Source of the DNA: Tubulanus polymorphus
Taxonomy: Eukaryota > Animalia > Nemertea
DNA length: 64,000 bases
Reading direction: 5' to 3'
Assembly: GCF_964204645.1 (NCBI RefSeq)
Contig: NC_134027.1
Location: forward strand, 27,056,560 to 27,120,559
Below the pieces are notes generated by a model that saw only the letters and a program-made list of their open reading frames with translations, was not told the origin of the DNA and searched no databases. Positions 1-64,000 of the stretch are shown in pieces. The position numbers were made by a program, and so were the translations under genes. Every line of letters starts with the position of its first letter. Position 1 is the stretch's first letter.

Positions 1-10
1 TTAATTGTAG

Positions 11-711
11 TTGGCCTGACTAAAACGAAACGAATGAGTGTACGCGATCTGTTCGCTGCATTCGAAGATAAAGACTTGAAAAAACTGGAGACGTTGACGA
101 AATCAGTTCGTAGTCATAGACGTGAAACGTTGAGACGTACATCGACTATCGATCGCAGCGCACCTCGTTTAGATTTATATTTCACTTCACCCGATTCATC
201 AATGATTGAATCTACACGAGCTACTGATAGATTATCAACACCCGATGACGTTGATGTTGATGATGATCGGCCGGTGTTCTACGAAACTAAACAGCAAACT
301 AGCGATACTAAAAACCCGACGGAAAATGAATGGCCCAAACTTCCGATGGTGAAAGAACAAGAATTACACGAGATTAATGAAGATATGGAGAGAATTCGAT
401 GCGATTCTAAACCGGACTCTGAACCGTATTTAGTTGTGCCGTACGATACTCCTAGTGATAGTAGTCATATATCTACTGAATATTACTCGAAACAACTAAC
501 GACGACTAGTCAACATTCATCACCGGATGGCATTACTAACTGTCAATCAGAACAAACTCCTCCTCTTCCCATTGCTACCGTTACTTATCATAAAGATTCG
601 CGTAGTGAAAACGTTCATATCGAAACATCTCCCGAGAAAGAGAATGTTCACACAGATTGTTCAACACCGACTGATGACGATAAATTCTGTGATGTCGAGC
701 AGAAAATGTGA
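11..711 (+). CDS. Terminal coding exon of an unidentified upstream gene (low-complexity S/T/D/E/P-rich, probably disordered C-terminus)
   Basis: Acceptor ttgtag ends at 10; the frame is open into ORF 34..711 and ends at TGA; AATAAA near 1005. No recognisable domain. Confidence 0.6.
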
Positions 712-2096
712 GATTTATCTCGTTTTTGTGGCTTATCAAATGAGTTAAGTTACACTATGCAATTATAGTAGAATCACTCGCTGCAGTTAAATGAATGGCC
801 TCAAATACATGTTATACAGTAATTTGAATCTCTCAAATTGATCGATGATAATCAATGATGTTTTATTTAATAATTATGAAAATGTTTTGTTGATGAATGA
901 TGTTTCGACTTTTTAATCATGAAATGTTAAGTGCTATAAAGAAATTCATTCGATTTATTTGTATATGTGAAGCCAAACATATGATGTTACAATTTTTCAC
1001 CAAAAATAAATAATTTTATAAATGTCGCCGATTGAGTTAAACGTGTGTTACATTTCTATTTGTTCCAAATGACAAGTGTCCATGGGGATCAGTTCAGGCA
1101 ATAACAAATTAACACTTATATGATTCGATTCATTATAGATATATTACTTTTATTCATTTGACATAATTTTACATATATATACATGTACAATGTACAGCAA
1201 GTTGATAGGGCTTAACAGTTTGTAGCACCAGCGTAAATATTTTGTTCGCAATTAAGAACCGCAATTCAGGTTTTCATGATTTTAAAGATGATAAGTTTGA
1301 GTTTTAGTGACGACCGCTCAACTGAAGAATTCAAGACTCGTTTTTGCTCTTTCCATTTCATGAAGGAATGAATAGAACTGAGGTAGCGATAATTCTGAAA
1401 TAATCAAAACAAACTAAGGGTACAAGGACACCATGCCGACTTGGGGGAAATGCTTGACAAATTTCAATAATCGCTATAATCAAAGAGCATTCAGTGACCA
1501 ACAGTTTTGCAATTTATTGTTGTGCAATACAATATGTCTAGGTATGGGCATCCTCACTTGCCAGGGTTTGGTTGCCACCGCCGACATAAACCCTGCCCTT
1601 CATTGGTCTATTACACCGCCCAAAATTTCTAGGGTCAACAGGTTGCTGCTCAGTGGCCACTAGTCTTATGTATTAAGCCAATCAGATGCGTTGTTTTTCA
1701 CCGGCAGACTTGCTCTATCAGAACCACACACCTGATTGGCTAGATACTCAATGATTTATGAGGATGGATGGACGAAAAGTGAACGCAATAGCCAGCTGGG
1801 ACTGACAAGACTGAAAAACAAGAAGACAAAACTGTTTATGACAAGTACACTACTTACCCATATGTACGTTTTCCATCTTATTTCCCTTATTTATGACCAA
1901 TTTGAGCTAGAAATAGAGATAATAATTGTATAGAACTTGAATACAGAAGATTCCGTGATCGCCTCGGAGCTCGCAGGACTGAATTAATTCTGAATCTGAG
2001 GTATGCAAATTCTAGGTCAGTGATAGCAGGGATGGGTCCTGATCACGGTAAATCTAGATTATTAAGTGAAAATCCGAGGAAATCGACTCCTGGGCC

Positions 2097-2218
2097 CAGT
2101 TTCACGAAAAAGTTTAAGCCTAACGCGTTTAAGTTTGAATTGTCGTCCTCATTGAAAAATATGAAGTAACCAATGGCGATTATACCAAAAATTTGAGTTA
2201 AATTTTTTTGTGAAACTG
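2097..2218. mobile_element. Short MITE-like element
   Basis: Terminal inverted repeats CAGTTTCACGAAAAAGTTTAA ... TTAAATTTTTTTGTGAAACTG. Confidence 0.5.
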
Positions 2219-3859
2219 AGTCGAGGGAAAAATAACTCGTTGAATAATCAAATTGTTGTCACAGAATTATTACCTGAATGAATGTATTACCAACTTTCTG
2301 TATTTCGCTGCTCGCTGCTGTCACTATAGAACAGTAATACATTCAAACAATCATCAGTGTTAGAAAAACAGAAGTTGATCGCTTAACGAATTATGAATCT
2401 AGTCTTACCTCCAAATTTCCATTCCATATCAACCAGTTGATTTACCATCAGTGTTTGACCGAGGACACTTTTAGATAGAGCCAGTAAATTCACTTTATAC
2501 TGAAATACAGACAAATAATATAACAGGGTAACAGGGAAACCCTGTGTAACAGTATTCATAATAGAGCGGCCCGGTGGTTTAGGCATTCATTCAGATGATC
2601 TACATCAATAGGCTTGCACTGCTCTGTAATTCACCAGTCCCGCAAGATCTGAGGTAAGTTCAGTACTGTTGTTATATTTGATTAGATGAAAACACTAAAC
2701 ATTTTGTCAAATTGTGAATTACCTTTTCGGAGAAAAACATTGATTTGTCTTCAGATAAACCTAAAACAACAGAAAACAGTGATAGAATTGATTCAGCAGC
2801 CAGCCAGCAGGCCAAATAGACTTCTATCAGGACCAGATCATACCTAGATTTATCAAATCTTCCTTCAAATGTTCTGGATTCAAATTCATTTTCAGAGCAG
2901 CTAAAGAAAAAGAAATAATTGAATGCTTATTATAACAATTAGAGAATGTTTGAATATTGTGTCAAGATGAAAGGGCAGGTCTCCTAACCATTTGGAATGG
3001 AAAGTAATCCTTTAATTGTATTCTTTAACTTGTCAGCACTGATTCCATTCTTCTCTGCAAACCCTTCCAACTGGTTCAACAGTTTTGTCGTCTGAAACGA
3101 AAAAAAGATGACGTCTTATGAAGGAATTGATTGTTATCAGACCCCCCCTCTCACGACGGCGCCCGGCCACCAGGAGAATGAGACATACCTTACTCGGTTC
3201 ATTCAAGAATTCAAATACAATGTCAGACAGTTCTTTGAATTGCTGAAAATATAAATGTGAATTTACAATCATTGGCATCAGTGGGACGGGGGGAGGGGTA
3301 TTCCGCCTCCCCTGCCCCCACCAAGGCTTAAACACTCACTACTACTGCTTACCTCATGCTGAAATTTATTCAACGTGTTTATATCATTAAACAGCGAGTC
3401 TGAAGGAGTTTTCTCGCTGAAATGAAACGAAGCCATTTTCGCTGCGCAATAAAATTTACTTGATTTGAAGTGAACAGGAAGGAGTAAGATATTTAATTGA
3501 ATTGGACTTTAACCATCACATTTTCTTTCTTCTCTCTATTTTATTATCGTTCCCACTGTTTAAAGTAAGTTCTTCTCAATATAGCGATAATTGTGATAAT
3601 CTATGCTATTAATGCGAGGATGTGGTCGCGATATTTAATTCTCTAAAATCCTGTTTATTTAGAAAATTAATGAAATGTATGAATTATAGTTTTCAATTCA
3701 AGTCAAATCCATACTTTATTACACGCGGTATGAACTGTGTATTTGAGTTTATGGCCCCGGAAATCGTCATTGGGAATTTTTTTACAGTGGGACATTTTGA
3801 TTATTAGTGAGACCCCATTTTCCCACCGGAAGCATAAAGCCCTCCTAGAATTAAGGGCG

Positions 3860-3995
3860 AAATTAAAAAAAAAATTCTTACTGCCCTAACCTTCATCCAA
3901 AAAGTTTTATCAACCCAGGCTTTCTAACCCTAGTTATATCAGGCCAGCTGGGATTTGAACCTGGGTCTCTCACTTGCCAGCCCACTGCCCTAACC
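3860..3995 (-). mobile_element. tRNA-derived SINE fragment
   Basis: Minus strand reads TGGTCTAGTGGTTAGGGC (A box) ... GGTTCAAATCCC (B box), followed by a non-tRNA body; no clean acceptor stem. Confidence 0.55.
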
Positions 3996-4418
3996 ACTAG
4001 ACCATTGAATCATTCATTGGTCATAGAGTCTGGTCAGTGTCATGACTGGTGACCAGTCGGGTATGACTGGTCACAAGTCAGGTGCGGTGACTGTTCATTA
4101 CGTCTAACAATATCCACTGTCATTCTTATCTGACCCGTTCTAATCTTTACGCCTCAATTATTCAGATTTAATCATAAGTTCTGTAATATGGTATTTTTAA
4201 CATACACTTAGTCAACTATCAACCTGTTTAAATTGTAACAAACCCCTCTGAAACCATCTGATTATTTTAGTGTTTCAAATCTTCTGACCTGAAGCCTACA
4301 CGAGCCTCTTATGATGTCTCTCTACTCTGAGCACTTCATCTTTCATTCCCGGAATTAAATTAGAATTGAGTAGTGAACGATTTTTCTTGTTCCACTTCAG
4401 ATATGGATACATTAGTAG

Positions 4419-4502
4419 ATGGCATCTAGAAGAAGAGATTATTTAAGAATCGACGATATACTTGAAGAAGTTTGTATAGACAGTGATAATAATATTGAAT
4501 CG
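4419..4502 (+). CDS. Candidate alternative first coding exon of the TOX gene (MASRRRDYLRIDDILEEVCIDSDNNIES)
   Basis: Exon 4401-4502 is bounded by a pyrimidine-rich ttcag acceptor and a gtaagt donor. The ATG at 4419 gives 28 codons ending in phase 0, compatible with the phase-0 TOX acceptors at 18598 and 22486. The link to TOX is inferred. Confidence 0.45.
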
Positions 4503-4869
4503 GTAAGTTTAAAACACTGAGCAGCATTTAACCACTAACAGTAAACACTATACGCTAGTCATTGAAATAATCAATATATAGTACTAGCAGGAGACTCGCT
4601 TTCGAAGAGGGGGAGAGGAGAGGAGGGGGATTGATGTTGAGACTCTACATTCACAGAGAATCTCCCAAAACTACCAATGGTATAGTTCATTAATCCCTTC
4701 ACAGGGGGAGACATGGTAGCAATATGGCTGATGTTTCTATTTCATTTTGTTATGATTTTAATTAAATCTAATGCCTCCTTGTTATTATTTACATTTCAAA
4801 CTATGCTAAAAACCTTCCAAACGTTATTTAGGACCAAGAAATTGTCACATTAGCATGAAACACTCCACC

Positions 4870-5219
4870 CAACAGTTCTAGTCACGCGGTAGCCATGCTA
4901 ACAGTTCTAGTCACGTGGTAGCTGTGCTAACAGTTCTAGTCACGCGGTACCCGTACTAACAGTTCTAGTCACGCGGTAGCCATGCTAACAGTTCTAGTCA
5001 CGCGGTAGCCATGCTAACAGTTCTAGTCACATGGTAGCCGTGCTAACAGTTCTAGTCACGTGGTACCCGTGCTAACAGTTCTAGTCATGCGGTAGCCGTG
5101 CTAACAGTTCTAGTCATGTGGTACCCGTGCTAACCGTTCTAGTCATGTGGTAGCCGTGCTAACAGTTCTAGTCATGTGGTAGCCGTGCTAACAGTTCTAG
5201 TCACGTGGTACCCGTGCTA
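4870..5219. repeat. 29-bp minisatellite, about 12 copies (AACAGTTCTAGTCACGCGGTAGCCATGCT)
   Basis: Directly visible tandem array. Confidence 0.95.
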
Positions 5220-6071
5220 GTTTGATTGTAGTCAACGCATACGTGATGTGATTGTTGCCAGTCTCTCTAAATCATTGAACGCTTACGTTTATCAAAACCT
5301 GTTTTGTTATGTACATTCTCTGGAATCATTGTCATCCTCACAACTCTATGAAGTATTTTTAGGAATGTATTGTTTTTCTGTGATTGCGAACTTTATGCGA
5401 ACTGCGTGCGTTGAATCTGAATTAAGAGTTGAGCATCTTTAAAACGTATTGTGTAAGAAAGAAGCACTCACTCACTCATTCAATAAGTTTTGATATGAAT
5501 AGAAATGAACTGGTCGTGAATGAGTTCAATATCTAAAAACTGCAGGTGGATCAGGTTTTACTCTTATTGTCCTCATTCTAAAACAGCTGTCGTTTATTTG
5601 GTATCTCGTTTGATACATTAGAAGTGCGCTTCAGGTTTATTGTTTGCGAAAAAAAACTGATTTTTGATCGAAGCTCATTGTTACAGAGTTTTATGTTCCG
5701 AGTAGTTATTTGAGACGCATTGATTTAAATCCGGACCCGGTTTCGCAAACAGGTTCAACTTATTTCTTCATTAAATCAGTTGAAGATTTTTGTTTTGTTT
5801 TTTTAAACATCTTACTTTATTTTCTAATGGAAAGCTCTATTACATCTACCGGTACATCACACCCCCTGGAGTCAGGAGGGGACTGAATAATTGTTACATG
5901 ATAGGCTTAATAGCGATAAGAAACAGCTTGAATAAAAAGTTGTCAAGCTTCGTGTATTCAAGGTGCCTTACAACTTACGAATGAGAGGGAGAATTCTTAC
6001 TGTTCTTGTTAAACGTGGCCTCAGTTGTTTGCAATAAATCATTACCTATAACATGTATCTTGATGATTATA

Positions 6072-6345
6072 CAGGGTGCAATCTAAGCACTTGTCGGATT
6101 GCCCGGGACAAGTATATTCTCATCAGGGCAAGTAAGTTATCATTATCACTTGTCCCCCGAGCTAGTGCAATTTTATGTCACAAAGCTTTTTTTTCAAACC
6201 GATACAACAGATGATGGTGCCACCAATCGGACTGCCTGTGTAGGGCAAGTAGCTTTTGGAGGGGGCAAGCCAAATTTCAGATATGCTTGCCTCCCCCCCT
6301 CCCCCCCCCCGGGCAAGTGGCTTTCATTCCTTAGATAGGACCCTG
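6072..6345. mobile_element. Non-autonomous DNA element (MITE) with CAGGG...CCCTG termini; related copy at about 57089-57285
   Basis: Inverted termini CAGGGTGCAATCTAAG / CTTAGATAGGACCCTG; the internal sequence TTGCCCGGGA..AGTATATTCTCATCAGGGCAAGTA recurs at 57.1 kb. Confidence 0.7.
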
Positions 6346-7261
6346 CTATAGATGTAGATTCTGATGGAATAGTTTTGAGTTTATACTACGTCTCAACAAC
6401 TATTGAAACTTTAATTACGGAGTTTCTGTTATAATACAAGTCGTACGCTCGAATATCATCTCCTCTTAATTGTCAATTCTGAAGGACGTCGATGAGTTCT
6501 GAGAACTTTAGAATTACATTATTCATAAGTACGAGCGATGACTAATTACATCTTTATAATGAACAACCTCGTTATATATTCAGGATATAAATTCATCTCT
6601 TTTCATTCTGAATTCATTTATTAAGAATAATTTCGTAATCGAATAATAGCAATTTATATTTTCGATTTAAGTAGAAAATCCCGCATTAAGTCCAGAAAAA
6701 GATGAAATGTTGTTGTAGAATAGCTCCGATGCACTCTGACATGGAGAATAGATTATTAGTTTAAAACCCACTATATGTAGCATTTTTGATAAATAAAATT
6801 CCCTTTTAATTTTTAAAAATTTTTTTATAGTGCGTTTTAAACTTGTAAGTGAATATATTGTAAAATCTGAAATGTTACGGATCATATTCGAAACTAACAC
6901 GTGTTATTCTGTTTTCTGGACATATTGTCACATTTATTTCTACTAATTAGTTCATCTTGTCCAGAAATAGTGTCCTTTATCTCCGAGCGATTTATCATTT
7001 TCTATCCGTGTTTAGACAGAATGTTTTCATCATTTATAGATTCAGTCGCTTAACATAAAAGAATCCCTTATAGGATTTCTCATTCTTGAGAATAACAAAT
7101 GTTGTCTTTGAATGATGTTGCATTTCATTGCTGTGAACGTTAGAGTCTTATAAATATTGTAATAAGATGATGCAGTGTTGTTTGTGAACAGTGTTTGTTG
7201 ATCAGTTTTAATGCGTGATCTATTCTCGTATAGCCGAGGGGTTCGACGAGTTTGCATGAAT

Positions 7262-7446
7262 CCCAATAGTCTTTCGAGTGCCTGGTCTCGTCAATCCAGG
7301 GTTTACAGGTTCGAACCCTGGTGGTGACAGAGTTTCTTGGTCGAAGGTTCTTCTCTGGTCTCTCCCCTATTGGGAAAAAGAAACAGCGAACCCGCTTATA
7401 AATGCCCTGCATGGCGCTAAGCGGGTTGAGGGTTAAAAAAAAAAAC
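7262..7446 (+). mobile_element. tRNA-derived SINE
   Basis: B box GGTTCGAACC near 7309, 3' hairpin AACCCGCTTA...TAAGCGGGTT and an A-tail at about 7435-7445. Confidence 0.65.
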
Positions 7447-7911
7447 TGGTACGAAATCTACTTCAAAAAGGGACAGATTTTAGTAAAACACACTGAGCTC
7501 CTTGTTGAAAAAGGTACTGAATATTTACGTTTTGATCAGAGGGAAGTCATTCACATGCGATCAACCTGTTTGTGCCCTATTTTAATTGTCATCAGGGATC
7601 TTACAAATCAGGCGATTCCAGTTTTATCATCAGGGAATTTGAATTCTATTTGTGTCTTGTTATTGTTACTGGTGATGAGTGACACGAGGAATCCCTTGAT
7701 AACAAACAGCCATCTCTAAGGATAATCTAATCCTGGAATTTGTGGTCAAGGATCTGGAAAAGTCAGAATTGTGGATTCACCGATCTGTTTGAACCTTTGT
7801 CTTATACTTGTGTCCTTTAGGTTAGGTTTGGACCTGCCTTTGCGAAATGCAAGCCACAGTTTTCTGTTGAGAGTTGTTCCTGTTATTTGGTGAATTATTG
7901 TATCATTATTA

Positions 7912-8158
7912 GGCCATCCCAAAATAATGGTCTGTTTGCCGTCACCCGACCGACCCGACTTCAAAGGTGCCGAGTGACAACTATTTTTCGGTATTCATTG
8001 AAATAGGATTTGTTTTTGATATTTTGTTTCCATATAAAAAAGGTGATAAATTTGTTTTTTCGCCTTAAAATTTTGCAAAAAAATATTTCTACCTACATAC
8101 AGGAATCATCCTGTAAACTTGGTGTTTACGGCAAACAGACAATTATTTTGGGATGGCC
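7912..8158. mobile_element. PIF/Harbinger-type MITE
   Basis: About 30-bp TIRs GGCCATCCCAAAATAAT..TCTGTTTGCCGT / ACGGCAAACAGA..ATTATTTTGGGATGGCC, flanked on both sides by TTA (3-bp TSD). Confidence 0.8.
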
Positions 8159-8556
8159 TTATATACGGATTACTATGAGAGATTGAAATTGGTTTAATAT
8201 TCATATGAAATCTCGTATTTTACTCGATGAAAGGAAATGAACGTCATTTATTCTGACATTATCCGATAAAACCTGATTTACGAGGCACAGATAGAATCGA
8301 GCGCATCAATCTCAGAGTGAGAGAAACAAACACTGAGATATAAATAATTTAATCAATTGTTACAACATGTTTATCAGAAATATCAAAGTAAAGCTTTGAT
8401 TACATCGATATCGGATTGATTTCATTTACTGGTACTCGTTAAAAGTGTCTTAGCTCGAAGGTATTTTCAGATTTTATCATATTTATTTGGTTGTTTTATA
8501 TGAGATACCGACGACTGGGGACAGGATAGAATTCTATTGGTTCATCGCTCTATACA

Positions 8557-8691
8557 GTGAGTGAGTGAGTGAGTGAGTGAGTGAGTGAGTGAGTGAGTGA
8601 GTGAGTGAATGAGTGTATCTCCTCCTCACCAGTAATACGATGCTTTCAATGAACTCATAATAAGCATTAATGATAGGAGAGAGAGAGAGCC

Positions 8692-8722
<31 letters not shown>
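8557..8722. repeat. (GTGA)n, (GA)n and (CAG)n microsatellites upstream of TOX exon 1
   Basis: Directly visible. Confidence 0.9.
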
Positions 8723-9213
8723 TTCAGTTCCACGCGCGCGAACGAATAATTCAAACGTTGAATGTTCTACGAGTTGAAGTCAGTTTCATCAATGGTTTAA
8801 ACAATCGAAGTTCGATGATTTTTATAACGAGAGGAAACTCTTACGTAGGATTCAGTTATGATTCGCTCTGTTAGGATTCAGTAAGGATTCGCTGGATTCA
8901 CTCAGTTTCGGATTCTATTCAGTAGTAGTTCATAGTTGTTTATTCCGATACTCATAAAACAAACAGTGATATATATATATATATATAGACGTACATGCGT
9001 GTGTTTTGATTGGTTAGTGAACTGTCGATTGGGAGGAGTTGTTATTGATTCAACTCATGTATCCACTTAAATTCATCACCTATAGCAACTAGCGCGAGCA
9101 CGCGGGTCCGGATTCAGATTATAATCGTCCTCATTGAACACATTTATTATAGTTGGACTATAAAACAGTTTGAGAATATTTTAAACGTTCAAATAGTTGA
9201 TAACTATAATACG

Positions 9214-12200
9214 ATGATGGATGTTAGTAATAATTGGTACATCGGACAGATGGGGTCCGGGTACCATCACCATCTCCACCATCAGCACCAGCAGCAGCAG
9301 CAGCAACAGGATTATCATCCTTCTTATCAGTACTATAGAAAGGTAAGCTGTTCGATATTATTGTCGTGTATGATGAGGGAGGTTCCGGTGACTTCAATCT
9401 CTAAACGTCCCGTTAAAGCTGTCGTGTTTGTGTTGATAGTTCTTTCACTGTCAGAGACCATTCTTCTATAGCAGGATTCATACTCATCCTGAAAATCCTG
9501 GAAAAGTTATCGAAATTAGTATTTTTTTTTCCAAAGGCTTGGAAAAGTGTATTTGAAGCTATGAAAAAGCGGTCTAAAAATGATGGTCTTGATGATTATT
9601 TTCTCGTTGTTTCAATGCCGAAGACCTATCATTTGTTTTTGTTAACTTTCAATTCTGCCTAAGTTAATATTTAAGCTCATACCTCATTTAGTAGCTATGG
9701 AACATAACATATTTATCCTTGGCGAGGTCTTGTTGTTCTGTCTTAGCGAATAAGTGTTTGACTCACAACCGAGAGGTTGTCGGTTCGAATCCTAGTGAAT
9801 CTATGCAATTGGACTCTGGGCACCGAGAATCATCGATATGATGAAGGAAGGGATCAGAATAAGAGAAAAGGTTATAGAAGACTGCGATCAGTACAAACCC
9901 TGTTCACCGGGACGACTGCGATCAGTACAAACCCTGTTCACCGGGACGACTGCGATCAGTACAAACCCTGTTCACCGGGACGACTGCGATCAGTACAAAC
10001 CCTGTTCACCGGGAATACTGCGATCAGTACAAACCCTGTTCACCGGGAACACTGCGATCAGTACAAACCCTGTTCACCGGGAACACTGCGATCAGTACAA
10101 ACCCTGTTCACCGGGAACACTGCGATCAGTACAAACCCTGTTCACCGGGAACACTGCGATCAGTACAAACCCTGTTCACCGGGAACACTGCGATCAGTAC
10201 AAACCCTGTTCACCGGGAACACTGCGATCAGTATAAACCCTGTTCACCGGGAACACTGCGATCAGTACAAACCCTGTTCACCGGGAACACTGCGATCAGA
10301 TCAGTACAAACCCTGTTCACCGGGAACACTGCGATCAGATCAGTACAAACCCTGTTCACCGGGAACACTGCGATCAGTATAAACCCTGTTCACCGGGAAC
10401 ACTGCGATCAGTACAAACCCTGTTCACCGGGAACACTGCGATCAGATCAGTACAAACCCTGTTCACCGGGAACACTGCGATCAGTATAAACCCTGTTCAC
10501 TGTCGATACAAAAACATAACACTTTCAAAGGATGTTGAGTAACAGTGTTGCAGGTGTTATCTATGTCCAAAACAAGTCTTTAATCATGAGACTGGTCTTA
10601 ACTTGTTAGATTGACCAATAGAACTTAGATGATCTTATATTTTGTCTTAAGTTGGAACTAAGTCTGTGACTGTGTGATGTTATATCTGAAATTTGACTTT
10701 GCAACTGGGTCCGAGGTACCAAAAGATAGTCCCTAGAGGATGTCCGCAACATTGTGGCATTATCATTTCTTAAACTTATAAATTTTGTATTTTTATATTG
10801 TGTTGGAATTATTGTAAAAACACAGAATTTGTATCGATGAAAATAATGTGTGAAAATCTACGACGACGAAAACGTTGTGTTTTGTGTTTAATTTTTTCAT
10901 GTGATGCTCGTAATTTGCGTTATTTTTATTCAGATGGGTTTCTGCTGTCAGTGAAAGGTATAATTACCCTACATCATTAATACACTTATAATTAACCTTT
11001 TAACTGTAATTACTGCCTTCAATTCAACATTACCGGGTTAATTAGATAGAATTGGAGCAATGCTATGATTAGTGATAAAATTAGACTGGATTCGATCAGA
11101 GATATTGCGTGTTGATTGTTGCCCGGAGGGGTTTAGGACAGCTGTCATTCGCGTATCGTCAATATCTTATTATAACTCATTTAAGGCCATTAAGAGGCTT
11201 TTTCGAGTTATCGATATCAGTAGAAGAATCAGAGATCTGTAACTGCAGTTCGGTTTTGAAGTTACAGAGATTTACAACTTTTGATCATGAATCGCGCTGA
11301 TGGTATCCATCGTGATGTGACGCGGTGTATTGTCATTATAATCTATTCAACCTCTTGGCATATTGCCAGTTAGAATAACATCGTGATGTCAAAGCGGACA
11401 AAAGGTTTTTTGTGCTGCGGGTCTCATATTTTTTCTGCTCTCGAGTTTTTGTTTTATATACATGTTCTGTTGATCTAAAATGAACTCATCTGATTTATGA
11501 GTTTTATGCCTCTTGTCACAGAAAACTCATTATAAGAATTGATTGTCTCTGACTCCGGCAATTTGACTTCAATTGCGTATTTGATTTTTCCTCAAATCTT
11601 AATGAGTAAAATAGCGTCTATTTGTTACAGTATTGACATTGATCTGTTTGTCTCGAGATCTCGACTATTAATCTCTCAATATCCTGAAATTTCTTGCATC
11701 TATAAATCAAGTTTATAATGTAATTACGCATTGATGTTTGGTGAGCCAATTTCACAAGAGATCAATCAATCTTTTGTTATCGTTAAAATGACAAGAATGT
11801 ATGAATTATTCCGCAGAAGATTAATTCCATTTTTGTTGAATTGTTTTTGAACATTTAGTTCGTCTTTGTCAACTCTAGCGTATTCTAGATAATTTTTTGA
11901 AAGATGATTTTTACTCTTCGGTTGTTTGTAGACCAATCGTACCCCTTGTTAAAGGTTTGGTTTCATTGCACGGAAATTCAAAATAAAACTCACCCAGCGA
12001 GGAGACGTGAGGGTAAATTGATGAAGTCATCCCAGGGGGGCTTTGAGGGTTCTGGAATACCGTCAAGCTTTGTGTGTGTTCCTCGGAGATGCCCCTAAAT
12101 CCATGGATTTGACATAAAGCGCCCTCATTTGGCATGATTTGGCGCAGTAAGTGCCCCTGAAAACCACAAGTTCGATGTGAAGAGCCTTTTTTTGCCGTGA

Positions 12201-15200
12201 TTTGACATAGAAAGTGCCCTCCCCCATAATAGTGAGCGCCCTTATACAATTCGGAACCCCATCGAGATAGACCCCCTCCTGGATCAGATTATAACTGATA
12301 GATATTTGTTGATAGTTATTTTCGATACAATCTTTACGTCGGATTATTACCTCAGCTCTCACCATTAATTGTATAATGCAACATTTTTCACTAAATGCCC
12401 TTTTCCCCATTTATGGATACTGCTAGTAAACTCCATTACGGATCTCCCCCTCGTTGTCCATTAAGGAATTGCGAAAGCATTTGATGTATTATATTTGAAT
12501 GTAGTTGTCAGATTTATGAAGATCAATGTCTGTTGTGTATGTAATGTCGGTTATTAATGATAATGTAAGCGTATTCAGAGTTCGGATCGTAGATCTGTCA
12601 GTTTACCAGAAATCTCATGATTTATCAGATATTTATTGAGTAGGAAACATGTGGTAAACCTGGTAACAATCCGACCGACCAACCGTCCGACCGACTGTCC
12701 GACAAAATGAATGTGAAGTTAAATTAGAGAGAGAGAGAGTTGTGTGCGATGAGTTCGGATGATGAATACTTTATGAATTATTGTGTAAGCATCGTTTATC
12801 AAGGGAACATTCGTCATTATGTGAGATTAGATATAAATTGTCATGTTGCCGATGCAGGTAATGGTTTAGATTTATTCGGTATCTGCTGCTGCTACTGCTG
12901 CTACTAGAGTACCTGTTATATAATACAAGATGTCTACGATGTAGCTGAGTCCTAAACACTGATAAGACTGTGTAGGTGCTGACACAGATTGACGATTGCA
13001 CCTGAACTTATGATGTCATGAATCCAGGTCTACACGAAATTGTTTCTGAACTTATGATGTCATGAATCCAGGTCTACACGAAATTGTTTCTGAACTTATG
13101 ATGTCATGAATCCAGGTCTACACGAAATTGTTTCTGAACTTATGATGTCATGAATCCAGGTCTACACGAAATTGTGTCTGAACTTATGATGTCATGAATC
13201 CAGGTCTACACGAAATTGTGTCTGAACTTATGATGTCATGAATCCAGGTCTACACGAAATTGTTTCTGAACTTATGATGTCATGAATCCAGGTCTACACG
13301 AAATTGTGTCTGAACTTATGATGTCATGAATCCAGGTCTACACGAAATTGTTTCTGAACTTATGATGTCATGAATCCAGGTCTACACGAAATTGTGTCTG
13401 AACTTATGATGTCATGAATCTAGGTCTACACGAAATTTTGTCTGAACTTATGATGTCATGAATCCAGGTCTACACGAAATTGTGTGTATTTTCATATTGT
13501 TTATATCAGGTGACCACCTCTGGTCAATAACAACATAACCCTAGGTTTGGCCTGGCTAGGGTTAGTAAACAACAGTAACCCTAGGTTTGGCCTGGCTAGG
13601 GTTAGTAAACAATAGTTATCCTAGGTTTGGCCTGGCTAGGCTTAGTAAACAACATAACCCTAGGTTTGGCCTGGCTAGGGTTAGTAAACAATAGTTATCC
13701 TAGGTTTGGCCTGGCTAGGGTTAGTAAACAATAGTTATCCTAGGTTTGGCCTGGCTAGGCTTAGTAAACAATAGTTATCCTAGGTTTGGCCTGTGAATTT
13801 GCATATAAGGTGACCAGCTGTAGACCAATCAGAATGCTATGGTTATTCAGCCCTTGCCACTTGGCCTGTTTATTTACTTCAGATGACCTATACATTTTGA
13901 CTATAAGAATGATATTAATGACAAACAAACATGCAATTTGACAGCAGTATCGATGAAGCCTGCCTGCGCTGCACGCTGCTCGCTGGTCTCATGGTTGAAT
14001 TCCTCTAGTCTAAGGGCTACTTATGATTAATGTTCTAATTACATTGTCCAATGTTGACTCACAGTCAACTGATTCTAATTGAATGAAAATTGGTCCACTC
14101 TACATCATCAATTACTTTAGATGTTTGTATAAACAAATTGGCATAAAACTGATGAATTCATTTCATTAGCGCGGAGAATTTAGTGTCAATAGTCGTAGTG
14201 TTTATTCAGGAACAGCAAGTACCGGTCCCTAGAGTTCACTACACATTACTAATATGATTACACTGTTTCCTGGATAAAGGAAATATTTGATAAAACATGT
14301 TTAAACTGATCTTCAGTTTCTACATATTCTCATCATATCATTCTCTGTCTTATTCTCATCTCTCCCTCTTTCCCACTCACTCTCTCTCCATCTCCAGTCT
14401 CTCCCTCACTCCCTCCCCTCACTAAATCTCTCTCCATCTCCCTCTCTCGCCATCTCCATCTCCCTCTCTCTCTCCCTCTCTCTCTCTCTCTCCTCTCCCT
14501 ATCTTCCTCTCTCTCTCTCCCTTGGCTCTGGTTGCATGAATAAATTTAGTTTTAAAATTGGTTTTAATGCAGATATAGATGAAAGCTATGAATTTTATGA
14601 CATTATCCTCGTGCACCGACTCTCAGGTTTGATTACAGCGTAATTATTCGCTATTGTGATGTCTGGTTGTTTGAAGTATTTCAGGCTTTGATCATCTCTG
14701 TAGCCTCCGGGAATTGCAGCTTATACACCATATATATATAAATACATCTTGAAAGTACTGAAAACAGTTTCACGTGATTTTACTCGAAACTTTCATGAAA
14801 ACAGTATATTAAGTACTATGAATGTAAGTTTAGATTTTATTTGGAATTGTGAGGTTTCGTTACAGTAAGGTCATAATTTCTTAACAAAATCAGTTAAACC
14901 TGTTTTATGCCTGGCTAACAAATTGTCCTTTATTCATAAATTCTTGTTCAAATCCACCAGTGTCCAGTGCAGGGTTGTGACTAGTCATACAAATTACTAC
15001 TAACTACTAATATGGCCTTTCACTGGTCTTTCACTGGATTTGTATTGAGTTGCCAAGAACCAACATAGTCTTAGGCTGGTCTCAGATCTAAGTGTCTATA
15101 ACAGGGCTGTGATATTAATTCATTCTGGGCCGTTTATTTGTGTTTATCCCAGTGGTCATTATTCTATAGAATTGTTCAATAACACACGATCAATGATTGC

Positions 15201-18200
15201 ATTCAAATACTAAATAAATAATTCATTAGAATTTCAACTCAGAGTGTTAAAATGGAAGTTGAATTCAGATCGATGTTTATAAGAAGAGGTTAATTAGTAA
15301 TTGAAAACGTGGTTTGTTCTCGTAAGCTCGGGATGCAAATGAGATAAGAACTATTGAATAAAACCTGACGACTTCTAAACATCGATAACATTCTCATATT
15401 TATTTTCATTTTTCATTAATGAGAAAATCTGATCTATACAAATTGAAGAAACGGTGTCGGTTTGCGCGAAGGATCAGCGGTTCTCTATAAATTATTTGTT
15501 TTTATAATCGAGGTTTGATTCTTGTGTCGTGTTTACGAACAATAGAAGTCATAATTAGAAGCTTTATTTATCGCTGAATCGCGATGAAAATGTCAATGAA
15601 TTTCTATGATTTAATTGTGAGTTTTTGTTACTCGTAACAAACGTTTGAATGAAGAAACTAAGATGACCGACGCGACGATGCGATGATTATATTCTTCATC
15701 GATATTTGATAGAGTTTCCACTTATTTAAATCACTGAGTCATCGACGATATTCTCATTCTCAATTACTGCAACGATTCACTAAGATTGTGATACTCTTCC
15801 TCGACCAGCTGAGCGCCACCGAGGACAGTTTCAGCGGGTTTAAGGTTTCCCCCCTCTACCCCGCTGAGCGCCACTGAGGACAGTTTTAGCAGGTTTAAGG
15901 TTTCCCCCTCTACCCCGCTGAGCACCACTGAGGACAGTTTTAGCAGGTTTAAGGTTTTCCCCCTCTACCCCGCTGAGCGCCACTGAGGACAGTTTTAGCA
16001 GGTTCAAGGTTTTCCCCCTCTACCCCGCTGAGCGCCACTGAGGACAGTTTTAGCAGGTTCAAGTTCAAGGTTTTCCCCCTCTACCCCGCTGAGCGCCACC
16101 AAGGACAGTTTCAGCAGGTTTAAGGTTTTCCCCCCTCTACCCCGCTGAGCGCCACTGAGGACAGTTTTAGCAGGTTTAAGGTTTCCCCCCTCTACCCCGC
16201 TGAGCGCCACTGAGGACAGTTTTAGCAGGTTTAAGGTTTCCCCCTCTACCCCACTGAGCGCCACTGAGGACAGTTTTAGCAGGTTTAAGGTTTCCCCCTC
16301 TACCCTGCTGAGCACCACTGAGGACAGTTTTAGCAGGTTTAAGGTTTTCCCCCTCTACCCCGCTGAGCACCACTGAGGACAGTTTTAGCAGGTTTAAGGT
16401 TTCCCCCCTCTACCCCGCTGAGCGCCACTGAGGACAGTTTTAGCAGGTTTAAGGTTTCCCCCTCTACCCCACTGAGCGCCACTGAGGACAGTTTTAGCAG
16501 GTTTAAGGTTTCCCCCCTCTACCCCACTGAGCGCCACTGAGGACAGTTTTAGCAGGTTTAAGGTTTCCCCCTCTACCCTGCTGAGCACCACTGAGGACAG
16601 TTTTAGCAGGTTCAAGGTTTTCCCCCTCTACCCCGCTGAGCACCACTGAGGACAGTTTTAGCGGGTTTAAGGTTTTCCCCCTCTACCCCGCTGAGCACCA
16701 CTGAGGACAGTTTTAGCGGGTTTTAGGTTTTCCCCCTCTACCCCGCTGAGCGCCACTGAGGACAGTTTCAGCGGGTTTAAGGTTTCCCCCTCTACCCCGC
16801 TGAGCACCACTGAGGACAGTTTCAGCGGGTTTAAGGTTTCCCCCTCTACCCCGCTGAGCACCACTGAGGACAGTTTCAGCGGGTTTAAGGTTTCCCCCCT
16901 CTACCCCGTTGAGCACCACTGAGGACAGTTTCAGCAGGTCATCAACATTTTTGGGGCATTCCGGAATCTATAGGGGCGAGGTGGACCCGGTGGACTCCCC
17001 TCGAATCAGGGTTTGGATATAGACCAGAGAACTGCTGCCTCTGGGATCGGAGCCGATGAAGGACCTGTGACCGATCACTGGGCCACTACGTCAGCCTTGT
17101 GCATTGTTTATCTTCATTGAACACATGGTTTTAATCGAGTACCTGAATGTATCTCGTATTCAACGGATCAACTTATTATAACAGCACATGTTAATAGCAT
17201 CATCGGTATCATTGTTACCGGTTTCGATTGTTTGTTTCAATTTTCAACAGTTCCATCGTGATAGGATACCTACCGACCGACCATCCACGGCTATCGCCAT
17301 CGCCGTGATGAAAAAAAAGAAACTTTATGCTCTAATCTGCACATGGTGTATAAAGACTAACATTATAGTAAATCAACTTTTATAGCTCACGTTTACCCCT
17401 TAACGCCATATGTCTTCTGCATTGTATAAAAAATGCCATAAGTTTTTTGATTAGGATCTGTTCGGTGCAGCTATCTGTGTCTGTTTTACTCTAATGTTTG
17501 TTTAAGTTACGGTGTATCACACAATGATTTACTAAATTGACACAACTCATGATTATGCATCGTAATTATCCGACATTCGTTTGTTTGTGCGCTGTAAATT
17601 TTTCGATGAAAATGCAAAAAAGTCATGACAATTTAACGATATGAGGTTTAGTTATTGCATTATGAATGGTTCATTGTACGCGATGTACATTAACAATCAG
17701 TGAATTTATCTCGTGACTCCGCATCATTATCATTATGTTCATCGTAATTGATCTGAGCACCTGCATAGTACGAATACCAGCCGGTTTATACTACTGGGGC
17801 TTATGGGGTTTATAGTGTGGGGTTTGTGGGGTTTATAGTGTGGGGTTTGTGGGGTTTATAGTGTGGGGTTCATAGTGTGGGGTTTGTGGGGTTTATAGTG
17901 TGGGGTTAATAGTGTTAAGGTTTGTGGGATTTATAGTGTGGGGTTAATATTGTTGGGGTTTATAGTGTGGGGTTTATAGTGTGGGGTTTATAGTGTGGGG
18001 TTTGTGGTATTTGTAGTGTTGGAGTTTGTGGGGTTTACAGTGTGGGGTTTTTGGGGTTTATAGTGTGGGGTTTGTGGGGTTTATAGTGTGGGGTTTTGAC
18101 TTGTATTTGTCTTGTTGCGATATGGATTTATAATTTGATTTATGATCATTTACCGCCGTTGTTCGAAATTGAAAACTTTCTAATTCCCGGGATTTATATC

Positions 18201-21200
18201 ATTATACTAATTAGATTAAACCTTTAAATGCGAAACATGATTTATTGAAATATTATTGAGATGGATTTATGAATGTAAATCCTACAATCAATCAAATGGC
18301 TGTCTGGAATTTCCCTGTGGACAATGAAGTAAATGAATGCAGTAGTTTGTGATGCAGTTTGTATCATGTGTTTATATCATATGAATGACCCTCATGCGTC
18401 ATGTATAAACAGCTCTTCTGAATTATGATATTTTCACGTTTTATCATATCATTTATTTTCTCACTTTTTCTCACGAAATGAATATTGATATATGTATTTA
18501 GTTTGTTTGCACCAGATCTCGAGCCGCACATTCTAAAACCCTTTAACCGAACATGCTTGAAGCTTGATGTAGTTTTCTTATTGTTATTTTTTTACAGGGT
18601 ATTTTTAACGATTTGGGTCTTGAATCAAGTCGTAGAACATCATCTTTCATGGCTGGGGAGGTATGTACATACACTACGCGACACTAGAGAACGTTTATTT
18701 GCTAGTTGGATTTTCAACTCGAAAACTCAATTCACACATCCAACTATCAGATAAATGATTGCCTGATTTGGTTGAAGGTGTTGAGGATCGGGGCACTGTT
18801 TCACGTGTTATTATTATCTTTCTCTAATAAATGCACACTCGCCTGTTCTATATATTATGATTCATAGGATGTAATATACAGCAGAGAGTATCCTTGACTC
18901 GCTGCTGTCATTTACGCAGATGATCATTACTACAACCATTTCTGTTGATCTTTGACATTTTTGTCGCTTTAATCACCTCGTATAAGATCATACAACATCA
19001 TAAATCTCCATTTACTTAAACATGAAAAATGCAGTTTTTGATAATTTTATGTGTAAAATCTCCTGTTTTGAGTCTTACGTCTCCATGCAGCTGCTGCTGC
19101 TGCTGCTGCTGCTGTTCACTGATTGATTTATTTTTATACAGAGCTTTGATGGAATTACATTTATTACAACACTTTTGATGTTGCTTAATTAACCGGTAAA
19201 TGTCCATGACAATATGAAAGGAGATTGTTATTTCGTGGAAAAATTGGATCAATTTCAGCAAATTAATTTTTCCGTTTTTGCCTCGGTTTTGCCTCGGGGA
19301 TTTTACCTGTTAATACACGATCGCAATAAACGAACCTTTTGTAGATGAAAAATTATGGATGAATTTTTCATCGTATTTCATTATTTTCACCGAGTTCGAT
19401 CTTCATGCGATGATTTTTGTACGTTCTGTTAATTCGATTAAAAAGTTCTCGAATCGAAATCGAAACTCGAGGAAACTTTAGATAATATTTTAATGATATT
19501 TATCGAATGCTCCGAGAGTGAATATCGTCTCGGCCTTTGTTAATACGCAGATGTTCGAAACGCTCGTTGTCAGTAGCAACCAACTTAGATAATTCGCGAT
19601 TAGCCAGATGTTCGGAATATAATGGGTTAATGGACGGATATTTTATGTATTCATTTTTTTTTCCCATTAATGAAAATGAAATATGAGAAATCGATAGGTA
19701 ACAAAAATGTTGCTTTACTAAGCATAAGTTATGAATGTAGGAACTAAAGCGTGGAACCGAACTGAGAACCAATAGTCATTGAGCACATAGGAGTTAGTTG
19801 TCATCTTACACGCGTCGTCGTTTCGACGACGTATACCGTCGACCTTTTCTCATTCGCGGTTTTTCATATTCGACAAAAACAACAACGGAATTGTTGGAAT
19901 TTGTAGCCGAACAGAAACCAACAACTGCTGCCGCTACGAAACACGATTCGTTTGTTGTATCATCTACAGATTTATAATAATTAGTTGTCTGTGGATGAAA
20001 TGAGCGTTACAGCAGTCGTCTACTCTACTGTACGGATATACAGAATGTCAGTATTAATTGCTGATTGTTTTATGTATATTTGATCTCAGCGGATTCTAAC
20101 GTACGTCGATGATGATTTGAAACTGAATGAATCTCGGATTCTTTTTCAACCGGGTGTTTAATCTGATGCATTGTTTAGAACTGCAAACGACTGTTCTGCG
20201 ACTGTTCTGCTATTTACGCGTAAATGACTACTGTTCTGCGATTGATTATTAACGAAATTTATTTCAATAACAATTTGATTATTCGACATATGCCGATGAC
20301 GAACGTGGTATATCTACGATACTCGTGATATATAATAACACTGTAATACACCGCGTATATGTGTTCTTGTACATAGCTGGATTAGATACGTTTTTAGAGC
20401 GAGCACGTATATAAAAACCGGTGTACTTATCTTCATATATTTAGTCTGACCTTGAATGTGTTTTCGAGAGGTTATCAGTAAGATCAATAATTATGGCCCC
20501 TCGTCGTAAAAGAAAACGAAAGATTGTCAAAAAACCTTCAACAGCCGCAGCAGCAGCAGCAGCTGCAGCAGTAGCAGGGGTGGATAGTACCAGTGGATAC
20601 AGCACTGAGGCAGTGGATAGTACTTGTGGATATACTGCTGAGTTAGTGGATGGTACGGGTGGAAATACTGGTGGAAACAGTACTGAGACTGTGGATAGCA
20701 CAGGTGGAAATACCACTGAGACATTGGATAGTACTGGTGGAAACAGTGCTGAGACAGTGGATAGTACATGTGGAAATACTACTGGGTTAGTGGATAGTGT
20801 TGGTAGAAACAGTGCTGAGATAGTGGCTAGTGCTGGTGGAAACAGCGCTGAGACAGTGGATAGTACTGGTGGAAACATTGCTGAGATAGTAGATAGTACT
20901 GGTGGAAACATTGCTGAGATAGTGGATAGTACTGGTGGAAATATTGTTGAGATAGTGGATAGTACTGGTGGAAACATTTCTGTACCTGGTGGAAATACTG
21001 AGACAGCGGATAGTGCTGGTGGAAATACCACTGAGACAGTGGATAATACTGGTGGAATTACCAATGAGACAGTGGATATAAGTGTGGAATCTAATGGTCC
21101 ACATGATAAACCAGAGTTAGAGCAGTTTAGGCCGACGACCAGTACTGATAAAACTGATATATCTATTAACAATACACAACTGTATCATATCAACAATGAA

Positions 21201-24200
21201 TACAGTGAATTAAACTTACGCAAACATTCCATGAATAACGAAACGATCTGCGAAATATCAGAATCTGCCGAAACACAAACGAAATTAACCGAATTTGAAA
21301 GTTCGGAAAGGAACTATCGCGCGAGGGACGAGGTCTGTTGTCGGAACGCGACTGATTCTAAAAATACCGATAACATACTTCAAAATCTTAACATCCTCGC
21401 GTTGAATGATTCAGGTTTAATTCCTGCGAGGAATACTGGATCAAACGACGATTCGAACTCGAACGAGATATTCATGCGTTCTACAAACTTAGATTTAGCC
21501 GATGGTAACATTAAATTACTGATATCTGTAATGAAAACATCAGAAGACGATTCATCTTCGTCGAATCATCATCAATCTATGGCGAGATGTAAAACTAATC
21601 CTGACAAAATAATCAACTCACAAAATGCGATTAATAAAACTGAAGTGAATTGTATCGAACGCGGAGATGATAAAATAGCCGTAGGCGAAACATTGAGTAA
21701 GAGCTATAATAAAATAAAGCAACATTTCCCTCAGGTAATTGATAATCATCGTGATGATACTTATCTCTTTTTATTGTTTGCAGTTTATAGGTTTTTTATA
21801 CGTGTATAAAACAATCAAATCCATCATTGAAATTTTAGACGGCATTTTTTTAGTTCGTTCAGCGATGTGTGATAAGTGTATTTGAATATTGGTTGAAAAC
21901 TAGGATTTTTATCATCGGGATTCATATTAACAACTCGCATTCATAAATCACATCAATTATGCTTAATGTCAGTTTGAAGTATATATTGTGTTTCTCAAGG
22001 AGATGTTTAGTTGAATTGATAGAACCTATTCCCGAGCTAGAGCTAATGAGCCATCCCCGAACTAGAGCTACCTGGGTGATAGCCATCCCCGAACTAGAGC
22101 TACCTGGGTGATAGCCATCCCCGAACTAGAGCTACCTGGAGTATAGCCATCCCCAAACTAGAGCTACCTGGGTTATAGCCACTGCGGACTAGAGCTACCC
22201 CAGTTAATATAGTCATCCCGGACTAAAGCTACCCCGGGTTATAGCCATCCCAGACTAAAGCTACCCGGGTTATAGCCATCCCGGACTAAAGCTACCCGGG
22301 TTATAGCCATCCCGGACTAAAGCTACCCGGGTTATAGCCATCCCGGACTAAAGCTACCCTGGTTATAGTCATCCCGGACTAAAGCTACCCGGGTTATAGC
22401 CATCCCGGACTAAAGCTAGCCCGGGATATAGTCCTCCATGTTTAAGTAGTTATAGTTATATATGTTTTATTTTGTATTGTTTCAGACGTTTCACGCACCA
22501 AGTTTCGGAGATGAAGAATTTCAGATTCCTCTCATTTTACCCGAAGACAATCTATCATCGTTTTCACAAGGTTCATCAGTTGCGCCCCCTGTGAGCGATT
22601 CGTCGAGTTACGCCGCGACATGTCAGATGTTGGATTCGTCGTCGTCGTCGTACTCGGAATCGCGCATGAATCACGACGATATTCAACCAAAATTTCCACC
22701 ACAAAATATCGATATTCCGGATATAACGGAAACGAACTATAATCAGAATCAGAGCGTTACGAATACGGTCGGTACATCGACGTATTTACCGATGGACCAA
22801 TCACTGAACTCGATACAGAACGTGACATCACCACCGGGTAGTAATCAAACATCACCCGTTAGAGCAGCAGAAAGTGGTAGCAGCGATAGTGATGACTTAC
22901 CCTTATCACGGGTATGTATACCTCATATCATACCTTCAACCCCAACTCGATTCCACCCTCACTAGATTCCACCCTAGATTCCACCCCCACTCGATTCTAT
23001 CCCCTGTTCTGCTATTCTGGATTCCAATTCACTAGGATCTAGAAAAATTTGATAAGGGGGCGCTCTTTGAGTAAAAAGAGATCTATAGTCACAGGAACCC
23101 ACGAAGCAGGAGGTCTGGAATGTCCTCCTCCAGAAAATTTGGAAAAATAGATTCTTTTAGATGGCATTCAAAATAATTATTTTAAAAAAAATGAATTCTT
23201 TTCTTCCAAATCTTCTGGAGGATGACACCCCAGACCGCGATGTGGTTTTTCAACAACACTCAATTGAAAAAAGGGGGACACACGCCCTGCTGCGCCCCCT
23301 GGTTTCAAGGATAGATAAATCATTGAAGTGAACGCAGTGCAACCTCGTTATAACAAACTCAGATACAACTCTTCATCAGATATAACAGAAATAAGTAAAA
23401 CAATTTCACTAATTTCATACTGGATATAACAAACTATCGGTTTTAACGAACAGATTTTCTGGTCTCATGTTGTTCGCTGTAACGAGGTTGCGCACTGTAT
23501 AGATAGGAGTGATGGGCGTGAGTTTAATTTGATCGTTCAAACAATAATCAACTGAACAACTGAACCTGTATATGAACAGTACTTGTAGAAATTCAATATA
23601 CACTAGTTACTGGTTCATGTTTTACTAAATCATCGAACAATAACATTTCAGATAAAAGACCTTCGTATCTTAGCAACCGTATTCGTTTATTGTCAGTTAT
23701 AACAATGTAACTCGGTCACCGCTCGCGTTCGATACAATTATTAATTATCGGAGCGCTTGAATTTTTTGACATGAATATCAAATGGTTCGTTCGTAATAAA
23801 CTCTTTTGTTGCGGAAACAATTCAAAATATCATTTGCCTCCGATAGAAATATCGATCGTGATAATAATAGTAATAATAATCATAATAATGAGTAGTGTTT
23901 GATATTTCATGTTTGATCACGATCTGTTCTATTCAACGGTTCGCACACGTATCTGAATGTAAAGTTCATGCGTAGATTAATAATTGAATAATTCTGTCAG
24001 ATTCATGAATCATGAAGTTTTATTCATTTCGTTGTATTATTAGTTGGCGACTGGTTTGAAGAAAGCTCCGGCTGCAGTCGGCAGAAAACCGAAAGTTGCT
24101 CCGAAAAAACGAAAAAAGAAAAAGGATCCGAATGAACCTCAAAAGTAAATCTTCGAATTGATACCGACAACACCAGATGGCGCAACAAAACACTGGGTTA

Positions 24201-27166
24201 CTCGTGGTGAAAATCAGTTCATTTTCAATGAAATTTGAACATTATTTTTTAGTTTCCAAATCTGGAAATTATCAAACGAGTCATCGGATTGATATACGAT
24301 TCCCTTTCTCTCTCATTATATGGTATTGATTTCACTGAAAATTGATTTATTAATCAGAAAATTTGACTCGAAGTTTATTGAAATGTAGAAGAAATTGAAG
24401 CGCAGTAACCCAGTGCCACTAGCGACACCTGGGGGATTATCGCTGAATCCTCGCTTCCCTCAGTAGCCTTGCCGGTATCCCATTGATGAGAAGTTTGACG
24501 AGAAATTTGTCAAAATGAATAAAATCTGATTTAATTTTATGTATATATTTCAGACCGGTTTCCGCGTACGCGCTGTTCTTCAGAGACACACAGGCCGCGA
24601 TTAAAGGTCAAAATCCGAACGCTACGTTCGGGGAAGTTTCTAAAATTGTAGCTTCAATGTGGGACAGTTTGGCCCCCGATAGTAAAGAGGTAATTCATCT
24701 ATAGTCATATAACTTAGAATAACAATCCTATCACGATTAATGAAATATCTTATTTGTTTTGTAACAGTTTCTAAATCACATCAAATGTCACGATGTAAAA
24801 TTCCGAAACTATTGTACCACATTTTTAATTTCATCAGTCTTCACGCTGTCATCTTATTTCTAAATTAAATCGTGTAATTTCATCGTATTTCAGAACTATA
24901 AGAGGAGAACTGAAACGGCTAAGAAAGAATATCTACAGAAATTGGCAGCTTATAGGGCAAGTTTAATCTCTAAGGTCAGTGACAATGTTCTGTGTTGTCA
25001 CAGTGTCTGCATTTAAAACTCTATTACTGCTTGTGCTTGTGGTGGAAATGGGTTCTTTAAATTCTGATTCAATGTATCGGTTCATTCAACAGAAGTGTTG
25101 CCTTTACACGAAGCTGATTGTCTCTGATTATCAATTACAGTGATTCACATATGACTACTCGGTCCATTGTGTATAGCTCCTCATAGGGGCCGATCCACGG
25201 ACCACCATCGAGGGTAGCACAACTTATGATAAAAAGGGCATTCTAAAATATTGAAAATCTGCTTTTTGGTGCAATTTCCAAGCGATTAAAGTCCTGACAC
25301 AAAGTGCTTTCTAGCAAATTAACGACATCGAGATGTAGTTTCCAGGGGCGGGCGTAGGAAAACCCTGTTAGCCTAACCGTGGTTAGTGGCTTATCCGTGG
25401 TTAGGCTAACTAGATTGAAATAAGAGGCCGCACGAAGACAATAGGTACCTAACAGCGTTTTCCTGCGCCCGCCCCAGGCAATAAAGACAAAATCTTGAAG
25501 AATCATGTATTTTTGTTTGCAATTATCTACCTCGTCTTGTAAATGTGCCATTTTCTACTTTGGGAAAAAATGAAAAAAAAGGCACGAGATTTTCACGACG
25601 GTAGCACGTGCCACAGATCTGAATCCGCGCCTGCCTCTCGTTTAATGAGTTTGTATTTTCTGTTATTACAGCAGTCGCCTTTAGACGTATTAGAGAAACC
25701 AGCTGCGAAACCGGTTCAAATAACAAACACGTTGAGTACGAAGACTTATCCACTACGTAGCAGTCAACGAGCCGTTACTAATAATGATATGTCTCCAGTT
25801 CATTCTTCTTCATCTTCATCTCCTGCCCAGAGTTTATCACCTATTCATATGTCACCGACTCAACCTGAATTATCGCCTAAACTAAACAATGTAAGTTTTC
25901 AAGTTGCAAGGAATGGTATAACCGATATTTCTATACAAATCTATCTGATATTACTATATGAAATAGAACCTCGTAACAATGAACTTCAGGACACCAGAAA
26001 ATCTGTTCACTAAAACCGATAGTTCTATACACGGTGGTACCTTGTTACAACGAACTTCAGTAGTCCAATAAATCTGTAGGTATTAACTGATATTACTATA
26101 TGAAATAGAACCTCGTTACAACGAACTTCAGGACACCAGAAAATCTGTTCGTTATAACCGATATATAAAATACATAAAGAGAACTCTTTATGTATTTTTG
26201 CCGATATACATAACAAACGCAGTTAAAATCTATTCATTCTAATTGATAGTTAGTCGTGCCTGATCTTCCTAACGTTCTATTATGATTTATAATTTCAGGA
26301 TTACCACGGAAATCACGTACACGACAGTCCCGATCATACCGGACGACCTCATAATTTATGTACACGTAATGGTTGTCAGAATATAGCAGTTGGTAATACA
26401 GGATGGGATAATGAATACTGTAGCAATGATTGTGTAGTTACGCATTGCAGGTGAGATATACTTTATTCACACCACACTAAACTCATTGTTTAAACAGGTG
26501 TAGGTCGACTTGTAATTGGTTGCAATGTGACACAATTGGTTACGAATGGCAACATAGGTTGACTGCAACGTGATCATCAGCAACAATGTGCAACTAGTCT
26601 CTCAGTTGCAAGAGTAGCTTCGCAAAAAGAATAACATGTAGTTATTTTGCAAGACCATGTAGATTGATGGATATTTGCGATCCACGCTGACAGTCACAGT
26701 GAATCACATTGCAACAAGTCTGTGGCAGTTACAAGACCGACCGACCCTCACCTTTAGTAGTCATTCTTAAAACATACACGAAACTTTGCTAATTTTTGCA
26801 TACCGGGAAAGTGGCTAATTTTGTAGCTCTTTTTCCTTTGAATACCTGTACTTTATGAATAACCAGGGTGGCTACTTAATCTGGTAATCAAAGAAAAGTG
26901 TGGGAATTTTCTTTTCCTGGGCCATGGAAATTTGTTGAGATTGCCAGATCGAAGTCAAAGTTCTTGGATTCTGAGCAGATCTCGTCAGGGAAAACAAATC
27001 ACATGTCAGGGAATAGCTGGGGAATTGTTCACCCTGAAGACCTGTTACATGATATTAAACACTGTGTATTTGATATAGTTTGCGTGTGGTTTATTACAGA
27101 GATGTATTTACTGCGTGGGTCGTATCCAGACAGCAGAGTACTAGTAACTACATGCAAGTCAGTTAG
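9214..27166 (+). CDS. TOX: TOX-family HMG-box transcription factor (TOX3/TOX4-like), 9 coding exons: 9214-9342, 18598-18660, 22486-22911, 24044-24144, 24554-24689, 24894-24974, 25672-25890, 26299-26450, 27100-27166
   Basis: Spliced translation contains the TOX motif [15 protein letters not shown], the basic stretch [14 protein letters not shown], the HMG box [39 protein letters not shown]...[21 protein letters not shown] and a TOX4-type C-terminus [29 protein letters not shown]. All introns are GT-AG with matching phases. The first two exons are less certain. Confidence 0.95.
9881..10500. repeat. 34-bp minisatellite, about 18 copies (ACTGCGATCAGTACAAACCCTGTTCACCGGGAAC), in TOX intron 1
   Basis: Tandem array; explains ORFs 9777..10382 and 9838..10236. 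Confidence 0.95.
13002..13485. repeat. 44-bp minisatellite, about 11 copies
   Basis: Unit CTGAACTTATGATGTCATGAATCCAGGTCTACACGAAATTGTTT. Confidence 0.95.
13530..13793. repeat. About 40-bp minisatellite with an internal inverted repeat (TAACCCTAG...CTAGGGTTA), 6-7 copies
   Basis: Directly visible tandem array. Confidence 0.9.
15808..16938. repeat. About 54-56-bp minisatellite, about 20 copies
   Basis: Unit CTGAGCGCCACTGAGGACAGTTTTAGCAGGTTTAAGGTTTCCCCCTCTACCCCG; explains the minus-strand ORFs at 16004-16919. Confidence 0.95.
17795..18097 (+). repeat. G-rich simple repeat (GTGGGGTTT / ATAGTGTGGGGTTT), potential G-quadruplex
   Basis: Many GGGG runs separated by short loops. Confidence 0.85.
20493..21734 (+). 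CDS. Large intronic ORF; candidate alternative first exon of TOX (basic NLS-like start, poly-Ala, 11-aa ETVDSTGGN.. repeats)
   Basis: 438-aa ORF whose non-repetitive second half also stays open. TATATAAAA at about 20408. A CAG|GTAATT donor after codon 414 is phase 0, in frame with the TOX exon at 22486. Confidence 0.55.
22035..22432. repeat. 31-bp minisatellite (ATAGCCATCCCGGACTAAAGCTACCCGGGTT), about 12 copies
   Basis: Directly visible tandem array just upstream of the TOX exon at 22486. Confidence 0.9.
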
Positions 27167-28406
27167 TTGTTGAGAGCAGTGAGATATAGATCAGTCCAGT
27201 CATCGTGAATCATGCGTCTTATATGAAATAAATTTGCTTTAAACGCGCGTAGAACAATGAAATATAAAAGCGATCATAAATATCTAAGTTTGAATGGTGT
27301 TTCAACTGTGTTAAACCTCACGCTTTTATTCTACTATTCGTATCTATCTCATTTTGTTCTTAAAATTTGTTACTTAATAATAATAATAATAATAATGATG
27401 CATTTTAACTGATGATACACTGAATACGCAGTGAACCTGTATTTGATACGGTATACGACGATGAAATGGATCCTGTCATATTACTGGTGTGATTATTGTC
27501 AACAGATGTTCGAACGTTTGAAATTACACTCGTAAAATCACTATAGGACCTGTATATTACTGACAGTATCTAATGAAGGCTTTAATTGAATATATATGAA
27601 TCCTGTATAATAATAAATGTATCGACGATTCCTTTGTTATTATTCAATTTAAATGTACTGGAAACTGTGAGCGTTTTACGCTTCTCTTGTATAGTTGTCT
27701 TTCTTTCTGTATAAATCAAATAAACTATCATGTCTCAAGAGTTTCAGTGTTGTTGCGATTTCCTCAGTATTTCCTTGAATTTAGACATTACACAGATTCT
27801 TGACTCAGTTCGCGAGTATTTCGTTGAATTTAGAGACCTAACCCTAATTACTCGGTTTCCTGACTCCGTTCTCCCTACAATTAGAAAGGAATTTTTGGAT
27901 TGACGGTTGGTGCCTTCAGATTTCATCCTCGGTTTTTGACATTCCATCTTTTGAGCCCAAGCGCGACCCACAGGTCAAGGTCAATGAATCCAGAGGATAT
28001 GCATCGTAAGGACCTAGTCTCAGTTATCTACAAACAATCAATGTCAAAATGCTAGCGTGGCCCATCAATAGGTCGAGCTTTTGAAGATGGTTAGCCACCA
28101 GGAACCAGTCACTCAAAAGTTTATTAAAGATAACCAGTGGATAGTTGGCGTACACTGGTTACAATGAGTTGCGTAGCAGCGCCGCGGTGCGGAATAGTAC
28201 GCCAACTCCTCATTAAAAATCATTGCTACTGCAGTATTTATACACTGGGTATCGTTAACCAACCTTTCAGCAACTGACCCAGGAATTTCAATTCTCTTAC
28301 GATAAATAAACTTAAAACAATACCGGTACTGATTAATTATTTCTACGGATGAATTTTATTCGAAAATATACGAATCTATAAAATCTAAATTTGATATCAA
28401 AAATAA

Positions 28407-31400
28407 TCAGTCGATATTTTGAAATAATTTACTGATACTTCGGCTTAAAACGCATGGTGAGATTTTCATTTGTTTACCATCAATAAACATTGATTTATGT
28501 TGATAATGTTGTAATAAATTCGATATTATCCAAATATTGATAAGAAAAAACATGATTCCAGCCAACCATATAAACATGAATGTGTTCATTCCTTTGAATT
28601 CGAGAAAATATGCAGGACACAACCAAACTCCCTACAAATAGAATAACATGACTATCATGAAAGAATTCATACTATGATTTACAGGATCTGTAATGAAATG
28701 ATTTAGTATCTATACCTGACCAATAAACCACATCAGTAATAGATTCACAGCTTTCTTCCAGGTCATTGATAAGGATGGTAGTATAAGTGGTAACAAACAC
28801 AAGTACCAGAGAAAATACTGAAAAATTCAAAACAAACATTTCACGTTTATTTATACGGTCAAAACACAAACATCAGGGGCCAGTTGCATAGTCGTCCTGG
28901 GGCCCGTTGCACAGTCGTCCTCGGGCCGGTTGCACAGTTGTCCTCGGGCCGGTTGCACAGTCGTCCTCGGGCCGGTTGCATAGTCATGACTTAGACTCGA
29001 GACCAGTCTAAGACCAACTTAGTTCTATAACCAATCAAACAACTTAAGACCACTGTTAAGATTTTAGACATTTGGACTTATGTCACGACTGTGCAACTGG
29101 CGCCAGGGGCTGGTTCCATAGTGATGATTTAGACTTCAGACCATCATAGTTCCATATCTATCAAATCTAAGCCCAGTCTTAAGATTTAAGACAAATTTTG
29201 GACTTAAGTCTGGACTATGGAACTCGCCCTAGGGCTGAGCTGCAAGTTATATAAACACTAACACTGGTCTTAGAATGACTATAGTAACCGAGATGGTCTT
29301 AAACAGGTTTAAAAATCTAATATATGACTACACAGACTAGGCCCAAGGGCCAGTTACATAGTCAGGGCTCAGACTTAAGACCAGTCTAAGAACATCAGTT
29401 TTATAGCCTATGTAACAATTTGAGACCAGTCCTAAGACCACTTCTGGTCTCAAGTCTTGTATATGGAATCGGCCCCAGGACTCAGTTCTGGGTTAAGTTC
29501 GATCTGAAGATAAGTTTCCAGCGTGTTATTTACCTGCGATGTACAAACTTTATTGAACGTAACAAAAACGATGGTGTGTAAAAACCAGCAGAACGACAAA
29601 TCATCGTAGAACATCAATGAAATCGCGACTAACAGCAACAATTGAGGAATGAATACGACGAGCGAGAGCACGACTGAGTACGACGATTCAGCCGTCAGGT
29701 AAAACATGTAGAAATATACGGAGAAATTATGTCTGATGTCTCGTCTAGTGATGTGATACAAATACGCTTCATTCAAAAACTCTTCACCATACCTACAAAA
29801 AACAAACATAAATAGAACTCCCACTATTTACGCTTAACAACCGTCTCTTAAGAGAGTCTGAAACATTGTTTCTTATGTATTGATTTAGTAACCTTTCACA
29901 ATTGTATATACAGTAAACCTCGTGCATATTTGGACATGGCTATCTTGCCGACCCGTGACTAATTAGATCTTCATAACATATTTTCTTACCCTTAACTCGG
30001 ACCAATTTACTGATCCCAGTTTGTACCGTCCTCCCCCTGCAGGGATTCGAACCTGATGGCATCATTGAGAATGTCACAGCACGAAACCCTGCCACACTAG
30101 ACCGAGTGCGCACAGTTACACGCGCAGCTTAGAAGATGTCATTGTTAACCAATCAGATATCCCGTTTTATTTTAGCCCGGGGTTTCCCATTTATAATACT
30201 TCCGTGAAATTTACCTCAGCGATTATCGTAACGAGCAATCTGATTGGTGCCGCAAGTTTTCGTGCGGCAAAGCTGCGCATATACCTGCACACCCAGTCTA
30301 CTGTGGCAGGGGTTCGTGCCGTGGCTGAGTGTAGCGATGCCATCAGGTTCGAATCCCTGCCGAAGGAGGAGAGAATGAATCCCTGCCGAGGGAGGATGAG
30401 TTTGTCGGGGTTAGGCTAGGTTTACTGTAATGGGTTTTAATGAATCTTATCAAGAATTTCTATTTCATACTCACAAGATATATGAAATTCCAGTAAATGC
30501 GACGAACGTAATTCCGGCTGTAAATACAAATTTAAATCTCGTTCTATTCGGAAGCAGGATCGCTGTTAAACGATTCTCGGCGTTGTTCGCTCTCAGATAA
30601 ACTCCGTCGCTCAATAACAGGTAGATCGGTAAAGCGTACGTAACCGGGTAGATCTTCATATGAACGGAAACGGCGTAGAAAACGGCGGCGATTGTTGTAC
30701 GTCGTACGAGGAGACAGTAAAGAGTTAACAGAACGAGTAACGTCACGATAGACTCGGCGTTTCCCCGACTCGACACAGCGATCGGTAGAGGGTTATATAT
30801 CCATATACAAGCACATATTAAACACACCGATTTACAATTCTTCAATCTTAATTCTAATATTTTATAGATTAAATATCCGCACGTAACGTCACACGTAATG
30901 AATAATAGTTTCCCCCACAGCGCACTGATATAGACATTCGGAGTTAGAATCAGCGCCAACAGCGGCGTGTATCGATACGTAGCTCTTTTATACGGAGATT
31001 CACCCTGAAAATAAATAAACAGTTTAGAAACTGGCCACAGGAGCCAGTTGCACATCTTAAGACTGGTCTTAAGTTGTTAGATTGGCTATAGAACTAAATT
31101 GGTAAGAGTAGACTGGTCCTAAGTCTAAGCCATGACAATGCAACCGGCCCCAGGAGCACGCCGATGGGCACAGGAAACAGTTTACTATCATCACAGTATC
31201 ATCGAAATATCCTTCATATAGTCACTGATTGTCGGGGTTCTTTAAGATTACTGGTTACTAAAAGACATTCCACAAATTGATAATTTCACAATTGGATGTA
31301 ATTAAACTGTTAGGCCTATATCAAAAGTGAGTGTCACTACTCATATTAAAAGGTGAAGTTTGTTAGTATTTCCTGACATTGTTGTGTGGAGCCAGCAGCC

Positions 31401-31797
31401 ATTATCTTTTTATCCATTATCGAAAGTGTATACATTCAGAAGCTGGCATTTTTTTCTCCACAAAAAACCATCCAAAATAGATTACCCCAGGAACTATCTC
31501 AAGCCCATATCGGCGAGCACCTGTGAACTGACAGACAGCGAAACAACCACAAAACGCTTGTGACATTATTGAATTAATTGAATTGTTATTATGACCCACA
31601 GTACACCACAGTGATGACTGACATACAATACATACCTCAGTAATAAACTTAGCAGCATCAGAAAAAACGAAGTAATCAATGTCAGTGAATTTAACCGCCA
31701 TCGTTCGATCCTGCCAGATTCCATACAATACAAACACTATTCTAATAGCGAATCCTGACAATAAATGCAACCAAATATTCATCATTTTACCACACAT
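28407..31797 (-). CDS. PIGM: GPI mannosyltransferase 1 (PIG-M), 5 exons: 31797-31636, 31004-30475, 29792-29534, 28817-28716, 28631-28407 (about 425 aa)
   Basis: Motifs VKFTDIDY (DXD), [66 protein letters not shown] and PAYFLEFKG; GT-AG introns in consistent phase. Confidence 0.97.
28875..29480. mobile_element. Cluster of short related elements (GGCC.GTTGCA.AGTC...AGACCAGTCTAAG family); relatives at about 10570-10715 and 31035-31152
   Basis: Recurrent, partly palindromic motif family seen at several intronic sites. Confidence 0.55.
30025..30375. mobile_element. Foldback/MITE with about 100-bp imperfect inverted arms carrying a tRNA-type B box
   Basis: GCAGGGATTCGAACCTGATGGCATC...GCGCAGCTT (30039-30130) pairs with AAGCTGCGC...GATGCCATCAGGTTCGAATCCCTGC (30270-30360). 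Confidence 0.7.
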
Positions 31798-31841
31798 TTT
31801 GACATAAACAAGGAAGTAACTTTATTTCCGGGTTAGTGTCA
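31798..31841 (-). promoter_or_regulatory. Proximal promoter/5'UTR element of PIG-M with two ETS-type GGAA cores; duplicated at 34522-34565
   Basis: Minus strand TGACACTAACCCGGAAATAAAGTTACTTCCTTGTTTATGTCAAA directly abuts the PIG-M ATG. Confidence 0.6.
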
Positions 31842-33135
31842 GATTTCACCAGTCAATGGCAGCACTCTATTACTCGCTTGCCACAGCGGGAACGGAGAGA
31901 TCGACGATTCAAGATAAGATATTAAGATAATCATAAATTACGTGACCCCAACCAAAACTTTTGCGTACATAGAGGTTTTACACAAATTAAATCATCATAT
32001 AAAAGAAAAATGGATACAAACTTGAACAATATAAATATTGCGGGTGTGATACAACCATGTCATAGTCCATGGTTGGATAAGCACTTTTTGAGATGAGCAA
32101 GAGGACAGGCTCGGGCCCCCGGGTTGGGTTTGTGAAATATAGTAGCAAAAAATTTCTTCTACTGCAAGTTAATTCTAAAAAGAAAATGGAAAATGGAAAA
32201 GATTCATCACCCGCTGCCGGCGTCAGGTCCACTACTGAGTCCAGTCTCGCGGGCGGGACATGGACACACTCACTCTGAGCCGGGGTATGGCCTTATTAAA
32301 AAACGTCGCCGTATTCACGCCAAACTCGACTGATCGGTAGGCCTGGTTCACGCAAGCTCTCATACGGAGCGCCGCGAACCGGCCAATCTCAGGACTGGGG
32401 GGCTGGGTGACCCCAGTGCCCCCCGGATCCGCCCTGATTTGATACGATTTGATACGGTGCACTCACAATTTCTTTTCGAAAAGCTGATGAAATGGTCAAA
32501 ACTAAAATAGAAACTGAAACTCATAGGGAATAAAATGCGGGGGCCGCAGTATTTTCTTTCAGCCGATTGGAACAAGTCGTCAAATTCGATCCTGTGTTGT
32601 GGAAATCTTATTTGATTAGAGTTACACGTGACTCAAATGAATGATCAGGAAAATCAAATCTGATGTGATACTAAGATAAATTCGCCTGTATCCATGCCTG
32701 TCGGCCCGGCTAAAAAAATTTAAGTAAAGACCGGTCAGTCTATGACAGAAGCAGCTTTGCCAACCAGTTTAACGTTTAATCAAATTGACAAAACAACATT
32801 GAAAAATATGGCCCTAGCAACGCCCCTAGCAACTGAACGCTACTCTATGACTGGATTCCTCAATCTTCAGATGTTTGGCGGTATCGATTTGTGGCGGCGT
32901 CCGGGTCTAAGTCACTGCTCCGTTTAAAAGGTTTATTTAATTCTGTGTTTATTATTTGATTGTAACCATTTAAATCGAACTCGGTTTCATGTTTTTGTCA
33001 TTTCAGCAGGCTAATTAGGACCAGACGAACGATCAACTAACGCCCGAAGAGTGAGAATAGAATTAATAGATCTACTACAATGATATTATCTCATTCAGGT
33101 TTTACACGTCGTATCATGGACTCTTAAAACGTGGT

Positions 33136-33805
33136 TCGTATCGTATCGTATCGTATCGTATCGTATCGTTTTCGCAGTCATTGAAGAAGGCCTATTGGCC
33201 TATAAATTTGATTGCCTCGGTGTTTCGCTTAAGTTGCCAGGTATTGCCAGCACTTTGGTAATAGCGGAAAACATAACAACATCCGTGAATTCCGATAACA
33301 TTCAGGTCCAAGTTAGTAGTGCTCGACCCGTAGTAGGAAATGCTTTTCTTGCCAGTGTTTATCGAGACGTAATTTGAAAGCATTTGTAGATGGAGCATTC
33401 ACTATATCTTCCGTGAGCGAGTTCCAGTTGTTCACCACTCTGTGACGGAAGGAGTATTTCCTGATATCCTTCTTAGTTCTCTGTTTTTGGATCTTCAGAG
33501 AGTGTCCTCTTAGATTCACTCTTCGTTGATCTCGTGGCACTAAGGAGTCTCCAGCGCGGTAGTTGTTATGAACCAGATTGTAGACAGTTATCATATCTCC
33601 TCTTGCTCTTCGATAGCTCAACGATGGAAGCTTTAGTTGTTTTAGTCTTTCGTGGTATGGTAAATCGTACAGATGTGGTACTAATTTGGTTGCTCGTCGC
33701 TGAATTTTTTCGTAATTGTCTACATCTTTTAGTAGGTGTGGGTTGTATTGTTCGATCGACGCTAACATATATTTTCGTTGCGCCTGTAGTATATACGCGT
33801 TTTAC
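33136..33805 (-). mobile_element. 5'-truncated CR1-clade LINE (ORF2 C-terminus plus 3' UTR with a (TACGA)n tail)
   Basis: ORF 33313..33768 has EKIQRRATKLVP.L..L.Y.ERL..L.L.SL..RR.RGD.I, LRGHSLK and FRHRVVNNWNSL, typical of the CR1 ORF2 tail; microsatellite tail at 33136-33168. Confidence 0.9.
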
Positions 33806-33827
33806 TCGGGGCTTGTGACGATCGATG

Positions 33828-34485
33828 ATTCGAATACTAATACGAATACTAATGTTTATTACACTCCAACCATTCCCTTGGTATATGGAGGAAAAACAGT
33901 ATTTACAACTATTTACAGAAACAGGAAATAAAAGTATTTTCAAACATAACAAACGTTATTTACAACATAATATTTACATACTACCGGAGGATCTATATAC
34001 ATCTAGACCTAATTTGATACATTTAGCTAGAATTGGATTCATCAAGGTTGAAGGTATTTGAACTTCAGTAATTTTTACAGAATTCGGTAAGTAATTTACA
34101 GTCAAAAATGAAATGTAGTTCGTCGCCTAAACGTTACAGGTGGGGCATAATCTATCGGTTCTGGGTAGATGGAGATATGACAATTTGTTATACAAGAGAT
34201 TTAAGACCCAATCCCGAACTGGAATAAACTGGTCTTTATACTGTCTGGTGCTGCCCCTATGTATTACGATAGCGGGAAAAACGTGAACTAACATATTACT
34301 CGCTTGCCAAAGTCCTCGAACGGCTGCACTGGATAAACTATTTACCGATTTGTACGAATACGAATACGAATACGAATACGAATACGAATACGAATATTTT
34401 ATTACACTCCAACCATTCCCATGGTATATGAAAGAAAAAACAGTATTTACAATTATTTACAAAAACAGTAGATAAAAGCACTTTT
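33828..34485 (-). mobile_element. Two copies (about 33828-33950 and 34355-34485) of a retroelement 3' end with (TATTCG)n-type tails
   Basis: Shared TTTATTACACTCCAACCATTCCC.TGGTATATG..GAAAAACAGTATTTACAA, each preceded by GAATAC repeats. Confidence 0.6.
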
Positions 34486-34521
34486 GTGGCTCGACTCAGA
34501 GCGCCATCTCCTGCTGAAACG

Positions 34522-34565
34522 TGACACTAACCCGGAAATAAAATTACTTCCTTGTTTCTGTCAAA
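34522..34565 (+). promoter_or_regulatory. Proximal promoter element of the UBE2Q-like gene; inverted copy of 31798-31841
   Basis: TGACACTAACCCGGAAATAAAATTACTTCCTTGTTTCTGTCAAA, 42/44 identical to the PIG-M copy, ending about 66 bp upstream of the ATG. Confidence 0.6.
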
Positions 34566-34631
34566 CTAATATAAATTACGACACTTATTACTGATGTGTT
34601 TGTAATACTCAGAGAAGCGGGGGTCGGAGAA

Positions 34632-37600
34632 ATGGATCGACCATTTACAGACTACGTTGAAGAGGCAAAAACCTGGCAAACAGAAAAAACACACTTCCAT
34701 TTAAAATCGTCGGTTGCAAATGAAAATCGTTTATATTTTGAGAGTACCACCAGTAGTGGCAGTACTCAGCCTGCTGCTGCTGATGCTGGTGCGGTGACAT
34801 TCTTTATAGATTGTCCTGATGGTTCAACATCGTGGGTAAGTCATGACATAAAGTACTGCATCGGTATTGGTGCATGCTGAACAGCAACCTCCCCTAAACA
34901 AATCGTGGGCGATGTAGGCCTATTTATTATTAGACCATGAAGGGTATGCAGCCATGGTTGGCATTGTAAATTTTATTGTTTGTTTTTCTCTCAACCTGTG
35001 TACATAGCCTGTCATGCTTTCTGTGAAATAAATTTGAACTTGAACTTGAACTGCATGAGCTGAGCAGAGGATTCCTGGCAAGCGAGGAGTGTGTACAGTC
35101 AGTGTTGGGAAGTCAGAAGAGAAGGCCCCGCTTAATCAGTTATATTTACTAAATTTAATCTCAAAGATATTCTTTATTCTACCTTTCAAATCCCCTCATG
35201 AGCCTTGAATGCTTATCCTCCTGCCTGCCGTCGATTTAGAGGATACCGCCACTGTGACTGACCGTAACAATTGATTGCATTCTATTTTTAGAATATCTGG
35301 AGCGATCAAGATCGAACTTTAGACGTTTTAAAGATGGAAATGTCGGATTTTTTACAATCTTCTCGTCCTAAAACTCTGACCGATATTTTAAACAAAGCTG
35401 ATAAAGAATTGAAAACGGTAAGAAACTTCAGTAAACATTAACACTGAACATATACCATACAGTGCTGCCCTCTAGCTGTGTGTACTTGTATTTCAGTTAC
35501 TGGGAGCTACGTGTATAGATTGTAAGAATAGGGAAGATGAAAGTGAAGATGAAGAAGAAGATTATGATGAGGACGATGATGATTTTGATAGTTATTATAA
35601 CAGTGGTGATCTAGATGAACAAGATGATTCATTGAATGACCTCGATAAGTAAGCCATTCTAAAATCCCTTACTTTCTTGAATAGTTTTTTGAAATCTGCC
35701 CATGTCATACCCAGGTATATGATCAGAACAGGATACATGAGAGAAATCCCAAAAATTCAGCCAAACATGAAAAGTTATTGAGTAAAAGAGTAGATATTTT
35801 GAGCGACTTACTCTTAAAGAGCTTCTCATCTTTGGCTGAATCATTATGAGATTTCTCTCTTACATTCACCTTACACGGATAGTTTGTATTTTCTCAAATT
35901 ATTATGAGTGGATACAGCGTATCCACTCTGAGTGGATACATTTATACTAATGGCCATAGTCTAAACAGAACTAAATACTTTATATTAACTGACACAATCT
36001 GATAGCAGCTTTCTAGAGTATACGTATGCCAATTAATGATTATGAAGTCACTCGATGTCTCATATACTACCTGTACTACTGATATATCGACGATACTCAC
36101 TTGCAATATCTCACACTCACTTGCAATATCTCACACTACCTGTACTACTGATATATCGACGATACTCACTTGCAATATCTCACACTACCTGTACTAGATA
36201 TATCGATAGTCACTCAATATCTCACACTACCTGTACTACTGATATATCGACGATAGTCACTCGATATCTCACACTACATGTACTACTGATATATCGATAG
36301 TCACTCGATATCTCATACTACCTGTACTACTGATATATCAATATTCACTCAATATCTCACACTACCTGTACTACTGATATATCGACGATAGTCACTCGAT
36401 ATCTCACACTACATGTACTACTGATATATCGATAGTCACTCGATATCTCATACTACCTGTACTACTGATATATCAATAGTCACTCAATATCTCACACTAC
36501 CTGTACTACTGATATATCGATAGTCACTCGATATCTCATACTACCTGTACTACTTATATATTGATAGTCACTCGATATCTGTTGATATATTGATATTGAT
36601 GTTGTAGAGATATTGAAGAATCTGCGGCTGATCAACAGTTTATTGGACAAGGCTCCAGCACTGCTGTACATAGATTATTAAAAGGTAAAATCATTTCATC
36701 TTCCAAAACTGAATATTATCATCTTCATATGTCTATTCTAAATCGGTGGCTTCTTTCAGATTATAAAGCGTTACAAAAGTCCGATGGTAAATTTGGAATT
36801 GAAGGATCTCCTCAGGGTAATAATCTCTATATTTGGGTAATTATCGTTATGTTGTGATTGAACACTTGATACGACGGTGAAGTATGAATTTTAATGCATT
36901 TGATGATGTTATTTTTCAGGATGTAAAGTTGACAGATTTTCCACTTGATTCTCAGCTTGGAAAAGATTTAGTAGAATATGCAAAGCGCCACAAAAGAGAA
37001 GTATATGATTTTATCTCTTGTTTGAACTTAATGAATTGAGAGTCACTTGCCAGCCTCCTGTTAGTCAGCTGTTTATATGTATTTTGTAGCCTGTGGTTTA
37101 TATAGAAATGAAGTTTCCTAAAGAATACCCAATGTCTCCACCTTTTGTCCGAGTTATTAGACCGAGATTCAAGTTTCTTACCGGTAATTATTTCATCATA
37201 CAAGTCATGATGTTAAACACAAGAGTGTGATCTGATAAAACTGTTTTAACTGGTTATTTTCAGGTCATGTAACAATAGGAGGCAGTATTTGCATGCAGAT
37301 GTTAACCCGGTCTGGATGGAGTCCCGGGAATGATATCGAGGTTAGTTGACTTCAGATACTCTAACCAGACTTGGTGACGATCTACCCACATACCAGGGGC
37401 GGATCTACAGGGCGCATGCGTTACTTAGATTATAGTGTAGTTTCTGGAACTAAAAAGATTTAGTGATTGACAGCGGAGTAGCAACCAAATAATTATTGGT
37501 CAGACATAAAGCTAAATCATTGCCTAAGCGCTGTGCGCTTAGAGTTCGGAGCGTGCACCAATTGGCGGCCGAAGGAATTGATGAATTGATGAACGCGTAG

Positions 37601-37998
37601 AGGCGGGGGAAGAGTGTGAGAAGGGGGCGGTTAATGCAAATTTGAACGAATCAGAAGAACCATCTTGGTAATTATTAACCGCACCGGTAGCTACGCCGCT
37701 GATTGATCAAAAGTAGGTTGCAATATCTCGTTCTACACTAAAATCTGAACCCATCCACTATTTAGGATAGTACGGTCTGGATCGACCCCCGAGTAGCCTG
37801 CACTGCGTTCTAAGAGTAGATTGGGTCGTTTTGAGATGTTGTATATATGTATATTTGTAGAGTATATTGGTACAGATACGTTCAGAGATTATCAGCGATG
37901 GTAAAGCTCGTTTAGACTACAGCGTTGATCGTCCCTACGACGAGGCAGAGGCTAAACAAGCATTCGAAAGAATGTTACAGAGATACGACTGGAAATAA
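34632..37998 (+). CDS. UBE2Q: Ubiquitin-conjugating enzyme E2 Q-family protein, 9 exons: 34632-34835, 35292-35417, 35497-35648, 36608-36684, 36760-36836, 36920-37000, 37090-37183, 37264-37340, 37861-37998
   Basis: N-terminal extension, an acidic tract, then a UBC core: GSSTAVHRLLKDY, NNLYIWDVKL, MKFPKEYPMSPPFVRVIRP, GHVTIGGSICMQMLTRSGWSP..DIESILVQIR (catalytic Cys in the UBE2Q-type GGxIC context), YDEAEAKQAF. Confidence 0.9.
36046..36580. repeat. About 44-bp minisatellite in a UBE2Q intron
   Basis: Unit GTCACTCGATATCTCACACTACCTGTACTACTGATATATCGATA. Confidence 0.9.
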
Positions 37999-39233
37999 AC
38001 TATAAATATCCCTGATGAAAACTACAGTAACCTTCGCGTCACTCCGACGAACTGAGACTGGGAAAACTGGTCCAAGGCAAGCGATACGAAAAATTACTTC
38101 AGAATGTAAGAAATATTTTGCTAGCCATGTCCGAGTGAGGCGAGGTTTACTGTATTAGAAAAACTGGGATATCATAAGAGAGCATTTATCAAGTGCATCT
38201 AGTAAGTACAAAGTCAGCAACTAACATAAATCTACACAAAGAAGGCATGAAATTGTAGTTAATGAACAGCTTCAAACTAGTTTATATCCAGTTCGATGTA
38301 CAGCTACTGCCTGGTGCAGTATGTTTGTTCTCTTGCATTTTATCATTCATTTATTTGAATCATGTTTATCATTTAATATCCGTGTATAAAATCAGCTGAA
38401 ACATTGTTCTATTAGTCATGATATTTGCTGGTCAAATTTGACAAACCGTGTATGATACATTTATGACTCATGTTTTACTTATTACTGCATCTACTTAGAT
38501 TCCTAATTTCTTTTTGTTCAATTTCTTATCTATTACTATACAAGAATGTCTCAATATTATTTTTATGAAATCTAGAGTTTTAATTTTGTAAAGGGCCTAC
38601 TGTACATGGGGAAAGGCCTGCCCAATTTCATTATTCCTTTTAATGAAACTGATCTCGTGGGTTGAATCTGGTCCTTCTGTCTCATTGAATTATTGATGAT
38701 TAAAGAATCAAAGATATATTTGTATCTGTGTTTATTGTTGTTGTGTCTCGTCTTGAAGTTTCTTTGAAACTGCATAATAAAATTATGAAATTATTAGTTT
38801 TTATTGAATTTTTGAGTTCCTTTTAAGCACCCTATTGGTGCACAAGGATTTTACCACTCTGATCTTGTTTGCATTTTCCAAAAGATTCTAACATTAAAAT
38901 GGACACACGTGTGGGATGTACGTAGGATAGGGATACTGAAACAGGGTAACTTGAGAAGACTTTTTTTGTTGACTTTAAGCAGCAAAGGTGAGTTTCATCG
39001 GTAGTCAAGTTAGGTTAGGTTAGTTTCCCCAAGTCTAGTTATGTTAGTGACTAGCGGTGAATGGTCGCGTTGGGCGCCTAGTTTGGATTCGTAGTTCTGT
39101 TGAGTTAACACCTAAACTAGGACACAGTTTCAACATGATATTGTGAGTTTAATCTTCCAACTTACCATAGTTAAACTTAGTCATCTGTTTGGAGAAAAAA
39201 AAATTTCGCAAGGAAAGAGTTAAAAGGGTTAAA

Positions 39234-39442
39234 AGGCCAACACTAGGGTTATTACGTTTATTTAACAGTTTATTTTAGGCTTACACTAGGGTTACTGTAT
39301 TTATTCACAAGGCCAACACTAGGGTTACAACGTTTATTTAACAGGCCAATACTAGGGTTATTACGTTTATTCTGCAGGCCAACACTAGGGTTACTGCGTT
39401 TTTTCACCAGGCCAACACTAGGGTTACTACGTTTATCCAGCA
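39234..39442. repeat. 33-bp minisatellite (GGCCAACACTAGGGTTA...), about 6 copies
   Basis: Directly visible; explains ORF 39270..39560. Confidence 0.85.
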
Positions 39443-40929
39443 GGAACCTGCCTTTTAGAGGCAACAGCAGAAATGTCAAACTTACCATAATTCTGATGAA
39501 ACGGCGTGGAGAACTCGGCGCGCTGCTGTGAGAATGTAAAAATAGTACAGCGTTGCCCAATAAATAAGTGAATTTTCATTCTATGTAACTAGCACTGTTC
39601 ATATATGTGAAATAATAAAATATTGTAGAAAAGAATTGTATTTATTCATCATTGGCTATGTACGGATTATTCAAAGACTATTACGGAAGTGGCTGAATAG
39701 CCACTTTGAATAACAATTTGGGAAACCAACAGTTCTGAATGAGTGAATAAACAAACGAACGAACAAAAATCTACTTCTATTTTGAATCATATATCATCAC
39801 TTGCATCCCATACCGCATGATAAATGACGTCACCTCTATATACCCGTCATATGGAATACTGAACTTGACCGATTACTAGCACTGCCTTTTCAAAGTAATA
39901 ACAATTTACTGTCACTGCCGTCCTCTTCTGCACTACTAGTTTTAAGTTCATCTTATTCATTGCCTATATCATTTTCCCCTTGGAATGAAACAAAAATGAT
40001 AACTTATTTCTCCTAATCATCAGCCAGCTGGTCGTTTTAATAGCAGTTGATTTCTATATCTGCCGGGTCTATTACAGTCATGGGACCGTCTGGGTCAACT
40101 TTCAAGCTCAGCAGAAATAAACACGGAATCAATTTTGTATCCTAATATTTCAAAAAGTCCTTTAAGAAATCCTCATTGTGAAACTGGGCCCCAGCTTATC
40201 CGCTATAGATGAACTCTTCAACAAAATATAACGATTATAAACATTCATTTTATGGAGAATTGTATTTTATTAACGACATAATTAATACAATAATAGTGAA
40301 TACTGTTTATGCATTTCGCTAGGATTATACTAAAGTTATAGCACCAAAATTAGAATTGACAAATTATGAAAAACATTGTGAATATATAATATGAATAGAA
40401 ATAAACATGAATAATGAATATCATAATCATCATCGCAATCATCTCCATCCCCATATTAAATCCTGTTCATATTGATCATCTTAATCTTCCATTGGTTATT
40501 GCTGCTGTTGCTGTAAATAAAATTCACATTTAAAGAAAAAGTTACAAAATATTTCTATACTGTTTTGGAAAGGATCTTCTCTTTTGTACAGAGAGCTGCA
40601 GTCGACTCTTGGTGTCAGTAGATCTATTGGAGGTTTTTCACTATCATACGGACACTAATAAAACCAATCAGGAAACAAGTTCTTCAAACTTTAGGGCTGT
40701 GCCGGTTACTGACGAAATCAAGTTTATCGACTCACATGGTTTTTGATAATTTCCCGATATGATTGTTTTTAGTAGGCTAAGCGTGACTCGTGCTTACATC
40801 TTCAGTCGAACAGATCATCACCATCGTGGCGTTCATTGTCTATTACCAAAAATACATGAAGCATGTAATAGTAAGTATGCACAGGAAATAATGGCCCTTA
40901 AGCGTCTCGTTGCACTCGTAAAAACTTAC

Positions 40930-43230
40930 TATTCGGCGTCTAGTGGCACTTCGTAGCCGACGCTTCCTCAGCTAAATTCTCTGCCATAAAACTTACTATT
41001 CTGCGTCTCGTTGCACTCCTCAACCTGAGTTTTATTGGCGTTCTTGCATTCTGTAAGAGAATTCAGGGATTTATGACAAAATTGCAGTCGTCGAATGATT
41101 TACACTAAAACTCATCCAGATATCCATGGTTAGTTATGGAACTTGATTGACTTAAACAAATTAGATATTTAACCCCCCCCCCCCCCCCCCGGTGGGGAGA
41201 AACAAAACCTAGGATAGTCCCAATTCCATCAGAATGTGTCAATGCGTTTATCCTTGGTTTAAATGTTTGAAGATGACCCAGCACCAAAGACCTATAAATA
41301 TCTTACTTCATTCTAATGAAATGACCTGCTTGTGTTCATTTACCGGTGCTGGTGCTGGTTCTTCCGGAGCTTGTATGGCCGCTGGTTCCGGAGCTTGTAC
41401 CGGTATGGCTTACCTTCGATATTTTTAAAGACACATCAGTGCCATTTATCCTGTGGGGATTTGCCTCTATGATGCTAATCCCCACAGCGGCTGATACCGT
41501 CACAAAACAGTACCTTAGTGATCTACAATGAAAATATACATTACTCAGGAGTTGTAGGAGTTACTGCAATATAGAAGTAAATGTCTTTGTATAAAAAGGA
41601 AACATCAAGTTTCCGATGGGTTTTAATGGATCAGTTAATCAGGTAAACAACTCAGCTGTGACGTGAAATACTCAGTGTTTATGATCTGAACTTCCCTTTA
41701 TAATTCCTACCAACGTCTATATTACTTAATTATGAACATTAAACACATTTGAAATAAAGAAAAAATTATAAACTTACTGCTGCTTTCTGTTTTTAATAAT
41801 GTACGCTTTTTATTTTTCCAAATGGTTTCCATGTTGTTTTTTTTATTTTTCTAGTATTTGAACTACCACGGAAGTAGAGTTTTGCCTCCATTTGTGGAGT
41901 AAAGATGAGAATTATAAAACACAGCATCCGTTTGATAAACAGGTTGAATATAAAATCATTCATTAACTATGAGATTGGTTCATTAATCAGCTAAACAACT
42001 CAACTGTCATGTGAAACACTCAGTGTTTATGATCTGAACTTCCCTTTTTTTATTACTTTATTATGAACAATAAGCACATTTGAAATAAAGAAAGATTATA
42101 AACTTACTGCCCCTTTTTGTTTTTAATAAAATAAATTTTTTTTATTTTCCCATACTTTTTTAATTGTGTGAGAATTTTTCTTCGGTTGGCTAAACCTCTG
42201 AAGTACAGATTCATCTGTGGAGTAAAGAAGAGAATTATAAAACACAGCATCCGTTTGATAAACAGGTTGAATATAAAATCATTCATTAACTATGAGATTG
42301 ATACATTAATCAGCTAAACAACTCAACTGTCATGTGAAACACTCAGTGTTTATGATCTGAACTTCCCTTTATAATTCCTACCAACGCCTATATTACTTAA
42401 TTATGAACATTAAACACATTTGAAATAAAGAAAAAAGATTATAAACTTACTGCCCCTTTTTGTTTTTGATGAAAAAAACTTATTTTTCCATACTTTTTTA
42501 ATTTAGTTTGAATTTTTCTGTGGTTAGCTGTTCCTCTAAAGTACAGATTACAATTCATCTGTGGAGTAAAGAAGAGAATTATAAAACACAGCATCCGTTT
42601 GATAAACAGGTTGAATATAAAATCATTCATTAACTATGAGATTGATACATTAATCAGCTAAACAACTCAACTGTCATATGAAACACTCAGTGTTTATGAT
42701 CTGAACTTCCCTTTTTTTATTACTTTATTATGAACAATAAACACATTTGAAATAAAGAAAGATTATAAACTTACTGCCCCTTTTTGTTTTTAATAAAATA
42801 AATTTTTTTTATTTTCCCATACTTTTTTAATTGTGTGAGAATTTTTCTTCGGTTGGCTAAACCTCTGAAGTACAGATTCATCCGTGGAGTAAAGAAGAGA
42901 ATTATAAAACACAGCATCCGTTTGATAAACAGGTTGAATATAAAATCATTCATTAACTATGAGATTGATACATTAATCAGCTAAACAACTCAACTGTCAT
43001 GTGAAACACTCAGTGTTTATGATCTGAACTTCCCTTTATAATTCCTACCAACGCCTATATTACTTAATTATGAACATTAAACACATTTGAAATAAAGAAA
43101 AAAGATTATAAACTTACTGCCCCTTTTTGTTTTTGATGAAAAAAACTTTTTTTATTTTTCCATACTTTTTTAATTTAGTTTGAATTTTTCTGTGGTTAGC
43201 TGTTCCTCTAAAGTAGAGATTACAATTCAT
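40930..43230 (-). CDS. Split-RRM cassette unit 1: A exons 43230-43118, 42881-42775 (acceptor CAG>CGG), 42558-42451 (frameshift), 42214-42108, 41891-41778 (acceptor CAA, stop); B exon 41522-41414; Arg-rich C exons 41050-40997 and 40971-40930
   Basis: A = MNLYFRGLANRRKILTQLKKYGKIKKIYFIKNKKG(Q), ccacag|ATG...CA|gtaagt. B = SLRYCFVTVSAAVGISIIEANPHRINGTDVSLKISK, tgtag|A...AAG|gtaagc. C = NARTPIKLRLRSATRRRI and LRKRRLRSATRRRI. A+B is in frame and gives RNP2, RNP1 and PHxI(D/N)G of an RRM. Confidence 0.65.
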
Positions 43231-43320
43231 CTGTGGAGTAAAGAAGAGAATTATAAAACACAGCATCCGTTTGATAAACAGGTTGAATATAAAATCATTC
43301 ATTAACTATGAGATAGGTAA

Positions 43321-43616
43321 CACTGGGTTCTGGTATTAATTTTCAATTCTGACAGAAATATAACTTAGCGTCTGACCATTTCGAATTTGCGTATAGTAAT
43401 TTATTATGAATTAATATCGCGTAAAAGAATGTCAGAAGAGCGAACAAGAATGTACGTAGGCGTGAATGTAATATCTCAGCTACATTAAGTTTTCTGATAT
43501 AGCTCTACGAGCGGCCATAGAACTCGTTCTATGGAGCGCCGTAGTGGATTGACCCGATAGCACAGCGGGTAACCTCCCGGTCTGACGTGTAGTAGTTCGT
43601 GTCTTAGAAACCAGTG
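43321..43616. mobile_element. MITE-like insertion with CACTGG...CCAGTG termini at the edge of the A-exon array
   Basis: Termini CACTGGGTTCT / AGAAACCAGTG; similar termini occur at 24191-24415. Confidence 0.45.
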
Positions 43617-44916
43617 TCTCCACTCACATTTTAACATTCCTTCTTAGCTCTCGAGGAACGAGCGAGTTATTACGAGCCTGTCGACATCGTGTATTCAAAT
43701 ATTTCAATAAAATATTTCATGTCTTTTATCGAATTATCAGTGATATATTCCTATCTCTGTTATTTTCGTAGAATTTTAACAAAGTTGACCATGTCATCGA
43801 CGGATGTCTTCAATCGCATCGATTATATGTCGTTTAACCCGAGAAACAATGAAACAAATGCTCACATAAACGTACCGCAATTTTACATGAATTGGCTCAA
43901 TGCCAACTTCATATGGCTGACAATGGTAAACCAAAAACTTACTTTCGACTAAAATCTGTTCCATCATGTTTTATCTTCTACTTCTCTCAGAATCCAGTTC
44001 TCTTCCTATTCTTCATATTCATCTGCAATTGAAGAAAAAAGAAACAGTTCTTCAATATACAGGCAACTCTGCTCCGCTATAGGTACCAATAAACTTGATA
44101 CCAGTAGCAATTGCTGAAATTGTTATGTCGATAAAGACAAGAAATTGATGAAGACAATAATGAAATGGCAGCACAACTGAGGCATCAGAGATTAGATTTC
44201 AGGAAGATGAAATTTCAAATTTCAATTAGCTAAATTAATTAATTAGCATATCTGGACAAGAAATATTCATCTAAACAAATAGCCTGAGTTAACCAACTGG
44301 AAAAGCAAGGATTCACTTACGACACACAGAAATTAAGAAACTACTATCAGAGCATTGTTTAATTGACGATAAAAATCATAGATGCTAAACGTGATTGTTC
44401 CACAACTCTAATCATCATCAAACTCTGCTGCTCTCTGCACAGAAGAGAAGATCCATCCCAAAACAGTATATAGAAATATTTTGTAACAGGTTCTTGTGAA
44501 CTTATTTGATTTTCAGTGATCAACTATTCAGTAACAGTCGAGATGATTATGGTGATAATAATAATTGCGTTATCTTTTATTCATGTTGTTTTTTTTGTAC
44601 ATGCATTACTAAAATTTATTCAACTTCCATTTCTTTATAGCTTCATAATGTCCATTTGGTGCCATTGACTTGATTGCAACCCACAAAATTTATGTGTGAC
44701 ATTTTTATGTAAGAGTTTGGGTTCGATTTAGATTTTGCGTTCTCATAGCATCAAACTATGGAATGTAAGTTTTTAAACATACAAATGAAGCTAAAACTTT
44801 GCAGTGCCACAAGTTCAAAGAAAATTTATATGATAATTCTAGAAGTGTTTGCTTAAGCAGCCACTGAAGAGTGACATAGTTTGATATTATAAAGTGTGAA
44901 CAAACTCATCTCAACA

Positions 44917-45629
44917 TTGCAATTCAACGGGATAGGTGTGCACACCAAATGCAATTCAACAGGATAGTCGTACACACCAAATGCAGTTCAACGGGATAGG
45001 TGTGCACACCAAATGCAATTCAACGGGATAGGTGTGCACACCAAATGCAATTCAACAGGATAGTCGTACACACCAAATGCAGTTCAACGGGATAGGTGTG
45101 CACACCAAATGCAATTCAACGGGATAGGTGTGCACACCAAATGCAATTCAACGGGATAGGTGTGCACACCAAATGCAATTCAACGGGATAGTCGTGCACA
45201 CCAAATGCAGTTCAACGGGATAGGTGTGCACACCAAATGCAATTCAACGGGATAGGTGTGCACACCAAATGCAATTCAACGGGATAGGTGTGCACACCAA
45301 ATGCAATTCAACGGGATAGGTGTGCACACCAAATGCAATTCAACGGGATAGGTGTGCACACCAAATGCAATTCAACGGGATAGGTGTGCACACCAAATGC
45401 AATTCAACGGGATAGGTGTGCACACCAAATGCAATTCAACGGGATAGGTGTGCACACCAAATGCAATTCAACGGGATAGGTGTGCACACCAAATGCAATT
45501 CAACGGGATAGGTGTGCACACCAAATGCAATTCAACGGGATAGGTGTGCACACCAAATGCAATTCAACGGGATAGGTGTGCACACCAAATGCAATTCAAC
45601 GGGATAGGTGTGCACACCAAATGCAATTC
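44917..45629. repeat. 32-bp satellite, about 22 copies, containing the palindrome GGTGTGCACACC
   Basis: Unit AAATGCAATTCAACGGGATAGGTGTGCACACC with no spacers; the right half is essentially homogeneous. Confidence 0.97.
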
Positions 45630-45811
45630 TCCGACATAAACATTCCATGTGTACAATTCGATCACCTCATCCAGCACGATTCCAAAAAAGATAGAATAAT
45701 CAACGACAAGTTTAGTTCAATTATTAACTATGGCTCTTACTGAGGGTAGAGACCGGTATCCCAATCTACCAAAGATAAAGACCGGCAACTAGTCTAAATC
45801 CCGGTCAATGC

Positions 45812-46127
45812 AGATAGACGCCGATTGGTTCCAAGAATAACCAGTTTTTGATTGGTCCAGTATTCTTGGCGCATTGAACGTTTCGTACGGTTCATAATTC
45901 ACTACGACAATAGACTTTAAAATAGGAGAGATAGATCAAACACAAATAAAAGAAAGGACGAAATAGAAATAAACAACACTGAAAAGAACAGCCAGTTTTT
46001 GATTGGTCCAGTACTCTTGGCACATTGAACGTTTCGTACGGTTCACAATTCACTCCGAGATCGATCATAAATAGACCCTAGGCTAAAAATAAAAGAAAGA
46101 AGACAACGTTAGATACGACTGTGAAAT
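45812..46127 (+). promoter_or_regulatory. Duplicated CCAAT-box promoter/leader-exon module upstream of RRM unit 2
   Basis: Two copies of CCAGTTTTTGATTGGTCCAGTA.TCTTGGC.CATTGAACGTTTCGTACGGTTCA (45841, 45991); donor gtaagt at 46128; YY1-like CCGCCAT near 46241. Confidence 0.5.
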
Positions 46128-46328
46128 GTAAGTTTAGTTTGATTTTTGTTTCAAGGCCGACTTTAATTGATAAATGGGATGCCCATTAATCAATGTATCC
46201 GTTCTCCAATGAAATGTCAAATTTGTTCCATCGTAATCAGCCGCCATGTTTGCTAATTAACTGATTTTATATTCAACCTGTTTATCAAACGGATGCTGTG
46301 TTTTATAATTCTCTTCTTTACTCCACAG

Positions 46329-49300
46329 ATGAATCTGTACTTCAGAGGTTTAGCCAACCACAGAAAAATTCTAACTAAATTAAAAAAGTATGGAAAAATA
46401 AAAAAAGTTTTTTTCATTAAAAACAAAAAGCGCCAGTAAGTTTATAATCTTTTTTCTTTATTTAAAATGTTTTTAATGTTCATAATTAAGTAATATAAGC
46501 GTTGGTAGGAATTATAAAGGGAAGTTCAGATCATAAACACTGAGTGTTTCACATGACAGTTGAGTTGTTTAGCTGATTAATGTATCAATCTCATAGTTAA
46601 TGAATGATTTTATATTCAACCTGTTTATCAAACGGATGCTGTGTTTTATAATTCTCTTCTTTACTCCACAGATGAATCTGTACTTCAGAGGTTTAGCCAA
46701 CCGAAGAAAAATTCTCACACAATTAAAAAAGTATGGGAAAATAAAAAAAATTTATTTTATTAAAAACAAAAAGGGGCAGTAAGTTTATAATCTTTCTTTA
46801 TTTCAAATGTGTTTATTGTTCATAATAAAGTAATAAAAAAAGGGAAGTTCAGATCATAAACACTGAGTGTTTCACATGACAGTTGAGTTGTTTAGCTGAT
46901 TAATGTATCAATCTCATAGTTAATGAATGATTTTATATTCAACCTGTTTATCAAACGGATGCTGTGTTTTATAATTCTCTTCTTTACTCCACAGATGAAT
47001 CTGTACTTCAGAGGTTTAGCGAACAGAAGAAAAATTCAAACTAAATTAAAAAAGTATGGGAAAATAAAAAAAGTTTTTTTCATTAAAAACAAAAAGCGCC
47101 AGTAAGTTTATAATCTTTTTTCTTTATTTAAAATGTATTTAATGTTCATAATTAAGTAATATAAGCGTTGGTAGGAATTATAAAGGGAAGTTCAGATCAT
47201 AAACACTGAGTGTTTCACATGACAGTTGAGTTGTTTAGCTGATTAATGTATCAATCTCATAGTTAATGAATGATTTTATATTCAACCTGTTTATCAAACG
47301 GATGCTGTGTTTTATAATTCTCTTCTTTACTCCACAGATGAATTGTAATCTGTACTTTAGAGGTTCAGCTAACCACAGAAAAATTCTAACTAAATTGAAA
47401 AAGTATGGAAAAATAAAAAAAGTTTTTTTCATTAAAAACAAAAAGCGCCAGTAAGTTTATAATCTTTTTTCTTTATTTAAAATGTGTTTAATGTTCATAA
47501 TTAAGTAATATAGACGTTGGTAGGAATTATAAAGGGAAGTTCAGATCATAAACACTGAGTGTTTCACATGACAGTTGAGTTGTTTAGCTGATTAATGAAC
47601 CAATCTCATGTGTTGCTGTGTTTTATAATTCTCTTCTTTATTTCACAGATGGAGGCTAAACTCTACTTCAGGGGAAGATCGAATCCAAAAAAAATAAAAA
47701 ATATTTTTTAAAAATTAGGAGAAATAAAAAAAGTTTATTTCATTAAAAACAAAAAGGGGCAGTAAGTTTAAAATCTTGATTTCAAATGTGTTTAATGTTC
47801 ATAATAAAGTAATAGGTGTTGGTAGGAATTATAAACAACAAGACGCAGAATAGTAAGTTTTATGGTCGAGAATTTAAGAAATCAAAATCTCAATCAGTAA
47901 TGTTTTTCTAGCCTGTTTGTGACCTCATATGGTGTATGAGGTGGTTAAATATGGAACCGAATCCCCCGTGTTCAGTGTCATTTTGTCTCGTTTAAACAAG
48001 TTCCCAAAGCCTCAAATAAAATCAAGAAATTACAGCCTCATAAAGAAGGCGCTTGGAATCAAAAATAAAAACAGGCAGACTTTTTACTCAAATCAATAGT
48101 TCAATTTACATGACATAAGAATAAAGGCATCGCCAGGAATGTTTAAAGAAGGTTCAGATTGTGAGATGTTGTGTCACACATGACACCATTTGCTAATTGA
48201 CTGATTCTATATTCAACATGTTTATCACATCCAGCTGTGTTTTATTTATAATTTTCTCATTCAATTCCACAGATGGATTCGATTTTATTTGGAAAAAAAA
48301 TATCAACTAAGACAACAGTGGCAAGTTAGAAAAAAAAATTAAAAAAATTTGGCCAAATCAAGAAGGCCGTAGTTATAAGGAATAAATACGGGCAGTAAAT
48401 TTATGACTTTTTACTGAAATTACTGTACATGAATAAAGGCATCGCCAGGAATGTTTAAAGGGGTTTCAGATTGTAAGCATTTGTGCTACATATAACAGTA
48501 GTTTATCAGGGGTTTACTAAAACGCATAAATCCAGTGGAGTAAAATGGGTCCATCAAATCTTTCCTTTGAACCCTGCGTCCAAAACAGCAATTTTACAAG
48601 ACAATGGCAAAAGGAAATTTCCTGGGCCCGGTTTTATAGACTGCCGGGTATAGTGATATACTTAAAACACTACCCATAATTGGTTATAATAAACAACTAG
48701 CCATTTACAACTCCTAAACTGCAGTAACTCCTACAACTCCTGAGCAATGTATATTTTCATTGTAGATCACAAAGATATTGTTTTGTGACGGTATCAGCCG
48801 CTGTGGGGATTAGCATTATAGATGCAAATCCCCACAGGATAAATGGCACTGATGTGTCATTTAAATTATCGAAGGTAAGTCATCATGATTATTTGATAAT
48901 TCTATCCAAGTCCTCATCATTATTATTGTAGATCACAGAGATATGGATTTATTCTATGTTCAGCGGTAACAGTTGAACAAATAATCTGCGAATCCCCATC
49001 ACATTGATTGGGAAAATATAGTTTTTAAATTGTCTAAAGAGGTAAGCTATCATGAAATTTTATTCTTCAGTAATACCATCCAATCAGATGTATGGGATTC
49101 ATTTGAAACATGTCTGGAATTTAATATCAATAAATACTCACTATGCCTAATACGTCAGACAATTAAAGGGATGCTGTACATTAATAAGAGACATTCCCTA
49201 AACTGCAGTAATTCATCCCGAGTTCTAAATGTATGTATTATTATTGTAGATCAATGAAATACGGATTCATTGTCTGTGATACAGACACGGCAGAAAAAAT

Positions 49301-50538
49301 TATCACTGCAAATCCCCATCAAATTGACGGGGATATCATCTATTTTAAATTGTCTAAAGAGGTAAGCTATCATGTAGTTTTATTCTTCAGTAATACCATC
49401 CAAGGTATGTTCCATATTGAATACCGGTATTGTTCAAGTAATTACTTTCTAATTGGTATGGGGCCCAAAAGCAAGATATAGAAAAACAAATAATATCTGT
49501 TCCTTCTTCATCAGCAAACGTGGTAGAAACCATAATTAGCGAAAACCAACATCATATAGATAGGTAAGCTATCATAATATATTTAATGTTCATAATAAAG
49601 GAATATAGACGTTGGCAGAAGTTTTAAACTTGTGTCAGTTAAGTTTTGGCATTTACTGCATCAAAACTTGTTTAGCTGAAATATACCACTCATAGTTAAT
49701 GAATGATTTTATATTCAACCTGTTTATCAAGATTATAAATCTCGATTATATCAGCCTGCCTTCTGTGCACCAAACTGGGAAGATTTGTCACGTGAGACTT
49801 GATTTATCGGGGGTTTAATGACTGATTTTATATTCAACTTGATTATTAAAAGGATGCTGTGTTTTATTTATAATTTTCTCCTTTCTTCCATAGATGGATT
49901 ATTGCAAAATGAGATTTTCGGATATAACATTAAAAACAAGGGTAAAAGATATTAAAGAAAAAATAAAATCATTTGGGGAAATAAAAAAAAATTGTTATCA
50001 TAAAAGACAAAAACGGACGGTTAGTATCGATGAATCATTTTTCTAAAGTTGTTTATAAGGTTGTAAAAATATAGGTGTTGGCAGGAACTTTTAAAAGGGG
50101 TTCAGATTGGTGTAGTAAGCACTTGTATCACACATGACGGCGTGGTGTGGTCAGGTCTGACTGTTCTTAAAACAGACGAATCCACGGGACTTGTGACGGA
50201 GAAAATTTGAAAAATTGAGGTTCTGAGATGCAATATGAAAGGTTACTAGTAGCTTCTAATACTAAAAATCAAAGTTTAGAAACTTAGAAATTAAGGCCAA
50301 GAATTTAATATACAAAATTTTCATCTTGTTCACCTTCCATGCATAGCAGAAATAGTCAACCTAATTCTACTTTCATCTCGATATCTTTTTCATCTTGATA
50401 TCTTGTAGATATCTGGATAAGAACAAGTTTAGTGTAAACCATTCAAGGAATTGAATTTTCTCCTGAATTCTCTTACAGATTCCACCAAGAAGAACACCCA
50501 TGAAGCAGCGGCTACGAAGCGCGACCCGCTTAAGGAAT
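46329..50538 (+). CDS. Split-RRM cassette unit 2: A exons 46329-46435, 46672-46778, 46995-47101, 47338-47450 (intact), 47649-47761 and 48273-48394 (in-frame stops); B exons 48766-48874 (intact), 48932-49041 (frameshift), 49250-49361 (intact); further A exon 49894-50019 (+1 A); C exon 50479-50538
   Basis: Same splice-site signatures as unit 1. A2+B3 reads MNLYFRGLANRRKILTQLKKYGKIKKIYFIKNKKGQSMKYGFIVCDTDTAEKIITANPHQIDGDIIYFKLSKE, a complete RRM-like domain. C = IPPRRTPMKQRLRSATRLRN. Confidence 0.7.
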
Positions 50539-50634
50539 GTAAGTTTAGAAATTTAGAAATTATGGCTGAGAATACATATTTTCTTGGGGAGTAGAAGGTG
50601 GTTTAATGAAGCTGGAGCAGAAATAGTCAACCTA

Positions 50635-51790
50635 ATTCTTCTTAGCAGGTTCTCTCAAAAACACACAAAACTTCTGACGATAATACGATAATCAACACTT
50701 GATCAAACGACAAAATATAACAAGATATAAACGACAAAAACTTAAACTTTAAGTTCAATTTAATCTTTGCTTAGCACAAGTTTGCAGTAATCGGCTGGCC
50801 TATGCAAGATAGATGTTGATTGGTTCCAATATTAGGCAGTTTTTGATTTGTCTAGCCTCTTCTTAGTGGGTTCTCTCAAAAACACACAACTTCCGACAGA
50901 CATACTAACTATACGTACAAGACTCACTCTTGCGATAGAAAAAACTATTATTTAAAAAAAAAAGATTAACCTAAAAGTAAGTTCAATTTAATCTTTGCTT
51001 AGCACAAGTTTGCAGTAATCGGCTGGCTTATGCAAGATAGATGTTGATTGGTTCCTATATTAGGCAGTTTTTGATTTGTCTAGCCACTTCTTGGCGGGTT
51101 ATCTCAAAAACACACAAATCTTCCGATGAACATACCTACTAAACGCACTACTTACAGCTCTCGCGACGGAAAAAAACTATTTAAAAAAAAAAGATTTACT
51201 TAAAGTAATTTCAATTTAATCTTTGCTTAGCACAAGGCCGACTTCTAGAACATGAGAAGCCCATTAATCAATGGAGGTCTATATAAATTATAGGCCTATC
51301 CGGTCCCAACGAAATGTCAAGTTTGTTTCATCGTAACCAAACCAAGCGCCATATAGGAACATAAACAACCTGTATCGAGGTGCCGCCGAGCCAGAAGTTC
51401 ACGGCTCATACTGAACTGAATCAACTGAGTAAATCGATTTTAACGCTACCAAACTATAGATCTACAGTGCGTTCCATAAAAAATAAAAAAACAACCTCTC
51501 CAAAATCAACTAATTTATAAATTATGGCTTTACAATGAAGTGAATTGGAATCCAATTACGTTGATAATCTTCAATAGTGTTTTTGTTAAAAATAAGAAAT
51601 AATTGGGTCACCCATAAATGTTTCAGCGCACACGAATAAAATTTCTAGCTGAATTCTTAGCGGGTTCTCTCAAAAACACCTCGACCGTCGATTACTAGAC
51701 TTAAATATACAGAAATACATATTTAATTTTTCTATTATTAAAAAGATAAAAGACACTTAAAAGTAAGTTCAATTTAATCTTTGCTTCAAG
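50635..51790 (+). promoter_or_regulatory. Four tandem promoter/leader-exon modules homologous to 45812-46250
   Basis: Repeated TTCTTAGCGGGTTCTCTCAAAAACAC ... AAAGTAAGTTCAATTTAATCTTTGCTT. Donors at 50977, 51205 and 51763; the first copy has lost its GT. GATTGGTTCC boxes precede copies 2 and 3. Confidence 0.5.
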
Positions 51791-52196
51791 GCAGACTAAA
51801 GCATGAGAAGCCTATTAATGGATAAAGGTCTATCCGTTCCCAACTGAACATACAACATTTTGGCTTTTTTCCTAACAGCCATTATCAGATATATGGGATT
51901 CATTTGAAATCAATAAATACCCATATGCTGAGTTCTAAATGTGTGTATTATTATTGTAGATCAAAGAAATACGGATTCGTAGTTGTGGCCCCAGGAACGG
52001 CACAAAAAATCATCATCGGAAAAGACTGCTCTCAATATACGTAGAGGTTGTGGTAGAAACAAAAGCATTCTAACACAAGCATCTCTCTTTTCATAGCCTC
52101 ATCTCCTTCAGCTGAATGTATAAATTAATCAAATATAAAAGGGAAAGCAGCAGAAACAGAAACAGCCCCTGTAGCAGAAACAGAAACAGCCCCTGT

Positions 52197-52198
<2 letters not shown>

Positions 52199-52280
<82 letters not shown>
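52199..52280. repeat. (CAG)n tract, about 27 units, inside a degenerate triplicated extension of a truncated B exon (starts 51960)
   Basis: Directly visible; the flanking motif CCTCATCTCCTTCAGC recurs at about 52097, 52320 and 52434. Confidence 0.9.
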
Positions 52281-52643
52281 TGAACCTGGGCCAATATGCA
52301 TACATCTCTATTTTCGTGGCCTCATCTTCAGCTGAACGTATAAATCAATCAAATGCAATAGGGAAAGACCTACTCTCAATATTGAGGTTGATGGAAAAAA
52401 GTTAAGAATCCAAACAGAAACATCTTTTCATGGCCTCATCTCCTTCAGCAGAATGTTAAAATTATCATATGCAAAAAGGAAGGCAGCAGCAGCAGCAGCC
52501 GCCCTCATCAGGTGTATGGGGTTCATTTGGAATCAATAAAACCTCAGTCAGGCAATTAAAGGGGTGCTGTATCATTATTAGAGGACATTCCCTAAACTGC
52601 AGTAATTCATCCTGAGTTCTAAATGTATGTATTATTATTGCAG

Positions 52644-54989
52644 ATCAATGAAATACGGATTCATTGTCTGTGATACAGACACGGCAGAAAAAGTAATCGC
52701 CGCAAATCCCCATCAGATTGATGGGGATATCATTTATTTTCAATTGTCGAAAGAGGTAAGCTATCATATAGATTTAATATTCTTCTGTAATACCATCCAA
52801 TCAGATGTATGGGATTCATTTGGGATCAATAAATACTCACTATGCCTAATTGTCAGACAATTAAAGGGGTGCTGTATCATTATTAGAGGACATTACCTAA
52901 ACTGCAGTAATTCATCCCGAGTTCTAAATGTATGTATTATTATCGTAGATCAAAGAAATATGGATTTGTGGTTGTGTCCCCAGAAACGGCACAAAGAATG
53001 ATAAATGGTAATATCCCCATCACATTGATGGGGAAATTATTCATTTTGAATTGTCTAAAGTCAAAGAGGTAAGCTATCATGTAGTTTTATTCTTCTGTAA
53101 TACCATCCAATCAGATCTATGGGATTCATTTGGGATCAATAAATACTCACTATGCCTAATACGTCAGGCAATTAAAGGGGTGCAGTATCATTAATAAGAG
53201 ACATTCCCTAAACTGCAGTAATTCATCCAGAGATCTAAATGTATGTATTATTTTTGTAGATCATTGAAATACGGATTTGTTGTTGTCGACGAAAAAACAG
53301 CAGAAATAATTATCGCTGCAAATCCCCATCACATTGATGGGGATATCATTTATTTTAAATTTTCTAATGAGGTAAGCTATCATGTAGATTGATTCTTCAG
53401 TAATACCATCCAATCAGATGTATGGGATTCAATTAAAGGGATGCTGTTTCATTAATAAGAGACATTCCCCAAACTGCAGTAATTCATCCTGAGATCTAAA
53501 TGTATGTATTATTATTGTAGATCAATGAAATACGGATTTGCCATATGTGATGCAGACACTGCACAAAAAATTTTTATGTGATGCAGACACTGCACAAAAA
53601 ATTTTTCAAGCAAATCCCCATCAAATTGATGGGGAAAATGTCTATTTTGAATTATCTAAAGAGGTAAGCTATCATGTAATTTTATTCTCTGGTAATACCA
53701 TCCAAGGTGTATGTTTGTACAGTAGCCGTTCTTATGAGTCGGGGTACGTCAGAGGTAAGCTATCATGTAGATTGATTCTTCTGTAATACCATCCAATCAG
53801 ATCTATGGGATTCATTTGGGATCAATAAATACTCACTATGCCTAATACGTCAGGCAATTAAAGGGGTGCAGTATCATTAATAAGAGACATTCCCTAAACT
53901 GCAGTAATTCATCCTGAGTTCTAAATGTATGTATTATTATTGTAGATCAATGAAATATGGATTCATTGTATGTGCTGGAGACACGGCAGAAAAAATAATC
54001 GCCGCAAATCCCCATCAGATTGATGGGGATATCATTTATTTTCAATTGTCGAAAGAGGTAAGCTTTCATATAGATTTAATATTCTTCTGTAATACCATCC
54101 AATCAGATCTATGGGATTCATTTGGGATCAATAAATACTCACTATGCCTAATACGTCAGACAATTAAAGGGGTGCAGTATCATTAATAAGAGACATTCCC
54201 TAAACTGCAGTAATTCATCCCGAGTTCTAAATGTATGTATTATTATTGTAGATCATTGAAATACGGATTTGTTGTTGTCGACGAAAAAACAGCAGAAATA
54301 ATTATCGCTGCAAATCCCCATCACATTGATGGGGATATCATTTATTTTAAATTTTCTAATGAGGTAAGCTATCATGTAGATTGATTCTTCAGTAATACCA
54401 CCCAATCAGATGTTTGGGATTCATTTGAAACATGTCTGGAATTTAATATCAATAAATACTCACTATGCCTAATACGTCAGACAATTAAAGGGGTGCTGTA
54501 TCATTAATAAGAGACATTCCCTAAACTGCAGTAATTCATCCCGAGTTCTAAATGTATGTATTATTATTGTAGATCAATGAAATATGGATTCATTGTATGT
54601 GCTGGAGACACGGCAGAAAAAATAATCGCCGCAAATCCCCATCAGATTGATGGGGATATCATTTATTTTCAATTGTCGAAAGAGGTAAGCTATCATATAG
54701 ATTTAATATTCTTCTGTAATACCATCCAATCAGATCTATGGGATTCATTTGGGATCAATAAATACTCACTATGCCTAATACGTCAGGCAATTAAAGGGGT
54801 GCTGTATCATTAATAAGAGACATTCCCTAAACTGCAGTAATTCATCCTGAGTTCTAAATGTATGTGTATTGTTATTGTAGTTCATTAAAACATGGGTTAG
54901 TGATTGTATCCGCCGATGTGGCGGCAAAAATCATTGCCGCCAACCCGCATATTATTGACGGGAAGAATGTCCAGTTTAGATGGATGCAG
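52644..54989 (+). CDS. Split-RRM cassette unit 3: tandem B exons 52644-52755, 52949-53068 (frameshift), 53260-53371, 53521-53663 (31-nt internal duplication), 53946-54057, 54252-54363, 54573-54684, 54881-54989
   Basis: About 310-bp repeat units, each (t/c)ag|N TCA ... GAG or CAG|gtaagc. Six exons are open: SMKYGFIVCDTDTAEKVIAANPHQIDG.., SLKYGFVVVDEKTAEIIIAANPHHIDG.. (x2), SMKYGFIVCAGDTAEKIIAANPHQIDG.. (x2), SLKHGLVIVSADVAAKIIAANPHIIDGKNVQFRWMQ. Confidence 0.65.
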
Positions 54990-55673
54990 GTAAGCTACCA
55001 TGTAGTAATATTCTCTATCAGAGGTATGCTTCATAAAGAATATATAACCATACAGTAGGGTACGGATAAGTCAGACACGTCCAACTCAGATATACACATA
55101 TGTCGATGAATACACCAACCCAAATCACAGAGATGGGAGGAATATTAAATCCCGCTATGCAAAACAGGGTTAAGGGTATAACAGCTATAGAGACATTCAC
55201 AACTCCTAAACTGCAATAACTCATCCTCCTCCTAAATGTGTATCATGTAGATGGATTCACTGCTCTTCAAATGAATGAATAGTTGACAGCTATAACCCGA
55301 AATGCAGTGTCCATTTGATAGTAATGGTGTTGGTTTGGAAGAGTGTCAAGATTGTAGCGATATCGGGAGTGGATCAGGAAAGTTATTTGAGGCAGAGCAA
55401 TAAATGCGAACGCAAAGTATTCAAGAAGTACATCACTAGTTACTGCTGTCGTCAAAACCTTGATTCCGTAAACAGACAGATGCGATTACAAAGTGCAAAT
55501 AAAATATTTTCTTACCTTCTTCATTTTCCAAGCAACCCCTGTTCCTCATTCTTTTGATTCTAGTTCATTCATTTTCTTTCGGAAGTTATCAATTGCTAAA
55601 ATAAGACATGAAGTTGATCGTTTTTGTTCTCCCTCAAGGATTAAGAATTTAAGATTTAGTTGTTATCATTTAC

Positions 55674-57765
55674 CTTGTACATGCTCCAAACTGCAAAAAT
55701 GCCGATTGAGATTTCTACAGTTGACCTAATTTCTGTGTCCTGTAAGAGAAATTCAGGAATTTGTGAGAAAATCGCGTACTTACTAGGATGCACAAACTCT
55801 GATAATAAATAGCTTACCTCCTTTTGAAAGTTCAAATATTATATTTCCCCATCAATTTGATGGGGATTATCAGCAATTATATTGTGAGCTGTGTCTTTTG
55901 AACATACAATGAATCCACATTTCAATGATCTACAATAATAATACATTCACATGTTTAGAACTCAGGATGAATTACTGCAGTTTAGGGAATGTCTTTTATT
56001 AATGATACAGCACCCCTTTAATTGTCTGACGTATAGTGAGTATTTATTGATATTAAATTCCAGACATGTTTCAAATGAATCCCATACATCTGATTGGATG
56101 GTATTACTGAAGAATAAAACTACATGATAGCTTACCTTGTGAGCCAGTTCAAAAACTACATTATACCCATCAATGTGATGGGGATTTGCTTCTATAATTG
56201 CTTCAGCCGTTTCTGGTACCACAACAACGAATCCGTAGTGTTGAGATCTACAATAATAATTCATACATTTAGAACTCAGTATGAATTACTGCAGTTTAGG
56301 GAATGTCTCTTATTAATGATACAGCACCCCTTTAATTGCCTGACGTATTAGGCATAGTGAGTATTTATTGATCCCAAATGAATCCCATACATCTGATTGG
56401 ATGGTATTACAGAAGAATATTAAATCTACATGATAGCTTACCTCTTTCGACAATTGAAAATAAATGATATCCCCATCAATCTGATGGGGATTTGCGGCGA
56501 TTATTTTTTCTGCCGTGTCTGTATCACAGACAATGAATCCGTATTTCATTGATCTACAATAATAATACATACATTTAGAACTCAGGATGAATTACTGCAG
56601 TTTAGGGAATGTCTCTTATTAATGATACAGCACCCCTTTAATTGCCTGACGTATTAGGCATAGTGAGTATTTATTGATCCCAAATGAATCCCATAGATCT
56701 GATTGGATGGTATTACAGAAGAATAAATCTACATGATAGCTTACCTCATTAGATAATTTAAAACGTTCATTTTCCCCATCAATCTGGTGGGGATTACCAT
56801 TGATGATGTTTTGTGTCGTGTCTGGCGAACAGACAATGAATCAATGTTTCTTTGATCTACAATAATAATAATACATACATTTAGAAATCAGGATGAGGAC
56901 GATTAACTGCATCCTTAAGGGATTTTCTCGAAACTTGGTAAAATGAAGTCAACATTACAATATACACACATTTAGAACTCAGTCATGTGGAACACTCGGC
57001 TCTTATACAACATCTTATATCCTTAACCCCTTTAAAATTCCTGATGATGCCTATATTCTTGTATAATGATCGAACACTGAACCCTCATTCAGGGTCTGAT
57101 CTAAGCACTTCTCCGATTGCCCGGGATAAGTATATTCTCATCAGGGCAAGTAGGTTATCATTACCCGGGCTAGTGCAATTTCACAAAGCTTTTTTTCCCC
57201 ACTTGATACAACGGATGATAGTGCCACCAATCGGACTGCCTGTGTAAGGCAAGCAGCTTTTGGAGGGGGCAAGCAAAATTCCTGATAATATTGATAATTT
57301 TGAGCATTAAACACATTTGATATAAAAAAAGATTATAAACTTACTGCCCCTTTTTGTTCGTGATTATATAGGCCTTTTTTTATCTTCTTCCATATTATTT
57401 TTTATCGTTCTGCCAGTGGTTTTGACATCCAAACCACTGGCGAATAACTTGCAAAACACCTGTGAAATAAAGAGAATTATAAAACACAGCATCCGTTTGA
57501 TAAACAGGTTGAATATAAAATCATTCATTAACTATGAGATTGATACATTAATCAGCTAAACAACTCAACTGTCATGTGAAACACTCAGTGCTTACGATCT
57601 GAACTTCCCTTTATAATTCCTACCAACTTTATTATGAACATTAAATAGATTTGATATTTAAAAAAAAGATTATAAATTTCCTGCCCATTTTTGTTTTTAA
57701 TAACATAGGCCTTTTTATCGATATTTTTTATTTGATATTCCCCGAAAGTAGAGTCTTGAATCCAT
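55674..57765 (-). pseudogene. Split-RRM cassette unit 4: A exons 57765-57683 and 57459-57345 (both disrupted); B exons 56856-56745 (stop), 56553-56442 and 56247-56136 (intact), 55929-55818 (stop); downstream exon 55739-55674
   Basis: Reverse-complement copies of the same A and B cassettes and introns. The acceptor before 55739 (CCTGAATTTCTCTTACAG) matches the C-exon acceptor. No intact A exon is present in cis. Confidence 0.55.
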
Positions 57766-57893
57766 CTGTGGAGTAGAGAAGAGAATTAAAAAAAACAGCA
57801 TCCATTTGATAAACAGGTTGAATATAACAAGAGAAATCCCACAATAAGTTCAGCCAAAACGAGAAACTTGAGTAGAAGAGTTATATATATTTT

Positions 57894-57937
57894 TGCGCAA
57901 CGTTTCGGCTAAAGACTATTAGCCATCATCAGGCGTA
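57894..57937 (-). ncRNA. Minimal type I hammerhead ribozyme motif (Penelope-like element type)
   Basis: Minus strand UACGC-CUGAUGA-U-GGCUA-AUAGUCUU-UAGCC-GAA-ACGU-U-GCGCA: conserved core, stem II, palindromic mini stem III, short stem I. Confidence 0.6.
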
Positions 57938-59446
57938 CTGAGTACAGGAGAATATTACAAGATATTTATACAAGACCAAAACAATAGAAGCAGAGTGAGT
58001 GATTAAAATATTGAAAGGGGAATAGATTAAAGTAATGACATAACAACTAGAAAACAATGCTAAAGTAAGCAAGGCAAACTAGGGGCAATGTAGATTAAAG
58101 TAATTAATAAACAAAGACACAAGCTAAAGTGATTAAAACGGGAGGACAAGCTAAGGGGTAATCAAATAAAACAAAGAGAAGGAACATGAAAGGCGATAAT
58201 CAGTGAGTGAGTGGAAACAAGCAAACTATGATAAAGGCAAAACAATGGAGGGAATTAGTATAACGGGGGGGGGGGGGGGGGTACAAGAGAAGCGAGAAAT
58301 TTGGAGATCAAAATGTTGTGGGGGGAGAAACCGTTATTCAAATTAACACAATTTTCCAAGTTTTCAATAATCAGGGCCGATTCCATAATGTGTCGTTTAA
58401 TCTTTTCTGAACAGGTTGAATATAAAATCAGTTATTAAACCCCTGATAAACTATGTGACGCTTACAACACCTTACAATCCAAAAAACATCATTCACATAA
58501 CATGGGCGTCCCCAGGATTTTTTAGTCTTCCCCAGTCCCCAGATAATTTGTGAATTTCGTGCAAGCAGGCGCGTTCTGGTGCAATCTGAGGGTGATGGGT
58601 AGACTGGTTCCCGTTTATAGGTAGACTGGTTACCATTTACTTTGCATGTATCGATTTTATTTTGCTAATCTAGCAAATGCAGACCATGAACTGACGTTCG
58701 TCAACGTTTGGAAATTCACAAGCCCATGAATAAATTATTGCCACAGCTTTTGCCACTGCACTTCCAATACCACTGATTTGAAATTAAAATAGCAACATTC
58801 ACATACCTGTTTCCAAGCACGTTTTTAAACTGTCCATTCACTCATTCCTCAAGCATGTCAAGTTTGTCTCATCTCTTCTCTTTCTTGTAAGTTTGATATT
58901 CACCTGGTCAACGAATAAAGGTAAAGTATGAAACTAAATTGTACACTTACTACTTTCAGAAGCTCGCATTCATGACTGGCGAAAAATATCATTTCGCACG
59001 TGCGAGAATTTTGAATTTAGTCAGCTGACCATAGCGGACAATGGAAATGCTTACAATATACGCATGCGGTTTAATTTTCAAACTCGCTCGTTGAAGAATA
59101 TCAATTGAATATACCTTTAGAACGTTGTCTTGACTTTTTGAAATTTAATTCTAAACCCAATTTGAAGATGGAGACTGATTCAGAAACGTGTTCAACCCCA
59201 GGTGGTCGCCAACAGATATCAGCTATCAGCTGTTGATATATCATCGCTGGCGCGCATGACTGATAATCAGTTTCCGTTCGGAATATGCTCCGGAACCGAT
59301 TAAAGACTGCGACCCGGACTCACTGGCAGTCATGTGACCGTTCAAAATGGCTTCTGTCAAAACGAGGAAGTAACTGGCGAATAGTTCGGAATTTTCAATT
59401 TTCATGGAATTTTCGATACAGTTGCGCTTTCAATAACTCATACATA

Positions 59447-62311
59447 ATGTCTAGTCTCAAAGGTTTGAAGGAAACTTTACAGAAAGTTCAAGAGGACATA
59501 AAAGCAGGGTAAGATTGATAATGAATTGTCCATGTCAACCACCTGAACTCGACAAAACAACCACAAACACTTAACCAGTAACACTTCATTTTCGCACAGA
59601 ACCCCTGCGGTTGTTTCTCTGGTTTCAGTGATCTATTTGTCAAGGATTTGATTTGTTGAATTTTGAAATATGTTTTTTGTTTTTTTTTTAGAATCAAATC
59701 GATTGGCAGTCCAAAGAAGAAGGTAGTCGAGGGTTATGTTATATCGTCAAATGGAGATAGTTTAAACATCGACGCAGGGGCTGATCTCTTGAATAAGTAA
59801 ACAAAAATTTGCAGTCCATCATCATAGTAAATTATGAGAATTAAGAGACACAAACAGCGAAATCATAAAATTTATAAATATTCATATATTTTGTAGGTTT
59901 CAAACATCATGGGTTGAAATTCACGATTCATCTGAGGAAAATGCTAAAAAGGCAGAAGTAAGGTTTATACAGAAGCAGTCTCTAGTACACAGGGGCCTGA
60001 CACTAAAAGTTTTTGACCCCAGTAGGCCTATCCTAGGTATTATAAGTTTATATATGAAAAGTATATGTACCTAGGATACTGGGGTCAAAAACTTTTTGTG
60101 TCGGGTCCCTGTTCTCTAGTATCTAGTCTCCAGTTTACCTAAATTCAGACATGGTATAGATATATGATATTAAGTGAGTTGATTATTTATTTCAGAATAT
60201 TGATGCAGTCATATCGGGATTGTTTTTAGATGTGGAACGCAGAGTAATCGGTTTGGAAAAATTGAATTGCGAATTGGCTCAATTACCGGGGCTTACAGAA
60301 ACTTTACTCAACTTATCAAAACTTATAGGTACAATTTTAGCCGTCAATAGCTAAATAGATTTTTCCTAATGGTAGTATGTGTTTTGAAAATACATTTTGA
60401 GATTTGATATTAGGAGAGTTGGATGAAGCTACTGAAACTATTGAAGCTGAACTAATTGCACTGGAAAACACATGCGAACAACAAGAATTAGTGAGAAATC
60501 GAGAGTCACATCTTTTACAACTTGCCACCTACGAGGAATCAAAGAAAGCTGAAGTCGACAGATTGAGAGGTTTGTATTTATATAAAAATCAATGTTCGGG
60601 GGTTTTATCCAGTTATGGTGTATGCAAATTTATTGTAGAATCTACCCACCCACCACAGCCCTGTACATATCTCTTACCCGGCCCTCGCCCCCCTCCAGTA
60701 CCGTACTTATCATACTGCTTGTTCGTTATATCCCTTCACGCACCCAGCGTTCCAACTCTATGTCACTCCTCCATTTACAAACATTAAGGCACTCAAGTTT
60801 TGGCAGTCGTTCTTTTAAATACATTGCACCCCTCCTTTGGAACTCATTAGATGCAGAATAACGCAGTATCCACGACCTAGCAACCTTTAAGCGCTTGCTG
60901 AAACACTGGCTGTTCCAGTGTGCATATATGCAGTAAACGACGCCATATTTAGCACCAGTGAACATTAACTGTTTAGTGAAATAGGTGCTATACAAGTGTG
61001 ACAATTATTATCATTATTCACTGTAAACGTTTAAAGACATACATCATTGGTATCTGTGTGATAATGTATTCACTGGATCTACGAAAATAAAAACGTAGTT
61101 CATTGATGAAAGTTCAACCGCACACAAACACAAAACTATCTTCTGCATACGATAAAGATTTGATCGAATGAATTCTATATGTTTTAGTTATTCTTGCTCA
61201 AGAACACGCGGATAAAGTAGCCAATCACGAACGCTGTCAACAGGTTAAAATGAAAGATCGTCAAGAAGCGTTTTCAATGGCGTTTGAAGAAGATATGCAA
61301 CATTATATAAAAACTGGTAGAACGGAGAGTATGTATTCACTGTCTTATTATCACTTCACGCTCGATCATTTTGTGTTTTTGCAATAGTGATATTAGTCCC
61401 TATCTTTATACGCTTGTAGAAAAATCATTGCTTTATTCGGTAAATAGAAATAATTTTAAAGCGAATTCTGCTGATTCTAAGGGTAAAACTTTTTTTAATT
61501 TTATGGAGAGTCAAAATGTTTTGGCTGTAAACAGCTATCTTCAGGTGGGGTGATCACAAACTTATAGATTGAGTTAGAACATTTGAACAGAAAACTTTAA
61601 ATTTGTTGTAATCTATTTTCAGGGTTACCAAGTTTTAGCAGTGAAAATCAAGTTGATGTATCAGACATTCCTATAGATGAAGACCGAGCAGTTTTAGATG
61701 AATTTCTCTCCGATCCAGTCACATCCGTATCAGATGAAGCTGGTCAGTTGTAATAATCACACCTTACTCCATCAAAATGACACACTAAGAATGATGACAA
61801 ATTTCAATCGAAAACTTTCTAAAGATTAATTCAAGCTTTCGACTTCGTGCTAATAGTCATCTTCAGGAATACTAAGGGGTCATTCATTTATAACGTACGC
61901 ATTAGGGGAGGGGGAGGGGACAGTGCAATTGCGTACTGTAATGTATATGAAAAAATGGCCGATTTTGCATACAGAGGGGGAGGGGGGTTGAAAAATTCAA
62001 ATTTTATGCGTACGTAATAAATGAATGATCCCTTATGTCGCTACACGGACTCAAATTCTATTTAAATGCTATTTACCGATTCTCAATTCATGAATAGGTG
62101 ATGTTTAAAGTGAATGATAACTGTGATTGTTTTTGTATTTTTGAAAGGAATGAAAAGAGAAGATTCGGACGCAGCGTTAATCGATACAGTTTTTCCGCCC
62201 GGAGCTGAAATCAAACCTGATGAAGATATCGCCAGTGATAATGAAATATTAGATAAAGATGACAACATTCCTACGATTACCGATAAAACTGATGCAAAAC
62301 CAATCGATTGA
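59447..62311 (+). CDS. DTNBP1: Dysbindin (BLOC-1 subunit), 8 exons: 59447-59508, 59692-59796, 59897-59957, 60196-60328, 60414-60569, 61188-61328, 61623-61742, 62148-62311
   Basis: Spliced protein MSSLKGLKETLQKVQEDIKAG...AGADLLNKFQTSWVEIH...LAQLPGL...LIALENTCEQQEL...EHADKV..E..QQVKMKDRQEAFSMAFEEDMQHYIKTG...LDEFL plus an acidic tail parallels dysbindin along its length; all phases are consistent. Confidence 0.92.
60700..61020 (+). mobile_element. L2/CR1-group LINE 3' fragment in a dysbindin intron
   Basis: Translates FGSRSFKYIAPLLWNSL..*R..HDLATFKRLLKHWLF, followed by a short UTR and an (ATT)n tail. Confidence 0.8.
61829..61870 (-). ncRNA. Minimal type I hammerhead ribozyme motif in dysbindin intron 7
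   Basis: Minus strand AUUC-CUGAAGA-U-GACU-AUUAGCACGA-AGUC-GAA-AGCU-U-GAAU: core, stem II, palindromic stem III, 4-bp stem I. Confidence 0.6.
61876..62032. mobile_element. MITE (Harbinger-like), copy 1
   Basis: TIRs GGGGTCATTCATTTAT.ACGTACGC / GCGTACGTAATAAATGAATGATCCC; TAA and TTA flanks; near-identical to 62891-63050. Confidence 0.85.
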
Positions 62312-62890
62312 ATGAATACTTGCGTATTCGTTTGAAATAATTTACTGCTCATGAATTTCTATAAATGAAACAATACCAACACCTGGCATGTGCTCCGACA
62401 TACAGTTGATTGATTGAATTCTGGTGTAATGTTGAAGTCTGATTTATTACGACGAACTGCTTTTCAATGCTTTGATTCCTTCCATTCCTCAACGGTTGTG
62501 GGAAGGCGACATACGCTATTGCTAACATACTGCGGCAATGTTTCTGTCAATTGGTCGATGATTCACTTGATTTTTTTTTGTAAATAAAACAAATATATTT
62601 TGAATAAAATGTTTATATTTTGAACAAGAATTTGGATGTTACATGTATTTTAATTCTGACTCAATAGATTTCCACGGTTGACTGTGATTGCAACAAAGCA
62701 ATAAGTAATTATGATTTGTCCTACTCCAATTCGTCCGAGACCGTAGTTGAATGATTGACCCATCTGGGAGTGGACTGACAGAGCTATATAGGCTTATAAA
62801 GGATGTTTATGCTGCTCCCTCAGTAGTTGAACTGATGAAATTCCGATAATTAACCCATCGGCCGGACTGTATCGGACAACATTCTACAGA

Positions 62891-63050
62891 GGGGTCATTC
62901 ATTTATTACGTGCGCATTAGGGGAGGGGGGTCAGTGCAATTGCGTACTGTAATGCTTAATGTATATGATAAAATGGCCGATTTTGCGTACAGAGGGGGAG
63001 GGGGGTTGAAAAATTCAAATTTTATGCGTACGTAATAAATGAATGATCCC
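62891..63050. mobile_element. MITE (Harbinger-like), copy 2
   Basis: Same TIRs and body as 61876-62032. Confidence 0.85.
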
Positions 63051-64000
63051 ATACCAGTCCCACGAGATCAGTCAGAAAATCTTTCCACAGTAATCAAGCG
63101 ATGGAAGATGAAAGCTCCTTTAGAATTAAATTCAAATTACTGTCAGTGTCTTATATACAAACTTTCCTTTATTTACTAAGAAACGTGTGTAAATGATCGT
63201 AGTTTGTTAAATGGAGGGACAAACCGGTTTATTAACATCTTCGATCAGAAATCATCTTTCAGAAAACGATAAGCGGAAATAATAATAAATACGGTATTTT
63301 ATTATCAGTTTATTTACAATGATTGTGTTTTTTATTGATCATGTACGGATTTATTAATTCTCAATGTGATATCAACTAATCAAAATAGATTCGTTCTGCC
63401 AGTAGAAACTATTCATAAAACCAATGAAAAGGTGGAAATTGGAAACAGAAACATGAACTAAAATACAGCTCAACTCAAGACTTGCACTCAGAAATGCTAC
63501 TTTGGACTTGAAAATATTGACGCATTCACTACGATGACCGATATCAAAATGATAACTTACAAGACGTGGTAAATTAAATTGCAAATACAAATCAGGACTC
63601 TAAAATATTGATGACTTCAGCTATGTGACGACTTAATGGAATTAGACTTAGTGTATGGAATTTCCTAAATTCATCGGATTAAATAAATGCAATTATTTAC
63701 AAAATGACAAATGGTTTGATGAAAATTCAACATGAATATCTGTACATGTTTTTATCATTCGCGCATTTAAAACATTTCCGTAAAATTTATTTGTATGAAA
63801 TTCAATTAAAAATATACAGGCAAATTAATGTTATGATGTTTCATTTCATATATAACGACTGAACTGACGATTGTTGTCAGAATTGCACAGTGAATTATAG
63901 TCGTTTGTAGAAATAGATTATTTTGAAGATAGATTTAAAAAAAAACAGTCCAGAAATAGAAATACTAAACAACCACGGAATAGTATCAAAAATATCAGTC

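Follow-up and report, generated by a model that had tools for sequence, protein, structure and literature searches.

Where cassette systems are known, the molecules that they diversify are surface or immune receptors built from Ig, LRR, or TPR domains. Among genes for RNA-binding proteins, human DAZ and RBMY, which encode an RRM, vary in copy number, occur in inverted copies, and carry exons that have been amplified and have degenerated. By analogy, the systems closest to the locus described here seem to be Dscam1 and the ROCO exon shuffling of Ectocarpus. In Dscam1, a variable half-domain exon is joined to a half that is not arrayed, as set out in the part of the account drawn on here (PMC3364881); the Daphnia Dscam arrays, in the portion of the report used here, show neither gene conversion nor copy-number variation within the species (PMC3236188). 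A literature search, supplements being outside its scope, found no RRM or lophotrochozoan precedent and no paper on this locus, in which the RNA-binding domain itself would be diversified: the RRM is split at the beta2-beta3 loop, and both halves are variable.

The locus belongs to the nemertean Tubulanus polymorphus, the species indicated by the dysbindin gene next to it, and a profile search for its two kinds of exon, A (RRM N-half) and B (C-half), covered the entire 64-kb stretch of DNA analyzed (the window). This gave 14 A and 19 B matches, all inside 41.4–57.8 kb; the B matches represent 17 units, one of them matched twice, and one remnant at about 49508–49571 (+). With the remnant excepted, E-values range from 1e-13 to 1e-41, and the matches are not due to chance. 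The 31 half-RRM exon units, 14 A and 17 B, lie on both strands. With correct length, splice dinucleotides, and an open frame taken to define an intact exon, six of the 14 A exons (107 or 113 nt, running from ATG behind the acceptor ag to CA before the donor gt) and 11 of the 17 B exons (109 or 112 nt) are intact; frame and splice sites are kept in 17 exons, and 14 of the 31 units are broken. The tandem periods of the arrays are 323, 343, 311, 306, and 306 nt. An earlier, sequence-only reading of this stretch had arrived at about 14 A and 17 B exons, with intact exons of these lengths set in exon-plus-intron repeats, and the profile search confirms it.

The left unit, on the minus strand, holds an A array of five units (41778..43230), in which 43230 and 42214 are intact, 42881 has lost its acceptor AG, 42558 is frameshifted, and 41891 is broken. 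Its only B exon (41414..41522) is intact in length, splice sites, and open frame, and beyond it lie two Arg-rich tail exons of phase 0-0, C-left (54 nt, 40997..41050), which is homologous to the plus-strand exon C+ (E 2e-9), and C2 (42 nt, 40930..40971), a partial C copy. A candidate last exon D (40400..40510, –) would add four Gln codons and a stop; its 3' end is provisional, and the region has a plus-strand homologue at 44202–44590. No exon-1 homologue was found for the left unit in the window.

The spacer of the head-to-head A arrays contains a promoter-like block with a candidate noncoding exon 1 (45640..46127, +; donor GT at 46128), which has reverse CCAAT boxes at 45823, 45850, and 46001 and may function as a promoter. 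Four intact A exons follow on the plus strand (46329–46435, 46672–46778, 46995–47101, and 47338–47450), running from phase 0 to 2 with a start ATG immediately past the acceptor, and after them come two A exons broken by in-frame stops (47649–47761 and 48273–48394). Then come B exons at 48766–48874 (intact), 48932–49041 (broken), and 49250–49361 (intact), the B remnant, a diverged and frameshifted A exon (49894..50019), and exon C+, an Arg-rich tail of 60 nt and phase 0-0 (50479..50538). No exon separating the A and B arrays was found in the window. Blocks homologous to the promoter/exon-1 block are repeated at 50637..51854 (+), directly before the large B array and with no intervening A exon. 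This array (51960..54989, +) is intact at 52644, 53260, 53946, 54252, 54573, and 54881, truncated at 51960, and broken at 52949 and 53521. Of the eight intact plus-strand B exons, six come after exon C+, and the plus strand of the window yielded no C homologue beyond the large array. A degenerate B-like unit (55251..55404, +), which when entered in phase 0 reads seven codons and a stop, with AATAAA at 55399, might speculatively serve as the last exon of that array.

To the right, a minus-strand B array (55818..56856), intact at 56553 and 56247 and with stops at 56856 and 55929, is an inverted repeat of the plus-strand B array (724 nt at 92%). The spacer of these tail-to-tail B arrays holds a candidate exon C-right (55674..55739, –), a weak match (E 0.013–0.022) whose likeness to C-left is confined to the upstream intron. 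The only A exons of the right unit are two broken ones (57345..57788, –), at 57459–57345 and at 57788, the latter with a deletion and its donor lost. The intron upstream of A57788 is interrupted by a high-copy insertion (57828..58411; depth 1,000–22,000), with one word of about 16 nt repeated at its two ends.

The sequence-only reading had taken A and B for halves of an hnRNP A/Musashi-type RRM, an assignment that is supported, and had proposed a profile comparison of the joined halves, which upholds the split domain. All 66 joins of intact A and B exons, across both strands, score 25.7–35.6 bits with our main RRM HMM, which was built from 49 eukaryote-type RRM domains (a reference set confirmed as PF00076), against 11.5–18.7 bits for B alone, 12.4–20.9 for B+A, and at most 6.7 for shuffles; because the B profile had been used to retrieve the source proteins of this HMM, the share of the score due to B is inflated. 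An independent bacterial RRM HMM, also from a PF00076-confirmed set, gives a median of 10.7 for A+B versus 4.7 for B+A, and at most 5.9 for shuffles. The A+B match is colinear and spans both halves, the A/B junction is ungapped in the three alignments to the main HMM that were inspected, and single halves score under the Pfam RRM_1 cut-offs. At the positions that we take, from general knowledge, to be RNP2 and RNP1, the aromatics are present as LYF in all six intact A exons and as Y and F in 10 of 11 intact B exons, B54881 having lost them. For the predicted structure of B alone (pLDDT 83.5), the structure matches all have E>5, with MSI2 RRM1 first, and the Atlas places B with RRM clusters at a best score of 0.85, which is no more than a lead; a nearest relationship to hnRNP A2/B1 and Musashi is weakly suggested. 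The protein collection searched, which includes the spliced dysbindin of this species, yielded no annotated protein with a B exon and no orthologues. Ten protein matches considered as orthologues were rejected as generic multi-RRM proteins (RRM_1 in 10/10), and 88 pattern matches in metagenome contigs included 0 confirmed orthologues.

On the plus strand, the four intact A and eight intact B exons form 32 joins, all of them open, which translate into 24 distinct peptides of 72–75 aa. Neighboring A-A joins meet a stop at codon 37 (3/3), A-B-B joins also meet a stop (7/7), and the order A-B-C-B runs into one as well. The acceptors and donors of the intact A copies are all equally strong. The sequence-only reading, according to which exons join in frame only as A+B and 24 small, basic proteins could arise in a Dscam-like manner, was right about the open A-B joins, the frame-breaking A-A and B-B joins, the 24 peptides, and the small, basic product. 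It did not foresee that the B to A junction is also in frame, so that an A-B-A-B product is open, nor the position of the tail: because C+ precedes the large B array, just 4 A × 2 B = 8 joins reach C+ colinearly. Judged on these grounds, a Dscam-like set of 24 isoforms is only partly supported.

Classifiable sites number 11 synonymous and 6 nonsynonymous in A (expected synonymous share 0.19, p 5e-5) and 23 and 35 in B (expected share 0.21, p 0.001), counts that are not phylogenetically independent; mean pN/pS is 0.20 for A and 0.44 for B. The synonymous excess is absent from the two other frames, which rules out plain satellite DNA and argues that A and B are selected coding exons, the net signal being purifying selection in the RRM frame. 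Two of eight young A copies already have one disabling lesion; by rough arithmetic, neutral decay could yield that number, which means that the arrays may be younger than the selection signal.

The introns are far more alike than the exons that they separate. Diversity is 0.4% in introns versus 9.7% in exons for A, and 5% versus 19% for B; variable columns number 1/64 versus 21/107 for A (Fisher p 3e-4) and 15/96 versus 52/112 for B (Fisher p 2e-6). The exon branches of B54881 and B56247 measure 0.35 and 0.32, their upstream-intron branches 0.011 and 0.022, and exon types at synonymous divergence 0.3–0.9 occupy introns up to 95–99% alike. The four-gamete test is failed by 73/300 site pairs in A and 151/351 in B, and by this test the units of both kinds are mosaics. 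Across strands, A42214 (–) and A46672 (+) have identical exon sequences, and B56553 (–) shares 99% identity with B52644 (+). An intronic RNA gene as the cause of intron conservation was rejected: six Rfam matches at E<=1 include none in A or B introns, no Rfam match reaches the gathering score, and intron folding offers no gain over shuffles (z +0.41 and +1.72).

DNA run X1 may derive from the source sample; none of its contigs listed spans the whole of 47.6–52.6 kb, and the comparison with them excludes 40.4–45.6 kb and 52141–52289. Runs X2 and X3 show zero coverage of the A array, an observation given no weight here. Contigs of X1 match unique stretches across 47.6–52.6 kb with zero differences at depth 13.6–16.6, and those at 55.0–55.9, 56.1–56.3, 56.7–57.1, and 58.7–59.4 kb have depth 28.6–32.1 and 1–6 letter differences. 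Over the arrays, depth is of a similar order to the in-window multiplicity (up to 10) and far under that of neighboring repeats. Since the copies differ and the contigs match 47.6–52.6 kb exactly, an assembly artefact, a concern already raised by the sequence-only reading, is unlikely. The contig depths suggest that 47.6–52.6 kb is present on one haplotype only, contig depth being a weak measure of copy number and a second haplotype less than 90% identical going undetected. One 896-nt X1 contig joins 45640–46289 (+) to 57827–57598 (–). At a depth of 18.2, it would be in keeping with a left part carried by one haplotype; in an allele free of the insertion, a shared 32-nt word would permit a graph chimera, and we consider a real inversion junction unlikely.

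We propose, with belief and doubt about evenly balanced, that this is a fast-turnover locus of interchangeable cassettes, reshuffled by intron recombination, whose product is a small and very basic protein with a single RRM. Transcription would start from the exon-1 block, and a functional mRNA would need one A in front and one B behind, then an Arg-rich tail exon; surplus A and B exons would be skipped and wrong joins cleared by nonsense-mediated decay. The repertoire would be modest, with the eight colinear plus-strand joins and two more on the left unit given a promoter. Cassettes are likely duplicated, exchanged, inverted, and lost through recombination in near-identical introns, so the A-B pairs on offer likely differ between chromosomes. 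Counting against the proposal are the absence of an annotated B-exon protein from the collection searched, the lesions of the two young A copies, the equal strength of the splice sites in the intact A copies, and the failure of a scan to find a convincing docking-selector pairing. Inversion may also rewire the cassettes, as the head-to-head A arrays enclose exon 1 and the tail-to-tail B arrays a C-like exon; shuffling at the DNA level and the part played by the two inverted array pairs are absent from the sequence-only reading. The product is likely a fast-evolving RNA-binding factor, and the ampliconic pattern prompts a guess that it is used in the germline. Only tentatively, and with the balance tipped toward doubt, do we envisage a two-segment RRM repertoire, with halves picked from separate arrays by exclusive splicing and by inversions that carry the promoter and tail exons from one opposed array to another. 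If true, every animal, or perhaps every cell lineage, would possess a set of RNA-recognition proteins peculiar to it.

The arrays might instead be mostly by-products, a rather unlikely explanation: old A and B variants, allelic or paralogous versions of a one-A-one-B gene, would have been stacked by unequal crossing-over, with one fixed pair or none expressed per chromosome and the remaining units decaying. This would fit the broken state of 14/31 units, the stop at codon 37 when all A exons are included by default, the lack of an intact A in the right unit and of an exon-1 homologue in the left one, the large B array with neither an A after C nor a downstream C, the absence of an annotated B-exon protein from the collection searched, and a plus-strand A array region apparently on one haplotype. 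It fits less well with the 17 exons that retain frame and splice sites, and with diverged types (synonymous divergence 0.3–0.9) in introns of up to 95–99% likeness, which imply long exchange of flanks without homogenization and are easier to understand if several types are used.

An improbable alternative is a full Dscam-like or trans-spliced repertoire, in which any A would pair with any B to give 24 or more proteins; the large B array would be reached either in transcripts that skip C and end at 55251 or through trans-splicing, with B-only transcripts initiated in the repeated promoter blocks at 50.6–51.9 kb. All 32 plus-strand joins and all 66 cross-strand joins do make an RRM, and six intact B exons stand behind promoter-like blocks of their own with a possible AATAAA-bearing last exon downstream; however, no C-homologous constant exon lies past the large array, and neither the mosaicism nor the probable copy-number difference has a match in Daphnia Dscam as the part of its description used here presents it (PMC3236188). 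Docking sites do not rise above background either: a scan of 20 intron-by-region pairings, with 15 shuffles each, gave no convincing docking-selector pairing, one weak match excepted (–30.5 vs. –25.0 shuffled, sd 1.8), which falls in a degenerate B exon past the B array. Hairpin small-RNA silencing occurs at genetic-conflict loci, and by analogy a transcript from 50.6–51.9 kb through the plus-strand and inverted B arrays might give small RNAs against RRM copies, but although inverted arms (724 nt at 92% and 424 nt at 97%, 1.4–1.5 kb apart) and promoter-like blocks that lead into B exons with no start exon would suit it, this is very improbable, as coding selection and the A arrays are left unexplained and splicing would strip most of a stem that holds introns and intact splice sites.

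Should several pairs be expressed from the proposed cassette locus, it would amount to a natural library in which RRM specificities are mixed and matched, and it would add a lophotrochozoan example of diversification in the Dscam-like or recombinational manner; regardless of repertoire, it is an unusually clear example of diverged exons within homogenized introns. In DAZ and RBMY, the amplified units are whole RRMs or in-frame tail repeats, whereas here they are alternative RRM halves. The variable exons with own promoters of Drosophila mod(mdg4), in the partial account drawn on, offer a possible parallel to the B-only block; there trans-splicing is demonstrated, here it is putative, and no constant domain is common to all products. 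The Argiope MaSp2 and flagelliform silk genes likewise have iterated introns, about 97% alike, which may steer unequal crossing-over, but their exons are constitutive, in-frame, and homogenized in the sections consulted (PMC9779670), whereas same-type neighbors here break the frame and stay diverged.

With the arthropod Dscam1 exon 4/6 clusters, as far as the excerpts used describe them (PMC3364881, PMC3236188), the locus shares tandem homologous half-domain exons alike in length and identical in phase, short introns, and double inclusion that breaks the frame. In Dscam1 the domain is Ig and the N-half exon alone is arrayed (PMC3364881, in part); here it is an RRM, both halves are arrayed with no constant exon between, constant exons do not flank each cluster, and exclusive splicing is putative. 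The Daphnia arrays lack gene conversion and copy variation within the species in the portion of that report used (PMC3236188); here introns are homogenized, both strands are occupied, and 14/31 units are broken. The Ectocarpus ROCO-LRR and NB-ARC-TPR genes, in the passages drawn on (PMC3341825), also have repetitive exon-intron units, intact and inactivated cassette exons, spliceable exons on the opposite strand, a recombination hot spot, and proposed DNA-level shuffling. In Ectocarpus, each exon is a symmetric, whole frame-preserving repeat, and a protein uses many of them; the proteins are candidate receptors, and diversifying selection acts on them (PMC3341825, same passages). The exons of Tubulanus polymorphus, in contrast, are alternating, asymmetric half-domain exons (phases 0-2 and 2-0) with a net signal that is purifying.

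The predicted product of an A exon (the N-terminal half of an RRM) joined to a B exon (its C-terminal half) is an RRM, as its sequence argues. Alone, A gives only weak matches, to RL/RRM_5 and RBM45, and B a weak match to the C-terminal half of hnRNP A2/B1 RRM1 (E 0.079) as well as weak matches to RRM clusters in the Atlas, yet the two match complementary halves of the domain. A B profile searched against 1.84 billion proteins retrieved ten, all multi-RRM. When scored with a profile built on 49 domains taken from these proteins, 66/66 intact A+B pairs from both strands, joined by script from the exon coordinates, reach 25.7–35.6 bits, compared with 11.5–18.7 for B alone, 12.4–20.9 for B+A, and at most 6.7 for 300 shuffles; the junction is gap-free in all three alignments printed. 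Since this profile comes from proteins found with B, we used a second one, built on bacterial RRM loci (119 of the 120, two confirmed in Pfam): Here A+B has a median of 10.7 versus 4.7 for B+A, with shuffles at 5.9 or below and the weakest A+B joins (5.3) within control range. Profile scoring thus upholds the split RRM proposed in the sequence-only reading, and the A/B intron lies in the beta2–beta3 loop. The small, very basic product expected there also agrees with the predicted + strand protein, with 93 residues to the end of the Arg-rich tail exon C and a pI of 10.7; the left-unit product is predicted at 108–110 residues, 31 of them Lys or Arg.

Profile searches of the window recovered 14 A and 17 B units, as approximately counted in the sequence-only reading, plus one B remnant. 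Six A and eleven B exons are intact; 14 of the 31 units are broken, two of them among the eight young A copies. A exons have an ATG immediately 3' of the acceptor and end in phase 2, the phase in which B exons start; B exons end in phase 0. All 32 joins of intact + strand A and B exons are open, giving 24 distinct peptides; neighboring A–A joins stop at codon 37 (3/3), and A–B–B joins contain a stop (7/7). The claimed frame logic therefore stands for same-type double joins, but A–B is not the sole in-frame order, B to A joins being likewise in frame. The roughly 24 products envisaged correspond to the distinct peptides, but only 4 A × 2 B pairs reach C in the present order.

On the − strand, the left unit holds five A, one B, exons C and C2, both rich in Arg, and a putative last exon; homology comparison within the window found no homolog of exon 1 in it. 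The + strand middle group opens with a promoter-like block, which carries CCAAT boxes in reverse, and a candidate noncoding exon 1 (donor 46128). Six A, three B, a further A that is broken, and exon C come next; the group's 3' part has repeated exon-1-like blocks and then nine B units, without an A ahead of them or a C behind them, and a degenerate B at 55251 might, speculatively, serve as the last exon of this large array. The right unit (−) has two A, both broken, four B, and a weak candidate for C. A arrays lie head to head on either side of exon 1, and B arrays tail to tail on either side of the right-hand C candidate, so that an inversion between units facing each other would rewire both of them.

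The region surrounding the candidate last exon (40804–40401, −) has a homologous inverted copy at 44202–44590 (+), a trace of an older duplication–inversion. Upstream of the left A array, an 83-nt segment (43942–44024, −) with a leading ATG between a strong acceptor and a strong donor, without homolog within the window, is a possible alternative upstream exon. A 32-nt minisatellite of 22 copies (44918–45629) lies directly 5' of the promoter-like block. The truncated B exon at 51960 is joined to a pair of related blocks of low complexity (52015–52504), which include a (GCA)28 run and, near 52300, an A-like fragment coding for LYFRGL; the whole may be a chimeric exon that has decayed.

The exons are selected and their introns homogenized. 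Of the sites that vary between distinct intact exons, 17 of 21 can be classified in A (11 synonymous, 6 nonsynonymous) and 58 of 79 in B (23 synonymous, 35 nonsynonymous), against an expected synonymous share of ~0.2 for both; the excess is absent from the other two frames. A exons average 0.29 in pS and 0.059 in pN, with flanking introns 97.5% identical; for B exons the averages are 0.56 and 0.25, with flanking introns 88.5% identical. Diversity, with diverged rows excluded, is 0.004 in the upstream intron versus 0.097 in the exon for A (8 of 9 rows) and 0.053 versus 0.189 for B (9 of 14). In trees with most inner branches unresolved, exon and intron branches measure 0.35 versus 0.011 for the B exon at 54881 and 0.32 versus 0.022 for that at 56247. 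Site pairs failing the four-gamete test number 73/300 (A) and 151/351 (B). Diverged exons in near-identical introns and these failures rule out recent tandem duplication alone: Repeated exchange within introns is needed, with old exon types persisting. An intronic RNA gene was rejected as the cause of intron conservation, as none accounts for it.

Contigs of the DNA sequencing run X1 have depth 13.6–16.6 and zero differences from the window over unique stretches of 47.6–52.6 kb (eight listed contigs), and mostly depth 28.6–33.4 with letter differences over 53.6–59.4 kb. Contig depth is not copy number. The most straightforward interpretation is that one chromosome alone carries 5 kb or more of this sequence, part of the + A and B arrays among it. 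In one contig the exon-1 block adjoins the A exon at the far right, turned around as an inversion would leave it; a graph chimera through a shared word of 32 nt is no less likely.

The locus is real, selected, and unusual. From its sequence, DNA-level shuffling with mRNAs that would each carry one A and one B stands about an even chance of being the right account. It is distinctly less probable that the arrays are mostly by-products, with one expressed A–B pair or none; the selection signal could then derive from one-A-one-B alleles, stacked later by unequal crossing-over, and protein searches found no annotated protein containing a B exon. A full Dscam-like or trans-spliced repertoire is improbable: Same-type double joins do break the frame, as the Dscam-like design first proposed would have it, but constant flanks are missing. 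Against a working combinatorial gene in general count the broken units, the equally strong splice sites of intact A copies, and docking–selector pairing, in which no pair stands out at the locus. A hairpin silencer is very doubtful.

Most B acceptors have a donor-like GTATGT ~20 nt upstream (e.g., 49230–49249, 53926–53945), a putative U1 decoy that could repress B exons by default. In most B exons (53982–54057 and others), the stretch encoding PHxIDG is a short, perfect inverted repeat, perhaps a coincidence of codon use.

The window is of animal origin. The UBE2Q-like gene, read by eye, ends near 38.0 kb, and head to head with it are exons (29450–31821, −) of a gene resembling PIG-M, a GPI mannosyltransferase. 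At 33313–33801 (−) there is presumably a 3' fragment from the reading frame of a LINE-type reverse transcriptase. An open frame of 454 codons (20445–21809, +), which contains 33-nt repeats rich in Thr/Ser/Gly and is basic over an N-terminal stretch, has no Pfam match at E 0.1. Right of the locus, a 51-residue exon is 100% identical to a dysbindin-like protein of the ribbon worm T. polymorphus (one match among 84 candidates); donor-like sites between this gene's start and the right unit (58808–58903, −) suggest that the two may share a bidirectional promoter.

DAZ and RBMY are further comparison systems, as is mod(mdg4). The literature searched, which covers few subscription papers, yielded no RRM precedent for such arrays. 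Tandem exon duplication is common (7–17% of metazoan genes; PMC3342872), and spider silk genes have homogenized repetitive introns with constitutive exons (PMC9779670). Variable exons 4 and 6 of Dscam1 code for N-terminal Ig halves (PMC3364881), and Daphnia Dscam1 arrays have neither conversion nor copy variation within species (PMC3236188). For the ROCO and NB-ARC genes of Ectocarpus, whose cassette exons, some intact and some dead, lie on both strands, DNA shuffling has been proposed (PMC3341825); it concerns whole repeats, whereas the ribbon-worm locus has half-domain exons. This locus appears to work like a cassette-shuffling system, and its splicing may be exclusive.
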